Assembly: GCA_965219455.1 (NCBI GenBank)
Contig: OZ244744.1
Coordinates: 1,920,001 to 1,984,000 of the forward strand
Reading direction: 5' to 3'
Source of the DNA: Candidatus Latescibacterota bacterium
GTDB lineage: Bacteria > Latescibacterota > UBA2968 > GCA-2709665
DNA length: 64,000 bases
Part shown: in pieces, positions 1-64,000 of the stretch
How positions within the stretch are numbered: position 1 is the first letter of the stretch
Layout: every line of letters begins with the position of its first letter
The notes under the pieces: model-generated
Told to the model about the DNA's origin: nothing
Seen by the model: the letters and a program-made list of their open reading frames with translations, nothing else
The model's database searches: none
Made by a program: the position numbers and the translations under genes

Positions 1-2546
1 GCGCCGCGCTGCAGGAGGTCGCGGTGGCGTTCCAATGTGAGATCGAGAACGGCATCGAGCAAGGCGTGTCCCGGGCACACGAAGGCAGCGGGCGTTTGCC
101 CGTGCGGCGCCAGGTGTGTCTTGTCGAACGCAATGCGTTCGTAGCGCGCAAGCACCGGTTCTCCGACGCCGATCTGCCGGTCGCGGTTGCGCACAGGCGC
201 CGGGACGTGTGTAATTTCGTATCTGCCCGTTTCGCGCCGCCGCACCGAACCCCCCAGGCGACGGATCGCTTCGAGGAAGAACGACTCGATATAATGCGGT
301 TGCAATCGCCGGGCTTCGGCGCGCTCCATTTCCTCCCGTACTCGTGCGACACGAGTGGAATCCATCGCATCTTGCGCGAGGGCCTGTTCCTCAATCAGGG
401 ACTGCAGGTGCGGCTGGTCCACGGCTTCGCTTACCGCCTCGGAGAGTCGCGCGCGCACTTCGGGCTGCTCGCCGTAACGGATCGCCTCGATTAGCAGATC
501 GCGGAGCGGCCGGCCATCGAACTGAAGCCTGCCGAGCACGTCGAAAACCTGGCCGCCGAGCGAGCTTCGGGCCTGCTCGAGCTTGTCCAGCAGGGTGCGG
601 TACACGTCGCCCTCCCGGGTCTCTTCCGCCACCAGGTTCCACAGATGACATACCTCGGTCTGGCCGATGCGGTGGATGCGCCCGAAGCGCTGTTCGATGC
701 GGTTCGGGTTCCACGGCAGGTCGTAGTTCACCATCAGATGGGCGCGCTGAAGGTTGATGCCCTCCCCGGCCGCGTCAGTAGCGAGCAGCACCTGCACCAG
801 CGGATCGTGGAGGAACGACTCCTGGGCCTTGCGGCGATCCTCCCGCCCCATGCTCCCGTGAATCGTGACGATGCCAGAGGGCCGGCCGAGCAGCGTTGCG
901 ATACGCCGTTGGAGGTAGTTGAGGGTGTCCCTGTGCTCGGTGAAAAGGACCAGCTTCTGGCTGGGTGACGGGACGGGCGGCGGGATGGCGCCGCTGCCGT
1001 AGGGTTCGCCCTTTTCGCCACCCCTGGCGCCCAGGCCGGCTGGCGTAAAGATTTCTGCCAGCAGGTTCGAGAGTTCGCGCCACTTCGTGTCTTTGCCGCT
1101 CTTTAGAATCTCCGCGGCAAGGCCCTCAAGCCATTTGAGTGAAGCAATCTCCGCATTGAGTTCCGCGATCGTACTGGCCGCTGTTGCCTCATCCAGCACC
1201 GCGGCCTCTGCGGCTTCGACCTCCTCGTAAGGGGCGTCGTCCAAGTCTTCCACGTCCTCGGCATCGAATAATGGACCGGTCTGCTGGATCGTTTCCGGTT
1301 GCCTGGCGCCGCGTTGCAGCAGGCTCAGTTCGCGAAGGCGGCTTTCCAGGCGCTCGCGCCGCCGCCTCAGCGACTGGTGGATCGCCTCGGGTGATGACGC
1401 GAGGCGCCGTTGCAGGATGGTGAGCGCAAAACCGACGGTGCCCGCGCGGGTGTCGCTTTGCAGCGCCTCGGCGCGATTGAACTCTTCGCGGACGTATTCG
1501 GTCACTTCCCTGTACAGCCGAGCTTCGGCGTCGGTGAGCCTGTATGGCACCGAATACGCGATGCGCTCCGGGAACAGCGGCCGGCCGTCGAACTTTAACA
1601 GGTTTTCCTTCACCATGCGGCGCATCAGATCCGAAACATCCACCTGATGAACGCCATCCCTGAAACGTCCCTCGAAGCGGTCGCCATCCAGCAGGGCGAG
1701 GAAGAGTTGAAAGTCCGCCTCCTTGCCGTTGTGCGGCGTCGCCGTCATCAACAGAAAGTGACGGGTGAGGTTCGACAGGAGTTGCCCCAGGCGGTAGCGT
1801 TTGGTGTACCGCACCTCGCCGCCAAAGAAGGTCGCCGACATTTTGTGCGCTTCGTCGCAGACCACCATATCGTAGCGGCAGTCCGGAGCGCTCAGTTTGG
1901 CCTGGAGGTCCTCGTTGCGGGCGAGTTTGTCCAGCCGGGCGATGGCGAGATCGTTTTCGAGGAACCAATTGCCCGTACGGGCGGCGTCGAGTTTGTCGTT
2001 CGTCAGAATATCGAAAGGGAGGTTGAAACGCCGGTAGAGTTCATCCTGCCATTGCTCGGCGAGGCTGCCGGGACATACCACAAGACACCGCCTGAGATCG
2101 CCGCGTGCGACGAGTTCCTTCATCAACAGTCCGGCCATGATTGTTTTTCCCGCGCCGGGATCGTCCGCCAGCAGGAAGCGAAGAGGCTGGCGAGGCAGCA
2201 TGGCCTCGTACACCGCAGTGATCTGGTGCGGTAGTGGTTCAACAAGCGATGTGTGTACGGCAAGGACGGGATCGAATAGATGGGCCAGACGGATGCGGTA
2301 GGCCTCAGACACGAGACGGAACAGCGCGCCGTCGCCATCGAAACTCCAGGGGCGGCCCTGCTCGACGATTTCGATGCGCGCCTCGTCGTGCCGGTAGAGA
2401 ATCTCCTCGGCGACCCGTCCGGAGGCCGGGCGGTAGATCAGGGTAAGTGCCCCGGAACCGTGCCATTGCACGTTCACAACGGTCACGACACCGTCAGGAA
2501 CGATGCCACGGACCGTCGCGTCGGGTTGGAGATCCTCGAGTTTCAT
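1..2546 (-). CDS. SNF2-family (SF2) helicase, 3' end outside window; resembles helicases of DUF499/DUF1156 restriction-like or DISARM-like systems
   Basis: Absent from the ORF track because it runs off the window. Manual translation from ATG 2546 gives MKLEDLQPDATVRGIVPD..., with LPHQITAVY, LLADDPGAGKT (Walker A), CDEAHK, MTATPHNG and AGEGINLQ...YDLPWNPNRIEQRFGRIHRIGQ. Confidence 0.9.
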   Translation of the reverse strand, partial: MKLEDLQPDATVRGIVPDGVVTVVNVQWHGSGALTLIYRPASGRVAEEILYRHDEARIEIVEQGRPWSFDGDGALFRLVSEAYRIRLAHLFDPVLAVHTSLVEPLPHQITAVYEAMLPRQPLRFLLADDPGAGKTIMAGLLMKELVARGDLRRCLVVCPGSLAEQWQDELYRRFNLPFDILTNDKLDAARTGNWFLENDLAIARLDKLARNEDLQAKLSAPDCRYDMVVCDEAHKMSATFFGGEVRYTKRYRLGQLLSNLTRHFLLMTATPHNGKEADFQLFLALLDGDRFEGRFRDGVHQVDVSDLMRRMVKENLLKFDGRPLFPERIAYSVPYRLTDAEARLYREVTEYVREEFNRAEALQSDTRAGTVGFALTILQRRLASSPEAIHQSLRRRRERLESRLRELSLLQRGARQPETIQQTGPLFDAEDVEDLDDAPYEEVEAAEAAVLDEATAASTIAELNAEIASLKWLEGLAAEILKSGKDTKWRELSNLLAEIFTPAGLGARGGEKGEPYGSGAIPPPVPSPSQKLVLFTEHRDTLNYLQRRIATLLGRPSGIVTIHGSMGREDRRKAQESFLHDPLVQVLLATDAAGEGINLQRAHLMVNYDLPWNPNRIEQRFGRIHRIGQTEVCHLWNLVAEETREGDVYRTLLDKLEQARSSLGGQVFDVLGRLQFDGRPLRDLLIEAIRYGEQPEVRARLSEAVSEAVDQPHLQSLIEEQALAQDAMDSTRVARVREEMERAEARRLQPHYIESFFLEAIRRLGGSVRRRETGRYEITHVPAPVRNRDRQIGVGEPVLARYERIAFDKTHLAPHGQTPAAFVCPGHALLDAVLDLTLERHRDLLQRG

Positions 2547-2656
2547 TGGATATTTGTTTCGTGATTAGGACGGAGAATGGTACAACCCGTCAGTTTCGCT
2601 GGATTGCACAGGCTGCTGCGCGACGCCATAACGCCAAGGCCTTGCGCCATATGTGT

Positions 2657-2847
2657 CGAGGGCAGGATGCCCTCGGTCCCAGGAACGGCGCTTTCGCGTT
2701 CGAGACTCTGGCTGGCATCGCGAACTAAACCTTAAAGGCATACTGCCCCCGTTCAGTACCTGATCCACCAGTATCCGGACCGAGGGCATCCTGCCCTCGA
2801 ATAGCAGGTGACCAATCAATACCCGCATCGTGGGCATCTTCCCCTCG
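2657..2847. repeat. REP array downstream of RAYT (palindrome CGAGGGCAKSMTGCCCTCG, about 48-bp period)
   Basis: Copies at 2657-2675, about 2735-2750 (degenerate), 2781-2799 and 2829-2847. Confidence 0.85.
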
Positions 2848-2863
2848 ACCAGAATTTGATCCA

Positions 2864-3598
2864 TCAATCCCGGGAACACCGATCGTAGCAACTGCTCCAT
2901 TCCCAGTCTTCCGGATTGGTGCACAACCCCGCTTTTACCGGGTTCAAATGGATATAATTTACAATCGCTTCGAAGTGATCGTCGTCGCGAACGAACCGGT
3001 CGAAATAGTCCTCATGCCAGAACTTTCCATTCCGCTCCAGCATCTTGTTCGCCTGTTTGGCCGTGTAAGATTTCCAGGAGTGCGCAATACCGGACAGGGA
3101 GTGATCGTCCAGTGGTATGACCAGTACATGGACATGATTGGGCATGACGACCCACGCATGCAGATTATACAGGACACCATCGAAGTATTGCAGGGAATCG
3201 CGCACAAGGGCAGCGATCTCGGGACGCCGCAACCAGCACGCACCATGGCCCTGATCCAGCGCCTCCTCAATCCGACGACGTTTGTGGTGCTCCGCTTCCG
3301 GCAGTCCCTTCAGTTCGCGCTCCCATTGTTGGAGCAGGTGTTGCGGCAGGCTGTCCCCCAATCTGAAACAGACGTGTTGGGGAACTTCCCCGGCTTCAAA
3401 GTGCGGAAGATGGGTGCGGTGGTATCGGCTCGACGGTGCCACACCGGATGTTGAAGCCTTGGGATTGAGGGTATCTTGCCCTCGGTCAGTAAATGATCCA
3501 CCGGTGTCCGGATCGAGGGCATCCTGCCCTCGAATAGGAGGTGACCGATCAATACCCGCATCAAGAGCATCTTGCCCTCTGCTTGGACTGGACTTCAT
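2864..3598 (-). CDS. rayT: REP-associated tyrosine transposase (RAYT, Y1 HUH family)
   Basis: HLPH, WVVMPNHVH (HUH), WKSYTAK, FWHEDYFDRFVRD, YIHLNPVKAGL and DWEWSS motifs; flanked by REP palindromes. Start uncertain because the N-terminus is translated REP sequence. Confidence 0.9.
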   Translation of the reverse strand: MKSSPSRGQDALDAGIDRSPPIRGQDALDPDTGGSFTDRGQDTLNPKASTSGVAPSSRYHRTHLPHFEAGEVPQHVCFRLGDSLPQHLLQQWERELKGLPEAEHHKRRRIEEALDQGHGACWLRRPEIAALVRDSLQYFDGVLYNLHAWVVMPNHVHVLVIPLDDHSLSGIAHSWKSYTAKQANKMLERNGKFWHEDYFDRFVRDDDHFEAIVNYIHLNPVKAGLCTNPEDWEWSSCYDRCSRD

Positions 3599-3840
3599 AA
3601 ATCCTCAATTACCGCAACTGACGCGTTACATTACATGCGAAACCAGATCGGAGATGGCGGCGCAACACCGGAAAAGGGAGGCTTGGGACCGAAGGCATCC
3701 TGCCCCGCTCAGTACCTGATCCACCAGTATCCGGACCGAGGGCCTACTGCTTCCATTGCATCAGAAACCATATCAGAAATGACGGCGCGAATACCTCGCC
3801 CATTAGCCGTCGAGGGCAGGATGCCCTCGGTCCCAGGGGA
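3466..3840. repeat. REP array at the 5' end and upstream of RAYT
   Basis: Copies at about 3467-3484, 3514-3532, about 3564-3580, about 3690-3708 and 3811-3829. Spacers (TGATCCACCRGTRTCCGGA; AATAGSAGGTGACCRATCAATACCCGCAT) match those of the downstream array. Confidence 0.85.
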
Positions 3841-3885
3841 AACCTTCGTCCCAGAGAACCCCCGGCCCCGTCGACCCCATCGCCG

Positions 3886-4665
3886 CTACGCCCAGGCCTC
3901 GCATCCGTGGAAGGGCATGTTCTTTCCTTCGACGTACTTCGGCCGCGCCGCGTAGAGGTTTCCCACCTCGGGAATCACCGCCCCCCGGCACAGGATAGAC
4001 GGATGCTTTTGCCGTGTCACCCGGGTGCTGGTGGGAATATAGCGAAGCGTGAGCCCCACCCGCCACGTATCCGACGTATTGCTGTTGGAGCCGTGGATGA
4101 TATTGGGGTGGTGGATTGAAATGTCTCCCGCCTTGAGTTCCAGGTCCGCGGCGTCGGCCTCGTCAATCTGATCGGGACGCATCCCGATGCCGAGGACGTA
4201 CTTGTCCGGATCCAGGTCCACCATTTCCGAGCGCTTCAACAGGCGCCGGGTGTGCGACCCCGGCACGACGCGCATACATCCGTTCTCCACGGTGGAGTCG
4301 TTGCCCGCGACCCACAGAGTGGTGACCTCCATCGGCTCCAGGGGCCAGTAGGATCCATCCTGGTGCCACCGCACGGCCTGCCCGGTTTCTGGCTTCTTGG
4401 CGATATAGTGCGCGCCGAACATGGCGACGTTTGGCCCGATGAACTGCGCCGCAATGTCCACCAGCCGGTCGTCGCAGACCAGGCGGTGCATGAACGGATC
4501 GTCCACAAGTAGCTGGTGGTGCAATCGCTCGGGGCGCGTGTCCGGATGCCTTTTGACCAGCCATTGCACGTGCTCGACCGTTTCGGCCGCCAGACCCGCG
4601 TCAATGGCCCCGCGCGCGATGCAGAAGCCCTTCTCATCATATTCCTGCTGCAGATTGGATTTCAT
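3886..4665 (-). CDS. Phytanoyl-CoA dioxygenase (PhyH) family Fe(II)/2-oxoglutarate dioxygenase
   Basis: WHQDGSYW (HxD), ENGCMRVVPGSH, IHGSNSN...R; RBS AGGAG. Confidence 0.9.
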   Translation of the reverse strand: MKSNLQQEYDEKGFCIARGAIDAGLAAETVEHVQWLVKRHPDTRPERLHHQLLVDDPFMHRLVCDDRLVDIAAQFIGPNVAMFGAHYIAKKPETGQAVRWHQDGSYWPLEPMEVTTLWVAGNDSTVENGCMRVVPGSHTRRLLKRSEMVDLDPDKYVLGIGMRPDQIDEADAADLELKAGDISIHHPNIIHGSNSNTSDTWRVGLTLRYIPTSTRVTRQKHPSILCRGAVIPEVGNLYAARPKYVEGKNMPFHGCEAWA

Positions 4666-5027
4666 TTACGTTCTCCTGTTATCATAGTATTTCCCTGAAA
4701 TCGTGACGCGAAGAGTCACCCTGGCGACTCGCCCTGACGTTTAGCTGCGTGTATAGTCACTTCACAATGCTGCCTCGCGGCAGTAAGACCGTCTCCAGGT
4801 CCGGAAGGTTAACCACGACCCTGCCGCCAGCCTTTCGGATTCCCCTACAGATCGAAAACATGCGGGACTCATGTGCCACATGCGACCTACGCCCCAACCA
4901 TGATTAAAATCCCTTATAATGTCAATCGGTATCCTGACACATACCCGCGATCCGCACAGCTCCGCGGATTTCGTTATTCTGCCACCTGACCTCACGCTGG
5001 AAAAAATCAGCCTTCTGCTACGCCGTA

Positions 5028-5053
5028 GAACTTTTCGGTCAATTTCGTCGTCT
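5028..5053 (+). promoter_or_regulatory. Putative ECF (sigmaE-type) autoregulatory promoter GAACTT-N16-GTCT
   Basis: GAACTT at 5028-5033 and GTCT at 5050-5053, about 50 nt before the ECF sigma ATG. Confidence 0.6.
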
Positions 5054-5102
5054 TACAAGCAGACGCGTTAAGAAATCCCCGATTATTTGCACCGGAGGAC
5101 AG

Positions 5103-5693
5103 ATGACGGACGCCGAGTTGATCAGGCGTTTCCACGACGGTGAGTCGCATGCCTTCAATGGTCTGGCAGGGCGCTGGCATCGCAGGCTATACAACTTCAT
5201 CCTGCGACAGGTCGGAGACCGCGAGGATGCGCATGACCTGTGCCAGAAGGTCCTGATCAAAGCCCACCGAAATCTCCGCCGGCTGCAGGATCCCGAAAAG
5301 TTCTCCACCTGGATCTACCAGATCGCGGTCAATACGTGTCGGGACGAGTTGAGGCGGCGGCGGCGTCATCCCACGATCTCGCTGGAAAGCCTGGAACAAG
5401 GAACCGATGGGCGGCCAGACGGGACGGTGAAGGCTTCGGCACGAGCAGATAAGAGGATTCACGAGTACGAACTTCGCGATCTGCTCAACCGGGCGTTGCA
5501 GTGCATTCCCCAGGAACAACGGATTATTGTCGTGATGAAGGAATACCAGCATCTGAAATTCACTGAAATCGCCGCCATCATGAAGTTGCCGGTCAACACC
5601 GTTAAATCCCGGCTTTATTACGGCCTGAACAACCTCAGAAAGCAATTGGATCAATGGAACATCACCCCGGAGACGATCGACTATGAAATGTGA
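5103..5693 (+). CDS. ECF RNA polymerase sigma-70 factor
   Basis: DAHDLCQKV, FSTWIYQIAVN (region 2), EIAAIMKLPVNTVKSRL (region 4.2); RBS GGAGG. Confidence 0.95.
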   Translation: MTDAELIRRFHDGESHAFNGLAGRWHRRLYNFILRQVGDREDAHDLCQKVLIKAHRNLRRLQDPEKFSTWIYQIAVNTCRDELRRRRRHPTISLESLEQGTDGRPDGTVKASARADKRIHEYELRDLLNRALQCIPQEQRIIVVMKEYQHLKFTEIAAIMKLPVNTVKSRLYYGLNNLRKQLDQWNITPETIDYEM

Positions 5694-6393
5694 TCTGCGC
5701 AGAGAGGAACTCATCGGCTATCTATACGACGAAATCGATGCCGAGAAGAAGGCAGGAATTGAATCCCACATCGGGACCTGTCCTTCGTGTACGCAAGTGC
5801 TGGAGGATTTGGGGCGGACGAGGAACATGATGCGTGCCTGGCCGGACGAAGACCCGCCTGCGAGCCTGGTCTTCGTGCCGGAACGACTCCCCTGGTGGAG
5901 AGGCATCATACCCGACTGGCTGTCCACGGGCAATCGGCGATGGCTGGCGCCTGGGCTGTCATTGACGCTGGCCGGAGTCGTCCTGATTCTGACCGCGTTC
6001 AACTTCGAGGCGCGGTACGACGGGCAGGGGGGTGTTTTCGTGAAGCTTCGGCTCCCCATTGGAGCGGAGTCAGAACGGACTGAAGCGGACCGTGAAGCCC
6101 CGGTCACACGGGCAGAGTTGATCCAGGTTCAACAGCAATCACTGGCTATGATCCAGGAACTGATCGAAGAGGGACACCAACAACAACGCCTGGAACTCGG
6201 TCTTATCCTGGACCAGTTCGCCCTGGATCTGGAATCCCAGCGTCGTCGGGATCTGCTGCTGGTAGGCCAGGGCCTGGAGGAGATCGAGGGATCGACGGAG
6301 AGCCGCTTTATGCGGACCGAAGACCTTTTGCATCACCTGTTGGCGGTGACATACGCGCAGGCGGATCCGAACACACGTTCCACCGCTGATTGA
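5683..6393 (+). CDS. Zinc-binding (ZAS/zf-HC2) transmembrane anti-sigma factor
   Basis: HIGTCPSC (HxxxCxxC), one TM segment, overlaps the sigma stop codon. Confidence 0.9.
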   Translation: MKCDLRREELIGYLYDEIDAEKKAGIESHIGTCPSCTQVLEDLGRTRNMMRAWPDEDPPASLVFVPERLPWWRGIIPDWLSTGNRRWLAPGLSLTLAGVVLILTAFNFEARYDGQGGVFVKLRLPIGAESERTEADREAPVTRAELIQVQQQSLAMIQELIEEGHQQQRLELGLILDQFALDLESQRRRDLLLVGQGLEEIEGSTESRFMRTEDLLHHLLAVTYAQADPNTRSTAD

Positions 6394-6414
6394 TTTACAG
6401 AGGGAGAATGAACA

Positions 6415-7494
6415 ATGAAAGCCCATCACATTTTCGCCGTTGTAACGGCCTTCTGCATTTTCAATATGGCTTCTGCCAGTGAAGGCGGAATTGACCGGGA
6501 GCGAATGCAGCAGGATCTGGAAATCATGGAAGGCATCTTGCAAAGCCTCCACGCTCAGACCACGTCCAGCCTGGCCGGTATCCACCGAGAACCACAGATA
6601 CGGGGACTGTACTTCGAAAACTACGGAGTGATATTTCATATTGAAGAAAAACGCTCGTCAGGCATGGTTCGAGATGTCGACGTGAGGAGATTACTTGAAA
6701 AGCGCGTTGGCGTCCAGGAACGGCTGGTGGAGTTCCTGGGAACGTACGCGGATGGGATCCGCCAGTTAAAGGACGAAGACCGAATCACGATCCTGATCCA
6801 TCAACAACCTCGTTCCCGCGCCCTGATAGCGGCTACAGACAAACGACTCCAGGCCGAGTTGTCGAAACAGGTTTACTCAGAGGTGACGGCTAAAAAAAGT
6901 GACATCGTGGCATACCGCCGCGAGCGCATCGCCGAGGCGGAATTCAGGAGACGGATTGTCTCTCGCGACCGCGCGCCGGATGCGTCCATGATGAAAAAGA
7001 TTGGTGTCATGGCCACAATCCTGGACAAGGCGTTGAAGCAGCCCGAACCTCCTGTCCCGAAATTAGACGCGACTCTGGGTATATACCAGAAGGGGTTAGG
7101 GGCGCTCTTCTTTGTGAACGCGAAAAGCGCGAATCGTTTGAAATTACCGTACAGCCTAACGTGGCCGCCGCCGAGTTTAAGGAAGGCTCCCAAGACAGCA
7201 AGGGTTCGCATTCGAGCGGGCAAAGCAGTCAAGGCAGGAAATCCTTTACAGAAGCGGTTCAAGTTCAAGGAAGAGTTGGTTGAGGTCGTGGGAGACTACG
7301 GTTATACCCTGCGCACCCTCAAGCCTGAGGAATACATCGTGGTGGAGGTGCGCTTTCCGCGGAGACCGGGGAGGAGATCGTCCGGAGAGCGGGGGCTATT
7401 GCTGACGGTTAAGAAGAAGAATGTAGATGCGTACAGCCGAGGGGACCTTGACCTGGCAGCGTTTCGCCAGAAGGTGGATATTCGGGAATATTAG
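6415..7494 (+). CDS. Secreted hypothetical protein with an internally duplicated domain
   Basis: Signal-peptide-like N-terminus; repeats GLYFENYGVIF...LVEFLGTY and GIYQKGLGALF...LVEVVGDY. Confidence 0.8.
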   Translation: MKAHHIFAVVTAFCIFNMASASEGGIDRERMQQDLEIMEGILQSLHAQTTSSLAGIHREPQIRGLYFENYGVIFHIEEKRSSGMVRDVDVRRLLEKRVGVQERLVEFLGTYADGIRQLKDEDRITILIHQQPRSRALIAATDKRLQAELSKQVYSEVTAKKSDIVAYRRERIAEAEFRRRIVSRDRAPDASMMKKIGVMATILDKALKQPEPPVPKLDATLGIYQKGLGALFFVNAKSANRLKLPYSLTWPPPSLRKAPKTARVRIRAGKAVKAGNPLQKRFKFKEELVEVVGDYGYTLRTLKPEEYIVVEVRFPRRPGRRSSGERGLLLTVKKKNVDAYSRGDLDLAAFRQKVDIREY

Positions 7495-8082
7495 GGCTGC
7501 CTTCGAATCATCGCCGGCCTGACCACCGATCCGGCCTCGATCCGACGCTGTCTGAAGGGGTCAGAGCTCTCGCGAGGACCCCGCCCAGTGCGCCGCCCGA
7601 GTTTCTTCTAAATGGCACCCTGTGACGGACGTACCAAGGGTTACGCCTTGAATGGCCTCCACGAATAATGGTTTGCTCTCGATGCGTGAGGACAGGGAAC
7701 CAAACCTATTGGGAGACCAACCGGAGTTCGGGCAGTCGATCATAAGATAGCTTGCCCGAACTTGGCGTGCGCAAATTGCCTTGACAGAGACTCCAAAAAG
7801 GGCCCTTATTAAACCTGAACTTGGGGAACCTTCGCCTACCTGTTAGCGTCGGACGGGTAGGAGCACAACAATTGACAATATCTCTCCGTGCGAGGAGCCA
7901 AGCATATCTGTGTTCGTAACTGGATTGGGCGCCCCAGTCGACTTTATCAGTCGGATCTGTGTTTTGTACAGAACAGGAATCTTGACTTGGAGCAACTCAT
8001 TAACACCTTCAACTGAATCGCCCAGTGATTCATGCAGCTCTAACCGCCAACCATCGCACGATCTTCATCTCGCTCACACACA

Positions 8083-8838
8083 ATGAAGAGATACCCCAAG
8101 GCACCAGTATCCGAGGTTATCTTTGGCGTGACCTTTTCGGGGGAACGCCTAACCATAAGGGACCTCTTTGACGCCCAGCAAGCCCTATCGGGCGAATACC
8201 CGAGAGTGGAAATCCGTCCCCCCCTTGTCGACGAAACGATGTCTGGATTCCAAATCACTCAGGAAGTAAATCCCGAGAATATGGGTCCCGTCCTCATTCG
8301 CCTGCGCAGCGACGACGACAATTGGATGTGCCAAATACAGGTGAATAAAGTCTACCTCAACTGGATTCGTCCGGACCATGAACCAGTCGGCAACTATCCT
8401 GGTTACACCGCTATATATCGCAAATTCAGGGTAGCCCTCGATGCACTAAGCCTTTCTTCCGCCGATTTCACGACGGATTCAGTCAAATACTACGACCTCA
8501 GCTATCATGATCGTATCGAGTGGCAAGAGCACATCGCCAGCCTGAGTGATGCCCACAAAATCATGCGCATCAAGCCGCCGGAAATCAAGACTCCATATGG
8601 GCTTAACAATGTGGTCTCACGCTATACCTACAGGTATGATCCTCTGGGCGGATACGGCATTTTTGCGGTGAACACGGCCACTGACGCCAGGGGAAAGCAG
8701 GTCCTTCGGATCGAGAGCATCCTTCGTGGTCTCAACCCACATCAGTCGAGTGACGCCTGGTTTGACAAGGCACACATGGTCCAGTACGATCACTTCAGCA
8801 GGATTTTCACACCGGAGATTCTTGAACAATGGACCTAG
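8083..8838 (+). CDS. TIGR04255-like family protein
   Basis: N-terminal YPKAPVSEVIFGVTF, central YPGY, LSYHDRI and C-terminal WFDKAH...F...FTPE resemble TIGR04255 (from memory); visibly lower GC than the flanks. Confidence 0.7.
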   Translation: MKRYPKAPVSEVIFGVTFSGERLTIRDLFDAQQALSGEYPRVEIRPPLVDETMSGFQITQEVNPENMGPVLIRLRSDDDNWMCQIQVNKVYLNWIRPDHEPVGNYPGYTAIYRKFRVALDALSLSSADFTTDSVKYYDLSYHDRIEWQEHIASLSDAHKIMRIKPPEIKTPYGLNNVVSRYTYRYDPLGGYGIFAVNTATDARGKQVLRIESILRGLNPHQSSDAWFDKAHMVQYDHFSRIFTPEILEQWT

Positions 8839-9425
8839 ACACAGTCCGAGTACCCTACGTGAAAGAGTCGCCATCAGTGTTTAATGATGACGAGGTGCGC
8901 GCATTTAATACACCGGAGGCGACTCCTGTTTCAGGTTTCGGCGAGAAGGTAGGCACCCCCGGCACGTCGGATATTTCCGTTTTTGGCGATGTCAATGACC
9001 TTCGTCATGGCCGGTCAGGCGACTGGAAGGAAACTGGGCTTCGAAATTTCGCCTCTCTCGTGTCCAACAGATTCAGCTATCTCGGGGGGTTGCAGAATCT
9101 CGAATCAGATTGGGTATCGGGAGGCGCGGTCAAGCCATCCTCCTCCGCGATTTTCCTTTCACAGGCATTGCTTGTCTCCATCAGCAAGTGGGTTATCAGT
9201 GAAGAAGTCAGCGTCATTCCGAGGATAGTTATGGGCCCTATCCCAAGTGGAGGAATAATCGTTGAACTTCATGCGGATGACGATAATGCAATCAACGTGA
9301 CAATAACGAACAATGGACGCGTAGACCTGGAAGTGTTATACGGTGGCAGCTATTTCGAAGTAAACTTATCGAGAAACGAGCTGATCGGCATGGTACCCTC
9401 TCAATATGCCTCCATCTCCAGGTAG
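8829..9425 (+). CDS. Hypothetical protein, candidate antitoxin in the TIGR04255 module
   Basis: Overlaps both neighbours; disordered-looking N-terminus followed by LQNLESDWVSGGAVKP...GPIPSGGIIVE. Confidence 0.7.
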   Translation: MDLDTVRVPYVKESPSVFNDDEVRAFNTPEATPVSGFGEKVGTPGTSDISVFGDVNDLRHGRSGDWKETGLRNFASLVSNRFSYLGGLQNLESDWVSGGAVKPSSSAIFLSQALLVSISKWVISEEVSVIPRIVMGPIPSGGIIVELHADDDNAINVTITNNGRVDLEVLYGGSYFEVNLSRNELIGMVPSQYASISR

Positions 9426-9813
9426 TGTGATCCCAAATGGTGAGATATTATACAGGTGGTGTCGCAGCGATGCCTTTCCGAAAGACCAGGTGGAGATACC
9501 CGGCTCACTGTTTAGTGATATCGAACTCTCCTGTGACTGGGCGAGATTCCGTCCAGATCCTTCGACCTCCTTCCACGTGGTGGAAGGAAGGACACGAGTG
9601 ATTGAAATCTCGGTTTGTGACGAGATCAAGAATCCTCGCAATCCCAAACGAGAGGGCGAGATAGTTTCGGCCTGGAAGCAGCAAGTCATATACGATCCGA
9701 ATGAGGATCCTGTTCAGGGTCCAAACGATGCCCACTCCCTGATAAAGGGACGCAAGAAAATGGCAGTCCGCGACGCTATCGTCGTGAATTCCAGATGGTG
9801 GGATATTGAGTAG
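9406..9813 (+). CDS. Hypothetical protein, possible ADP-ribosyltransferase-fold (R-S-H) toxin
   Basis: 135 aa; EILYR, ELSCDW and NDAHSLI in the order expected for ART beta-strands. The function is inference. Confidence 0.6.
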   Translation: MPPSPGSVIPNGEILYRWCRSDAFPKDQVEIPGSLFSDIELSCDWARFRPDPSTSFHVVEGRTRVIEISVCDEIKNPRNPKREGEIVSAWKQQVIYDPNEDPVQGPNDAHSLIKGRKKMAVRDAIVVNSRWWDIE

Positions 9814-10044
9814 GTGGCTTTGGTCTTTTAGTCCTCCAAGAGTCCTTGGAATGAGTACAGCCCAGGACACACCCCGGGCTATTGTGTTGTGGAAAATAGA
9901 ACCACCGGTCGTGGATCTCCGATTGTGGAGAGAGGCTGGTGGTTTTTTGATTTGATATCTTCAAAAAGATTTTATCTCCAGGGATTCCTTTCCAACCCGC
10001 TGCTTCTTACCCTTCTTTCAAGCTTGTTTTCAGCCCGCAATCTA

Positions 10045-12924
10045 TCAAAAACCAGGCATGAAGTCCGGTGCGGCCTGGAACTCGGTCGCGCCGGGGATGG
10101 CTTCGGGCTGAACCGTGTATACCCCGCCGGGAACCACGAAAAACGCGGTGTTCCGGTTGGCCTCAACGCGGGTGTTGAACCGAACCTTACCGTCCTGGCC
10201 GCGGATACTCCATGCGCCCGGAGCCAGGCCGGCCAGCAGCAACTGGCAGCTCTCATCGGCCCCCGCGTCCACATGCAGCGCCTGCGTGAGCAGTTTACCG
10301 GTCCTGCTCAGGACCACCACCCGGTCAGCCAGCGTGACAACGAAGGCTTCAGGGAGTTCCACAAGATCAACCGGCAGATCCGGCCCCTTATCATCGGACA
10401 TCGACATGACCGTCAGAAACACATCGTTGCCCTGCTCTTTGGCGGGCGAGAACAGTACGCGATGGCCGTTGGCTTCCGGTCGGTCGGGTTTTGGTGGTGT
10501 GAAGAACTGCCCGAACACGCTGTTGGCGTCCTTGCCGCTCAGGACCTGCAGGTTCCGCTCACCCGCCTTTGGCCGTAGCATTCGGAGAGTGACCTTGCCG
10601 CCCACCTCAGAGTTGCTGTTTCTCAGGATGACGCCGTCGGCCGTGGTTTCAGGCGGGCTGAGGGTGTTGACCTGCCAGTATTTCCTGAACTCCGGCCTGG
10701 CGGTGGTCATGTTGTCCAGGATGATCAGCACCGCAGGGGTCCGGGCGTTGTCGAGGTTGAGGAAGCAGAAGGTCCGCACGTAGTCCACAATCTTCTTGCT
10801 GTACGCCGATGTCAGGTTGACCGAGAAGTAGCTGTAGAACGGCCGCTGTGGAGACGGGCCGAAGTCGGCTGAGAGGACGTCCCCGTTGGCGAATGTCGGA
10901 TCCGTACGTGCCTGTTCCGGCGTGGTCGGGCAGGATTGAATGAAACGGGCGCCTCCGTCGTTGGCGGTATTCCGAAGGAACTGCTCGTCAGGATCGACCG
11001 CCAGCATCATGCTGTGCGAAATCGAACGCTTGCAGAAGTTGAAATCGTAGGGCATTCCATAGAAATGGTACTGCCCCAGGTCAGCCGCCTGCAGACCACG
11101 GTAGTAAATCTGGAAACTGCCCGCGTCAGCGTGCTGGTGATTGCCGAAGTGATACCCCCCGCCCTTCATTTCCACCACCACGTCGGACACACCTCGGCCC
11201 ATGTTCCAGCCGGTTCGGGCAACCATTGAACCGAGGATCGGGCCAAAATCGAGGGTGAGCGGCAATGAATTAAAATTCGTCGCCGCCTCCAGGTCCGGGT
11301 CGTTCAGCAGCAGCACCAGGATCGGGTCGGAGGGCAGCCCGCCCTGCCGCTCGAAGTCGCGCTTGATGACCGGATCGTTGCTGTATGCGTAACTGAGCAG
11401 TGCGGTAGATCCGAGACTTGCGGGCCTGCCGTCGGAAAATCCGTCGCCGTCCCGCAGGGTCTCTTCGTTCGGCAGGCGCATGTAAAGCCAGAACTTGCAG
11501 ACATCCGCGATGTTGTCATCGAAGACCCGCTCGCCGGCCATGCGGTAAAAGAGCCAGGCGGCGTGCATATCCCAGCCGAACCGGTACGGGCCGTAACTGA
11601 CGCCCTGGTTGTGGCGCGGGGACTGGTATTCGAACCGGCGCATCGGCGCCAGCTCTTCAAGCATGCGGTAGGAGCAGTAGCGATACGGTACCGGATCCTC
11701 GTCGTAGATAGCGATGGCCATGCAGAGCAGATCGCGGTTGACCTGCGCCTCGTTGCCATGGCCGTTGACGATCATCTGCTTGAATGGCGGCCAGCCGATT
11801 TCCATGTCGTCGGCGAGGCGCATGAGATCGCCACGGATACTGTCGCGGTCGTCGGGTGTCATCAGTTCGTAGCACCAGTCATAAACCTGTGCGGCCGAGT
11901 AGATGGCCTGGCCGATTTCCCGGGTAATGTCGAGCAGATTTCCGAATTCGACCGCGGCGAGATAGTCGCGGATCAACGCCACCGCTTCCTGGCCGCGCGT
12001 CTCTTCGCCATTCATCAGGTAAACGAAAGCCCTGGCTACGGCCGCTTTCTCGAGCCCGGAGTTATAGCTGACTTCCGTACCCGGTTCAACTTCAAATGCG
12101 ACTGGTTCGGCCGCCATTTCCCTGACCTGGGCCCAAAGCGGCGCGTTTTCACCCTTCGTGAGGTTCGCCCGAACCTTCGGCAGCGACTGCTCATTCACCC
12201 AGATGCGCGGCCGGGATGCCGGCGGAACGACCGTTGGCCGGTAGGCGGTCACGGCCGCCGGGACTTCCGGAGGCGTGTACGGGCTGACTTCGAGGTAATC
12301 GAGGCGTACGCTCTCCGGCAGCCAGATCCGGATCTCCTGCTCCTGTGCGTTGAGATCGAACTTGCCCGTCACCTGCGTACAGCTCTCCGAACGGCTCCAC
12401 GGCACGAACACCACGCGCTTGGTGGGGCGGCCACCGCCGACAGCGATCATCAGGTGCGGCGAATCATGCTTGCTCCCGGCCTCGCGCATCGCCTCGCTGC
12501 CCCTGGCGTCCGTGGCCGCGTGCGTGCGAATCACGTACCGCCCGGCCCTGGAGGCCCGCACCTTGAAAACCAAATCCGGTTCGGTGCCGGGCGACCCCAC
12601 GTTGGCGGCCAGACCAGCCTTGAGCGAGACGCCTTTCCCACCGGTGAACGAGCCTTGCGCTACGACCTCTGCTCGACCGGGATCGATCCCGGCGGCCTCC
12701 GCCTGCATGACAACCGATCCGCTAACGGCAAAAGTCCTGGACGGTGTGGGAGCACTGGTACCTTCTCCGGTTTTCATGACGTGAGTCTCCTCGGCGTATG
12801 TTGAGACGGCAATGAAGAGCGTTGCGATGCACAGACGGCGCAACGCTTGCAACAGTCGATGGACTTCCTTGATCATCCTTTTGCTTTTTTCCACTTTCCC
12901 GATCGATTCATGAATTCGCCGCAA
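10045..12924 (-). CDS. Heparinase II/III-like polysaccharide lyase, probably secreted
   Basis: RPRIWV, ARTGW, GNHQHADAGSFQIYY, HSMML. Signal-like stretch LCIATLFIAVSTYA; the true start may be slightly downstream. Confidence 0.85.
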   Translation of the reverse strand: MRRIHESIGKVEKSKRMIKEVHRLLQALRRLCIATLFIAVSTYAEETHVMKTGEGTSAPTPSRTFAVSGSVVMQAEAAGIDPGRAEVVAQGSFTGGKGVSLKAGLAANVGSPGTEPDLVFKVRASRAGRYVIRTHAATDARGSEAMREAGSKHDSPHLMIAVGGGRPTKRVVFVPWSRSESCTQVTGKFDLNAQEQEIRIWLPESVRLDYLEVSPYTPPEVPAAVTAYRPTVVPPASRPRIWVNEQSLPKVRANLTKGENAPLWAQVREMAAEPVAFEVEPGTEVSYNSGLEKAAVARAFVYLMNGEETRGQEAVALIRDYLAAVEFGNLLDITREIGQAIYSAAQVYDWCYELMTPDDRDSIRGDLMRLADDMEIGWPPFKQMIVNGHGNEAQVNRDLLCMAIAIYDEDPVPYRYCSYRMLEELAPMRRFEYQSPRHNQGVSYGPYRFGWDMHAAWLFYRMAGERVFDDNIADVCKFWLYMRLPNEETLRDGDGFSDGRPASLGSTALLSYAYSNDPVIKRDFERQGGLPSDPILVLLLNDPDLEAATNFNSLPLTLDFGPILGSMVARTGWNMGRGVSDVVVEMKGGGYHFGNHQHADAGSFQIYYRGLQAADLGQYHFYGMPYDFNFCKRSISHSMMLAVDPDEQFLRNTANDGGARFIQSCPTTPEQARTDPTFANGDVLSADFGPSPQRPFYSYFSVNLTSAYSKKIVDYVRTFCFLNLDNARTPAVLIILDNMTTARPEFRKYWQVNTLSPPETTADGVILRNSNSEVGGKVTLRMLRPKAGERNLQVLSGKDANSVFGQFFTPPKPDRPEANGHRVLFSPAKEQGNDVFLTVMSMSDDKGPDLPVDLVELPEAFVVTLADRVVVLSRTGKLLTQALHVDAGADESCQLLLAGLAPGAWSIRGQDGKVRFNTRVEANRNTAFFVVPGGVYTVQPEAIPGATEFQAAPDFMPGF

Positions 12925-13031
12925 AATCGGCGTCCAATCCCAATAATGCGTTTAGACTCCTCAGTCGTTTCATCGGGTCTCGCTGCGATGTCTGTACCGA
13001 GTTTGTCGAAGCAACCGCGTCTCACCGCCCC

Positions 13032-13240
13032 CTAACGTCCCCTATTCCCTTGCCCTTTTTCTTGCTTCGCCCAAGAAAAAGAGCGAAAAAGAAGGGCGCC
13101 GCTCGGCGCGGGGCCGGTTTTTCCACGAATCTCCCCAGTGGCAGCGACGAGCGATTGTAACCTTCGTACCAATACGACCGAACGGTGCTTCAATGCGGGA
13201 CGGATCAGCGTGGAAAAACCCCCAGCCCCCAGACCGGACG
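13032..13240. repeat. Structured about 210-nt repeat element, copy A (candidate ncRNA or non-autonomous element)
   Basis: First about 92 nt differ by one base from 26207 onward; the rest keeps covarying stems (see findings). Confidence 0.8.
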
Positions 13241-13256
13241 CGCCGTCGTTGCAACT

Positions 13257-13281
13257 GTAGGGGCAACCCTTGTGGTTGCCC
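13257..13281 (+). repeat. GTAG-type REP (GTAGGGGCAACCCTTGTGGTTGCCC)
   Basis: GTAG followed by an imperfect palindrome; a second copy at 26856-26880 has a compensatory A-T to G-C change. Confidence 0.8.
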
Positions 13282-13342
13282 GCCTTTCGGGTGTTTCAGG
13301 ATTCCCTTTGCGTCTTTGTGTCTCCGTGTGAGCTGATTTTCG

Positions 13343-13380
13343 CTGCTACCTGACACCTGAAAACTGATAGCTGATCGCTG
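13343..13380. repeat. Degenerate heptamer tandem repeat (CTGAnnS)n
   Basis: CTGCTAC CTGACAC CTGAAAA CTGATAG CTGATCG CTG. Confidence 0.75.
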
Positions 13381-13386
13381 CTTTTT

Positions 13387-13457
13387 CTCCCCTCTACTTT
13401 TCCTTTAAAAGAGGGGCCGGGGGGTGAGGTCCCGCGAACGAGGGCACCTTACCCTCG
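13387..13457 (+). repeat. BoxC/PIT-like element fused to a RAYT-type REP
   Basis: CCCCTCT...AGAGGGGCCGGGGGGTGAGGTCCC followed by CGAGGGCACCTTACCCTCG (13439-13457); related module at 26771-26836. Confidence 0.65.
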
Positions 13458-13481
13458 TCGCGCGCGTTCTTTCCACAATTG

Positions 13482-14504
13482 TCATTCCGATCCTCCCGAT
13501 CGAATCTCCGCCAGCGAGACCGTTCGGTGTTCCCTGGCCGAGATGGTGATGGCTTCGGCAATTTCAACGTCCAGCAGGGCATCCTCGGGTGGATTTCGGG
13601 ATTCGCGGCGACGCTCTATGGCATCCAGAAAGGCGCCAGCCTGCCGGACCGTCGAAGACGGCTCGTTTTCGAATTCCCGAACCTCCGAGCGGCCCTCCCT
13701 ATATACAGTTATGGAATCCCTGCCGGGCGGGCTGTCGGCATTGGGCATGATTCCGCCCTTGGCACAGACAAATCGCGGCTGCGGGTCAGACATCCCAGCA
13801 GGGCCGATATAGCTGGCCGTGGCCGAAGTAAAAGCGCCGTTTTCGAATCCGATCAGGGCCCCGCACGTCTCCTCCACAACGTGACCGGGCGCCGTATTCC
13901 GTATCCGATTGGCCATCGCGGACACGGTGGTCGGCCTGCCGAGAATCCAGCGGACGGCATTCAGATGGCAGTAGCTCATGTGGGTTAGCGGCATGCCCCC
14001 GCTGGCTTCCTGGTCATAGTACCAGCCGTCCGGATCCGGGTTCCAGAGGGCCATGGCCACGGCCATCACCGGCGCTCCCAGTTCGCCTCCAACCACCAGG
14101 CGCCGGATTTCCTCCCAGGCAGGATCGTAACGGCGCTGGAACCCGGCCTCCACGATCCGCCCCGACCGGTTCGCCATCTCCACAATCCGTTTCCCATTCT
14201 CCATAGACGACGCGAGACAGCCGCCGATGAGAAGGTCGTAGCCTGCATCCAGCGCCCAGATGGTCACCTCGTCCTGAACGCGATGCGGAACCTCGATGAG
14301 GACCGCGTCAGGACGGGTTTGGTCCAACCTCCGGAAATCATCGTCAAAAACGGCGCAACCCAGCTCACTCGCGCAGATTTCGGCGCGCTCCCGACGGCGC
14401 GAAGCCACCGCGCAGATTTCCGCCCGGCCGGTATCCAGAAACGCCCTTCCGCGTGTCCGGGCCATGTTCCCCGCTCCCACAATTGCGATCCGCTTCTTCG
14501 ACAT
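13482..14504 (-). CDS. Gfo/Idh/MocA family oxidoreductase
   Basis: MSKKRIAIVGAGNMA Rossmann start, GFQRRY; the EKP motif is degenerate. Confidence 0.85.
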   Translation of the reverse strand: MSKKRIAIVGAGNMARTRGRAFLDTGRAEICAVASRRRERAEICASELGCAVFDDDFRRLDQTRPDAVLIEVPHRVQDEVTIWALDAGYDLLIGGCLASSMENGKRIVEMANRSGRIVEAGFQRRYDPAWEEIRRLVVGGELGAPVMAVAMALWNPDPDGWYYDQEASGGMPLTHMSYCHLNAVRWILGRPTTVSAMANRIRNTAPGHVVEETCGALIGFENGAFTSATASYIGPAGMSDPQPRFVCAKGGIMPNADSPPGRDSITVYREGRSEVREFENEPSSTVRQAGAFLDAIERRRESRNPPEDALLDVEIAEAITISAREHRTVSLAEIRSGGSE

Positions 14505-14600
14505 GGCGCACCCTTTCGAGTTTTCGTTTGACATCCGGCGGTTCCGCGCGCATAATTTCGCTATCGCCGGTCCATCTGTCATGCGAAATTTGAAACCGCT

Positions 14601-15851
14601 ATGGCAAGATCCCGCTACAGGCTGACCGTACTCGTATTTCTGCCGCTGCTGTCTCTCTTAGCCGCCCGGATCCTGGCGGACAGCAGGGATGCGAAGGGCG
14701 AAACCCGTTCATCGGGCTACATCGGCGCCCAGGCATGTGCGGAGTGTCACCGGGACCGATTCGAGGCGTTCCGGCGCACAGCACACCATCTCACTTCCCG
14801 TTTGCCCGATTCCGGATCAATTCTGGGCAGTTTCTCTCCCGACCACGCCACCGTCCGAACCCGCAATCCCAATCTCCGCTTCGAAATCACCGCCGACGAA
14901 ACCGGTTTCTATCAGACGGCCATCATCGGAAAAGGGGAGGGTAGGCACCGGCGGACCGAGCGCATCGACATTGTCACCGGCTCCGGAAAGATCGGCCAGA
15001 CCTATCTCTTCTGGCAGGGCGACCGCCTCTACCAGTTGCCCATCTCCTACTTCACGCAGCAGCAGCGGTGGATCAACAGCCCGGGCTATCCCGACGGCGA
15101 GGTGAACTTCTCCCGCGGCGTCGTCCCCCGATGCCTGGAGTGCCACGCAACCTGGTTCGAATCGGAATCCTATTCCAGTAACGCGTACAACAGGGATCGT
15201 TTCGTCCTCGGCATCTCCTGCGAGCGGTGCCACGGGCCCGGCGCGGGCCACGCGGCCTATCAGCGCGACCATCCCGATGCGAAGGAAATGCCGTACATTC
15301 TACACCCGGGACGGCTCGAACCCGCACGATTGATCGATCTCTGCGCCCAATGCCACTCCGGCGTGGGCGCGCCAAGCCAACGGCCGTTTTCCTTCCGCCC
15401 CGGCGCGCACTTGAGCGAATTCCTGGAACTCGACGCCCCCGAAGAACAGAACAAAATCGGCGTGCACAGCACCAACCAGTTGCCACGCCTCACCAAATCG
15501 AAATGCTTCCAACAGAGCTCAACGATGACCTGCATCACCTGCCACAACCCGCACGCCCTGGAGCGCGGAGACCTTGCCCTGTTCTCCCGGCGTTGCGCCA
15601 CGTGCCACGAGATCCACGCCTGCGGCATGGCCGCCGAACTCGGAGACGCGATCCGCACCAACTGCATCGACTGCCACATGCCCCGCAAACAAGATCTCGA
15701 AACGGAATTCGAAACCGCCGAGGCGTTTCAGTTTCCGACCATGCGTGACCACTTCATCGCCATCTATCCGGAGATCAGCCGGCGTCTGACGCCACGGTTT
15801 CTTCACGCGGAGAAACCGGTCGAACCTCATCCTCACCAGGGAGAACACTGA
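14601..15851 (+). CDS. Multiheme c-type cytochrome (7 CxxCH)
   Basis: CAECH, CLECH, CERCH, CAQCH, CITCH, CATCH, CIDCH; N-terminal signal/TM segment. Confidence 0.9.
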   Translation: MARSRYRLTVLVFLPLLSLLAARILADSRDAKGETRSSGYIGAQACAECHRDRFEAFRRTAHHLTSRLPDSGSILGSFSPDHATVRTRNPNLRFEITADETGFYQTAIIGKGEGRHRRTERIDIVTGSGKIGQTYLFWQGDRLYQLPISYFTQQQRWINSPGYPDGEVNFSRGVVPRCLECHATWFESESYSSNAYNRDRFVLGISCERCHGPGAGHAAYQRDHPDAKEMPYILHPGRLEPARLIDLCAQCHSGVGAPSQRPFSFRPGAHLSEFLELDAPEEQNKIGVHSTNQLPRLTKSKCFQQSSTMTCITCHNPHALERGDLALFSRRCATCHEIHACGMAAELGDAIRTNCIDCHMPRKQDLETEFETAEAFQFPTMRDHFIAIYPEISRRLTPRFLHAEKPVEPHPHQGEH

Positions 15852-15852
15852 C

Positions 15853-17673
15853 ATGCGCCAATTTAGAACGCTCACTCTGGCGGACCGGGGCCAGTCCCGT
15901 ACCGCCATCATCGTGCCCGATGGCGCCGGAGATACGCTTCGCGACGCCGCCGCGGACCTGCAGGCCATCCTCGAAAAAATCACCGGGATGGCGCCCCCGA
16001 TGGGAACGGACGGCGGTAAGCCCGCGCCCAGGGGCAGAACGGCCATCCACGTGGGGGCAACCGCGTACGCCCGGTCGATGGGACTGGATGCCGGAGACGC
16101 CGGCGTGGAGGGCTACCGCATCCACACGGCGGGCAGGGACCTCTTCATCCTCGGCGGAAGCGACGCCGGCACGTCCTACGGCGTTTACGGCCTGCTGGAA
16201 GACCACCTCGACGTGCGCTGGTTCATGCCCGGCGAACTCTTCGAAGACGTCCCGTTGCAAACCACTCTGAAAATCGCGCCCGTAAACGAAACGAGAACCC
16301 CCCACTTCCTCTTCCGCGTCTTCAGCGGAATCGCCGGGCTGGAGGGTCATCGCTGGGAACGCCGCAACCGCGTCTCCAGCCGCAGGCACGAACTGCCCTA
16401 TGCCGGCTTCCACCACGCCCTGTACAAGATCTTTCCGGTCGCCCGATACGGAAAGACGAATCCGGAGTACTACGCGCTCGTCGATGGAGAGCGCCTCGTC
16501 CCCGGGAGCGACACGGTGAGCAACGGCCTGTTCGGGCAACCATGCACCAGCAACCCGGACGTCGTGGATATCACCATCCGGGAAACGCGGGCCTATTTCG
16601 ACGAGCACCCCGAGGCGCACTGTTTTTCTCTGGGCATGAATGACAACGGGAACTTCTGCCTGTGCGACAGCTGCCGCGCGCTCGACGTTCCGGGTCTGAA
16701 ATTCCGTGACCGCCCGATCTACTCCGACCGGTGGTTCACCTACTTCAACGCCGTGGCCCGTGCGCTGCAGGAATCCCATCCCGGAAAATTTGTGGGATGC
16801 CTGGCCTACCATAACGTGGAGGAGCCGCCCAGACGCATCGAACGCCTCGAGCCCAATACGGCCATTTACCTCACGCAGGACACCGCACAGCACCTGGATT
16901 CCGAATACCGGGACAAAGACCGGGAATTCATCCTCGCCTGGCTCAAACAGTGCGACCACGTCTGCAAGTATGACTATTACGGCCTGGGCTGGGTGCTACC
17001 GCGCTATTTCCCGCGGCTGATGGCCGATGACATCAAGTTCCAGCACAGCGCTGGCGTCAAGGGCTTCTACGCCGAAGCCTATCCCCACTGGCCTGCCGTT
17101 GGCCCCCAGATCTGGCTGGCCTCCAGGCTCTGGTGGAACGCCGACCAGGACCCGGAAAAGCTTCTCGAAGAGTTCTTCACGCGCCTGTTCCGCGGGGCGG
17201 CGGGCGAGGTCCGCGCGTTCTACGACCTTCTCGAATCCATCTGGCGGCGTCCACGTCCGGGCCGGTGGTTCCAGGGCCTGCGCGGGCTGGAACACCAGGT
17301 CGACTGTTACACGACCGGCGACGCGGACGTCCTCGAAGCCACGCTGGCCCGCGCGTACAGCGCCACGCGAGACCCGCTTGTCCGGCTGAGAATCGACTAC
17401 ATCCGCCGGTGGTTCCGGTTTCCCGCAACCCTCATCCGCGGCTGGCACGTTGCAGACGAAATCTGCGCATTGCCCGCGGGGCCGGAGGCCCGGGAGAAGG
17501 CAGCGGGCCTTCGCAAGCTCAGGCCGCGGCTCAAGAGGTCACACCGCCAGGCCATCCTGGAAGACCGCAACATGCCCAAGGCAGCTTACTTCAACGACGG
17601 CAGATACGAGGCGCGCGTGGCCGACCCGTGGACAGAAAGGGTCGACCAGGCCTTGGGGAAAGCGGGGGAATAA
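15853..17673 (+). CDS. DUF4838-like protein (glycoside hydrolase-like)
   Basis: GH67/GH20-like N-terminus (GTSYGVYGLLEDHLDVRWFMPG), PEYYAL, QPCTSNP, MNDNGNFCLCDSC, LWWN. Confidence 0.8.
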   Translation: MRQFRTLTLADRGQSRTAIIVPDGAGDTLRDAAADLQAILEKITGMAPPMGTDGGKPAPRGRTAIHVGATAYARSMGLDAGDAGVEGYRIHTAGRDLFILGGSDAGTSYGVYGLLEDHLDVRWFMPGELFEDVPLQTTLKIAPVNETRTPHFLFRVFSGIAGLEGHRWERRNRVSSRRHELPYAGFHHALYKIFPVARYGKTNPEYYALVDGERLVPGSDTVSNGLFGQPCTSNPDVVDITIRETRAYFDEHPEAHCFSLGMNDNGNFCLCDSCRALDVPGLKFRDRPIYSDRWFTYFNAVARALQESHPGKFVGCLAYHNVEEPPRRIERLEPNTAIYLTQDTAQHLDSEYRDKDREFILAWLKQCDHVCKYDYYGLGWVLPRYFPRLMADDIKFQHSAGVKGFYAEAYPHWPAVGPQIWLASRLWWNADQDPEKLLEEFFTRLFRGAAGEVRAFYDLLESIWRRPRPGRWFQGLRGLEHQVDCYTTGDADVLEATLARAYSATRDPLVRLRIDYIRRWFRFPATLIRGWHVADEICALPAGPEAREKAAGLRKLRPRLKRSHRQAILEDRNMPKAAYFNDGRYEARVADPWTERVDQALGKAGE

Positions 17674-17801
17674 CCGAAATCCGACGGTTGCGAAATGGGT
17701 GTAGACCGGCAGAAAATCCGGGATCCGCAGCGGCGCCACCTGCGCTACGGCTAACGTTAACCTGCTTGCGTGTATCGTCGCTGCGGGCGGTGCAAAGGGG
17801 T

Positions 17802-18665
17802 CTACTCGGAAAGTCGCTCGTCCACCTCCTGCATCAGCCGCAACCAATCCACGTGGGTTTTCGCCACCCGCTCCGGATGTGCCCTGCTTCGCGCGACGAA
17901 TCCTGGCACCTCGTCCCGCCCCGTGGGTTTCGATGGATCCGAGTATCGAACATCCAGGCTCCAGCGGATGCGGTCCGTCCGATTCGGAAAGGACCGGTGC
18001 GCCGTCTTGTGCTGGAACACCACCAGACCGCCCTTTCGCACCGGACAGGCGACAGGCCGCCCCTCGGGAACCCACCCCGCGAGGATCCCCTCGTTCGGAT
18101 AATCCGGGAGTTCGCCGTGCGGGCGAAGACCGGACCGGTGGCTTCCCGGAATCACCTCCAGGCATCCGTTTTTTACCGTAACGTCCACCAGCGGAATCCA
18201 GAAGTTCACCATAAAGGTCGCTTCCGCGTCCGGGTGCAGAAAACCCAGGTCCTGGTGCCACGGGATCTGCGACCGGGTTTCGTTGGGCATCTTCGCCTGG
18301 CAGTTGAACTGGGGATGGGCAAGGATCTCCGGCCCGATGACCGATTCCACGATATCCAGGATCGCCGGGCAGGTGATGAGTGAAAACATCCCGGCCGTCT
18401 TCAGGCGCTTGCCGGTCACCTCCCTTTCGATCTCGGACGGATCGTCCGTTGCGTCGGAGATACGCGTCAGTCGCCGGTCAAAGGGTGCGCCCTCGAACGG
18501 ATCGCACAGCCTTCCTTCCGAAACGGCCTCCCGCGCCTTCCGGTCGATCCCCGCCGTGATGTCGTCGATCAGCGGCTGCAGATCCGCCGGTGACAGCACA
18601 TCCTCCAGCAGCAGGAATCCGTCATCAAGATAGGCGGAAAGCTGATCCGCGCCCAGGCCGGCCAT
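17802..18665 (-). CDS. PhyH family dioxygenase
   Basis: PWHQD, NGCLEVIPGSH, HRSFPN...RWSLDVRY; likely start MAGLGADQL. Confidence 0.9.
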   Translation of the reverse strand: MAGLGADQLSAYLDDGFLLLEDVLSPADLQPLIDDITAGIDRKAREAVSEGRLCDPFEGAPFDRRLTRISDATDDPSEIEREVTGKRLKTAGMFSLITCPAILDIVESVIGPEILAHPQFNCQAKMPNETRSQIPWHQDLGFLHPDAEATFMVNFWIPLVDVTVKNGCLEVIPGSHRSGLRPHGELPDYPNEGILAGWVPEGRPVACPVRKGGLVVFQHKTAHRSFPNRTDRIRWSLDVRYSDPSKPTGRDEVPGFVARSRAHPERVAKTHVDWLRLMQEVDERLSE

Positions 18666-18744
18666 AGACGTTCTCTCGAAATTCTTCAGAAATTCACAGA
18701 TTGATACCACGGGTACACCGACCGGGAGCATTTCCGATCTGAGC

Positions 18745-21700
18745 TTATCCCACCGCCCGGAACGCCGTGACCGACCCCCTTGAGGTGGCGCACACGACCC
18801 GGTCGCCGTCCGCCCGGAGGTGCGTGACTTCGCCGTCGACCCGATCCCCTGCGACCAGGCCGCCGTCCGCGTCATAGGTCCGGATTTCGCCCGTGTCGAA
18901 ACCCACCAGGACTTTCAATCCTCCATTGCCCTGCGCGGTCGTCAGCCACGTGATCTTGTCCACCAGGTCCCGCCGCCACAGGACCTCGCCATCCCCAGCG
19001 ATGCAGGCCAGCTGGCCCGCGTCGCTGGCCGCGATCACCTCCGGACGACCATCTCCGTTCACGTCCGCGAGGGCGATGTCCTCCACTTCCCCACCCATAT
19101 TCACGCGCCATGAGAGGGCCCCCATCCTGCCAGGTTTGCTGCTGTACGTCCCCGGCCCCGCAAACTTGCCGCTGCCGCCCAGGCCGGTCTGGCCGAACAA
19201 CTCCCCGCTCGACGCCGCGTTCACCGCCCGCCAGTCTCCATAGACGACCTCTATCGCCCCGTCTCCGTCCAGATCGGCCGCGAGAATCGTCGGTGAGACA
19301 CAGCCCGTGCTTTGCCGCCAGCGCGCCGTCCCATCGGGATTGAGACAATTGATCGTATAATACTCGGTGCCCACCAGGATCTCGTCCTTTCCGTCGCCGT
19401 CCAGGTCCACGGCCAGGCACCCGGTGATGCAGTGATAGTGGGTTTCGGTCTGCCACTTCAGCGTCCCGTCCGCCTCAAACGCGTGGAACAGCCATCCCTC
19501 GGCGCCGGCCAGCACCTGCTTCCGGCCGTCGCCGTCCAGATCGGCCGATGAAATGGTCGTCAGCCGTTGCGGGCGCATGCCGCTTCCCGGCGGAAACTCG
19601 TGCGTCCAGCGCGGTTCACCCCCGGCGTCCAGAACGTACAGCCGGCAATCCCGCGTTCCGACGATTGCCTCCGGCGCGCCGTCGCCGTCGATATCCGCCA
19701 GGTGTACGGCTCGTACTTCGCCCTCCGCCTCGAACGACCACGCCCGGGCGCCGTCCGCGCCAAGGAGGTGAACGCCCCCGTTAACCGTTCCCGCGAGCGT
19801 CAGGCCCGATCCATCCGTGGCCACCGCCGTCACACCCACTCCAGCGTCGAACGTCCATGCGGGCTCCAGCCCGGTTCGGGAGACAAGCTCCCTGTCGACG
19901 GACACGGATCCTTCACGGTAGGACGTCGGCTCCCGAAACGCCCGGTCGAACGTCCCGCGCGCGCGGGGCAGGACCTCAAGGTCGTGCCGGCCGGCCGGCA
20001 GCGTGAACCAGAGCAGCTTGCCCTCGCCGCCACCGGAAATCGGTTCGCCGTTCAGACGGACGGCTTCGGCGCGGATGCCCACCCGGGTCTCGGTGCGGGT
20101 CTCGACAACCCCCACGCCGTTGGCCAGATCCATCTCCACCGTCACGGGCGCCCAACTCCGGAACAACGGTCCTTCCCACGATAGCGTGGTGCCCTCCACC
20201 AGGGCGAACCCGTCTCTGTCGACCCGGAACAGCTCAGCCTCCACCTCCAGGTCGCCCGATCTGAACGCCCCCGCTCCGGCCATCACCGCCTCGTCGGACC
20301 GTTTATCCCGGACCAGCGCAACGGACGGTCCCACCCGCTCAAGGTCGAAACCCTGATCCATCTCCGAATTGGACGGATACAGCAGGTTCACGTACGCAGT
20401 CTGTTCACCGGCGTCCAACGCGACCCGCTTCGTCTGGTGCCACATCCTCACCGTCCCGTCCGCGTGCTCGTAATTCTCCCAGTTGTTTTCCCAGTCCGGC
20501 GCGAAGTCGGCCTCCCGGTCCGTCAATGATTTCTCGGAGTCGTCCGCATTCACAATGTGAAACCGCTCGCCGTCCTGCTCGAGGCGCAACTCGTTTTCTT
20601 CCTCCTCCGTCCGCCCAAGCACCCGCCAGATCCCGTCCAGGAGAAAGTCTCCGTCCTCGAGCGCGTCTACCGTATCGATCACCAGAAAATACGATCCCTT
20701 TCGCCAGAAGATATTACGCGCCCAGTCCGTTCCATTGTCCCCGGGCGAAACCGTCCGGCTGTAGCCCCATTTCTCGAAATCACCGATCGCCCTGAGCGCC
20801 ACCTGGGCCGGCTTGGGAACACACGTCCCGTCCTTCACGATCACCACCGTGTTGTGATACCTCGCCAGCCGGCGGATGTAGTCCAGGTCCGCCAGCCAGA
20901 TCCGATCGTTCCAGCACAGGCGGATGATCGAATTGCCGTCCTCCTGAGAATGAGAAAAACCCGTCGGCCCGTCGATCAGAAGATACTCACTGCGCCTGTC
21001 GAAGCTGCGCCGGAACGCCAGTTTGTCGAACGCCTCCGCAAGGGGAACATCCGATTCCGGCAGAGGGTCACCGTGGTATTGCCCCGTATTCCGTGCCCGT
21101 TCCCTTGCAAATTCATGCGCGGCCCCGTCCAGCATGGACGCGCGAACCCCCAGCAGTTCCGTGGGTTCCACCGGCGCCACGTCCTTGAAGAAAAATCCAT
21201 CGTACACCTCCCATCCGCCGATCCCCCAGTTCCTGTCCCGCCGGAAGGACTCCCTCCACTCCTGCCCCTGCTCCAACCAATCGTACAGCCACCGGTAGCG
21301 CCCGTCGTTGTAGAACCACGCGCCGACCGCCGCGGTCTGCAATCCGCTCGGACGGCTTGCCCGGGCTGCCCGGTAGGCGCCGACGTCACCATACGAGCAG
21401 TCGTCGCCCCGGCTGTCGATGGTAAGCACTGCGCTATCCAGCAGGCGGGCAAGATGACCGTCTTCCAGGTACGCAAGATCGTCCGTCATCAGGCCGTACT
21501 TGATCAGATGCCCTGGCGTGATCCAGACGTACCCGGTGCCCGCGTTGTCGTTGGGCTTGTACGACCGGGCATGCAGTTCCAGAGTCCGATGCGCCAGGGG
21601 CAGCTTTTCGTCGAAATCCGTGAGCCCGTAGTACTTCTTGAAATACCTCGCCCCGGTGAACAGACTCAACGCTGCGAAGCTCTGGTGGTTCTGGTTCTGG

Positions 21701-22611
21701 ACCACGTCGTCCACGGACTTGAATCGGAAGTGGGTCAGCTCGGCCGTCCACCGGATGATATTGTAGATCGCATTTGTCATCTTCAGCCGGTCCGCGTCGC
21801 TCAACACGTCCCCCTCCTCCATCACGTCCCAGGCCGTCAGCATGCGGTAGATCCAGAAGTACAGATGCGTCCCCTGCGACAGGCACCAGTCTCCGGCCTC
21901 ATGCGCCAGATCGATGAAATGCAGGAATTCCTCCCTGAAAATCCGACCCCAGACATCCTGGCCCGACAGATAGTACAGCATGGCGTGGTCCACCATGCGG
22001 CGCAGCGGCCCCTGGCTGCCGGAAAGCGCCACCTGTTCGTTCACGGCATCGATGATCTTCCTGGCCTCGGCTTCCGTGGGCGCGGACTCCGGGTTCTGCC
22101 GCGATACCGACCGGTTGATCCGTCCGATGCGCGGCCCTTCCGCTTCGAGGATTTTGATGAATTGGTCCACCGCTCGCGCCACCCCTTCGAGCGTACTTCC
22201 TCCCAGCAGGACCACGTTCCGGCCCGTCCCGAAGGGATTGTGGACCGTTCTTACTTCGTACCCGTCCCCGCCGGGGTAATATTCGTCCGTCCAGGCGTAA
22301 AAATTCATCCCCAGGCGCCGGATCGCCCGGTTGGTGAATACGTTACCCGCGGCGACAATATGCGCCGCCTCCCAATCCCTCTCGCTGATCTCCGACGCGG
22401 ACCGGACTTCCGCCCCGCCGCCGAGGGCCTGCGCGATCGCGCCGCCGATCTTCTCTCCGGCCTGGCCATCGGGCGCCGCCACCAGCACATCGCCAGACAG
22501 GTCCGTTTCAAGCCGGAGATCTTTCAGCGTCGGGATCTCCTTGTTCACGATCTCGATATCGTACGACTCCTGCCGCCGTCTCCGCGCGCTGCGACGTCCT
22601 GTTTCAGCCAT
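18745..22611 (-). CDS. Heparinase-like protein with C-terminal FG-GAP/PQQ beta-propeller (paralogue 1)
   Basis: YPGGDGYEVRTVHNPFG, NQNHQ, HSQEDGN, YHNTV, repeated DxDGDG motifs; likely start MAETGRR. Confidence 0.8.
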   Translation of the reverse strand: MAETGRRSARRRRQESYDIEIVNKEIPTLKDLRLETDLSGDVLVAAPDGQAGEKIGGAIAQALGGGAEVRSASEISERDWEAAHIVAAGNVFTNRAIRRLGMNFYAWTDEYYPGGDGYEVRTVHNPFGTGRNVVLLGGSTLEGVARAVDQFIKILEAEGPRIGRINRSVSRQNPESAPTEAEARKIIDAVNEQVALSGSQGPLRRMVDHAMLYYLSGQDVWGRIFREEFLHFIDLAHEAGDWCLSQGTHLYFWIYRMLTAWDVMEEGDVLSDADRLKMTNAIYNIIRWTAELTHFRFKSVDDVVQNQNHQSFAALSLFTGARYFKKYYGLTDFDEKLPLAHRTLELHARSYKPNDNAGTGYVWITPGHLIKYGLMTDDLAYLEDGHLARLLDSAVLTIDSRGDDCSYGDVGAYRAARASRPSGLQTAAVGAWFYNDGRYRWLYDWLEQGQEWRESFRRDRNWGIGGWEVYDGFFFKDVAPVEPTELLGVRASMLDGAAHEFARERARNTGQYHGDPLPESDVPLAEAFDKLAFRRSFDRRSEYLLIDGPTGFSHSQEDGNSIIRLCWNDRIWLADLDYIRRLARYHNTVVIVKDGTCVPKPAQVALRAIGDFEKWGYSRTVSPGDNGTDWARNIFWRKGSYFLVIDTVDALEDGDFLLDGIWRVLGRTEEEENELRLEQDGERFHIVNADDSEKSLTDREADFAPDWENNWENYEHADGTVRMWHQTKRVALDAGEQTAYVNLLYPSNSEMDQGFDLERVGPSVALVRDKRSDEAVMAGAGAFRSGDLEVEAELFRVDRDGFALVEGTTLSWEGPLFRSWAPVTVEMDLANGVGVVETRTETRVGIRAEAVRLNGEPISGGGEGKLLWFTLPAGRHDLEVLPRARGTFDRAFREPTSYREGSVSVDRELVSRTGLEPAWTFDAGVGVTAVATDGSGLTLAGTVNGGVHLLGADGARAWSFEAEGEVRAVHLADIDGDGAPEAIVGTRDCRLYVLDAGGEPRWTHEFPPGSGMRPQRLTTISSADLDGDGRKQVLAGAEGWLFHAFEADGTLKWQTETHYHCITGCLAVDLDGDGKDEILVGTEYYTINCLNPDGTARWRQSTGCVSPTILAADLDGDGAIEVVYGDWRAVNAASSGELFGQTGLGGSGKFAGPGTYSSKPGRMGALSWRVNMGGEVEDIALADVNGDGRPEVIAASDAGQLACIAGDGEVLWRRDLVDKITWLTTAQGNGGLKVLVGFDTGEIRTYDADGGLVAGDRVDGEVTHLRADGDRVVCATSRGSVTAFRAVG

Positions 22612-22717
22612 TGTTTTCACCTCAATGATTCCCCAAGCATCGGTTGTCAGGGGAGATCGAAATGCGAAAAATTCGTTCACATCATGACGAGAATCGGGTG
22701 GGAGTCCTGTTCGATTC

Positions 22718-23095
22718 CTATACAGTCGCACGATCGGCAACGTCGGGCGATCGCGCATTCTCCAGCAGCTTTAAACATAGAGATCGCATCATCTCAAGTT
22801 CGTGAAGGTACTCGCGCTGCGCTTCTTCTGCCGGCAAACTGTCGAAAAGATCGGTTAGTTGTATCCCGTGGCTCATAACCGCATTGGCCTGTCGGTTTCG
22901 AAGGTGCTTTCGGACGTAGAGACAGTTATCCGCATGATAGAAGCGCTGAATTGCTTCTGTTGCGTTGAGAATCCCTGCGGCCAATGATTGCACCATGCCC
23001 AGATTCAGAAGTGCGAAGAATTCCAGTTGGTCTGTCACACCAGTGTCACGGCTCGTGTCTGAAAGCACAATGCGAAATGGATAGGTCTGCTTCAT
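22718..23095 (-). CDS. DUF3969-like putative immunity protein
   Basis: Helical protein of about 125 aa (LNLGMVQSL...GIQLTDL); ATGA overlap with the upstream small ORF. Confidence 0.6.
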   Translation of the reverse strand: MKQTYPFRIVLSDTSRDTGVTDQLEFFALLNLGMVQSLAAGILNATEAIQRFYHADNCLYVRKHLRNRQANAVMSHGIQLTDLFDSLPAEEAQREYLHELEMMRSLCLKLLENARSPDVADRATV

Positions 23096-23340
23096 GGCAT
23101 TGTCGTCCTTGAATAGTATTTGACACCGGCAACGCTGCCGGATTCGTGCTCGAAATAATGAGCTTCGCCGAGATTTCCCTGCCTGATAACCTTTCTCCAC
23201 CTGCTGCGACGCAAACGCCGCAATTCACGATGCACTGCCCGGTTACGTACGGGATATTTGAGGGTACCTCCCCGGTCGGGCATCCAATTCTGCGGCAACG
23301 ATCCGGACGCATAGATGTCCGGATACAGGTTGAGCGGCAT
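23092..23340 (-). CDS. Small basic protein resembling a stand-alone polymorphic toxin tip
   Basis: 82 aa, Arg-rich, WRKV...HYFEHESGSVAGVK; RBS AAGGA. Confidence 0.6.
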   Translation of the reverse strand: MPLNLYPDIYASGSLPQNWMPDRGGTLKYPVRNRAVHRELRRLRRSRWRKVIRQGNLGEAHYFEHESGSVAGVKYYSRTTMP

Positions 23341-23680
23341 TCGTATCCTTTAGCAAAATGGTTCAAACTTCGTACGAACCATTCGGCGAAACCAGTTGCG
23401 TCTGGTCTTCTTGTTGCGGTTGCAGAATGCTCTCCATTTGTGACCGGTAATGGAGTCACAGGAGAATGGAAATCATCGCCGGTCGATCACTGAGGCAGGT
23501 GGCTCGGGTTATAAGAAGGTGTTTCAAAAAGGTAAAGGAGTAAAGGAAGAATTGATAGTGCGGATTTATCTATTCGAATTCAGGTCGACCTGCGCCTGAA
23601 CGGAAACGATGGATACGCAAAGGTATTATCCGAGAATCTCGACTGAAACGCAAGGCAGCTTCCTTTCAAACCGATGGTAG

Positions 23681-26089
23681 TCAAAGCGCTTCGATAAGCG
23701 TTCCGGCCGCCACAAAGGTATCCTTCGCCTCGCCGCGAGCGTCGAACGTGGCGGCGCCGACCTCGCCGTCGGTCCTGATGCCCGCTCCCGTCAGGACCCG
23801 GCCCGCTGCCGGTTGCAGGAGTACAGCCGCATGGCCGGCGGCCAGGGGAAGGGTGACCGCATACCCGCCGTCAATCTCCACCAATTCGGCCTCGCCGTTC
23901 AATTCTTCAGCCGACCGATGCGGCCTCAGGACCGTCACGAACGTCTGTTCGCCTGCAGGCGAGGAAGGAATTGCCGTCAGGTGATACTCGACAAGCTGGA
24001 TCCGGGCCCGAGGCGGCGGATCGAACCGGTCGGTCTGGCTCACCGCAAGCCCGTTGGGATAAAGGAACGACACCTGGCATCCGGCGCCGCCGTTGACCAC
24101 CCGAACGTCCCGCTGGTTCCGGACATCCATCTCCACGGGGGCGTGCAGGCGCCATTCGAAACTCGCGGGTTCGGGCGCATGCAACGTATCGAAGATGAGG
24201 ATTGCTTCCGGCTTCACGAAAAGGATGCGGCGGGTAAACCTCTCGAGTTTGCCCGCGTAGGCGCCGCCCGCCTCTCCCGCCACGTAGTCGAAAGTTTCGG
24301 AGGTGTGGAAATCCAGGATCTCGCCCGCTGCTTCGCTGGCGTTCGGTATCTGCCCCTCACCGTTGACGGTGATGTTATTCACCGACTTTGTATGGTGCAT
24401 CCATTGTCTGTGGTGCGCGCTGCCGTGGATGTCGCGGCGTCCGGTGCGAATCAGCAACCGCTCTCCGAAGGCGTAGAGCAGGAACGAATTCTGAGCTTCG
24501 TACCCGTGGCTGTGTGATCCTAACGGGCTGCTCTTGAAGATCAGCTCCACGTTGTTGCGGGCATCCTCCAGATCGGTGTTGAAAACGGCCTGGCCGGTAC
24601 CCCGGAAGCAGCGAGACGTCGGCAGGTCAACCGGCCGCTTTGCCTCCACCCGGGGCAGCGCGCCCCGGACAAAGCCGATATAACCGGGCTCGGAAGGCAA
24701 CTCACCGTGCGCCTCAACGTACCATTGCCAGTACGGATTCCGTGCCATTGCAGAAAAAAGGGCCATAACGCCGCGATTCTGCCCGGATTCGAGGTGGGCC
24801 GTCAGATCCCCGAAACCGCCGCCTCGCGTACCCGGCGGTTGGAGATACATCGGATAATAGCCGACCTTTGAGAAATAGGGCTTATTGAAGGCATCGATGC
24901 CCATTGCCTCCCGCATAATGTCCGCCCACCAGGTGAATCGCTGGATGTAACTCCGCCAGTAGCCCATGCCCTGGTGCCAGCCCCCGTCATCGTCACTCCA
25001 CACCGGATACGTGTTGGCGAACACGTTCGCGGCGAACCACGCCCAGTCCGCGGCCTCGGGAATCTCGTCCAGAAACGCAATGCCCACCTCTCCCAGAAAA
25101 TGCCAGGACCGGGTATCGTGGCTCCCGTACGGACGCCAGAGGAAACGCGGACAGAGATGCGCGGACATTTCCCTGCCCCGAACGGTCATCATTCTGCGGC
25201 ACCGCTCCCGTTCGTCTTCCGTCAGCAGATCATTGAGATAGCTGTACGTCCGGGAGAAATAGTACGCGTAGGGCATCCCGGCTTCATCGTTATACCGAAA
25301 TCCCGTCGCCCCTTTCGGATCCCATTCGGCGCAGGCCATCAGCAATTCCCGGGCAAGTTGGCCGTACTCCTCCCGACCTCCCAACAGCCGGGTGAAAGCC
25401 AGTGTCGCCGCGCCGTTCAGAACGGCGATGGTATACTCCCGGTTCGGCCACCAGATCGCCCGCCACGCCTCACTGAGCCGCACCGTCCCTTCGGGATAGA
25501 GCGGCGGCTCTTCGGTGGGCGGCGGATTCTCGAGCAATTTCTCCGAGGCGGCCACGAGTTCCTCGTATTTGGCCGCCAGGTCCGTTCTGGCGCGCTGTCG
25601 CAGTTCCGGCACCTGTTCCGGCCTTACGAACAGCCGTGGATGGCTCTTTGGTACTCGCGCCAGGAGGTCGTCGCGGGAAGGCAGCGGAAGCGCGTTCGCG
25701 TCCTCCGCAACGCTGAACATCCTCACCGTGCTCCATTCGGACGTCTCTCCAGCCCGATCGGTAAAGCGGAATCGCCAGAACCAGCGACCCGGCGTCAGGG
25801 TGCGGGGTGGGCAGTGGACGTTGAACGTCACCCCCGTCGCCTCGTACTCCACGTCTGCAAAGCTGCTATCCCGCACGCACTGAACGTCGTAGCTCGCAGC
25901 GTCCTCCTGCGGCCGCCAGGAAAAACCCGGGGGCGTCACCTGAGAGACGCTCCCTTCCGCGGGACGAAAACCCCACTCGCCCGGTTGGCCGGGCGTCTCG
26001 TCGATCTCGGGACGCCCGGCTGCAAGCGTCCGTGACGCCGCCATCAGCAGCAGCAGCGCTCCTCCAATAATGACCAGAATCCCCATCAT
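23681..26089 (-). CDS. DUF4962/heparinase II/III-like oligosaccharide lyase, secreted
   Basis: Signal peptide from ATG 26089 (RBS AAAGGAG); HPRLF, DGGWHQG..YW, GFGD, SHSHGYEAQNSF, NNITVNG. Confidence 0.88.
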   Translation of the reverse strand: MMGILVIIGGALLLLMAASRTLAAGRPEIDETPGQPGEWGFRPAEGSVSQVTPPGFSWRPQEDAASYDVQCVRDSSFADVEYEATGVTFNVHCPPRTLTPGRWFWRFRFTDRAGETSEWSTVRMFSVAEDANALPLPSRDDLLARVPKSHPRLFVRPEQVPELRQRARTDLAAKYEELVAASEKLLENPPPTEEPPLYPEGTVRLSEAWRAIWWPNREYTIAVLNGAATLAFTRLLGGREEYGQLARELLMACAEWDPKGATGFRYNDEAGMPYAYYFSRTYSYLNDLLTEDERERCRRMMTVRGREMSAHLCPRFLWRPYGSHDTRSWHFLGEVGIAFLDEIPEAADWAWFAANVFANTYPVWSDDDGGWHQGMGYWRSYIQRFTWWADIMREAMGIDAFNKPYFSKVGYYPMYLQPPGTRGGGFGDLTAHLESGQNRGVMALFSAMARNPYWQWYVEAHGELPSEPGYIGFVRGALPRVEAKRPVDLPTSRCFRGTGQAVFNTDLEDARNNVELIFKSSPLGSHSHGYEAQNSFLLYAFGERLLIRTGRRDIHGSAHHRQWMHHTKSVNNITVNGEGQIPNASEAAGEILDFHTSETFDYVAGEAGGAYAGKLERFTRRILFVKPEAILIFDTLHAPEPASFEWRLHAPVEMDVRNQRDVRVVNGGAGCQVSFLYPNGLAVSQTDRFDPPPRARIQLVEYHLTAIPSSPAGEQTFVTVLRPHRSAEELNGEAELVEIDGGYAVTLPLAAGHAAVLLQPAAGRVLTGAGIRTDGEVGAATFDARGEAKDTFVAAGTLIEAL

Positions 26090-26206
26090 CCTGTAACTCC
26101 TTTCGAACAACCTTGAAGATGCGATCGCCAGGCCCATTCGGGAATCCACTGGAAAAGCCCCTTCATTTTTGCCATGTCCTCCGGTGAGATAGAATCCCCC
26201 CTCCCA

Positions 26207-26416
26207 CTAACGTCCCCTATTCCCTTGCCCTTTTTCTTGCTTCGCCCAAGAAAAAGGGCGAAAAAGAAGGGCGCCGCTCGGCGCGGGGCCGGTTTTTCCG
26301 TGAATCACCTCACGGGCATAAATGGGAATTGGGTGCCCCGCGAGCCGTTACGTTGTACCAATACAACGGTGTTGGACGGATTAACACGGAAAAACCCCCA
26401 TCTCCACCTCCGGACG
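26207..26416. repeat. Structured repeat element, copy B
   Basis: Homologous to 13032-13240 with compensatory stem changes. Confidence 0.8.
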
Positions 26417-26474
26417 GGCCTGAGGTAGACCCATAAGGATCGCCGCTCGGTTCAACATTTGTACCGTCTTTACC

Positions 26475-26730
26475 TGTCCGCTGATAGCTCGCCCTCAGAT
26501 AGGCATTCCGTTGTCAAACGCGAGGTTCCCGGCGAGCACTCCCAGAGCACAGCGTGTAGTCCCGTCCAGCACAGAGGATCGTTGTTCTTCCGTGGCTGGC
26601 AGGGCAAAATCCCCGGTAGGCCCTCAAAGGGTATTCGCGCGGTGGATATGGCAGGTCCCGCGCCCAGCGGCGACTTTTGGTTCCTTTTGGTCGCTTCAAA
26701 AGGAACACGCCGTAGGCAGGGAATTTGGGG
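26475..26730. repeat. Divergent inverted relative of the structured element, copy C (left end uncertain)
   Basis: Reverse complement carries hairpin GTTCCTTTTG/CAAAAGGAAC, then CAAAAG, then CGCCGCTGGGCGCGGGACC, matching the core CGCCGCTCGGCGCGGGGCC of copies A and B. Confidence 0.6.
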
Positions 26731-26770
26731 AGATGTGAATGTTGAATTTGGTTTTACCCTTTTATTTTCG

Positions 26771-26880
26771 TTCCCCCGCCGCCGGAGGCGCGGAGCCGGG
26801 GGGAGAGGTCCCGGGATCGAGGGTATCCTGCCCTCGACACGCCGAAGATGCAATTGTAGGGGCGACCCTTGTGGTCGCCC
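26771..26880 (+). repeat. BoxC-like element, RAYT-type REP (26818-26836) and GTAG REP (26856-26880)
   Basis: GCCGGGGGGAGAGGTCCC, CGAGGGTATCCTGCCCTCG, GTAGGGGCGACCCTTGTGGTCGCCC. Confidence 0.7.
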
Positions 26881-26948
26881 ACGTAATGGCGCCGACGTCG
26901 ACGAATGATTTCGCGGGTCCGTTTCGCTAACCGGTTTTGGCTGATGGC

Positions 26949-28930
<1,982 letters not shown>

Positions 28931-29030
28931 TAACAGCTAATCGCTGATAGCTGGGTCTCAGGGTGGTCCTCTCCCGTCTACCCTCTTACGTCTCACCGAT
29001 TCAAGCTGACAGCTGACAACCTATAGCTAA
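28931..29030. repeat. Heptamer repeats forming the intron 5' exon
   Basis: TAACAG CTAATCG CTGATAG CTG at 28931-28953 and GCTGACA GCTGACA at about 29005-29018; the repeat continues as CTGATGGC at 26941-26948. Confidence 0.75.
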
Positions 29031-29043
29031 TTGCCGGTTTTCA

Positions 29044-30096
29044 TCAACTGTAATATTTCGGGTTCGTCACCGTCAGAGAGGTCTCCTCCAGCGGCAATTT
29101 GACCTTCGCGCCGCCCTTCCGATGGGAAACATGGAAAGCCAGCGCGATTTCCAGTGCCTTTCGTCCGTCCTCGCCCGAGCAGGACGGCGCCTTTTCCTCC
29201 TCGATACACGTTACCAGTTCCTCGATCGCCTTTACAACACCGCTCCTGGCTTCGATATTCTGGGGAATCTTTCGCCCCACCAGCGCGCGTCCTTCATAGA
29301 CGTCTTCCGCCACGGTCCAGAGTTCGTCCACGTTGTAGCCGATCCGGATCCTGCCTTTCGTTCCCACCAGATCGAACTCGAACCCCACGGGAGATCCTTC
29401 CACCGCGTTCACGAAGGCGTGCATCCCGTTCTGAAACTGGATATACCCGCTGCCCCCCGGGTCGTCATGCGGCTTTCGCCGGCCGTCCAACCGGCCGAAC
29501 ACCCACGCCACCTCGCCACCGGACCAGAACCGCATCAGGTCGAACATGTGGGTTGCCTCGTGCACCAGTTCCGGCCCCATATTGCCCGCGATGCTGATCA
29601 ACTCCCCGATCGTGCCCCCGGCAACCAGGTCCCTTACCCGGACCATCAGTGGGTCCCACCGGTTGTGGTAGAGGACCGACAGCGTCGTATTCGCTTTTTT
29701 GCACGCTTCGATCATGCGGTCCGCTTCCGGCAGGCTGGTTGCCATCGCTTTCTCGCACAGGACCGCCTTCACGCCCGCTTCGGCGGCCGCCACCGTCATA
29801 TCGGCGTGAAGGTGCGCGTGCGTCGCCACGCTGACGATGTCCAGCGCTTCCGCCTCCAGCATGTCGCGATAATCGGCGTAGAGGCGATGCACGCCCCACC
29901 GGGCGGAAAAATCGGCCAGCCTCTCGCCATTGATATCCGCGGCGGCCACCACCTCGGTGCTGCCCACCTGGCCATAGGCGCCCGCCAGAACACCGGGCTG
30001 GGGAACCCGACCCGGCTGTCTGCGCTTCTCATCGTCCATCGTGCCGGCCATGCGCCCACAGCCGATGATTCCCACGCGGTACGTCGTCTTACTCAC
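29044..30096 (-). CDS. Gfo/Idh/MocA family oxidoreductase
   Basis: GTG start SKTTYRVGIIGCGRM, LCEKAM, THMFD. The 560-aa track ORF is an over-extension. Confidence 0.9.
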   Translation of the reverse strand: MSKTTYRVGIIGCGRMAGTMDDEKRRQPGRVPQPGVLAGAYGQVGSTEVVAAADINGERLADFSARWGVHRLYADYRDMLEAEALDIVSVATHAHLHADMTVAAAEAGVKAVLCEKAMATSLPEADRMIEACKKANTTLSVLYHNRWDPLMVRVRDLVAGGTIGELISIAGNMGPELVHEATHMFDLMRFWSGGEVAWVFGRLDGRRKPHDDPGGSGYIQFQNGMHAFVNAVEGSPVGFEFDLVGTKGRIRIGYNVDELWTVAEDVYEGRALVGRKIPQNIEARSGVVKAIEELVTCIEEEKAPSCSGEDGRKALEIALAFHVSHRKGGAKVKLPLEETSLTVTNPKYYS

Positions 30097-30116
30097 GTTT
30101 ACGCCCACCTCGGATT

Positions 30117-31088
30117 CTACATTACCCGGCACTCCAGGTCCGTCGCCATAGCCGCTGCGGGCGTATGGTGATGGTCCATCGGCGGGGTTGTCAGGTAGTG
30201 TACGTACATGATGCAGGGCTGCCCGGGGAACGGGAAGATCGTCCGGAAGCGGCCATTGGGTTCCACCTCGTAGCGTACGGCGGCTTTCCCGGACCACGCG
30301 CCGACAGCCGCGACGTCCACGGTGGACGTGTTGTCCGTCACCACGGCCCAGCTTGTGCCCTCGCCGTCGGCCCGCTGTCTCGCGCCGAACGCGGAGTACA
30401 GGGGCCCATCCGGCAGACTGAAGTTGCTTTCGACGACAACTGTCGCAATTTGCGACACATCGCCCGACACGACCTCGTGCTCGGCCCGGAACCAGGAAAC
30501 CCCCGAGTAAAAGGTCATATGCGCGACAAACTCGTATCCGCCGCCGTAGGTCCCGTCCACCCTCAGACGGGCCGTCCGGGGACCACGCGTCCGGATATCG
30601 ATCCGGACCTCGCCCGAGGGGAACAGGATCCTGCCGTCCTTGAGCACGAGCGCCGGCCCGGGCGCTCCCGCCCCGTGAAACGCCCTGCCGTCGAAAATCA
30701 CGTTCTCCACCAGGTTGAAGCGCCATTGCCGGACCTGGTAAATCACCGGCCCCTGCTGCACCTCGATCGGGTCCTTGCCGGCGCGCACGTCGATGGGATT
30801 CGCAGGCGGGGCGGGCGGCGGCGTCCCCTGTCCGTACTCGAACGTGAGGACCTCCTCCCCTCCAGCGGGGAGCCGGGCAGGAAACGCGACCTCCGCGGTC
30901 CTCACGCTGCCATCGTCCCAGGTCTCCAATCCGTCCACCTGCACGGGACGCGGTTCGCCGCCGCCGTCCAGCATTCGCGCCGGGCCGCCCGCGGTGAACT
31001 CGCCGGGCTCAAAGCCCACCGTTACGGCGCACGGAAAATTCCTCCTGGCAAACCCATCCCGTTCGGAAATCCGGATCTCTTTGCGCAT
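30117..31088 (-). CDS. Hypothetical protein resembling exo-rhamnogalacturonan lyase/YetA N-terminal domains
   Basis: RRNFPCAVTVGF..G, PVQV...WDDGSVR, IRTRGPRTA; RBS GAGG. Confidence 0.6.
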   Translation of the reverse strand: MRKEIRISERDGFARRNFPCAVTVGFEPGEFTAGGPARMLDGGGEPRPVQVDGLETWDDGSVRTAEVAFPARLPAGGEEVLTFEYGQGTPPPAPPANPIDVRAGKDPIEVQQGPVIYQVRQWRFNLVENVIFDGRAFHGAGAPGPALVLKDGRILFPSGEVRIDIRTRGPRTARLRVDGTYGGGYEFVAHMTFYSGVSWFRAEHEVVSGDVSQIATVVVESNFSLPDGPLYSAFGARQRADGEGTSWAVVTDNTSTVDVAAVGAWSGKAAVRYEVEPNGRFRTIFPFPGQPCIMYVHYLTTPPMDHHHTPAAAMATDLECRVM

Positions 31089-31177
31089 TCCGGTCACCTC
31101 GATATCTCCGCCATCGCCTTCCGTGTCCCGTCCCGGAAAGATGTCACCATTCGGCAATCTATTTCCGGGACAGAACA

Positions 31178-31948
31178 CTATTGCAACTCGAGTTCCACCC
31201 ACTTTGAGGCCATGCGGCGGATACGCGGCTTCTCGCTGTTCAGAAAATCGTCGGTGAAGGCCCTGCCCGGCTGGCTGTACTGGAACCGGGCCATCAGATC
31301 GATCAAGACGCGGTGGTTCGCCTTCAATATCTCAACGTGCTCAGGCTCGGTGGCCTCCGGAACGAAATTCACCGCCAGGTGGCGCCTTCCCACCGCGCCG
31401 CCGTAGGCCGCGTGCCAGATGTTCATGTTCAGGAACAAAACGTCTCCCGGAGTGGATTCCAGGAAGTAGCACGGTACGTCCGCACCGGGCACGCCCATTT
31501 TATCCATGGGCTTCAACGCCTCATGAAACGGCAGGCGGTGGGATCCGGGGATCACCCGCAGACAGCCGGTGTCTTTGGTGAGGGTATCCAGATACAGAGA
31601 GACCTTCATCGGCGGAAAGTTCGGTCGGCTACCGTCGGGATGCCATTCCGTTTCGCCCACGTACAGATTGCCCTCGGAGCAGAGCCAGTGAAACCCGGGG
31701 CCCAGCAGGCGTTCCACGGTCACATAGATGCGGTCGTCCTCGACGAGATCCGTCAGCAGCGGATGGTGCTCTGCGATTCCATAGAGCGACTGCCGTATCT
31801 CGCCGGGAAAAGGCCGGCCGTCCCGGTCTTTCTCGAGCAGGTCGTCGAATGTACGGCCGATCGCGTCCATCTCCTCCGGGCCGAACGCCCCGCGCAGCGC
31901 AAGAAAGCCGAACGTCCGGAAAAATTCAACCTGTTGATCGGTAATCAT
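31178..31948 (-). CDS. PhyH family dioxygenase
   Basis: MITDQQVEFFRTFGFL, WHPD, GCLRVIPGSH, WHA...RR. Confidence 0.9.
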   Translation of the reverse strand: MITDQQVEFFRTFGFLALRGAFGPEEMDAIGRTFDDLLEKDRDGRPFPGEIRQSLYGIAEHHPLLTDLVEDDRIYVTVERLLGPGFHWLCSEGNLYVGETEWHPDGSRPNFPPMKVSLYLDTLTKDTGCLRVIPGSHRLPFHEALKPMDKMGVPGADVPCYFLESTPGDVLFLNMNIWHAAYGGAVGRRHLAVNFVPEATEPEHVEILKANHRVLIDLMARFQYSQPGRAFTDDFLNSEKPRIRRMASKWVELELQ

Positions 31949-33225
31949 ACCCTCTCCTTTCGCAGTGTCGAATCGCCTGTCCTGTTGCCCCGTTGAGATG
32001 TCCCGATGCAGCCGGGGCGCGGTCCCTGTTCCGGTTCGATGTTCCACTTTACCAGACCGACGTCCCGGGGGCCGTACAGTCCGGGTCCATAGACGTCATC
32101 CCGCTGGCGATAGCCCGTCCCGTAGGCGGTCAGAATCGACCCGTCAGGGAGCACAAGTGAGGACGTCGTGTGGGGACTCGCCTGCCAGGCGCCGGAGCGC
32201 AGCTTTCCGGCGGGCGAGGGCGAACCCTGTTTGTTTCCTGTCCAGGCGGCGAGGATATAGCGGCGTTCCAGGTCCCACGTCTGGCCGTTGTCGGGGCTCA
32301 CCACCGCCTCGATGCCGAACCGCGGGTAACCCTCAGCGGTGTCGGGATAGCCGAGGCGAACCACGTACGTGGCTACAATGGAGTCACACGGCAGAAGCGC
32401 CGTACTGGCGTGATGGCGCCCCCAGTCGTAGAGCTGATGGACCTCGCTCCAGGTGTAACCGTTGTCTTTCGAGATGGATATTCCGAAACCTTCGTAGTGA
32501 TCGAATCGACAGCTCCCGTACGCCTCGGGCGGATCGGTCCGGCAGGTTGCGACGATATCGCCGGTGGCCGCTCGAATCGGGCAGACTTCGTTGATGCCGA
32601 CAAACTCCGGAACATGATGGGCGCCGGTCCAGGTTCTCCCGGCGTCCGAGCTGAATCTGACGTAGGCCTGGGAGGTCATGGTCTCGGAATCGCCGTAATA
32701 TCCCGTTTCCATAAGACGGGTCACCCCGCCCGTATTTGGATCCAGGTCCACCAGAACCGGATCCCAGGCCATCCACCTTTTTCCGCCCGGCGCCGGTTCC
32801 ACGGGCACCGTTTCTCCCCACGTCTCTCCAAAATCGGCGCTGAACCAGCGCAGAGGCGGATGCCAGGAATACATGATCAACCTGCCCTCGCCCAGGTAGG
32901 TCAGCGCGTGCCCCAGCCCGCAGCCGGGGTTGCCCCGCGCGTCGGTGTGTACGTACGCAGGATCGCTCCACGTGGCGCCCCCGTCGTCGCTGAACAGGAC
33001 CATGGCGAAGTGTATCCAGGGACTGCCGGGATAGTCGCAACTCAACAACATCAACACCCGGTCCTTCTCGGGCATATACACAATGTGGGGCACGGCCACC
33101 ACCCGATTCCAGCTTTCGGTCACAATCTGCGCCTGGGCGGGCAACTCGATCCGTTCCGCATCCGGACTCAATCGAATGACGCTGTGTTCATTCCACTGGC
33201 TGCTTTGTGAGGATGGCGAATTCAT
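31945..33225 (-). CDS. Sialidase-like BNR/Asp-box beta-propeller protein
   Basis: Asp boxes SDDGGATW, SADFGETW, SSDAGRTW, SKDNGYTW, SPDNGQTW. Confidence 0.85.
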   Translation of the reverse strand: MNSPSSQSSQWNEHSVIRLSPDAERIELPAQAQIVTESWNRVVAVPHIVYMPEKDRVLMLLSCDYPGSPWIHFAMVLFSDDGGATWSDPAYVHTDARGNPGCGLGHALTYLGEGRLIMYSWHPPLRWFSADFGETWGETVPVEPAPGGKRWMAWDPVLVDLDPNTGGVTRLMETGYYGDSETMTSQAYVRFSSDAGRTWTGAHHVPEFVGINEVCPIRAATGDIVATCRTDPPEAYGSCRFDHYEGFGISISKDNGYTWSEVHQLYDWGRHHASTALLPCDSIVATYVVRLGYPDTAEGYPRFGIEAVVSPDNGQTWDLERRYILAAWTGNKQGSPSPAGKLRSGAWQASPHTTSSLVLPDGSILTAYGTGYRQRDDVYGPGLYGPRDVGLVKWNIEPEQGPRPGCIGTSQRGNRTGDSTLRKERV

Positions 33226-33258
33226 GTCCTGATCTCGTCCACCAATCACATGGACCCG

Positions 33259-34251
33259 TTACAGGTTGACCCAGCTGTTCTCCGTGGATGACGAAACCAC
33301 GGCATCCAGGATCCGGAGCACGCGCAGGCCGTCCGAAACCGGGATGGGCGGGGGAGCGCCCGACGTCGCCGCCTCGACGAACGCGGCCAACTCCCGATAG
33401 CACATCTGGGCGAGGTCGTCGCCGGGGATGCGGAGGACCGTGGGGTGCGCGTATTCGGGAATCACCCGGCTCTCAATCGTCACCACGTCGCCTTTCCAGT
33501 CTCCGCGCACGCGTCCGCGGGTACCGAACACGTCCACGAAGTCGTAGCCGACGCCGGAAGCCTGGGAGACGGAGAACGTCGCGACGGCCCCACCCTTCAG
33601 GCACACGGTGTATACCGACGTATCGTCCGTCCCGCCGGGCGTCCATCGCACGGTTCCCGACACGGCTTCGGCATCGTCGCCCGTCATCCACAGCACCTGG
33701 TCGGTCAGATGGGAACCCAGAAAGAGAAGCTGGCCGCCCCCTTCCGCGTAAGGCCCCCCGAGCCATCCGCCCAGCGGACCGCCGCCCTTTCCAGCCGTTA
33801 CGAAGCTGACGTCGCCAACCGCCCCGCGATCGAGCAGTGACTTGATGAACATCCGGCTGAGAGAATACCGCATGCAATAGCCCACCATCGCCACCACGCC
33901 CCGCCGGGCGGCGGCTTCCACCACCTCGGCGCCCTCCGCCGCGTTGAGTCCCATGGGCTTCTCTATAAAGACGTGCTTTCCGGCGTTAATCGCCGAGAGC
34001 GCCACCTCCTTCAGGTGGCGGTGCGGGACGGCCACAATCACCGCGTCCACGTCCCCGCTGGCAGTAACTTCCTCCGAATTAACGTGTACCCTTTCGATCC
34101 GTAACGCTTCGGCCAGTTGTTGCGCCCTGGCTTCATCCACGTCCGCGCACGAAACCAGACGCGCGGATTCGATACGGTCGAAAGCCGGCGCGAGATTGAG
34201 GCGGGTCTGCCCGCCGCAACCGACCAAACCGACACGCAATGACTGCGACAT
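33259..34251 (-). CDS. Gfo/Idh/MocA family oxidoreductase
   Basis: VGLVGCG, GKHVFIEKP, GGGQL...SHLTD. Confidence 0.92.
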   Translation of the reverse strand: MSQSLRVGLVGCGGQTRLNLAPAFDRIESARLVSCADVDEARAQQLAEALRIERVHVNSEEVTASGDVDAVIVAVPHRHLKEVALSAINAGKHVFIEKPMGLNAAEGAEVVEAAARRGVVAMVGYCMRYSLSRMFIKSLLDRGAVGDVSFVTAGKGGGPLGGWLGGPYAEGGGQLLFLGSHLTDQVLWMTGDDAEAVSGTVRWTPGGTDDTSVYTVCLKGGAVATFSVSQASGVGYDFVDVFGTRGRVRGDWKGDVVTIESRVIPEYAHPTVLRIPGDDLAQMCYRELAAFVEAATSGAPPPIPVSDGLRVLRILDAVVSSSTENSWVNL

Positions 34252-34392
34252 GGAAATCCTCCTATTAAGACGCGTGGGTCACATACAATGTACGTATTGC
34301 TAGACCGTTTTGCCAGTTACACGTACCGAGGCTCGTTTCAGCTGTGACATACAGATTCACTCGTTAAAATAACACCATTGCCCAAAAAATCA

Positions 34393-34446
34393 TTGACAAT
34401 AAATACCACAACTGTTATAATAGGCTATAACAGTTGTCTAAGGAGG
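34393..34446 (+). promoter_or_regulatory. Consensus sigma70 promoter with overlapping 12-bp inverted-repeat operator and RBS
   Basis: TTGACA (34393)-N17-TATAAT (34416); ACAACTGTTATA-N6-TATAACAGTTGT (34408-34437); AAGGAGG at 34440. Confidence 0.9.
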
Positions 34447-34450
34447 GATC

Positions 34451-35404
34451 ATGCGTTTTTCAGTCGATCCGGATTCCAGAACATCCATCTACCTTCAAAT
34501 TAAAGACCAGATCCTATATGCCATTTCTGTGGGAGAGCTTCGCCCAGGGGATGATCTACCATCCATTCGGGAACTGGAAGCGGAACTCGGTGTGAACCGC
34601 AATACCATTCGCCGGGCTTACCTGGAACTTGAAAACGAGGGGACACTGACCATCCGGCAGGGGAAAAAGGCCGAGGTTGCCGCTGGTCCCCTTCGTCACC
34701 ATGGACGAACATCCGTTTCGCACGCTGAGGGGTTAGCCCGGAGGATGGTGAAAGAAGCCGAGGCGAATGGGTTTGATGGAATTCAGTTTGTGTCGGCATT
34801 TGAAAGGGCCGCCATCGATCACGATAAGCGCTACGCGAAGTGCGCCTTCATCGAATGCAGTCAATACCAGGCGGACGATTTCGCGGTCGCAGCCCGCAGC
34901 GCATTGGGCCACCATGTAATTGGGATAGACTTAAATCGACTGCGGGAGAATATAGGGTTGCTTCCCTCCTCGACACAATTTGTGCTGACCACTCACTGGC
35001 ACCTCGCGGAAGTTCAGCGGCGACTTAAACAGCGGGTCAAAGCCATACAAGGCGTGAGCGTGGATCTCTCCCGGGCATTTTACGAAGGCGCCCGCAGGTT
35101 GAGCGGCTTGGCGACAGGCCTGATCCTCCGGGACCCCGAGTCCGTACCCGGATACCGGAAGCTGGTCCGGGAACTTGCCGAGGTCAAAGGCGACGTATCG
35201 GCGGCATTGATGGGCAACCACGACGCCCAGAAACTCTTGTACACCGTCGAAGGGCTCGTCTACACCACACCATGCAGGGGCTATATAGCCAACCACGCGC
35301 CGGCACATCTTCTCACTCAAGAATTGCTTTACGAACCCGACTCTGAAGATCTCGTTCGCATCAGGGATGTTTTTTTTCCGCCTGACAAAGGAGGTTTGGA
35401 ATGA
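34451..35404 (+). CDS. GntR family regulator (YtrA-like HTH plus long C-terminal domain)
   Basis: IYLQIKDQI...GELRPGDDLPSIREL...VNRNTIRRAYLELE. Confidence 0.9.
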   Translation: MRFSVDPDSRTSIYLQIKDQILYAISVGELRPGDDLPSIRELEAELGVNRNTIRRAYLELENEGTLTIRQGKKAEVAAGPLRHHGRTSVSHAEGLARRMVKEAEANGFDGIQFVSAFERAAIDHDKRYAKCAFIECSQYQADDFAVAARSALGHHVIGIDLNRLRENIGLLPSSTQFVLTTHWHLAEVQRRLKQRVKAIQGVSVDLSRAFYEGARRLSGLATGLILRDPESVPGYRKLVRELAEVKGDVSAALMGNHDAQKLLYTVEGLVYTTPCRGYIANHAPAHLLTQELLYEPDSEDLVRIRDVFFPPDKGGLE

Positions 35405-37236
35405 ATCTTCATCGTGCAACGTTGGTTTTGGTCGTAATTCTTGCTCATACAGTGCGAGTAGAGGCCCATGCTGATGAAGGCGCAAAGCCAAGCCGAACGC
35501 AAATAAGGCTAACTCTCCAGAAGCTTGCCGAGCGCCTCAAGCAGCTCGCGGTCGTTGATCGCGGATACGAGTTGGGTGAGAAGATAAAGCTTGTCTTGGC
35601 AAAAAACGAGGCGGCTCGACTCAGGTGTGTTGATAATCCTTACGGTTTACAGGAAATCCTCGTCGGCTGGATTTCCGATGATGTTTCCCTGGGCATTTCA
35701 GGCAACCTTGTCGACCTGCGTTTTGTGTTTGATAAAGGGAGAATTGAGGGCGGAGGAGCTTCTTTGCCCCGGTCCAAGGGCTTCCTTCGACAATTCCGTT
35801 CCACGCCTTGCCTGGCGGTCGCCAGATATGACCTCGTGGACGGTAAACTTGTGGCCGACTTCCGGGTGCAGACCGATCCGGCCGAGAACCGGAAAACTTA
35901 CGAAGAATATCTAAAGATCGGCGGAATAGCTCTGCAGCAAAGAGGAAATTGGAATGTGTTGACTGGTACGGATCATATACCGGTCCCGAAACTCACTGCC
36001 AGCGAACGCGTGGCAGGGTTTGCCCGCCTCTGGAGTGAGGTGAAATACAACTTCGCGTTTTTTGATCAGATTCCGGATCTCGACTGGGACGCCGTGATGG
36101 AAGAATATCTTCCAAGAGTGTTGGAAGAGCAATCATTTGATGAGTACTACCGGTTGTTGCAGCGCTGCATTGCCCGGCTCAAAGATGGTCATACGGGAGT
36201 TTGGCCACGAGTGGGAACCAGAGCGACAGACGGTCCACCTTTGCTCATACGTCCAGTCGAAGGTAAGGCAATTGTTGCCGATATCGGCACATCCAAGGAG
36301 ATCGATGGGGCGAACTTGAAACTTGGAGACGAGATTACCCATGTCGATGGCGTTTCGGTGCAGGATCTGCTGGAACAGGACATTTATCCCTACATATTTG
36401 CATCAACGCCGCAGGGGCGGGACCTTGAGGCCCACGGGAAACTCCTTGAGGGACCCAAAAACAGTTCCGTCAATATTCGCATTCGGGGTTCCGATGGCGC
36501 CACGCGGGATTTGACATTGATCCGTCGTTCAAATTGGGAAGATAAACCGTGGACTCAGCTTCCGAGCTTTGAATTCAAAGAAATGACCCTTGGGATCGCC
36601 TATGTGGCAATCCGCACGTTTGGTTCCGGGGATGTTGTTGAACAGTTCGATGAAATCTATCGTAACGTCCAAGAGGCCAGGGGACTCATCATTGACGTGA
36701 GGGAAAACGGGGGCGGCGATACACACAATGCGTCCGGCATCATCAGCTATCTGACCGACAGAACTCTAAGTGGATCCCACTGGAAGACACGGCAATATAT
36801 GCCTTCATTTCGAGCCTGGAATCAGGAAGAGAATTGGCACGAAGGGGTGCACGACCCTGTCCGGCCGGGAACGCAGAATCCCTTTCTCGGTCCACTTGTC
36901 GTTTTGATCGGACCGGGTACAGTCAGTGCGGCGGAAGACTTCTTGATCACTTTGCATCACAGTGGTCGGGCAACGCTGGTTGGAGAGAGAACGGCAGGAA
37001 CCACGGGTCAACCGCTTTTTGTCTCTCTCCCGGCCGGCATGGCCAGGATCTGTACCAAACGAGATACCTATCCAGACGGGAGGGAATTTGTCGGAATCGG
37101 CGTCATTCCGGATGTAGAGGTCCATCCAACCCGGGAGGACATATCCAGCGGCCGCGACGCGGTCCTGGAAAGGGCGATGGACGTAGTCAGAACCAGCGCC
37201 GCTTCGTGGTCGAAGCCTGAAGAGAGTGACAAGTAA
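35401..37236 (+). CDS. S41 family peptidase, secreted
   Basis: LKDGH, PDZ-like segment, IIDVRENGGG, TVSAAE, GERTAG, GVIPD. Confidence 0.9.
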   Translation: MNLHRATLVLVVILAHTVRVEAHADEGAKPSRTQIRLTLQKLAERLKQLAVVDRGYELGEKIKLVLAKNEAARLRCVDNPYGLQEILVGWISDDVSLGISGNLVDLRFVFDKGRIEGGGASLPRSKGFLRQFRSTPCLAVARYDLVDGKLVADFRVQTDPAENRKTYEEYLKIGGIALQQRGNWNVLTGTDHIPVPKLTASERVAGFARLWSEVKYNFAFFDQIPDLDWDAVMEEYLPRVLEEQSFDEYYRLLQRCIARLKDGHTGVWPRVGTRATDGPPLLIRPVEGKAIVADIGTSKEIDGANLKLGDEITHVDGVSVQDLLEQDIYPYIFASTPQGRDLEAHGKLLEGPKNSSVNIRIRGSDGATRDLTLIRRSNWEDKPWTQLPSFEFKEMTLGIAYVAIRTFGSGDVVEQFDEIYRNVQEARGLIIDVRENGGGDTHNASGIISYLTDRTLSGSHWKTRQYMPSFRAWNQEENWHEGVHDPVRPGTQNPFLGPLVVLIGPGTVSAAEDFLITLHHSGRATLVGERTAGTTGQPLFVSLPAGMARICTKRDTYPDGREFVGIGVIPDVEVHPTREDISSGRDAVLERAMDVVRTSAASWSKPEESDK

Positions 37237-37354
37237 GGTCGTTTGCTTTCTGTGCGCGATTTACCGGAATGGGTTTTGGCGCAGCGTTGCGGGAAAAATC
37301 TCAGGGTCGAAATCTACGTCAAGACTAAAGGTTTTCCGACCGGTACGGGCGTAT

Positions 37355-40300
37355 TCAAAGCCCCAGCATCGAAAGGGTCCCGTCCGAGCAACCGAGCAGC
37401 AGGCGGCCTTCACCGTGGGACGTCAGGGCGTGAATCTTCGCCTCTGTACGGTGAATGCCCAGCGTGCGTCCATCTCCGTCCAGTATCCATACGCTCCCGT
37501 CCTCACATCCGGCGACAATTTCCGGCCGGCCATCTCCATTGACGTCTGTGACAACCAGCCGGCGCACGGGCGCCTCCAGGTTGCGCCGCCATCGCTCGGC
37601 GCCGTTTTCATCGAACAGGTAGATGTAGAAACAATCCGATCCGGCCGCGACTTCGGGCCTCCCATCCCCGTCCACGTCCACCGCCGCAACCGCGTGCACC
37701 TCTTCGCCCACATCCCGTGTCCACCTGGGTGTCAGAGAATCGCCGTCCAGCCGAAGCGCGTGAACCTTCGACCGGGTCGTACCGCACGCGATCAGATTGT
37801 CGCCATTTTCGTACAGATACACGTCGCACCCCGGTAGCATCGACGGCCAACCGTCCAGCCCGTTGCTGGCGATTTGGCTGCCGTCCGCGTCCAGCACATA
37901 GCACGTTCCCCCGCAGGAAATCCGGCCCGGCCCGCCGACCACCTCGGGACGGCCGTCTCCGTCCACGTCCGCCAGGCAAAAGGGGTCGAAGATCCCGTAA
38001 ATGAAGAAATTCCAGCGTTTGTTGCCGTCCGCGTCGAAACAGTGGAGTTGCCGATCCGTGACCGCCGCAAGAATATCCGGCCGTCCCGTGCCTCGAAGAT
38101 CCGCGGACTTCACCAGTTCAACGGACGAATTGCGGGTATACCATTCCCACCCTCCTCGAAAGATCGCGAACTCGTGGGACCATCGCACGGCGCCTTCTCC
38201 ATCCAGATAGTAGAGACACCGGTTGTTCGCCCCTGCCGCCACCGGGGCGCGGTCGTCCTCGGCCTGCCCCGCCGCGCACACCGACAGCACCGCATCCCCC
38301 GCGTGGAACGTCCAGTCGGTTTCTCCTTCCTGCGTCGTCGCGACCACGCGCCCGTCCTGCGTTCCCGCAACCGCACCATCCCCCCTGCGCGCCACGCATC
38401 GTACCGCCGAACCGAAGTCGCGCGACCATACAGGGCGCAGGGATGCCGCCGATGCCGGCCGGAGGCGTTTCTGCGCAACAGCCCCCCAATCGTCCAGGCG
38501 CCACACGCGGTCCGGTATGCCGCCACTGACCACGGGCGCCTGGCGCACGCGCTGTTTTCCTGCCGGGAGCGTATGTGCCTCTCCGCACAACGCCGCGTTT
38601 GCGGGTTCAGATACGTCCACCGCACCGACGCCCGTCTCCAGGTCGAACTCAACGGACACCGGCGCGTCGCTTTCGAATAGCGTTGTTTCCCCGCGCAACA
38701 GCCTGCCTCCCAAAAGAGAAAACCATCCATCTCCGATCGCGTAGGCATCGGCACTGCCGGAAATCGGTCCCATCGCAAACGAGCCGTCCGCGCCGCCGGT
38801 CCCGATGAGCATTCGCCCCTTCGATCCCTCGATCAGGACCGCGGTCTCTGCCACGCGCCGCATCCGTACGTCCAGCGGTTTCGCATCGTTTGTCGCGTAG
38901 AACAGATTGATGAATGTATGCCTGTCTCCCACCTCCATCGTGCGGTTGACGGACTGACGCAGGATATTGACGTAGTCGTCCGAGTACGGATAGTCCTTCC
39001 ACCAATGCCCGAAAGCCTCCCAGTCCCGCTCCATATCAATACGGTCACCGCCCATGCCTTCCACGACGAACCGATCCTCGCGCCCGTCATCCGGTTCCTT
39101 CTGGACGGTCTCCAGCCGATTCCCGTCCAGCGTGGGCGTACCCAGCGTCCGCCAGTTGCATTGGAGCGCGAACGCACCCGCTTCAGTGGCCTGGATTTCA
39201 TCGATGACGACGAAGAACCGGCCGACCCTCCACACCATACTTCGGGTCCACCGCGCTCCCGATTCCACTTCCATCGACGTACGGCTCATACCCATACGGT
39301 CGAGGTCCGCCAGCCCCTCCAGACGGCACAGCGCGGGCACCTGCCAGGGCTCTCCGTTTCGAACCGCCGTGCACCCGTTGTGATGTTTCAGGGTGGGCCC
39401 CTCCGTGTAAGAGGCATCTACCAGGAACACCCGGTCGTTCGCGGAGAACTCCACAATTGTGTTTCCGTCGTCGTGCCCGTGGTTGCCGTAGGAGATCCCG
39501 TGCAGCATCAGGTATTGATCGTCCCGGTCGAATCCCTCACGGAAACACAGGGTGTCGAACGCCTCTTCGCGCGGCAGGTTGAGGGGCTTCACTTCCGACG
39601 GTCGCGCCTTCGGGTCGGTGGCGAAATCGTAGAACCCCTTCGCGACCTCCAGCACCCGCACGCCTGCCATTTCCCGGGGCGCTTCGGGCGCCAGACCGTC
39701 GCCGAAATATTTATCGAATCCATGGATAAGCGAAACCCGGTCCGACCGCGTGCGAATCAGGAACTCCGCGCGGCCGTCGCGCAGCACATGCCCCGCCTTC
39801 ACCAGGAAACTCGCCGGCGGCGGCACCTGGGACCCCCCCGAGTCGCCGAATGGCGGCATCGCCCCACGGTTGTTGCAGTACATCACCGCCTGGTCCAGCG
39901 ACCGGAGGCAGTTACCGTTCTCAACGTACGTCATGTCCCCGCTGGCCAGCGTATAGGTCAGAAGATGGTCCAGTGTGGTCCACTGGTAGGCATTCGCATC
40001 CTCGGTGGGCTTGAACGATGCCGCCTGACCCTTGAACAGGTCCGCGGACGCGGCCTGCCACTCCTCCGCCTCCGGCATCCCGTAATGCGTGGCGAAGTAC
40101 CGACCCGCGAACCACGATGACAGCCCCACCAGCGTCTGGTGGTTCTGACGCACCATCCTGTGACCCACGCCCTCACGGAAAAATCTGTTGTATGCGCCTT
40201 CGTGCGAATCCATCAGCCACAGCAGATAGCGCGTGATCCGAAGGCGGTCCGCGTCGGAGAATACGGGGCTTTCTTCGATCAGGTCCCAGACCACCGCCAG

Positions 40301-41056
40301 CCACCACACGTTGAAATGCGCCATCACGCCGTGCTCCCCCATCTTCAGGTGCGCATCCACTGCCTCCCGAAGCGCCTCCGCATAGACGTCGTACCCCGTC
40401 CGATGATACGCGAAGCCCTGCCTTCCCGCCTCTGTAACCATCCCGTGGCCTGCCCCGGCTTCTGAGGCATACGGCTGGCTGACCTGCCGGATGTAGTCCT
40501 GCCGCCGCTCGTCGAGCCAACCGTCCGCCGGACGGGTGAGCGAATCGAAGGCGGGGCCCGGCGCGACGTCCATCAGCCACCCGAAACTCAGCCTCTCGCA
40601 AGCCCCGACCCGCGATAGAAAACGGGATGCAGCGCGGTCCAGCCCGTTTTCGTCGCTGGCTCCCAGCAGGACCACGTTCTTCCCGTTTCCCAGCAGGTTG
40701 TGCAGCGTACGGAGCGTATACCCTCCCTCGCCGGGATAACAGAGATCCTCTATGGCCCACCACTGGTGATACAGCCAGCGGACAAAGGGGTTGTCGGCCA
40801 TATTTCCCAGAGCGACCACGTGGCTGTCGAGCAGTCCCCTCGCGGCCGCCACATTGTCGGCGCAAACGACCGGCAGACGGGCGCCCGTGGCCGATTGAAT
40901 ACATTCCACGATGCGTTGCGCCTGCCGCTGGTGCTCCGGATTTTCCCCGATGACGATCTTCCCACCGGGTTCGCGGTCTGCCGCCAGCACCGTCTCCAGG
41001 TGCATTTGTTTCAACGTATCGATTTTCAGTCCGACCGGCCCTCGATCCGCGTCCAT
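37355..41056 (-). CDS. Heparinase-like protein with PQQ/FG-GAP propeller (paralogue 2)
   Basis: YPGEGGYTLRTLHN, RQNHQ, PFGD, HGHDDGN, HHNG, DVDGDG repeats. Confidence 0.8.
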   Translation of the reverse strand: MDADRGPVGLKIDTLKQMHLETVLAADREPGGKIVIGENPEHQRQAQRIVECIQSATGARLPVVCADNVAAARGLLDSHVVALGNMADNPFVRWLYHQWWAIEDLCYPGEGGYTLRTLHNLLGNGKNVVLLGASDENGLDRAASRFLSRVGACERLSFGWLMDVAPGPAFDSLTRPADGWLDERRQDYIRQVSQPYASEAGAGHGMVTEAGRQGFAYHRTGYDVYAEALREAVDAHLKMGEHGVMAHFNVWWLAVVWDLIEESPVFSDADRLRITRYLLWLMDSHEGAYNRFFREGVGHRMVRQNHQTLVGLSSWFAGRYFATHYGMPEAEEWQAASADLFKGQAASFKPTEDANAYQWTTLDHLLTYTLASGDMTYVENGNCLRSLDQAVMYCNNRGAMPPFGDSGGSQVPPPASFLVKAGHVLRDGRAEFLIRTRSDRVSLIHGFDKYFGDGLAPEAPREMAGVRVLEVAKGFYDFATDPKARPSEVKPLNLPREEAFDTLCFREGFDRDDQYLMLHGISYGNHGHDDGNTIVEFSANDRVFLVDASYTEGPTLKHHNGCTAVRNGEPWQVPALCRLEGLADLDRMGMSRTSMEVESGARWTRSMVWRVGRFFVVIDEIQATEAGAFALQCNWRTLGTPTLDGNRLETVQKEPDDGREDRFVVEGMGGDRIDMERDWEAFGHWWKDYPYSDDYVNILRQSVNRTMEVGDRHTFINLFYATNDAKPLDVRMRRVAETAVLIEGSKGRMLIGTGGADGSFAMGPISGSADAYAIGDGWFSLLGGRLLRGETTLFESDAPVSVEFDLETGVGAVDVSEPANAALCGEAHTLPAGKQRVRQAPVVSGGIPDRVWRLDDWGAVAQKRLRPASAASLRPVWSRDFGSAVRCVARRGDGAVAGTQDGRVVATTQEGETDWTFHAGDAVLSVCAAGQAEDDRAPVAAGANNRCLYYLDGEGAVRWSHEFAIFRGGWEWYTRNSSVELVKSADLRGTGRPDILAAVTDRQLHCFDADGNKRWNFFIYGIFDPFCLADVDGDGRPEVVGGPGRISCGGTCYVLDADGSQIASNGLDGWPSMLPGCDVYLYENGDNLIACGTTRSKVHALRLDGDSLTPRWTRDVGEEVHAVAAVDVDGDGRPEVAAGSDCFYIYLFDENGAERWRRNLEAPVRRLVVTDVNGDGRPEIVAGCEDGSVWILDGDGRTLGIHRTEAKIHALTSHGEGRLLLGCSDGTLSMLGL

Positions 41057-41080
41057 TTTTCCTCCTGACCGTTGTCCAGC

Positions 41081-44000
41081 TTACCTGCGGTTATCCACCC
41101 GCCATCCCCCGACCTCCCCCTGATCCGTTGCCAGAACGACATTTCCATCCACACGGACAATTCCGGTCGGCCTCCCCGTCATCCTGCCCGACCCGACGAC
41201 CTTGCCACCGCCATCCAGGACGGCCAGCGTACCGTCTTCGCAGCCGGCCACGACCCTGGCGCCGACCCCGGCCCCGATGGCTGCCATCACCGCCGGCGGA
41301 CAGGGCAGCCGCCTTGCCCACACCTTCTCGCAACGGTGATCGAGTGCGAGGATCAGCCCGCCGGAGAGCGCAGCAAGCAGCTCTTTCCTGCCGTCGCCAT
41401 CCAGGTCGACAACGTCGAAATCCCGCACGTTGTCGGCGGGAATGCGCTGCCCCGGGCCGAGATGAACGTTGTGCAGCGCCCGCCCATCCTCCGTCCAGAC
41501 CGTCACCCGGTTCCAGGTCCCGTTGATCTCGCTGACCACTTCCCTCCTGCCGTCCCCGTCCAGGTCCTCGTAAAAGATGTGCTTCCGGCTCATACAGGCC
41601 CACCCGCCGATATTCGTATGTCCGTCCGGCACGTCTTGGAAGGCGCGCTGTTTCGGGTCCAGTTCGCGGTTGTTCACAACGGCCATCGCGTGCGAATCCG
41701 TGGGCTGCCGCGCAATCAGCAGATCAATGCTGCCATCGGGCCCGTCGACCAGGGCGAACCGGGAACCCGGACCCCAGAATACCGGAAGCCGTTTCACGAG
41801 ATTCCCGTTATAATCCAGGATCTCGAGTGTGCAGGCGCTGCCCACGAAAGCCTGGCTCTCGCCATCCAGAAAAACGCCGGAATGGAGTCCATGAACGCCC
41901 GCGTGCCCCGGAGCCGTCTTGAACCAGTACGGTTTTGCAGCTCGGAAAACCGCCGGGTCTTCCTCGGAAACAAACACCCATTTCCGGTCGCCCGTATCCG
42001 GATCGAACGCGATGACCTTCTCGTCCACGCATCCCGCCAGGAGCAGGTTGTGCTCCGCCCACCAGTGGAGGAGACGGATGGGACCATCCGTCCGCAGGGT
42101 CCGGAGTACTACCCCCTCCGGTGACAAAACGTGGACATTCTGGGTTTCAGCCGCACAGATTCGCGTTTCCTCGCCGGAATCGGCGACGACGAGGTCCACA
42201 ACCGCACCACCCACGCCGGTCGAGAAAACAGGCGCCATGGAGGGTACATCCGGCAGAACAGGCGATAGCGCGGCCGCGGATAGCCGTCTGCCATCCCGGC
42301 CCTGCTCCAGAAGGCCCTCAAGCCGCGCGGTCACCCTTTCAAGCGCGGCCGCATCCGGTACCGCGCCGGACATCGAATGCCGTCCCGCGGGGATACCAAT
42401 GGTCACCATTCCGGAGTCATCCGAACCGCCCCCGGGAACGCTTCCGCCCACGCGCATGCCGCGCGGATCGGCGACAGCCAACCGGATTTCGGTCTCCTCA
42501 TCCGCAACCACCTCCAGCGTACCGCTTTGAAAGTCCCAGTCGACCTGCACGGGTGCGCTCGAGCGGAAAACCGGGGCGCCCAGCGACACCTCGGTCGCGT
42601 TGACGCCGTGGAGGTGGCTTCCCGCCAGCACCACCAGGTCTCCTCTGAGCCCCTCGTATTCGCCCACGGAGGCTACGGCCGGCTCCGGCAGCGCCAGTGC
42701 GGCCGCGTATTCGTCCAGCCGCACGCACGACGTATCCTCCCCCGCCAACAACGAGAAAAAGCATTGCCCTCCACCCTTCTCCACGCGTCCCCGCCATATC
42801 ATGCGCGCCTGCCCGTCCGCAACCGTGGTCTCCAACGGTTCCGACATGCGGATCTGTCCCGCATCCCGGATACGCACAGCGCCTCCATCCGGGACCGACT
42901 CCCATGCGCCCTTTCCCTGCCACAGCACCTCCACCTCCAGTTCCTCGCTGTCCGCTCGGAATGTCAGGTGGTCCACAAACAGCGCGTACCGGCCCACCCG
43001 CTGCGCCAGTGTCCTGCGCCACGTGCAGAACGCCGCCCCAGGCACAACGGCCGCTACCACGGCGGTCCCCCCGACCACATCGCGATACTTCAGCGCGGAA
43101 TCCATCGCCACAACGGGCTCTACCATCCCCTCCGAACGGGTCAGCACCTGGTTCAGATAGCCCTCCAGCAGCGTCTGTCCCCCCAGTCGCAGTTCCAGGA
43201 TCACAAAGGTGTGGTACGCGTTCCGAGACGCGCCGTTCATCCCCTTCACCAGAATGAAATCGCCCGTTGAGTCGGCCGCGCTCCGAAAGCTGCCGAACAG
43301 GAAAGACTCTTCCAGCGGCAATCCGCCGGCGCGCTCCCGCCACATCGGCTCGGGGATGGGATGGATACACCACCTGTTCACCAGGTCCGCGGGCAGCCTG
43401 GCCTCGAGATCGTCTTCAGGCCAGAAGGACTGCCCCAGCCGGAAGACCTCCAGGTCCATCCCGGTGCGGCGCAGATATTCACGGTACCGGCCGTCACCCG
43501 TCAGATAAGCGGCCTTGTTGAGAAACCCGATGGACGCGGAATTCAGCGCCCAGTCGGGTTCGCGACCCGAGGCGAGGATTTCCTGCCCGCGAAGCAGGGT
43601 GGCCATCACGCCGTTCTCGATCGGCTTCCGGTCGCCCGTAAGCAGCATATAGCTCAGAACAGGGGCCATACCGGTATTGTACCAGAACAGGTTGTCGTGC
43701 TCCCCGTCAACCCACGCGTGTCGATGCAGGGATGCAAAATGCCACTTGGCCGCCTCCATGGATTGTTCCCAGAGCGCATGCGGGTAGTCGGTGTGAAAGT
43801 ATCGGCCCAGGCAATAGAGCGAAATCGCCGACCACTGCCCGTGCCGCGACCCCACGCAGCGCGGCGGGTCTCCGAATCCCCCTTCGCCGCGTCGCGCGTT
43901 TTCCACCACCTGCCGCCGCGCGCCCTGGTCCTGCGCGTGCCCGAACTGAGACGCAAAGGCATTCGTGACCCGCAGGCGTTCGGCATCCGTAAACACCGGA

Positions 44001-44797
44001 CTCTCCTCAATCAGATCCCAGTAGAGAATCATCATGTGCGCGTTGTAGTGGTAGGGACCGCCAAGCGGCTCGTCCTTGTTTTCGATCCGCTCACCATCGA
44101 TCTCCGTGATTTCGGCCTTCGCCCGGTCGTCGGGAAACGCCAGCCGGAGGGCTTCCCGCGCGTGGAAGGGGTCTCCCGTCATATAGTACATGGCCATCCG
44201 CTTGCTGATGCTGTTCCACCCGAAATACCCCACCGATCCGTATCCCGCGGAGGCCTCCCAGGTTTCGAATTCCCGGATGTCCTGCGGTACCACAATCCCC
44301 CTCCCCAGTTCGATCTCCATCAGCCAACCCAGCGAAAGCGCGCCTTCTTCCCCCTCCGCTTCCGACACCTTCCTCACCAGCGCATCCGCCGCCGCCGACA
44401 CGCCCTCTGCATCGCTGCCACCCGCAAAGATCACATTGTTGCCGTCGCCGAACGGATTGTGAAGCGACCGGACCTCGTACCCGCCAGGCCCGGGATAGCG
44501 CAGATCCAGCAGGGTGTAGTATTGGTTGTAGAGCGCTTCTATCGTGTGGCTGCTGGACCGGTTGCCAAGTACGATCACGTGTCCCGAAACGGGCGCGGAA
44601 CCTGCCACGGAAGATTCCTCGACAATGGGCACGCGCACACCGGTTCGCGCCTTTATTGCCGCTTGCAGGCGTTTCGCGGCGCCGGCGTAAATCAGGCCTT
44701 CCGGAACCACGATCGTTACGTTCGACCGGCCGCCTCGGACCAGTTCCGTATCGAGATTGAGATCCTTGAGTTCCGTGTACATCGGTGGAATACGCAT
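41081..44797 (-). CDS. Heparinase-like protein with FG-GAP propeller (paralogue 3, divergent)
   Basis: YPGPGGYEVRSLHNPFG, DLDGDG repeats; same layout as paralogues 1 and 2. Confidence 0.75.
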   Translation of the reverse strand: MRIPPMYTELKDLNLDTELVRGGRSNVTIVVPEGLIYAGAAKRLQAAIKARTGVRVPIVEESSVAGSAPVSGHVIVLGNRSSSHTIEALYNQYYTLLDLRYPGPGGYEVRSLHNPFGDGNNVIFAGGSDAEGVSAAADALVRKVSEAEGEEGALSLGWLMEIELGRGIVVPQDIREFETWEASAGYGSVGYFGWNSISKRMAMYYMTGDPFHAREALRLAFPDDRAKAEITEIDGERIENKDEPLGGPYHYNAHMMILYWDLIEESPVFTDAERLRVTNAFASQFGHAQDQGARRQVVENARRGEGGFGDPPRCVGSRHGQWSAISLYCLGRYFHTDYPHALWEQSMEAAKWHFASLHRHAWVDGEHDNLFWYNTGMAPVLSYMLLTGDRKPIENGVMATLLRGQEILASGREPDWALNSASIGFLNKAAYLTGDGRYREYLRRTGMDLEVFRLGQSFWPEDDLEARLPADLVNRWCIHPIPEPMWRERAGGLPLEESFLFGSFRSAADSTGDFILVKGMNGASRNAYHTFVILELRLGGQTLLEGYLNQVLTRSEGMVEPVVAMDSALKYRDVVGGTAVVAAVVPGAAFCTWRRTLAQRVGRYALFVDHLTFRADSEELEVEVLWQGKGAWESVPDGGAVRIRDAGQIRMSEPLETTVADGQARMIWRGRVEKGGGQCFFSLLAGEDTSCVRLDEYAAALALPEPAVASVGEYEGLRGDLVVLAGSHLHGVNATEVSLGAPVFRSSAPVQVDWDFQSGTLEVVADEETEIRLAVADPRGMRVGGSVPGGGSDDSGMVTIGIPAGRHSMSGAVPDAAALERVTARLEGLLEQGRDGRRLSAAALSPVLPDVPSMAPVFSTGVGGAVVDLVVADSGEETRICAAETQNVHVLSPEGVVLRTLRTDGPIRLLHWWAEHNLLLAGCVDEKVIAFDPDTGDRKWVFVSEEDPAVFRAAKPYWFKTAPGHAGVHGLHSGVFLDGESQAFVGSACTLEILDYNGNLVKRLPVFWGPGSRFALVDGPDGSIDLLIARQPTDSHAMAVVNNRELDPKQRAFQDVPDGHTNIGGWACMSRKHIFYEDLDGDGRREVVSEINGTWNRVTVWTEDGRALHNVHLGPGQRIPADNVRDFDVVDLDGDGRKELLAALSGGLILALDHRCEKVWARRLPCPPAVMAAIGAGVGARVVAGCEDGTLAVLDGGGKVVGSGRMTGRPTGIVRVDGNVVLATDQGEVGGWRVDNRR

Positions 44798-44828
44798 CAG
44801 ATCATACCCTCCGTTACGTGCGCTAGAG

Positions 44829-46796
44829 TCAATATGCGTGCACGGCGTGCCCCTGCCCTTCGAACCAGATCACATCCAGTACGTATCCGAGGGCGACGGA
44901 CAGCGCATAGCCCACGATCGTCCCGATAAAAAATGGTACCGTCCGTCGATAGAGCAGCATCCCCCCAGTCTTGATCACGATAAACTTGCAGATCCAGGCG
45001 GCAAAGATGCTGAAAGCCGCGTGCTTCGTCAACCCCGTGTAGGCCACAGCCAGTCCGGCCGGGTGCACCGGCCACCAGTTGAACCGGTATCGCAGGAACG
45101 CCAGCAGGGCCATGCCCGCCGCGCCGGCCGCAAAGAGAATAAACGGCGCCGCCTGAACGGGATCCGAGCTGCGCATATGGCTTACGTACCCGTTCACGCT
45201 GGGCACCGTCCTTCGGAAAAGCGCGATACTTCCGAAATTGTACGCCCCGCCGAAATACCCCCAATACAGTGTCAGCACCACCGACGTCGCAATGCTGGTC
45301 AACAGGCCCAGCGCCACAACCCAGCCCAGACGCCTCCGGTGCCGCTCCACCCGTTCGGCCAGCTTTGCGATCTGCGCGAAGGCCGGCATGAACAGGCCCA
45401 TGCTGTCATTGGCGAACACGTTTGTGAAGGCCATGGCCGTGAGCCCCGGCGCCGGGATGGAGGCCGCGCCCAACGTGCCCAGAATCAGCGCCTGCCCGCT
45501 GAGGGGGAAGTTCACGTAAAGCAGGCCGGTCTGCGCGACAACCCGGGCGAGGCCCAGGTAACTGGTGAACAGGAACACGGTCAGCGCGGTGGCCAGGAGC
45601 AGACCCATTCCCGCCATCCGCAACCAGCAGATCACGAAGGCCACCCCCAGAATCAGGCCCCACACCGCCCACCTGTAACGCATCAGCGCCTCCGCGTCGT
45701 TCACTCCGCCTGAGCGGCCCAGTGCAGAGCGGAACACGCGATTGAGGTGACCCCGGGCGGTCCAGAGCGCCAGACCCACGTAAGACATCATCGCGCCGCC
45801 GCCCTGCCAGGACACCACCCCGCCGGAGAATCCCGCAATCCCCAGTCCAACCCGGGCGAAAGCCGCGATCTCCAGAATGTAAAACAGATGAAACAGCCAG
45901 ATACTCAGCAGCAGGTCCAGGCCCGTCATATACGCGAACCCGATGGTATAGAAATTCAGGCTCAAATGGACCTGCGAGTATTGCGTAAAGTGCACCCACA
46001 ACTGCTGGTGAAACACACGGATCATCGGAAATCCGTGGACAAAGGCCGGAATCAGGTTCCAGACCTTGATCGTCAGCGCGGCAAGCATCCCCGCAATGAA
46101 CAACCGGTTCCGCAACAACCCGGCCCACTCGCCTCTGCCCTCGGCTCCCTCCGCCATATCCACGGCCACCGCGGGAATGGGATAGGCCAGGCGTTCGTGC
46201 CCCGACCACTGACGGTGCAACACCGCGACCGTGCAGAAAGAAACCAGCGCCATCCCGCCTAGCAGCGCCGTCCACCAGAACATCGGGGCCGCCCACGCGT
46301 GCCAGGGAATCGCCTCACCGGGCGGCAGACCCTCAAAGAGCCATCTCATGGCCCCCTGCGCGTTTGAAGGCAACATCCAGCCGGGTACGTGGGGCAGCAG
46401 GTACTCTCCCCACATATTCTCGGGCGTGGCAAGATAGTGGGGGATCGCCAGCATCCCGATCCAGGTCGTGGACAGACCGAACGTGGGCACCATCCCACCC
46501 GCCAGGCCCGCGCACAGCGCCACCAGGAGTTCCGGGCCGGACAACGCCATCCTGGGAACGAACCGCCGGAGGGCGGGCGCCGTCAGAACAAGAATCAGGA
46601 ACGGCACGAACACGCCCATGGGGAAGTGCGTCCGGTTCAGCCATGATCCCCGGATGATATAGAGCGAGTGCAGGCTCCAGAAATTGTGCAGGACGGCAAT
46701 ACCCAGACCAACGCTCAGGGCGCGCACCGAAACCCCGCGCAAAGCCGACTTCGTGCCGGCTACCGCCGCTTCGCGTTGCCCGGCAGTTCTCGGCAT
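44829..46796 (-). CDS. DUF6785/DUF6784-like polytopic membrane protein (putative transporter)
   Basis: Many TM helices; YLATPEN, RQWSGHERLAYP, WWPVHPAG, PFFIG; likely start MPRTAGQ. Confidence 0.8.
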   Translation of the reverse strand: MPRTAGQREAAVAGTKSALRGVSVRALSVGLGIAVLHNFWSLHSLYIIRGSWLNRTHFPMGVFVPFLILVLTAPALRRFVPRMALSGPELLVALCAGLAGGMVPTFGLSTTWIGMLAIPHYLATPENMWGEYLLPHVPGWMLPSNAQGAMRWLFEGLPPGEAIPWHAWAAPMFWWTALLGGMALVSFCTVAVLHRQWSGHERLAYPIPAVAVDMAEGAEGRGEWAGLLRNRLFIAGMLAALTIKVWNLIPAFVHGFPMIRVFHQQLWVHFTQYSQVHLSLNFYTIGFAYMTGLDLLLSIWLFHLFYILEIAAFARVGLGIAGFSGGVVSWQGGGAMMSYVGLALWTARGHLNRVFRSALGRSGGVNDAEALMRYRWAVWGLILGVAFVICWLRMAGMGLLLATALTVFLFTSYLGLARVVAQTGLLYVNFPLSGQALILGTLGAASIPAPGLTAMAFTNVFANDSMGLFMPAFAQIAKLAERVERHRRRLGWVVALGLLTSIATSVVLTLYWGYFGGAYNFGSIALFRRTVPSVNGYVSHMRSSDPVQAAPFILFAAGAAGMALLAFLRYRFNWWPVHPAGLAVAYTGLTKHAAFSIFAAWICKFIVIKTGGMLLYRRTVPFFIGTIVGYALSVALGYVLDVIWFEGQGHAVHAY

Positions 46797-46821
46797 ACCG
46801 CGTTTTCCCTCGCGTGTGCGT

Positions 46822-49800
46822 TCAAGACACGACCTCCCGGCCCGCCGACGTCTCCAGTTCCGCCTCGCCCTGCCGGGCATAGTCCGTCTTTGTTTCCGGA
46901 GGCATTGTTTTCCATACCAGAAAGAGCTTGCGGATGTCGTTCAGGAAGCCTCGATTCACCCGCTGCCAGGAGTTCACGTCTCCGCTCAGGCGATGGATTT
47001 GGACCTCTATGCCGTATATATCGTGTTCTCCCGTGGGAATCGCATTCATCCGGACGTCCTGGCTGATGCCCATATCGTAGGGCGCCAACCACATCCGCAG
47101 AGCGATCTTATACCCCCTGCCGGCCGGAAGCGGCTCGGACCTGAAACTCACGTCCTGCGAGACAAACCTGCCGATAGAACCCTCTCCGAACGATTCGAAA
47201 GAACGAAACAGATAGGTATACATGCCAAGGGCTTCCGAGCCCGCCAGCGTAAACGGAAAATCAAAGAACCACTCGTCACCCTTCGGTTGCGGAAACTGCC
47301 AACGCCGGGTCACGTCGGGCACGGACATCTGCTCGGCCTTCCTGGCCGGATAGAGGGTGGACAGGAACACCGCCAGCATCACCAGCAGCGTGGAAGTAAC
47401 CGCCGACAACGACGAATAGTTCAGGGACAACCCGCCCAGCGCCCCATGTTCGTACAGCAACATCACCAGCGCCTGACCGATCAGGTAACCGAACGCGGCC
47501 CCAAGCGTGGCAAACACGGCGGCTTCTGCCAGGAAGAGCGCGGATATGTGGCTGGGCGCCAGCCCCACTGCTGAATAGACGCCGATTTCCCGGAACCTTT
47601 CGTATACCGCGCCCATCATCGTATTCAGCACGATCAGAGAGGCAATCAGCAGCGGGATGAAGAGATTCGCGATGCCGGAAAGCGAGGTGGTGCCGATGGA
47701 ACTGTATACCGTCACCTCGTCGCCGATCCCCACAAACATCGTCAGTGCGACCCGGGACATAAAGTCCTCGATCTGACCCCGGACGTCCCGGCTCGGGCCG
47801 CCCTGCGCATCTCTGAAATCGGTGACCGCGATCGATCGGAGCGTACCCCCCATTTCAATGACGAATTCGTACGGAAGCAGCGCCGTATTGCTCGTATCCA
47901 GGTGAATGAACGCCTCGATCGGCTCCGCCCCCATCAGCCTCGGATCCTGGCTCAGGTTGCGCCAGTCGCTCGTGCCCGCGGTCTCCATCGTGGTGTCGAT
48001 GGGGGTCAGTCGTTCGTCGTCCATATCCTCCAGTCTGTCGACCGCCCTGGAGTCCAGAATGCCGATAACGGCAATCTCCACCCCCAACATGCGCACCCGC
48101 GCCCGGCCGGCCTCCACGTCCTCGGGAGAGATCCCAACGAGTTCCGCCAGTTCTCCGGGCAGGATGACCGCGTGCCGCTCCCCTTCCCGGAACCACCGGC
48201 CGGCCGTCAGCAGGCGGTCCATACCCATCACCTCAGGTTCCTCCGGCGTTACGCCCAGCAACCCGTTCGCGAAACTCCGCCGGCCGCTTTCGGGCTCTTC
48301 AAAGTCGATATAGGCCCGCTCCCCCCGCTTTTCGGAAATGTAAAATGCCCGAGGCGCAACCCGGGCGAAACCGCCAAAATGACTCTCCATATAGTTCAGC
48401 ACGGAGGGCTGCATTCCCCTCCAGTTCCGGTCTCTCACCAGCGCGCCCTGGTACGGAGGCCGATTGTCCCTGGGCAGCTTGTAGAAACGCAGATAGGTCT
48501 GAACGGAGGTGAACGAAAGCACCGTAAACGTCAGCAATGTCAGCGTGACCGCCGTCAGCCCGCTGCGCAGGGGGCGCTTCCGCAAATTCGAAACCCCCAA
48601 TGTAAAGGCCACGATTGTCGCCGAGATCCGCCCCACGTCCTCCTCGTACACACCCGTTGCGGACTGCTTCAGACGTCTTACCTGGTCCGCAAACCTGGAC
48701 ACCACGATCACCATTGCCACCCCGCCCAGGCACAGAATTACAAACGCCAGAAAGATGATGTACGGAGAACCGGACAGTTGGAACGCGGGATGCACCCACC
48801 GCAGCGCCAGGAACATGGCGACGAGAATCCCCGCGAATCCTATAATCCTTCTCTGGACGTCAGGAAACCCGAAAAACAACCGCTCGCAGAAGAACGAAAA
48901 CGGCAGCAGCAGCACGAAATAGAAAATGACCCCCCGCACCGTGTCGTTGGCTGTCTCCTTCACCTCGGGGTAGCCGCGCGCCTCCAGTCCCCACGCCTCC
49001 CTTGCCGCCCCGATGAACCGGTCGTAGTTGCGGTCTTCCAGGTGACCCTGCGCCTCCAGAAGGGAGGCCCGCGCGCGGTCGTGCAGCCGGGAAAGCCGCT
49101 GGTTCTCCACGCCGTAGCGCGCCAGTTGCTTCATCCGTACGTCATCCACGATCCACATATCCCGCGCCGCGCGGTAGGAAGGCAGGGTAATGACGCTCCC
49201 GTCCGGGACGTAGCCTGTACCCATGGACCGCTTCACCGTCGTTGCGTCCACCCGCCGCGGAGCGACGGGATCGGTCAGCAGATCTTCCGGCGCGTTGATC
49301 AGCAGGTACTTGATTCCGAACAGCCCGCTGCTCATCAGGATCTTGATCCGCTCCCCCGCCGGGGCGAATGCCACCGACGCCTGCGTGACCTTCCCTTCCT
49401 TTCGGCCCTGGTTGGCGACGTACTGGAAGCCGTACTCGATCGGTTCGCTGTTGTCCCTTCCCAGCACCTTCATGTGGTCCAGCACCGAGAGATAACTCGA
49501 ATCCACAATCTCGAAAAGGCTCAGCGCCCGGCACCTGAAAAGCACCCCCATCATTTCGTTGTCCCACCACCCGTATCCCTGTAACAGGGGGTATTTCCCG
49601 TTTTTCCCATCCGATCCGGCTCCCTCCATGCCCATGTCAGGCGCCGAAACGATCTGCCCCTCACCGTCGATCTCGTATGCGAGTATCCGATTGGAGAATC
49701 GGTTCCTTACGATGTCGAATTCAAACCGGCCGGTCTGCGAAACCACCTCCCTGGAACCGAACAACGCCCCACGGGAGGCCGGACCTTCGTAAATCGGGCC

Positions 49801-51537
49801 AGCGGCGGCCTGCGTGACCATCAGCGTCCGGACACCGGCCACGCTGCCCGGCCCCGGCTGCTTGTACGTCACGATCGCGCCGGGTACGGGCACGCGTGGA
49901 ATCGCGAAATCCACGTCCCGGTCGAACCAGAGAATACGCCCGGCCAGACGGTGCCCGCGGTCCATCAGCCGAAGCTGGGTTTCCCGGAAGAAGGCCGGGT
50001 CGTTCCCCGCCCTGATCATCATTGAAGCCACCGAGCGAATCTGGTCGGTCAGCCGGTCGAACGCCATTGCCTCCGGAAGATCGAGCGGGGTGTCCGTACG
50101 AACGCGGCCGTCGTACAGCGTCACCAGCGTCATGGCCTCCTGCCCGACGAATACCGCCGCCTCACTCTCCAGGGCCAGGGGAACCGGCATAAACGACGTC
50201 CAGGGCCGCTTGGCCGGCGCCACCACGTCCACGTAGCGATCTTCGCCGGGGAAGAGCGTCGTCGCATATTCGCGGAGCCTGTGTGAATAGGGTGTCAGCA
50301 GATTCTTGAGGTATTCGTCCGTTGCTTTGCCGGGATTGTAGAACGTGCCCATCGCGAATCCGCCCACCTGCCTGCTTTTGCTGGAAAGGTCGAGCCCGAT
50401 GAACAGGCTGAAGTCGATCCGGTCCGCGTCAGGAATCCGATCCAGGAAATAATTGCTCCGCCGGGAATGCCGAAAGAGGAAATCGTTGATTCCCGACAGG
50501 CCCTCGAAGTGAGCCGAGGTGGCCAGAAAGAGAAAGGAATATCTGGAACCGTAACGCTTTAGAGACCGGATCACCTCCAGCATCGCGGCAACTCCCGAGG
50601 CGCTTTCGGCACCCGGGGCGAGCGCCGGCACAACGGACATGGCGTCATAGTAGGCACCCACCACGATCAGCCGGTCCTTCCACCTGCGGCCGTTCCCGCC
50701 AGGAATGCGCTCGTCCGATCCCGGCAGATAGCCGTACACATTCGCCGACTCTACCGTCTTCCAGTCCATCCGCGCCGTCAGATGCACCCGTGCGTCCCCC
50801 ATCTCGACCCGCTTCAGGAGGCGTTGCGCGTCCTCCCGGTCAACCCAGAACCGGGGCACGTTCACCGGCACCTCGAGAAGCTTGTCCTCCGCCTCCCCGC
50901 GCGTAACGTTGCCGTCGTCGAAGAACAGAATCGCCTTCGCGCCAAGGGTCAGCGCGTTCAGGTAGTTCTGCCCGCAACCGAAGTCCATCAACACCACGCT
51001 GCCATCCACAACTGCCCCGTTGTAGTCCGAAAACTCCCCCTTGCGCCCGTAGATCAACGGCCCGCCAACGCCTCCGGCCGGCAGCGTGGAAGTACGTACG
51101 TCGTTCGGCCAGAGACAGTAAACGGGCAATTCCTCCCCGGTGGTTTCCAGCCTCAGCACGCCTCCCGCGTCGATCGGCACCGTCACGTCGAACGGCTCCG
51201 TGGTAACTCGCTCCAGGCCGAGCGCCTCGAATTGCGACCGGACGTAATCCCGCGCCTGCCGTTCCCCGCCATACCCCACCACGCGAGACGGCATCCGGGT
51301 GAATGCCGCCACATGAGACCGTACCTCCTCTTCGGTTATCGCATCCACGACCCGTCGAACCGCACGATCCTCGGCCGAGAGAGCCCCACGCACCTGCTCG
51401 GGGGGCGCCACCTGCCGGATATGGAGCGTATCCCGTATCACGTCGGACACTTCCTCGGGATCGAATACCACCACGACTGCGAGAACGCCGAGCGTCAGCA
51501 GAACAAGAAGAACCCGCTTGATTACGTTAAACATCAT
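46822..51537 (-). CDS. Large membrane protein: PA plus degenerate M28 peptidase-like ectodomain plus FtsX-like permease
   Basis: SRVVGY, GAYYDAMS...APGAESASG, NLRKRPLRS, LNTMMGAVYERFREIGVYSAVG...FLAEA. Confidence 0.85.
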   Translation of the reverse strand: MMFNVIKRVLLVLLTLGVLAVVVVFDPEEVSDVIRDTLHIRQVAPPEQVRGALSAEDRAVRRVVDAITEEEVRSHVAAFTRMPSRVVGYGGERQARDYVRSQFEALGLERVTTEPFDVTVPIDAGGVLRLETTGEELPVYCLWPNDVRTSTLPAGGVGGPLIYGRKGEFSDYNGAVVDGSVVLMDFGCGQNYLNALTLGAKAILFFDDGNVTRGEAEDKLLEVPVNVPRFWVDREDAQRLLKRVEMGDARVHLTARMDWKTVESANVYGYLPGSDERIPGGNGRRWKDRLIVVGAYYDAMSVVPALAPGAESASGVAAMLEVIRSLKRYGSRYSFLFLATSAHFEGLSGINDFLFRHSRRSNYFLDRIPDADRIDFSLFIGLDLSSKSRQVGGFAMGTFYNPGKATDEYLKNLLTPYSHRLREYATTLFPGEDRYVDVVAPAKRPWTSFMPVPLALESEAAVFVGQEAMTLVTLYDGRVRTDTPLDLPEAMAFDRLTDQIRSVASMMIRAGNDPAFFRETQLRLMDRGHRLAGRILWFDRDVDFAIPRVPVPGAIVTYKQPGPGSVAGVRTLMVTQAAAGPIYEGPASRGALFGSREVVSQTGRFEFDIVRNRFSNRILAYEIDGEGQIVSAPDMGMEGAGSDGKNGKYPLLQGYGWWDNEMMGVLFRCRALSLFEIVDSSYLSVLDHMKVLGRDNSEPIEYGFQYVANQGRKEGKVTQASVAFAPAGERIKILMSSGLFGIKYLLINAPEDLLTDPVAPRRVDATTVKRSMGTGYVPDGSVITLPSYRAARDMWIVDDVRMKQLARYGVENQRLSRLHDRARASLLEAQGHLEDRNYDRFIGAAREAWGLEARGYPEVKETANDTVRGVIFYFVLLLPFSFFCERLFFGFPDVQRRIIGFAGILVAMFLALRWVHPAFQLSGSPYIIFLAFVILCLGGVAMVIVVSRFADQVRRLKQSATGVYEEDVGRISATIVAFTLGVSNLRKRPLRSGLTAVTLTLLTFTVLSFTSVQTYLRFYKLPRDNRPPYQGALVRDRNWRGMQPSVLNYMESHFGGFARVAPRAFYISEKRGERAYIDFEEPESGRRSFANGLLGVTPEEPEVMGMDRLLTAGRWFREGERHAVILPGELAELVGISPEDVEAGRARVRMLGVEIAVIGILDSRAVDRLEDMDDERLTPIDTTMETAGTSDWRNLSQDPRLMGAEPIEAFIHLDTSNTALLPYEFVIEMGGTLRSIAVTDFRDAQGGPSRDVRGQIEDFMSRVALTMFVGIGDEVTVYSSIGTTSLSGIANLFIPLLIASLIVLNTMMGAVYERFREIGVYSAVGLAPSHISALFLAEAAVFATLGAAFGYLIGQALVMLLYEHGALGGLSLNYSSLSAVTSTLLVMLAVFLSTLYPARKAEQMSVPDVTRRWQFPQPKGDEWFFDFPFTLAGSEALGMYTYLFRSFESFGEGSIGRFVSQDVSFRSEPLPAGRGYKIALRMWLAPYDMGISQDVRMNAIPTGEHDIYGIEVQIHRLSGDVNSWQRVNRGFLNDIRKLFLVWKTMPPETKTDYARQGEAELETSAGREVVS

Positions 51538-51555
51538 TCGCCCTCGTACGTCAGC

Positions 51556-53520
51556 CTATTCAATCCACGGGTGGATGCTATGTCCGGCTCCGGGGAACAT
51601 GAACATATCCACGAGAAACGCGCCCGTTATTCCAAGTACGTGCCCCACCAGCAGGCCAAGGAAAAACGGCTGCGCCTGTCTGAACAGCGTATTCCCGCCC
51701 ACGCGAAGGATAACCGATTTGCAGGACCACGCCAGAAACAGCGTCAGTGCGAAATTCCTCACCAGATCCGTCCCCATAATGGCGAACCCCACCGGATGGA
51801 TCGGCCACCACGGAAACCGGTAGCGGAGTAAAGTCAGTAAAGCCATGACCGCGGCGCCGATACCGAAAAACATAATCCGATTCCAGTCGAGCTCGAACGG
51901 CTCCTTGATCTTGCTCACGGTATCCGGAAAATTGTGCACGCCCCCGCAGATGAAGCCGTGTCCGAAATTCTCGGCCCCGCCGGTATAGCCCAGATAGAGC
52001 GTCCCGATGATCACGACCAGGGTCGTCGCCACGAACGACAGACCGACTGCCCAGAACAGCCGCCTTCCCCGATCCCGGATCTGTCCGGCCACCTTGGCCA
52101 CGTGCGACATCTGCGACGTCGAATTCGCGTGAATCGGATAGGAAAACAGGAGCGTGGTCAGGCTCGACGGCGAGACCGCTTTGGCGCCGAGCAGATACAC
52201 CGAAAAGCTCTGCGCCGTCATTGGCCCCTGCACGTACAACAGGCCCGATTCGGCGATGATTCGCGCGACGCCGATGTAGAGAACGAATAACATCGCCACC
52301 AGCGGAATCGCCATCTGCAAGTCCATTCCCGCCCGATTCAGCCACACGACCGTGAATACAATACCCACCACTATCCCCACAACCGCGGTCCGGTACGACA
52401 GCATCTCCCGCGAATCGTCCACGGGATGGTCCGACCGCCACGCCTTCATCGCCACGTCTCTCAGGTGGCGCCTGGCCATCCACAGGCCGAACAACACGAA
52501 GACGCAGAACGCGCCCAGACCCTGCCAGCTTGACGCCGCGTCGTAGGACCCGTACCGGTCGCCTCTACCGCCGATGCTGTAGCCCAGCCGGTTGAAAATC
52601 CCGAACTCCAGGACAAACACCGCGAAAAAGAACCAGACGCTGAACAGCACGTCCAGATTTGCAAAATAGGAAAACGCGATGGAAAACGGGTCTATATAGC
52701 TGAACATCGGCGGCATATCCCGACCGAAGAAGGCATACACCCTGCCCCGGACCGGCATCTCGGGAAAGGCCGGAGAAATCCATGGCAGCGCATTCCAGAA
52801 AATAAATACGAACGCGATCCCCGCACCGAACCAGAACAGCTTTCCGCGGGCGAACTGCGGCCACCATCCGCTGGAATCCGAACCCCTGGCCATCTCCACG
52901 ATCGGTTCCAGCACGGGGAATCGCAGCCGCTCGTGTTCCACCCACTGTTTCCGGAGTACCACCGAAAGAGAAGCCGCGGCAAAAGCCAGCACACAGAACA
53001 GAAGCCCCCACCAGAACATGGGCACGACCCACGCGCCCCATGGAATCGTACCCTGACCACCCGGCAGGCCATTGAAGAGAAGCGTAACGGCGCCGTCCAC
53101 GTCGAGGGGCGCAACCCAGGAAGGCAGGTGGGGTTGAAGGAGGTTGCCCCACTGGTTCTCCGGGGTGGCCAGGTAGTACGGAATTGTTATAAAGGCATAT
53201 AATGCCGCGATGGGAGCGCCGCCCATCAGCCCCATCGCGAAAATCGTCAGTATTTCCGCAAGGTTCAGCCCGCCGGACCGCAGGACCCGCTTCAGGAGAG
53301 GATTCAGGGCGAACAGGACAAGCAGGATCGCAATGAAAAGGGCTGGCGACAGAAAACCGGCCGTCACGCCGGACGACCGGATCACGCGGCTGGAAAAGAT
53401 CCCCCAGCCCTGAATGAACAGGGCCACGCCAAGCCCGATGGCGACCGCACGCACGGTTACGCCCCGTCGTTCCAGGCCCACGGCCGCTTCAGGGTGTGAT
53501 TCCGGCTGCGCTTCCTGCAT
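51556..53520 (-). CDS. DUF6785/DUF6784-like polytopic membrane protein (paralogue)
   Basis: YYLATPENQW, KQWVEHERLRFP, WWPIHPVG, PFFLG. Confidence 0.8.
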   Translation of the reverse strand: MQEAQPESHPEAAVGLERRGVTVRAVAIGLGVALFIQGWGIFSSRVIRSSGVTAGFLSPALFIAILLVLFALNPLLKRVLRSGGLNLAEILTIFAMGLMGGAPIAALYAFITIPYYLATPENQWGNLLQPHLPSWVAPLDVDGAVTLLFNGLPGGQGTIPWGAWVVPMFWWGLLFCVLAFAAASLSVVLRKQWVEHERLRFPVLEPIVEMARGSDSSGWWPQFARGKLFWFGAGIAFVFIFWNALPWISPAFPEMPVRGRVYAFFGRDMPPMFSYIDPFSIAFSYFANLDVLFSVWFFFAVFVLEFGIFNRLGYSIGGRGDRYGSYDAASSWQGLGAFCVFVLFGLWMARRHLRDVAMKAWRSDHPVDDSREMLSYRTAVVGIVVGIVFTVVWLNRAGMDLQMAIPLVAMLFVLYIGVARIIAESGLLYVQGPMTAQSFSVYLLGAKAVSPSSLTTLLFSYPIHANSTSQMSHVAKVAGQIRDRGRRLFWAVGLSFVATTLVVIIGTLYLGYTGGAENFGHGFICGGVHNFPDTVSKIKEPFELDWNRIMFFGIGAAVMALLTLLRYRFPWWPIHPVGFAIMGTDLVRNFALTLFLAWSCKSVILRVGGNTLFRQAQPFFLGLLVGHVLGITGAFLVDMFMFPGAGHSIHPWIE

Positions 53521-53763
53521 AACCGTCTCCCGTTTTACCAGTGTCCCGTCCCGGAAACAGATTGCCGAATTGGCGGCCGCTTTCCCCGTGTCTCATCGGC
53601 CTCGCGGTCTGCCTTCCCACGTGTTGCAGCGCGTGGAAAAGCACAACGCGCATAATATGGAAATATCTCGAAAGTTCAAGGGAAAAGGGGCCCCATGTCG
53701 GAACCCGGCGCCGCGTACCCGGCCGCCACGGCGGCAAACCCGCAACCCGACGTCGAACGGTTT

Positions 53764-56700
53764 TCAGGTTCGCCGCACCAGGCATCTACTCCCGGAATTC
53801 GGAATCGAAATCCGATCGCCCGGCTTGAAGTCCAGAATCTCGAAGCGGCTGCCGGCCCGCAGTCCGGCCACCGATTCCAGACGGAGTTTCTTGAACGCCA
53901 GCAGTTCGACGATCCGTGACATGAACGAACCGTCCTCCGTACGCAGCACCTTTCCTCTGTATTCGCCCTTGTCTCCGCTGTTGTTGAAACCCCACGCAAA
54001 CGCAATCGGCACGTCGCAGACCAGAATGTCCGGGGCCTCCACGGAGACAACCGTCCCTCTGGCCAGCCGGGGGTCGCCGTGCTGCAGAACAAGCAGGGCG
54101 CTTCGCCCGTCCTCGGCGGCCATAACCCGGTAGCCCGAACCGTGGGAATAGGCCGTGTCCCCGGCGTCCGCTTCCACGCGGCACAACCGTCCCTCCAGAG
54201 GCATCCCTTCCGGCAGGCCCCGGTCGATCGAAACGGTCTCCGCATCGGCATCCAACGCCGTGATCCGAGCTTCGAAATGGGTCTGAGGAAGTGTCGTTTC
54301 TGCGTCTCCAAACCGGAGGCGCGTCCCTTCGACCAGATAGAGCGCCACCTCTCCGTCGCGTTCGCGTACGACGCCGAACCGGCCTGTCAGCGCGATGGAA
54401 ACCCCGTTGCGATCCCGGATTTCGATCGAACCGTCCCTCGAATAGAGATGCGTATCCCGCGCGCCGTCCGCCAGTTCGACCCGCACCGCGGCGCTGCCCG
54501 TTTCCGAGTCGCGAGCAAGCACCGTAGTCCCGACCACGTTGCGCGAACCGGAAAACGCCTCGAACACGCCGACGAACAGGCTTTTCAGATCCTGGCCTTC
54601 CCGCCGGACGATCAGGCGATGGATCTGCTGGACGCCTTTCAAATCGGGGCCCTTCGCGGCGATCAGGGTCGCTCCCGGATCAGCGGGTAACCAGACACCG
54701 AAATGGGTATCCCGCGCGTCGCCGAAGCGCCACTGTGCGTACGTATCGCGTTCCAGCGCGGCGGTCTTCACGTCGTGGACGAACGCATACCCGTTTCCGG
54801 GGGGCGACAGCCATCCGTATGGCAACGGGCTTCCGTCCGGAGCGGCCACGCCCTGGATGCGATCGTTGGGACCGATCCGTTCCCCCCAGCTTTTTCCGGG
54901 CGCGTTCGCCTCTTCGGAACCGTCCATGGTCCCCAGCGCCGCCAGCGTCCAGACACCCGCGCGGGCCTCCGGCGACACGCCTTCCAACAAATACGACCCT
55001 GAGTCCCCTTCGAAGAACCTGGGACCGTTCATCGCATAGTCGTGGATGCGCCCTCCGGCCACCAGGAACAGGTCCAGCGTGTAGGACGTCTCCTCGTCCA
55101 CGTCACAAAAGATCAGCGCCCGGCGGTACTCGGTTGCACCCTGGTGGATCCTGGACAGCGGCGCGGAGTACTCCGCGATCTTCACGCCGCCCAGATCCTC
55201 GAAGGCGACCAGGTCCGCGCTCGGAACGAATTCGTAGCCCTGAGACGTGGGAATATCCTCGTCCACGGTTACCATCGCGTGGGAGATCGCCCGCATGCCC
55301 CATCCTTTATGCACGTGCGAACCGGCCAGGGCATAACCCACGTCTTCGATGACCGTGCGGCCCTTGTCGTACAGAAACACCGCCAGCTGGTCGTCCTGCG
55401 ACAACAGATTCGCGCCTCCCCGCACAATCAGCGCGCGCGACCGGTCTCCTGTCCCGCTGCGCAGGACCACCACGCCTTTATGACCGACAAAGGAAGAACC
55501 GCAGGCGGGCTCGGCCCCTTCTTCACCGGCAGGCCCGGGTTCGGAATTAAACAGCGCCCACGTGCCATTGCGGACGTTTTCGGCGGCGCCATCCGACAGA
55601 TCCAGCAGCATTTCCTTCGCCTGCAGCCGTGTCTGCGCGTTATCGCTCCGGAAGTAGAGCCGTTCCAGCAGCGACCAGTGCGAGGGCATCACCTGGCGTT
55701 CCGAGGGCGGCCGGTAACCCGGGAGCGCGTTCGTATTTCCATAGGAGGGGATGCGGCCGCACGCCCGGATCAGTTCCGTGTACTCCAGGCACAACCGGAC
55801 GAGGCGGGGATGATCGAAGGCGTTCTTCATCCCCATCAGCGCCTCCGCCGTCGGGTAATCTTCGAGTGAAGCGTACTTGCCGGGATCGTAGTGATACATC
55901 AGTTCCGCCACGTCCTGCATCAGCGTACCGGAGAAATACGCGTACATCTCGGAGTTCTCGTAGTATCCTCCGTCCCTGCCGAGCACATTATCCAGAAAGG
56001 ACCGGAAAGCCCCTCCCGCCCAGGTAATGAAATCGGGTCTGCCGGTCGCCAGGCCGATGGACAGCAGCGCCCGGAATCCATCCAGTTCGTGATTCTGAAA
56101 ATGCGTGAGATTACCCCCATGCAGATTGTACCCTCCTCCCTCCGTCATCACGTAATCTTCCAGCATGCCCTCGGCGATATTTTCCCTGATGCATATGCGC
56201 CCGTTGCCGCGTGTCGGAGACGGCTCATCCATCCCGTCAAGACCGGAGATCAGGTCGTATGCCTGCATGTCCACGAATCGCTGCCGGTTGACGTGGCACG
56301 TCTCCGCGTGCATGCGCCCCATCTCCCGCTCCTGGCCTTCGGGAATATCCAGCGGACCGATCGTCGTGGGCGCCAGCGTGGCCAGCGCGTCGTAAATCAG
56401 CAGAGCTTTCTCGCCGAACCTGGTCTCGCCGGTAATCGCATAGGCCAGAGCCAGATTCAACAGCGCGTTATCCGTGGGCCCGCCGGACCCGTACGAATAG
56501 GTGCTCAGCATACTCACGACATAGCTGTTCCACACGGGAACCGGCGCGAACCATTTCCCTTCGTAGTAGAAGCCGTGTCCTTCGTCGCTGAACCGGGACC
56601 CCTTCCGGTTCTCCGGATATTCGCGCCCGCAGTCCGCACAGAAAGCCCGCCGGGGCTGTGCCACATCGCACCGCCAGGCCGCCTTGCAGCAGGGGCTCCC

Positions 56701-56940
56701 GTTCCGTCCGCTGCAGAAAATCGACCCGCGGGCCGGCACCAGCGCCAGTATCTCCTCGTCGGACACCCGGACCCACCTCTCCGCAACCGTGCTGATCCGC
56801 TCCCATTCCTTCGCGGCCCACGCCTGCGTACGGATATTCTCCCGGGCCCGGCGAATCCCTTCCTCCGTGTACCAGATTGACCTTCCCGGCCGTGGCACCG
56901 GCGCATTCTGATCGATAGGCAACATAAGCTCCCTTTCCAT
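53764..56940 (-). CDS. Heparinase II/III-like protein with Cys-rich N-terminus
   Basis: CADCGREYP, NHE, DGGYYENSEMY, VVLRSG, SHAMVTVD. Confidence 0.8.
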   Translation of the reverse strand: MERELMLPIDQNAPVPRPGRSIWYTEEGIRRARENIRTQAWAAKEWERISTVAERWVRVSDEEILALVPARGSIFCSGRNGSPCCKAAWRCDVAQPRRAFCADCGREYPENRKGSRFSDEGHGFYYEGKWFAPVPVWNSYVVSMLSTYSYGSGGPTDNALLNLALAYAITGETRFGEKALLIYDALATLAPTTIGPLDIPEGQEREMGRMHAETCHVNRQRFVDMQAYDLISGLDGMDEPSPTRGNGRICIRENIAEGMLEDYVMTEGGGYNLHGGNLTHFQNHELDGFRALLSIGLATGRPDFITWAGGAFRSFLDNVLGRDGGYYENSEMYAYFSGTLMQDVAELMYHYDPGKYASLEDYPTAEALMGMKNAFDHPRLVRLCLEYTELIRACGRIPSYGNTNALPGYRPPSERQVMPSHWSLLERLYFRSDNAQTRLQAKEMLLDLSDGAAENVRNGTWALFNSEPGPAGEEGAEPACGSSFVGHKGVVVLRSGTGDRSRALIVRGGANLLSQDDQLAVFLYDKGRTVIEDVGYALAGSHVHKGWGMRAISHAMVTVDEDIPTSQGYEFVPSADLVAFEDLGGVKIAEYSAPLSRIHQGATEYRRALIFCDVDEETSYTLDLFLVAGGRIHDYAMNGPRFFEGDSGSYLLEGVSPEARAGVWTLAALGTMDGSEEANAPGKSWGERIGPNDRIQGVAAPDGSPLPYGWLSPPGNGYAFVHDVKTAALERDTYAQWRFGDARDTHFGVWLPADPGATLIAAKGPDLKGVQQIHRLIVRREGQDLKSLFVGVFEAFSGSRNVVGTTVLARDSETGSAAVRVELADGARDTHLYSRDGSIEIRDRNGVSIALTGRFGVVRERDGEVALYLVEGTRLRFGDAETTLPQTHFEARITALDADAETVSIDRGLPEGMPLEGRLCRVEADAGDTAYSHGSGYRVMAAEDGRSALLVLQHGDPRLARGTVVSVEAPDILVCDVPIAFAWGFNNSGDKGEYRGKVLRTEDGSFMSRIVELLAFKKLRLESVAGLRAGSRFEILDFKPGDRISIPNSGSRCLVRRT

Positions 56941-56979
56941 CGAATTTCCTCACATCGCTCCGGACGCCTCGAACGCGCC

Positions 56980-58002
56980 CTAAATGGGTATGGATCTTCC
57001 GGTGCTGGCGGCCTCTCTCGCAGCAAGCGCGATCTTCATGGCGAGTCTGCCGTCCTCACCGGTCGTCAGGGGCGTTTTACCCGCCCGTACGCAACCGATG
57101 AAATGCTCGACTTCGGCCAGCAGCGCCCCCTGAATTCCGCGTTCGGCCATCGGCCACGTAATCGAATCGGCCAACTCGAAGCCGGCGTCCGTAAATACCT
57201 TCAAGGGCTGTGACATAAAGTCGACGTGCAAGACCCCCCGGTCTCCCAGGATCTCGATATTCCGGTCCACGCCGTGAGGATAGGTTCCCGGGTACGCAAA
57301 GGTCTCGTAGAGCGCCGCGATGGACCCATTGGGAAACTTGAACGTCATCACCGCGCAATCCGTGAAATTCTGATCCTTCAGAATGAGTTGGCCCATCTCA
57401 CCGTACACCCGTTCCGGCGCCCCTCCCATCAACCAGCAAACCAGATCGATATTGTGAGGCCCGGCATAGTTCAGAACGCCGCCGGTCTCATCGTCATTCA
57501 CCCAAGCCCTGCCTCTCAGCACGGAAAGCGGATGGCATCGCCTGGCGAACATCATCCTGGGCGTGCCGATCTCGCCCGCCTCGATCCGCCTTTTGGCTTC
57601 GGCGCAGGGATGGCTGTACCGCTCCGTGAATCCGACCATCAGAATCACACCGTTCTCACGCGCTTCTCGTATCATCCGATCCGCCTCTTCGGGAGATCGG
57701 CACATCGGCTTCTCGCACAACACGTGTTTTTTCGCCCGCGCGGCCAGGACCGTGTGCTCGCAGTGAAATTCATCGGGCGTGGCCACGATGATCGCGTGGA
57801 TATCCGGATCCCGCAACATCTCGAGATAGTGGGTGGCCCATCCCGCAACCCCGCAGGATTCCGCCGCCGCCCTCGCAGACTCCTCGTGTCGGGTGCAGAA
57901 CATCCGTACTTCGGCTCCCGCGCACGATCCGATGGCCATGGCGAAATTCCGACCCGCCTTGCCTCCCCCGATAATTCCAATCCCTATGTCGCTCTCACGC
58001 AT
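56980..58002 (-). CDS. Gfo/Idh/MocA family oxidoreductase
   Basis: IGIIGGG, KHVLCEKP, GGVL...HNID; likely start MRESDIG. Confidence 0.92.
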   Translation of the reverse strand: MRESDIGIGIIGGGKAGRNFAMAIGSCAGAEVRMFCTRHEESARAAAESCGVAGWATHYLEMLRDPDIHAIIVATPDEFHCEHTVLAARAKKHVLCEKPMCRSPEEADRMIREARENGVILMVGFTERYSHPCAEAKRRIEAGEIGTPRMMFARRCHPLSVLRGRAWVNDDETGGVLNYAGPHNIDLVCWLMGGAPERVYGEMGQLILKDQNFTDCAVMTFKFPNGSIAALYETFAYPGTYPHGVDRNIEILGDRGVLHVDFMSQPLKVFTDAGFELADSITWPMAERGIQGALLAEVEHFIGCVRAGKTPLTTGEDGRLAMKIALAAREAASTGRSIPI

Positions 58003-58160
58003 GGTGAATCCCCCATCCGCCCGATGCCTCATCAGGAGAACCGTGACGCCCGCGCCGCCCCGACACGACGGCACCTAACGGGTCGTTCGAAAAAGTGCCC
58101 GGCCGCAAATTTTCGGAAGTACTGCCGCCAGCACACGGGTAAACCGAACCGTTCCGCATA

Positions 58161-60203
58161 TCATGGCCCCGTCGAAGTGACGACCTTTAGGCTAAGGCTC
58201 TTTGAGCCCTCCAAAAACAGATCGACGTCCTTCTGAGTGGAAACGGTCGCCGCGGGACCCTGCTGCGGAATGCCCCCTCCCAGGCCGCCCGTCAAGACGC
58301 CTAAAAGTCCGCCTTCGGGCAAAGCAGTCGAGTCCGCGGGTGCTTCGAATGGCATGGCGAACATCAGCCGGGCTTTCAATACGACGTTCTTGTCCTCGCC
58401 ATTGACCCTTCCAAAGACGTCGTCCAGCGTCTCCTCGCTCCCGAATCCATCGGAGGGCCCAAACAGGCCGAACAAAGGCGGCGGTCCATCTCCCCCGGCA
58501 ACGTCTTCCGCCAACATCGCAGCCGAACCGGCTTCGAGCCGGTAGACGCCTGCGGGAAACGTATCCGGCACGCTGAGCGTCAATTCGATCACCCGGTCTA
58601 TGCGGCGTCCAACGCGCAACGCGGCGGTAACGGCCAGCATGTCCCCGGGACTTATAACGGTGTCTGCGGTCACTTCAACGATCCTGGCGAAACGGGGCTC
58701 GGGAATCACCTCTACATGGACCCCTGCATCCGTCACCTGCAATGCGTAATCGTCCCTCGTCATCAGATCGGCGAGCGAGGAAGAGAGGTCCGCACCGGCG
58801 TTCCGGACCAGAGAGGCGAGATGTCCCTCGGGGGAGGCGTAGAGACGGGACCGCGCGAGCGTGGAATCGGAGCCGTCAAAGGAGATATCCGCGGTCACGA
58901 GTATACTGTGGTCCGGGTCCTGCTCGACCCGGTTGGAAAGAGGTGTGAAGAACGCACTAACGACGAGAGAGATCGACCTATTAGTGCTCACGCCGACGGT
59001 GGGCATCCTATGCAAGAGCTCCACGACGCCACCCGATGGGAACGTATACACGCTTTTGATCGGCACGAGGTCCGGCCCGTCATCAAGCACGCCGCGAACC
59101 CCGGGCAGGCGGTCTTCGGTGAGCGTGCCGCGCACCGTCGGGTTCAGCGTAGCGAATTTAAACGGCGCGAACACATTGGATATCTCTCCGAGCACTTTTG
59201 CTTCGATTATGGGAAGCGCCACAGGTCCTGCTTCCTGCATGGGATGTCCGAAACCATAGATCCGGTCGCCGTCCACGAAGGAGATGGTTCCCAGGCTGGC
59301 GAAGGTAAGCTCGCCCAGCAGCAAACCCACGGCCAGCGGCCTGCCGGGCGCAAAGCTCGTCTGGCGCTCCCTCGTCAAACCGGCGGCGACCGCGTCGCTC
59401 AGGAGAGACGGACTCCCTTCCGGCGATGGCTGGACACGATTGAGACCGGTACTCAACAGCGGGATGTCCAGGGGGACGATCCGGCTTCCCTCCCACGTAG
59501 CCGCTCGCTTGGCCAGGGGTACCGCCCCCCTGGTGCCGATAACCCATTCCATGGGAGTCGCAAAAAAGTAGTAAGGCGGGCTGTCCTGGGCGTCGAAACC
59601 ATAAGCAATGGCGCCCCACACGCCCTGCTCCGTGAAGATGGGAGAACCGCTCATGCCCTTTGAAATACCTCCCAGGCTTACCAGGACAGAATCGGAGGCT
59701 TCCACCATGTAGACCGGCATGGGAGGCAGGAAATCGTCCACCACCTGGATGAACTTCATTTCCAGGTCCGTGAGCTCGCCATTGGCGAATTCCGTCCGCA
59801 TGAACACACGCGTGCCCGCAGGCGCCGACCGGACCGAGTCGATCGGCACAACCCTTGAAAGATCCCAGGGTTGCAGCTTCCCGGAGGAAACGTTCTTCCC
59901 GTAGTTCCGTGCAAAGATCACAAAGTCCGAAAACCCGATTTCCCCGTCACCGTTCAGATCGAACCTCGCATCATATCCGTCATCGCCCGGACTTAGTCCG
60001 AATTTTGCCGCAAACTGCAAAAAATCACTGAAGCTGACCGTCCCGTCGCCGTCGAAGTCCGGAAGAGACGCGGTGTTATGGTCATGGGAATTGACGGTGA
60101 TCCCTTGTAATGTCGTGCGATCTGCATCCGCGTCCGAACCCGTAGCGACGAATGCCAACAACGCGAAAGCGGAAATTAACACAATATTCTTTTTGGAAAA
60201 CAT
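58161..60203 (-). CDS. Secreted dockerin/EF-hand plus SpoIVB-like (S55) peptidase, copy 1
   Basis: Signal peptide, DFDGDGTVSFSDF and DLNGDGEIGFSDF, GGISKGMSGSP, GFGHP. Confidence 0.85.
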   Translation of the reverse strand: MFSKKNIVLISAFALLAFVATGSDADADRTTLQGITVNSHDHNTASLPDFDGDGTVSFSDFLQFAAKFGLSPGDDGYDARFDLNGDGEIGFSDFVIFARNYGKNVSSGKLQPWDLSRVVPIDSVRSAPAGTRVFMRTEFANGELTDLEMKFIQVVDDFLPPMPVYMVEASDSVLVSLGGISKGMSGSPIFTEQGVWGAIAYGFDAQDSPPYYFFATPMEWVIGTRGAVPLAKRAATWEGSRIVPLDIPLLSTGLNRVQPSPEGSPSLLSDAVAAGLTRERQTSFAPGRPLAVGLLLGELTFASLGTISFVDGDRIYGFGHPMQEAGPVALPIIEAKVLGEISNVFAPFKFATLNPTVRGTLTEDRLPGVRGVLDDGPDLVPIKSVYTFPSGGVVELLHRMPTVGVSTNRSISLVVSAFFTPLSNRVEQDPDHSILVTADISFDGSDSTLARSRLYASPEGHLASLVRNAGADLSSSLADLMTRDDYALQVTDAGVHVEVIPEPRFARIVEVTADTVISPGDMLAVTAALRVGRRIDRVIELTLSVPDTFPAGVYRLEAGSAAMLAEDVAGGDGPPPLFGLFGPSDGFGSEETLDDVFGRVNGEDKNVVLKARLMFAMPFEAPADSTALPEGGLLGVLTGGLGGGIPQQGPAATVSTQKDVDLFLEGSKSLSLKVVTSTGP

Positions 60204-60339
60204 GTTCCGCGATCCTCCCCGTTGTACGTTGGTGTTAACGCGGCTACATAAAGTGGTTTGGCAAACCTGCTGCCGATATGCCGACCCGTTCCTGACTCAA
60301 AAGGGCTTGTCAAAAAATTGCTGCGGAAACAGTTCGCAT

Positions 60340-60819
60340 CGGTATGTGTCAAGTATTTTGAGACAGCGAGCCCAAAAAATAAGAGTAGAATGTCCGGTGT
60401 CAGATCCTCGGTTTTCGGCTTGTTGATCCAAACGGCGTCAGGTAAGGCCGGCGGTGTGGGCAGGCCTCGCACAAACCGTTCCGGATGTGCCGCGTAGGCC
60501 GCTGTCAACACCCGCTGACAATGCGCGTGAACCTTTGGCGCCTGTCCATAGTGTACCGTTGCAGGGGTCATCAATCCCAATCCCGTGTGATGATGCTTAA
60601 AGTTGTACCACGAAAAGAAGCGGCGTGCCCAACCTCCGACATCTTCGGGACAGCCAAGCCGGTCGGGATAATCAGATCGATACTTCATCGTTTTGAACTG
60701 TGCTTCTGAATACGGGTTGTCATCAGGCACGTGAGGTCTGGCGTGAGATTTGGTCACGCCCAGGTCGGACAATAAAAGCGCCAGGCTTCTGACCGCCATC
60801 GGGCCGCCTCGATCTGAAT
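60340..60819 (-). pseudogene. IS3-family transposase 3' remnant with a probable right inverted repeat
   Basis: HSDRG, SHARPHVPDDNPYSEAQFKTMKY, WYN...H...TP, HPERF; IR-like TGTGTCAAGTATTTTGAGACA near 60345-60365; N-terminus missing. Confidence 0.85.
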
Positions 60820-60865
60820 GGAAGTATTGCCGCCAGGACACGGGTAAACCGGACCGTTCCGCATA

Positions 60866-62887
60866 TTATTCCCCTGCCGAGGCGACGACCTTTATGTTCA
60901 GGCTCTTTGAGCCCTCCAGAAACAGATCGACGTCCTTTTGTGCGGAAAGAATCGGCGGGGGCGCCTGGCGCGGAACGCCTCTCCCTCGACCGGGCGGTGA
61001 TGCGCCCCCAGACCCGGAGCCCGGCGGGGAGCCCGCACCCCCGGGCGCTTCGAGCGGCATTTCGAACGTCAACCGGGCTATCAACACGATGTTGTCGTCC
61101 TCGCTATTGACCCTCGCAAAGGCGTCGTCGAGCGTCTCCTCGCCCCTGAAGGGGCCGAAAAACGAAGGCGGTCCGCCGCCACCGGCGTCGTCCCCCAGCG
61201 TCGCTAACGAACCCGCTTCGAGCCGGTAGACGCCCTCGGGAAACGTATCGGGAACGACGAGCGCCATTTCGATCTCCCGGTCGATGCGCCGCCCAACGCG
61301 CAGTGCGGCGGTAACGGCCAGCGTGTCTCCGGGACTGATGACGGTGTCCGCAGTCACTTCAAAAACCCTGGCGAAACGGGGCTCGGCAATTACCTCTATA
61401 TGGACCCCGGCATCCGTCACCTGCAATGCGTAATCGTCCCTCGTCATCAGACCGGAGAGCGCGAAGGATACGTCGGAGGCCGCATTCCTGATCAACGAAC
61501 CGAGCCGGCCTTCCGGCGAGGCGTGGAGTCGGGTACGCGAGAGCGTGGAGTCGGTACCGTCAAAGGAAACGTCCGCGGTAACGCGGATACTGTGGTCCGG
61601 ATCCTGCTCGACCCGGTTGGACAGAGGTCTGAAAAACGCATTGACGACCAGATCGACAGATAGATCCGGGCTCACGCCGACGGTGGGCATCTTATGCAAG
61701 AGCTCCACTTCGCCGCCAGTTGCAAACGCATACACGCTTCTGATCGACACCAGGTCCGGCCCGTCGTCCAATATGCCCCGGACCCCGGGCAGGCGGTCTT
61801 CGGTGAGCGTGCCCCTTACCGTCGGGTTCAGCGTCACGAATTTGAACGGCGCCGACAGATTGGAGATCTCTCCGAGCACTTTTGCTTCGATGATGGGAAG
61901 CGCCACAGGTCCTGCATCCCGCATGGAATGTCCGAAACCATAGATCCGGTCGCCGTCCACGAAGGAGATGGTCCCGAAGGCGGCGCCTGTCAGTTCGCCC
62001 AGCAGCAAACCCACGGCCAGCGGCCTGCCCGGCGCGAAGCTGGTCTGGCGGTCCGTTGTCAAACCGGCGGCGACCGCGTCGCTAAGGAGAGACGGACTCC
62101 CTTCCGGCGTTAGCTGGCCACGGCTGAGACCGGTACTCAACAGCGGAACGTCCAGAGGTACGATGCTGCTTCCGCCCCACGTGGCTGCGCGTTTGGCCAA
62201 TGGAACCGTTCCCCTGGCGCCAATGACCCATTCCATGGGCGTGGCGAAAAAGTAATAAGGCGGGCTGTCCTGGGCGTTGGGACCAAAAGCGATCGCGCCC
62301 CACGCGCCCTGCTCAGAAAAAATGGGGGAACCGCTCATGCCCTTGGAAATGCCTCCCAGGCTTACCAGGACCGAATCGGAGGCTTCCACCATGTAGACCG
62401 GCATTGGCGGCATGAAATCGTCCACGACCTGGATGAACTTCATTTCCAGGTCGGCGAGTTCGCCGTTGGCGAATTCGGTCCGCATGAAAACACGCGTGCC
62501 CGCAGGCACGGACCGGACGGAGTCGATCGGCACAATCCTGGAAAGGTCCCAGGGTAGGAGCATCCCGAAAGAAAAGTCCTTCCCGTAGTTCCGTGCAAAG
62601 ATCACAAAATCCGAAAACCCGATTTCACCGTCGCCATTCAGATCGAACATCGCATCATATCCGTCATCGCCCTGACTTAATCCGAATTTTGCCGCAAACT
62701 GCGAAAAATCACTGAAGCCAACCGTCCCGTCGCCGTCAAAGTCCGGAAAAAACGCGGTGCTATGGTCATAGGTATTGACGGTAATCTCTTGCAATGTCGT
62801 GCGATCAGCATCCGCTTCCGAACCCGCAGCGACGAATGCCAGCAACGCCAAAGTGGCAATGAACACAATATTCTTTTTAGAAAACAT
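60866..62887 (-). CDS. Secreted dockerin/EF-hand plus SpoIVB-like (S55) peptidase, copy 2
   Basis: Colinear close paralogue of 58161-60203 (GMSGSP, GFGHS). Confidence 0.85.
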   Translation of the reverse strand: MFSKKNIVFIATLALLAFVAAGSEADADRTTLQEITVNTYDHSTAFFPDFDGDGTVGFSDFSQFAAKFGLSQGDDGYDAMFDLNGDGEIGFSDFVIFARNYGKDFSFGMLLPWDLSRIVPIDSVRSVPAGTRVFMRTEFANGELADLEMKFIQVVDDFMPPMPVYMVEASDSVLVSLGGISKGMSGSPIFSEQGAWGAIAFGPNAQDSPPYYFFATPMEWVIGARGTVPLAKRAATWGGSSIVPLDVPLLSTGLSRGQLTPEGSPSLLSDAVAAGLTTDRQTSFAPGRPLAVGLLLGELTGAAFGTISFVDGDRIYGFGHSMRDAGPVALPIIEAKVLGEISNLSAPFKFVTLNPTVRGTLTEDRLPGVRGILDDGPDLVSIRSVYAFATGGEVELLHKMPTVGVSPDLSVDLVVNAFFRPLSNRVEQDPDHSIRVTADVSFDGTDSTLSRTRLHASPEGRLGSLIRNAASDVSFALSGLMTRDDYALQVTDAGVHIEVIAEPRFARVFEVTADTVISPGDTLAVTAALRVGRRIDREIEMALVVPDTFPEGVYRLEAGSLATLGDDAGGGGPPSFFGPFRGEETLDDAFARVNSEDDNIVLIARLTFEMPLEAPGGAGSPPGSGSGGASPPGRGRGVPRQAPPPILSAQKDVDLFLEGSKSLNIKVVASAGE

Positions 62888-63185
62888 CCGGTGCAATCCT
62901 CCCCGTTGTACGTTGGTGTTAACGCGGTTACATAGAGTGGTTTGGCAAACCCGCTGCCGATATGCCGACCGGTTTCTGACTCAAAAGGGCTTGTCGAAAA
63001 AATTGCTGCGGAAACAGGTCATGGTTCATCGATTGATTTCCCTTCCTGCTTTTCGTGACAGATCGTAAGGGCGTCGGCTTTCCTTATGTCCATATGACAG
63101 CCGGGATCGGCCAGGGCGGTAACACCTTTGCAAACAGCGATTTTGACATGAAACGGTCGACAGTAGCGTGGTCTGCGAAGCACCT

Positions 63186-64000
63186 TCAGGGCTTCCTCAG
63201 CAGGACGATCCTGTTGGTATTGGTTCCCTTTTTCAGGTTGTCAACGCCCCAGCAATTCGACGTCTTCGTGAAGACCTGATCATTCACCAGAACGAGGAGC
63301 GGCTCCAGACCCGCCTCGGCCGCGGCTGGAACGACCAACGATTCCAGGAGGATCTTCCCGCCGCGGACTTCCCCGACCTCGAAAGCGACATAGCCCCCAG
63401 GCTTGAGAACCCTTATGAGTTCGACGAATACCATCGTCATAGCCGCCTGCCATTCCTGAGGCTTCTTGAAGTGCCATACGTGAACGGTCTGCGCGTCAAT
63501 ACCATTAAACCAGCACCGTAACCAGTTGTCGGTCAGGTAGTCCACCACGTCCAGAAACGGCGGCGACGTTACGACCAGACTGATGGAATCACTCTCAATC
63601 CCGGGCGTTCTGTCCGATGATCCGGTGATAAGCGACGCCTCTCTCGACGTCTCCCGAAGCCCTTCGGCATCCTCTTCTTCCAGTTTACTGAGGAGAGATC
63701 GGGATTTCTTCAGAATCGATACCCGAACGTCCCGTTCGGGAGGTGTCTGCTGTCGATTCTCGTTGATGCCCCTCTGCCGGTCAACCGTGACGGCCTGGTT
63801 CGGGGGCAATGTATAGACCGAAAAGAAACCGGGTGAATGACCCGTCAGCCGGTTGGTCGCCACCATCCTGATCCACCGGTCGATCGCGTCCAGGCCGCCG
63901 TCTTCCATTTTTCGGAGCAGGTATTTCCGCAGGTTGGTGATCTGGCGCAGTGTATTCGGATGATAGAACGCGAGCAGGTCGTCCCACGTGTCGCATTTCT
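63186..64000 (-). CDS. Amino-DNA methyltransferase (N4C/N6A), 5' part outside window
   Basis: SISLVVTSPPF (motif IV), RVLKPGG; the frame appears to continue to the window edge. Confidence 0.8.
   Translation of the reverse strand, partial: KCDTWDDLLAFYHPNTLRQITNLRKYLLRKMEDGGLDAIDRWIRMVATNRLTGHSPGFFSVYTLPPNQAVTVDRQRGINENRQQTPPERDVRVSILKKSRSLLSKLEEEDAEGLRETSREASLITGSSDRTPGIESDSISLVVTSPPFLDVVDYLTDNWLRCWFNGIDAQTVHVWHFKKPQEWQAAMTMVFVELIRVLKPGGYVAFEVGEVRGGKILLESLVVPAAAEAGLEPLLVLVNDQVFTKTSNCWGVDNLKKGTNTNRIVLLRKP

Follow-up and report, generated by a model that had tools for sequence, protein, structure and literature searches.

Two nearly identical segments lie beside heparinase-like genes in a 64,000-nt stretch of a Candidatus Latescibacterota genome (contig OZ244744.1, positions 1,920,001 to 1,984,000; hereafter the window), and past their shared beginning they diverge in sequence while their predicted stems persist. 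An earlier note on this DNA described them as an unannotated family of structured elements with a constant scaffold and a variable interior, either mobile or serving as a cis-regulatory leader. Here, we ask what these elements are, whether they belong to the genes next to them, and on which strand they act.

Three copies of the element in the window

Searches with nhmmer placed copy A (type 1) at 13023-13246 on the plus strand (type-1 HMM, E 3.8e-61), copy B (type 1) at 26199-26424, also on the plus strand (E 1.2e-68), and copy C (type 2, homologous to A and B) at 26486-26746 on the minus strand (type-2 HMM, E 2.1e-70), convergent with B. The HMM limits of A and B are slightly wider than those first proposed, and no copies beyond A, B and C were found in the window with either type HMM. 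In the alignment and the repeat families, A and B are near-identical over their first ~96 nt (from about 13032 and 26207) and divergent past the start of the outer stem, as had been described. The outer stem, here called P1, reads GGTTTTTCCACG/CGTGGAAAAACC in A (13116-13127/13209-13220) and GGTTTTTCCGTG/CACGGAAAAACC in B (26291-26302/26385-26396); both agree with the earlier note in sequence and coordinates, as do the inner hairpins at 13164-13177 and 26351-26368. Between A and B, two compensated pairs differ in this 12-bp stem (ACG/CGT vs GTG/CAC), and both inner hairpins are topped by GTA-CCAA-TAC.

In copy A, the predicted fold opens with a hairpin, H1, made of a pyrimidine strand (13052-13064), a loop (13065-13071) and a purine strand (13072-13084), with one C.A mismatch. 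It is followed by an A-rich linker, GAAAAAGAA (13085-13093), which mirrors AAGAAAAAG of the H1 purine strand, and by a 19-nt GC core located by pattern match (13097-13115), which holds the 4-bp hairpin S1 (13099-13102/13108-13111). The mirror arrangement of linker and purine strand recurs in the type-1 variants. The body (13116-13220) is closed by P1 and encloses an 81-nt interior that contains the hairpin at 13164-13177 along with two conserved junction motifs, GAATC..CC.CAG and GGACGGA. The corresponding parts of B, on the plus strand, are H1 at 26227-26259 and the core at 26272-26290, followed directly by P1. On the minus strand, C has H1 at 26706-26680, the core at 26672-26654, a partly decayed P1 at 26645-26636/26556-26547 (7 of 10 pairs) and a 3′ hairpin domain that reaches ~26486.

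The claim that C shares the core CGCCGCTSGGCGCGGGRCC with A and B was borne out by an exact match. This string occurs exactly three times in the window (13097-13115 and 26272-26290 on the plus strand, 26654-26672 on the minus strand), against an expected count of 0.05, and none of 100 shuffles reached three. The fold energies of A, B and C relative to shuffled sequence correspond to z-scores of -2.74, -3.15 and -2.10, which were equalled by 1, 1 and 6 of 200 shuffles, respectively. Separately from this family, REP-like palindromes adjoin the elements.

Two homologous types of a dispersed family

The core pattern was also run against species-representative genomes, where it gave at least 116 loci; because only the exact core was accepted, copies with an altered core may be under-represented in these counts. 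With the three of the window included, the core matches number at least 120; those listed comprise 11 type-1 copies, 22 type-2 copies and 87 unrelated GC-rich matches; among the 87, L018, L053 and L087 carry family arms with other or missing bodies. Running nhmmer with the two type HMMs over the window and the listed loci added copies with imperfect cores, which brings the family to at least 15 type-1 and at least 24 type-2 copies, plus arm-only fragments. The copies among the matches listed come from 12 assemblies, which by label are nine Candidatus Latescibacterota, two Gemmatimonadota and one unclassified, and one assembly alone holds at least eight loci. The B/C locus has an orthologue, L010, with which it is 98-99% identical; the window accordingly belongs to the species of L010 or to one very near it. 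Several copies were observed at contig ends.

The description of the family as unannotated stands. Apart from a group II intron elsewhere in the window, Rfam 15 gave no family match at the gathering score, either for the elements of the window or for 20 loci of the family, and at E ≤ 10 the hits over A and B/C were noise only, the highest at 19.7 bits where 45 would be needed. No match was obtained when A, C and the B-C pair were compared by blastn with plasmid and phage records. A guide-like nature of the interiors was rejected, as those of A, B and C matched nothing but family members across the window and the at least 116 loci. Four core strings were absent from the full texts of the papers searched, and nothing on this family was found in the parts seen of the literature on Latescibacteria repeats and on MITEs and REPs of sponge symbionts.

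The element is ~225-260 nt long and exists as two homologous types, type 1 (A, B) and type 2 (C); the types are regarded as homologous because the type-1 HMM also matches type-2 copies (E 7e-10 to 4e-4). Read on the strand used by the earlier note (hereafter the forward strand), both begin with an arm of ~100 nt, in which a pyrimidine-rich lead-in, H1, the A-rich linker and the 19-nt GC core follow one another. The 5′ strand of H1 is all pyrimidine and the 3′ strand all purine; the type-1 H1 (A, B) is 13 bp long, and that of type 2 (C), which differs in sequence, 10 bp. Within the core, S1 consists of four pairs (CCGC/GCGG) and overlaps an alternative pairing, S2 (CGGC/GCCG), which abuts the body. 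The stem that closes the body has 10-12 bp across types: P1 of type 1 is GGTTTTTCC plus three variable pairs, and P1 of type 2 pairs GCAYRGCGCG with CGCGCYCTGC. Beside P1, both types carry the 5′ junction motif GAAT..CCTCA and the 3′ junction motif GGACGGA. The length of the body is nearly constant, at 105-106 nt in 9 of 11 type-1 copies and 110-113 nt in all 22 type-2 copies, and type 2 continues after the body into a further hairpin domain of ~70 nt. Interior sequences drift or are exchanged, and it is common for related copies to agree in one interior hairpin and to differ wholly in the next, as seen among B, L049 and L115 and among A, L094 and L046.

Compensatory base changes and conservation of the arm

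The compensatory changes reported for A and B exceed chance in a larger set of copies. We applied a covariation test to 14 type-1 copies over 19 pairs, comprising S1, three S2 pairs and P1. In this set, 98.1% of the cells are paired and 6 of the 19 pairs (14 cells) are changed on both sides; shuffles gave 1.3 ± 0.9 such pairs, with 0 of 500 reaching 6, and slid controls gave 0-2. Two adjacent S1 pairs are swapped compensatorily in L064 (G-C to C-G and C-G to U-A), and in L068 one S2 pair and one P1 pair are compensated and one U-A pair is deleted from both strands of P1. Type-1 P1 has A-U or G-C at position 10 and C-G or U-A at position 11, and the four type-1 variants of H1 show compensated pair differences at positions 2 and 13. 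In type 2, one P1 pair is G-C in 10 copies, A-U in 7 and broken in 3, and the N-CGGCG-N′ pair of the arm is of the Watson-Crick type in all 18 copies (11 A-U, 5 C-G, 2 U-A). Uncompensated departures are the C.A mismatch in H1 of A, two P1 mismatches each in L049 and L083, an A.C in L058 and a bulge in L044. Within the body interiors, RNAalifold recovered the closing stems alone and nothing firm inside them. These results show that the helices are kept by compensatory substitutions and, once, by a compensated base-pair deletion.

Beyond the helices themselves, four bases of the H1 loop complement four bases just before S1, in the forms CGCC/GGCG (10 type-1 copies), CGCG/CGCG (2 copies) and CGAC/GTCG (20 type-2 copies). 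This complementarity, which was found post hoc and competes with other pairings among the GC-rich segments, suggests a pseudoknot.

The division into a constant scaffold and a variable interior is clearest in type 2, in which the mean pairwise identity is 0.96 for the arm (0.91-1.00, 153 pairs) versus 0.58 for the interior. The corresponding values for type 1 are 0.78 and 0.52; the arm value is lower here because four arm variants exist, each found without change in more than one assembly. Arms remain 91-100% identical among copies whose interiors have diverged to 41-60%. A comparison of L049 with its orthologous locus L069 gave identities of 76-82% for the flanks, 91% for the type-2 arm and 60% for the interior, the last being no higher than the family average; the arm at this locus reflects either purifying selection in place or the separate arrival of two copies. 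From this pattern we infer that the arm is under purifying selection at the sequence level and, therefore, that the element is more than junk in decay and works in the form of a folded single strand.

Gene context

The gene context in the window is as had been claimed, with heparinase-like and Gfo/Idh/MocA genes adjoining A and B by Pfam. The heparinase-like matches lie at 10045-12924 (HepII_C) and 23681-26149 (DUF4962 and Hepar_II_III_C) and the Gfo/Idh/MocA genes at 13482-14582 and 29044-30726, all on the minus strand, so that both type-1 copies stand, on the gene strand, upstream of a heparinase-like gene and downstream of a Gfo/Idh/MocA gene. This arrangement speaks for a riboswitch-like, cis-regulatory leader of the downstream heparinase-like genes. 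We surveyed the neighbours of the family elsewhere, calling flanking genes by codon-position GC and then assigning them with Pfam (34 ORFs at 18 loci beyond the window).

Pfam families were found in 29 of the 34 flanking ORFs, and they are ordinary metabolic or housekeeping families without mutual relation, including CbiZ (cobinamide amidohydrolase), aldo-keto reductase, PhyH, H+-pyrophosphatase, ribosomal protein S6, TPR, P450, GH3, HSP20, methylmalonyl-CoA mutase, NUDIX, sulfatase and MTHFR. The genes on the arm side and on the body side are alike unrelated from locus to locus, and the family holds no constant position upstream of one functional gene class. Six loci lie between convergent genes, where there is no downstream gene to lead, three lie between divergent genes, and the remainder are co-directional. 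Heparinase-like genes account for only 3 of the 34 flanking ORFs and Gfo/Idh/MocA genes for 2, while both are frequent in the window, which has at least five Gfo/Idh/MocA genes; the neighbours of A and B simply reflect how common such genes are in these genomes. The earlier note had named random gene context as the observation that would speak against a leader, and this is what the survey found. The heparinase-leader reading is refuted because the neighbouring genes are unrelated in function, and we consider it close to impossible. The two heparinase-like proteins are also barely alike (27% identity over 83 aa, E 0.015).

Two other explanations of the local arrangement were rejected. Segmental duplication of a gene with its upstream region does not agree with the low similarity of the two downstream proteins, the similarity between the A and B loci being confined to the element. 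A link to the adjacent group II intron (Rfam matches at the gathering score at 26949-27095 and 28766-28904) does not agree with L010, in which the orthologous B/C pair is present without the intron. Taken together, these results very probably define a new, modular family of interspersed repeats that is constrained in its structure and is not a gene-specific leader.

Modularity and mobility

At least eight loci carry convergent type-1/type-2 pairs whose members are 44-340 nt apart (B/C in the window, its orthologue L010, L009, L012, L064, L068, L097 and L049). Among type-1 copies, four are solitary (A, L044, L046 and L058), three loci are too short to judge, and 8 of the 12 judgeable copies are paired; most type-2 copies are solitary among the matches listed. 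The outer arm ends of the two types in such pairs are alike, reading TCCCC(T/A)A(T/A)TTCCCT(T)GCC. The modules also occur in other combinations. In L053, a type-2 arm is joined to an inverted type-1 arm with no bodies and with a 32-nt palindrome between them that, in L009, is found again as an interruption of the core region. The type-2 arm is split by an insert of ~150 nt in L048, L086 and L088, and the core is combined with other modules in L115 and L018. One case of presence and absence was found, in which L049 has type 1 and type 2 and the orthologous L069 has type 2 only, with boundaries that are blurred by other rearrangements.

Such observations bear on the possibility that the family is purely selfish, non-autonomous DNA, in which a convergent pair would be a foldback element of ~550 bp and a solitary copy one half of such an element; the arms would be the terminal inverted repeats of the pair, to which a transposase encoded at another locus would bind. 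In another form of this idea, a hairpin-recognising enzyme would move the elements as single strands of DNA. The inverted arms of the pairs with their common 19-nt core and similar outer ends, the high proportion of paired type-1 copies, the bodyless composite in L053, the nested insertions in L009, L048, L086 and L088 and the one presence/absence case all agree with this. So does our own tally by eye over the firm helices, in which wobbles and mismatches are about even (3 vs 5), since an absence of strand asymmetry among wobble-type mismatches is as expected for selected DNA. Against it, type-2 copies are mostly solitary, and no direct repeat indicating target-site duplication was evident at the outer arm ends of six pairs, whose outer limits are uncertain. 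No transposase or integrase was found in the 34 flanking ORFs, nor, the intron reverse transcriptase apart, in the 30 ORFs of the window that were run through Pfam. Moreover, selection for transposition only fails to account for old copies, because their arms stay nearly identical beside diverged interiors and the same variants recur across species representatives. We therefore consider selfish DNA, in either form, an unlikely account of the family. The earlier suggestion that the element is mobile is thus upheld in part: the presence/absence case, the arm-only composites and the nested insertions speak for it, and no target-site duplication was found at the six pairs and no linked transposase among the ORFs surveyed.

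The acting strand and a possible role at transcript ends

If the element acts as a folded single strand, the question is which strand does so. For solitary copies between co-directional genes, the forward strand is antisense to the genes in six of seven cases (A, L008, L014, L021, L046 and L065) and sense in one (L048), which gives a one-sided p of 0.06 with the pairs and the arm-only L053 excluded. In a simple terminator scan, the type-1 core scored on both strands in A and B, as a 5-bp GC hairpin followed by a T-run, and nothing was listed for C; such sites numbered 3 and 2, close to the 1.0 and 1.1 expected from shuffling. The 6-to-1 orientation and the hairpin with T-run of type 1 favour the reverse strand, with low confidence. 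Folding energy does not separate the strands, because the z-scores against shuffled controls are alike on both (type 1, -2.95 forward and -3.19 reverse; type 2, -1.36 forward and -0.75 reverse). A strand call from the greater stability of the reverse strand in 19 of 22 type-2 copies was accordingly dropped, as the effect was gone after the shuffling controls.

Some features argue against the reverse strand. The P2 loops of type 1 are of the GNRA type when read forward (GGGA, GGAA, GCGA and GCAA), which holds in two subfamilies, and a G.U in a predicted helix, again in the forward reading, is kept in 10 of 12 copies. By eye, the interior hairpins of type 2 contain several forward-strand G.U pairs. 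These loops and the kept G.U would suit free-standing genes for structured non-coding RNAs expressed from the forward strand, with the arm as a pseudoknotted 5′ domain, the body as a three-way junction with conserved junction nucleotides, and a function in protein binding, regulation or catalysis. In keeping with this, the junction motifs (stem-GAAT..CCTCA and GGACGGA-stem) are present in both types despite their differing helices, the body has a fixed length, the pairing of the H1 loop with its downstream partner occurs in three complementary forms, and the arm is more strongly conserved than adjacent coding DNA. However, no sigma-70-type promoter site was found in, beside or upstream of the arms in the window, and the forward RNA is without a terminator at its 3′ end. 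The at least eight loci in one assembly are more than would be expected of a regulatory sRNA family, and overlapping transcripts would be expected from the convergent pairs. The interior helices also show little formal covariation, and no Rfam family resembles the element. We regard free-standing RNA genes, taken as a whole, as a somewhat unlikely explanation.

A small protein was also considered as the product, based on a reverse-strand ORF in the arm that encodes a hydrophobic and then a basic stretch. It was rejected, as this pattern follows from the T-rich and then A-rich halves of the hairpin and the frame is shifted in arm variant 3 by a 1-nt deletion in the loop.

We instead favour, as a possible though doubtful role, a module acting from the reverse strand on the end and stability of transcripts, in the manner of REP/BIME or SPRITE. 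The element would be co-transcribed with the neighbouring genes, on the strand opposite to that of the earlier note, so that the body and a GC hairpin would come first, followed by U-rich tracts and a U/A hairpin. It would then serve as a generic transcript-end or insulator module, a terminator-like barrier against 3′ exonucleases as has been proposed for REP/BIME and SPRITE. Apart from this mechanism, the element would spread or be reshuffled as non-autonomous modular DNA. As to a terminator role, the hairpins of the core are weak, with 4-5 bp, and type 2 is without a canonical hairpin and U-run; a 3′-end role also makes no sense at three loci, because these lie between divergent genes. The full proposal, that is, lineage-specific modular intergenic repeats in uncultured Latescibacterota and close relatives together with the transcript-end mechanism, is put forward tentatively and falls somewhat short of probable; its standing blends that of the description, which is very probable, with that of the mechanism, which is doubtful.

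The arrangement of the type-1 arm on the reverse strand allows a more specific model. Here, the GC segment complementary to the H1 loop is followed by UUCUUUUUC, a three-base turn, and CUUUUUCUU, which is paired to AAGAAAAAG. The first U/C run mirrors the second and would lie parallel to the purine strand, with a position-by-position match. Judged from sequence, this could be the layout of a pyrimidine-motif triple helix within an H-type pseudoknot. The third position would be C.G-C in type 1 and U.A-U in type 2, and type 2 would offer only ~4 triples. We consider it improbable that either the reverse-strand arm forms an H-type pseudoknot cap with up to nine U.A-U and C+.G-C triples or the body junction is a ligand binder, a protein binder or a ribozyme. 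If the former were true, a genomically dispersed triple-helix cap would end and protect upstream transcripts, as a bacterial counterpart of ENE/MALAT1-type elements that has spread as mobile DNA.

Comparison with known systems

REP and REPIN sequences are GC-rich palindromes, usually in inverted doublets, with a terminal GTAG tetranucleotide tag and a RAYT transposase as partner. Integron attC sites belong to arrays of short co-oriented cassettes that end in imperfect inverted repeats near an integrase gene. The present elements have large, ordinary chromosomal genes as neighbours, in all three orientations, which is not the setting of attC. Whether the junction motifs resemble those of ribozymes or riboswitches already known was also considered; Rfam gave no support for this, and the idea was set aside.

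Like REP, BIME and REPIN, the family is high in copy number, intergenic and hairpin-forming, and it builds mosaics of modules in alternating orientation. Unlike REP, whose units are simple palindromes of 20-40 nt, its units are 225-260 nt long, with an invariant arm of 100 nt and a branched body. Among the roles proposed for REP/BIME are mRNA stabilisation, termination and protein binding (PMC3184786). The same paper describes SPRITE of Streptococcus pneumoniae as a dispersed repeat of ~105 nt that resembles a Rho-independent terminator and BOX as modular, and states that the predicted structures of BOX, RUP and SPRITE suggest roles at the RNA level (PMC3184786). The family differs from BOX, RUP and SPRITE in having no sequence relation to them, in belonging to another phylum, in its larger size and in showing a hairpin with T-run in type 1 only, on both strands. 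It resembles MITEs such as the Correia elements in being non-coding, dispersed and foldback, with inverted arms in its pairs and one presence/absence polymorphism. Unlike MITEs, it came with no target-site duplication or related transposase in the copies surveyed, its arms are of two types and most copies are one-armed: solitary copies have a single arm, and the eight pairs are inverted with a shared core and different types.

With regard to RNA structure, triplexes have been described in the H-type pseudoknots of riboswitches and in RNA stability elements (PMC7583470). The reverse-strand layout of the type-1 arm is, as a matter of primary sequence, like that of the triplex pseudoknots of SAM-II, preQ1-II, telomerase RNA and ENE/MALAT1. 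A type-1 triplex of nine triples, two of them C+.G-C, would by far exceed the riboswitch examples in length, and a type-2 triplex would have only ~4 U.A-U triples. The family is also like the multi-copy bacterial RNAs of Rfam, being multi-copy and structured with a function unassigned, and it matches none of these families at the gathering score.

As an interspersed repeat and nothing more, the family would count mainly as an item for annotation, as a marker for an uncultured lineage for which our searches brought up no described element of this kind, and as a source of assembly breaks. If the arm is a functional RNA, it would be a dispersed, reusable transcript-end or stability module, which would be new for bacteria. 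In its workings, the family is like interspersed mosaic and terminator-like repeats and like MITEs, and it belongs to no named family. It is unusual among these systems in the conservation of an arm of ~100 nt across species beside a free interior, in the convergent pairing of two homologous types, and in the layout of a pseudoknot combined with a mirror repeat.

Gene content and other repeats around the elements

The structured repeats of the window lie amid a large gene block of the polysaccharide-utilisation type on the minus strand (10045-62896). This block contains heparinase-like genes, a DUF4838/GH20-like gene and three FG-GAP/lambda-carrageenase-like giants that each exceed 1200 amino acids. 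PhyH and Gfo/Idh/MocA genes occur several times in it, BNR is represented, and an FtsX-like permease is accompanied by two DUF6785/DUF6784 genes. Because the window is such a block, the two type-1 copies (A and B) happen to adjoin heparinase-like genes. An adjacent pair of paralogous genes on the minus strand (58161-60203 and 60866-62896) shows 81-84% DNA identity; the EF-hand match of one member is weak, and nothing in Pfam matches the other. A region at 2732-3750, which adjoins an SNF2-type helicase gene (3-2546, minus strand), carries dispersed and tandem 48-nt repeats (families D2, D3 and D6) together with short ORFs that lack Pfam matches.

Small palindromes and an inserted module

Two families of REP-like, GC-rich short palindromes adjoin the elements and are also present elsewhere in the window. 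They were found at 2632-2683, 3786-3837, 13428-13458 and 26807-26840, and at 13257-13281 and 26856-26880. One family is of the TCGAGGGCAGGATGCCCTCGA type and the other of the GTAGGGGCRACC..GGTYGCCC type, and each occurs in other loci as well. In two loci from one assembly, L009 (about 2380-2420) and L053 (about 1960-1995), an identical 32-nt palindrome is inserted within or adjoining the type-1 core, which suggests that this core is a hotspot for the insertion of small palindromes. At L048, L086 and L088 the type-2 arm is split by a larger insertion of about 150 nt, a CTTCTACCGTCTCAC-like module or its complement. This recurring module was also found at L018, in the interior of L083, and at about 28960-28990 in the window. 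It is found next to other repeats too.

Tandem heptamer arrays and a group II intron

Tandem (NNTCAGC)n arrays, which often lead into A-rich runs of the CAAAAG type, occur on the minus strand of the window at 29029-28997, 28954-28930, 13380-13332 and 26489-26472. One array lies 85-135 nt past copy A on the opposite strand, and at many loci (for example L008, L009, L014 and L064) arrays are found on both sides of type-2 copies. Near copies B and C, a group II intron on the minus strand (26949-28929) has Rfam D1-D4 and D5/D6 matches and carries an RT/maturase ORF (27106-28476, minus strand) with RVT_1 and GIIM domains. This intron is a recent insertion, since L010 lacks it at the orthologous site even though the flanking sequence there is 98% identical. 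Its junctions read ...AGCTGTTA / GTGCG...CTAC / GCCATCAGCC, and the intron therefore sits within a tandem heptamer array. At L043, an intron 5′ end of the same kind abuts a heptamer array. The intron lineage of the window and L043 may home into heptamer repeats.
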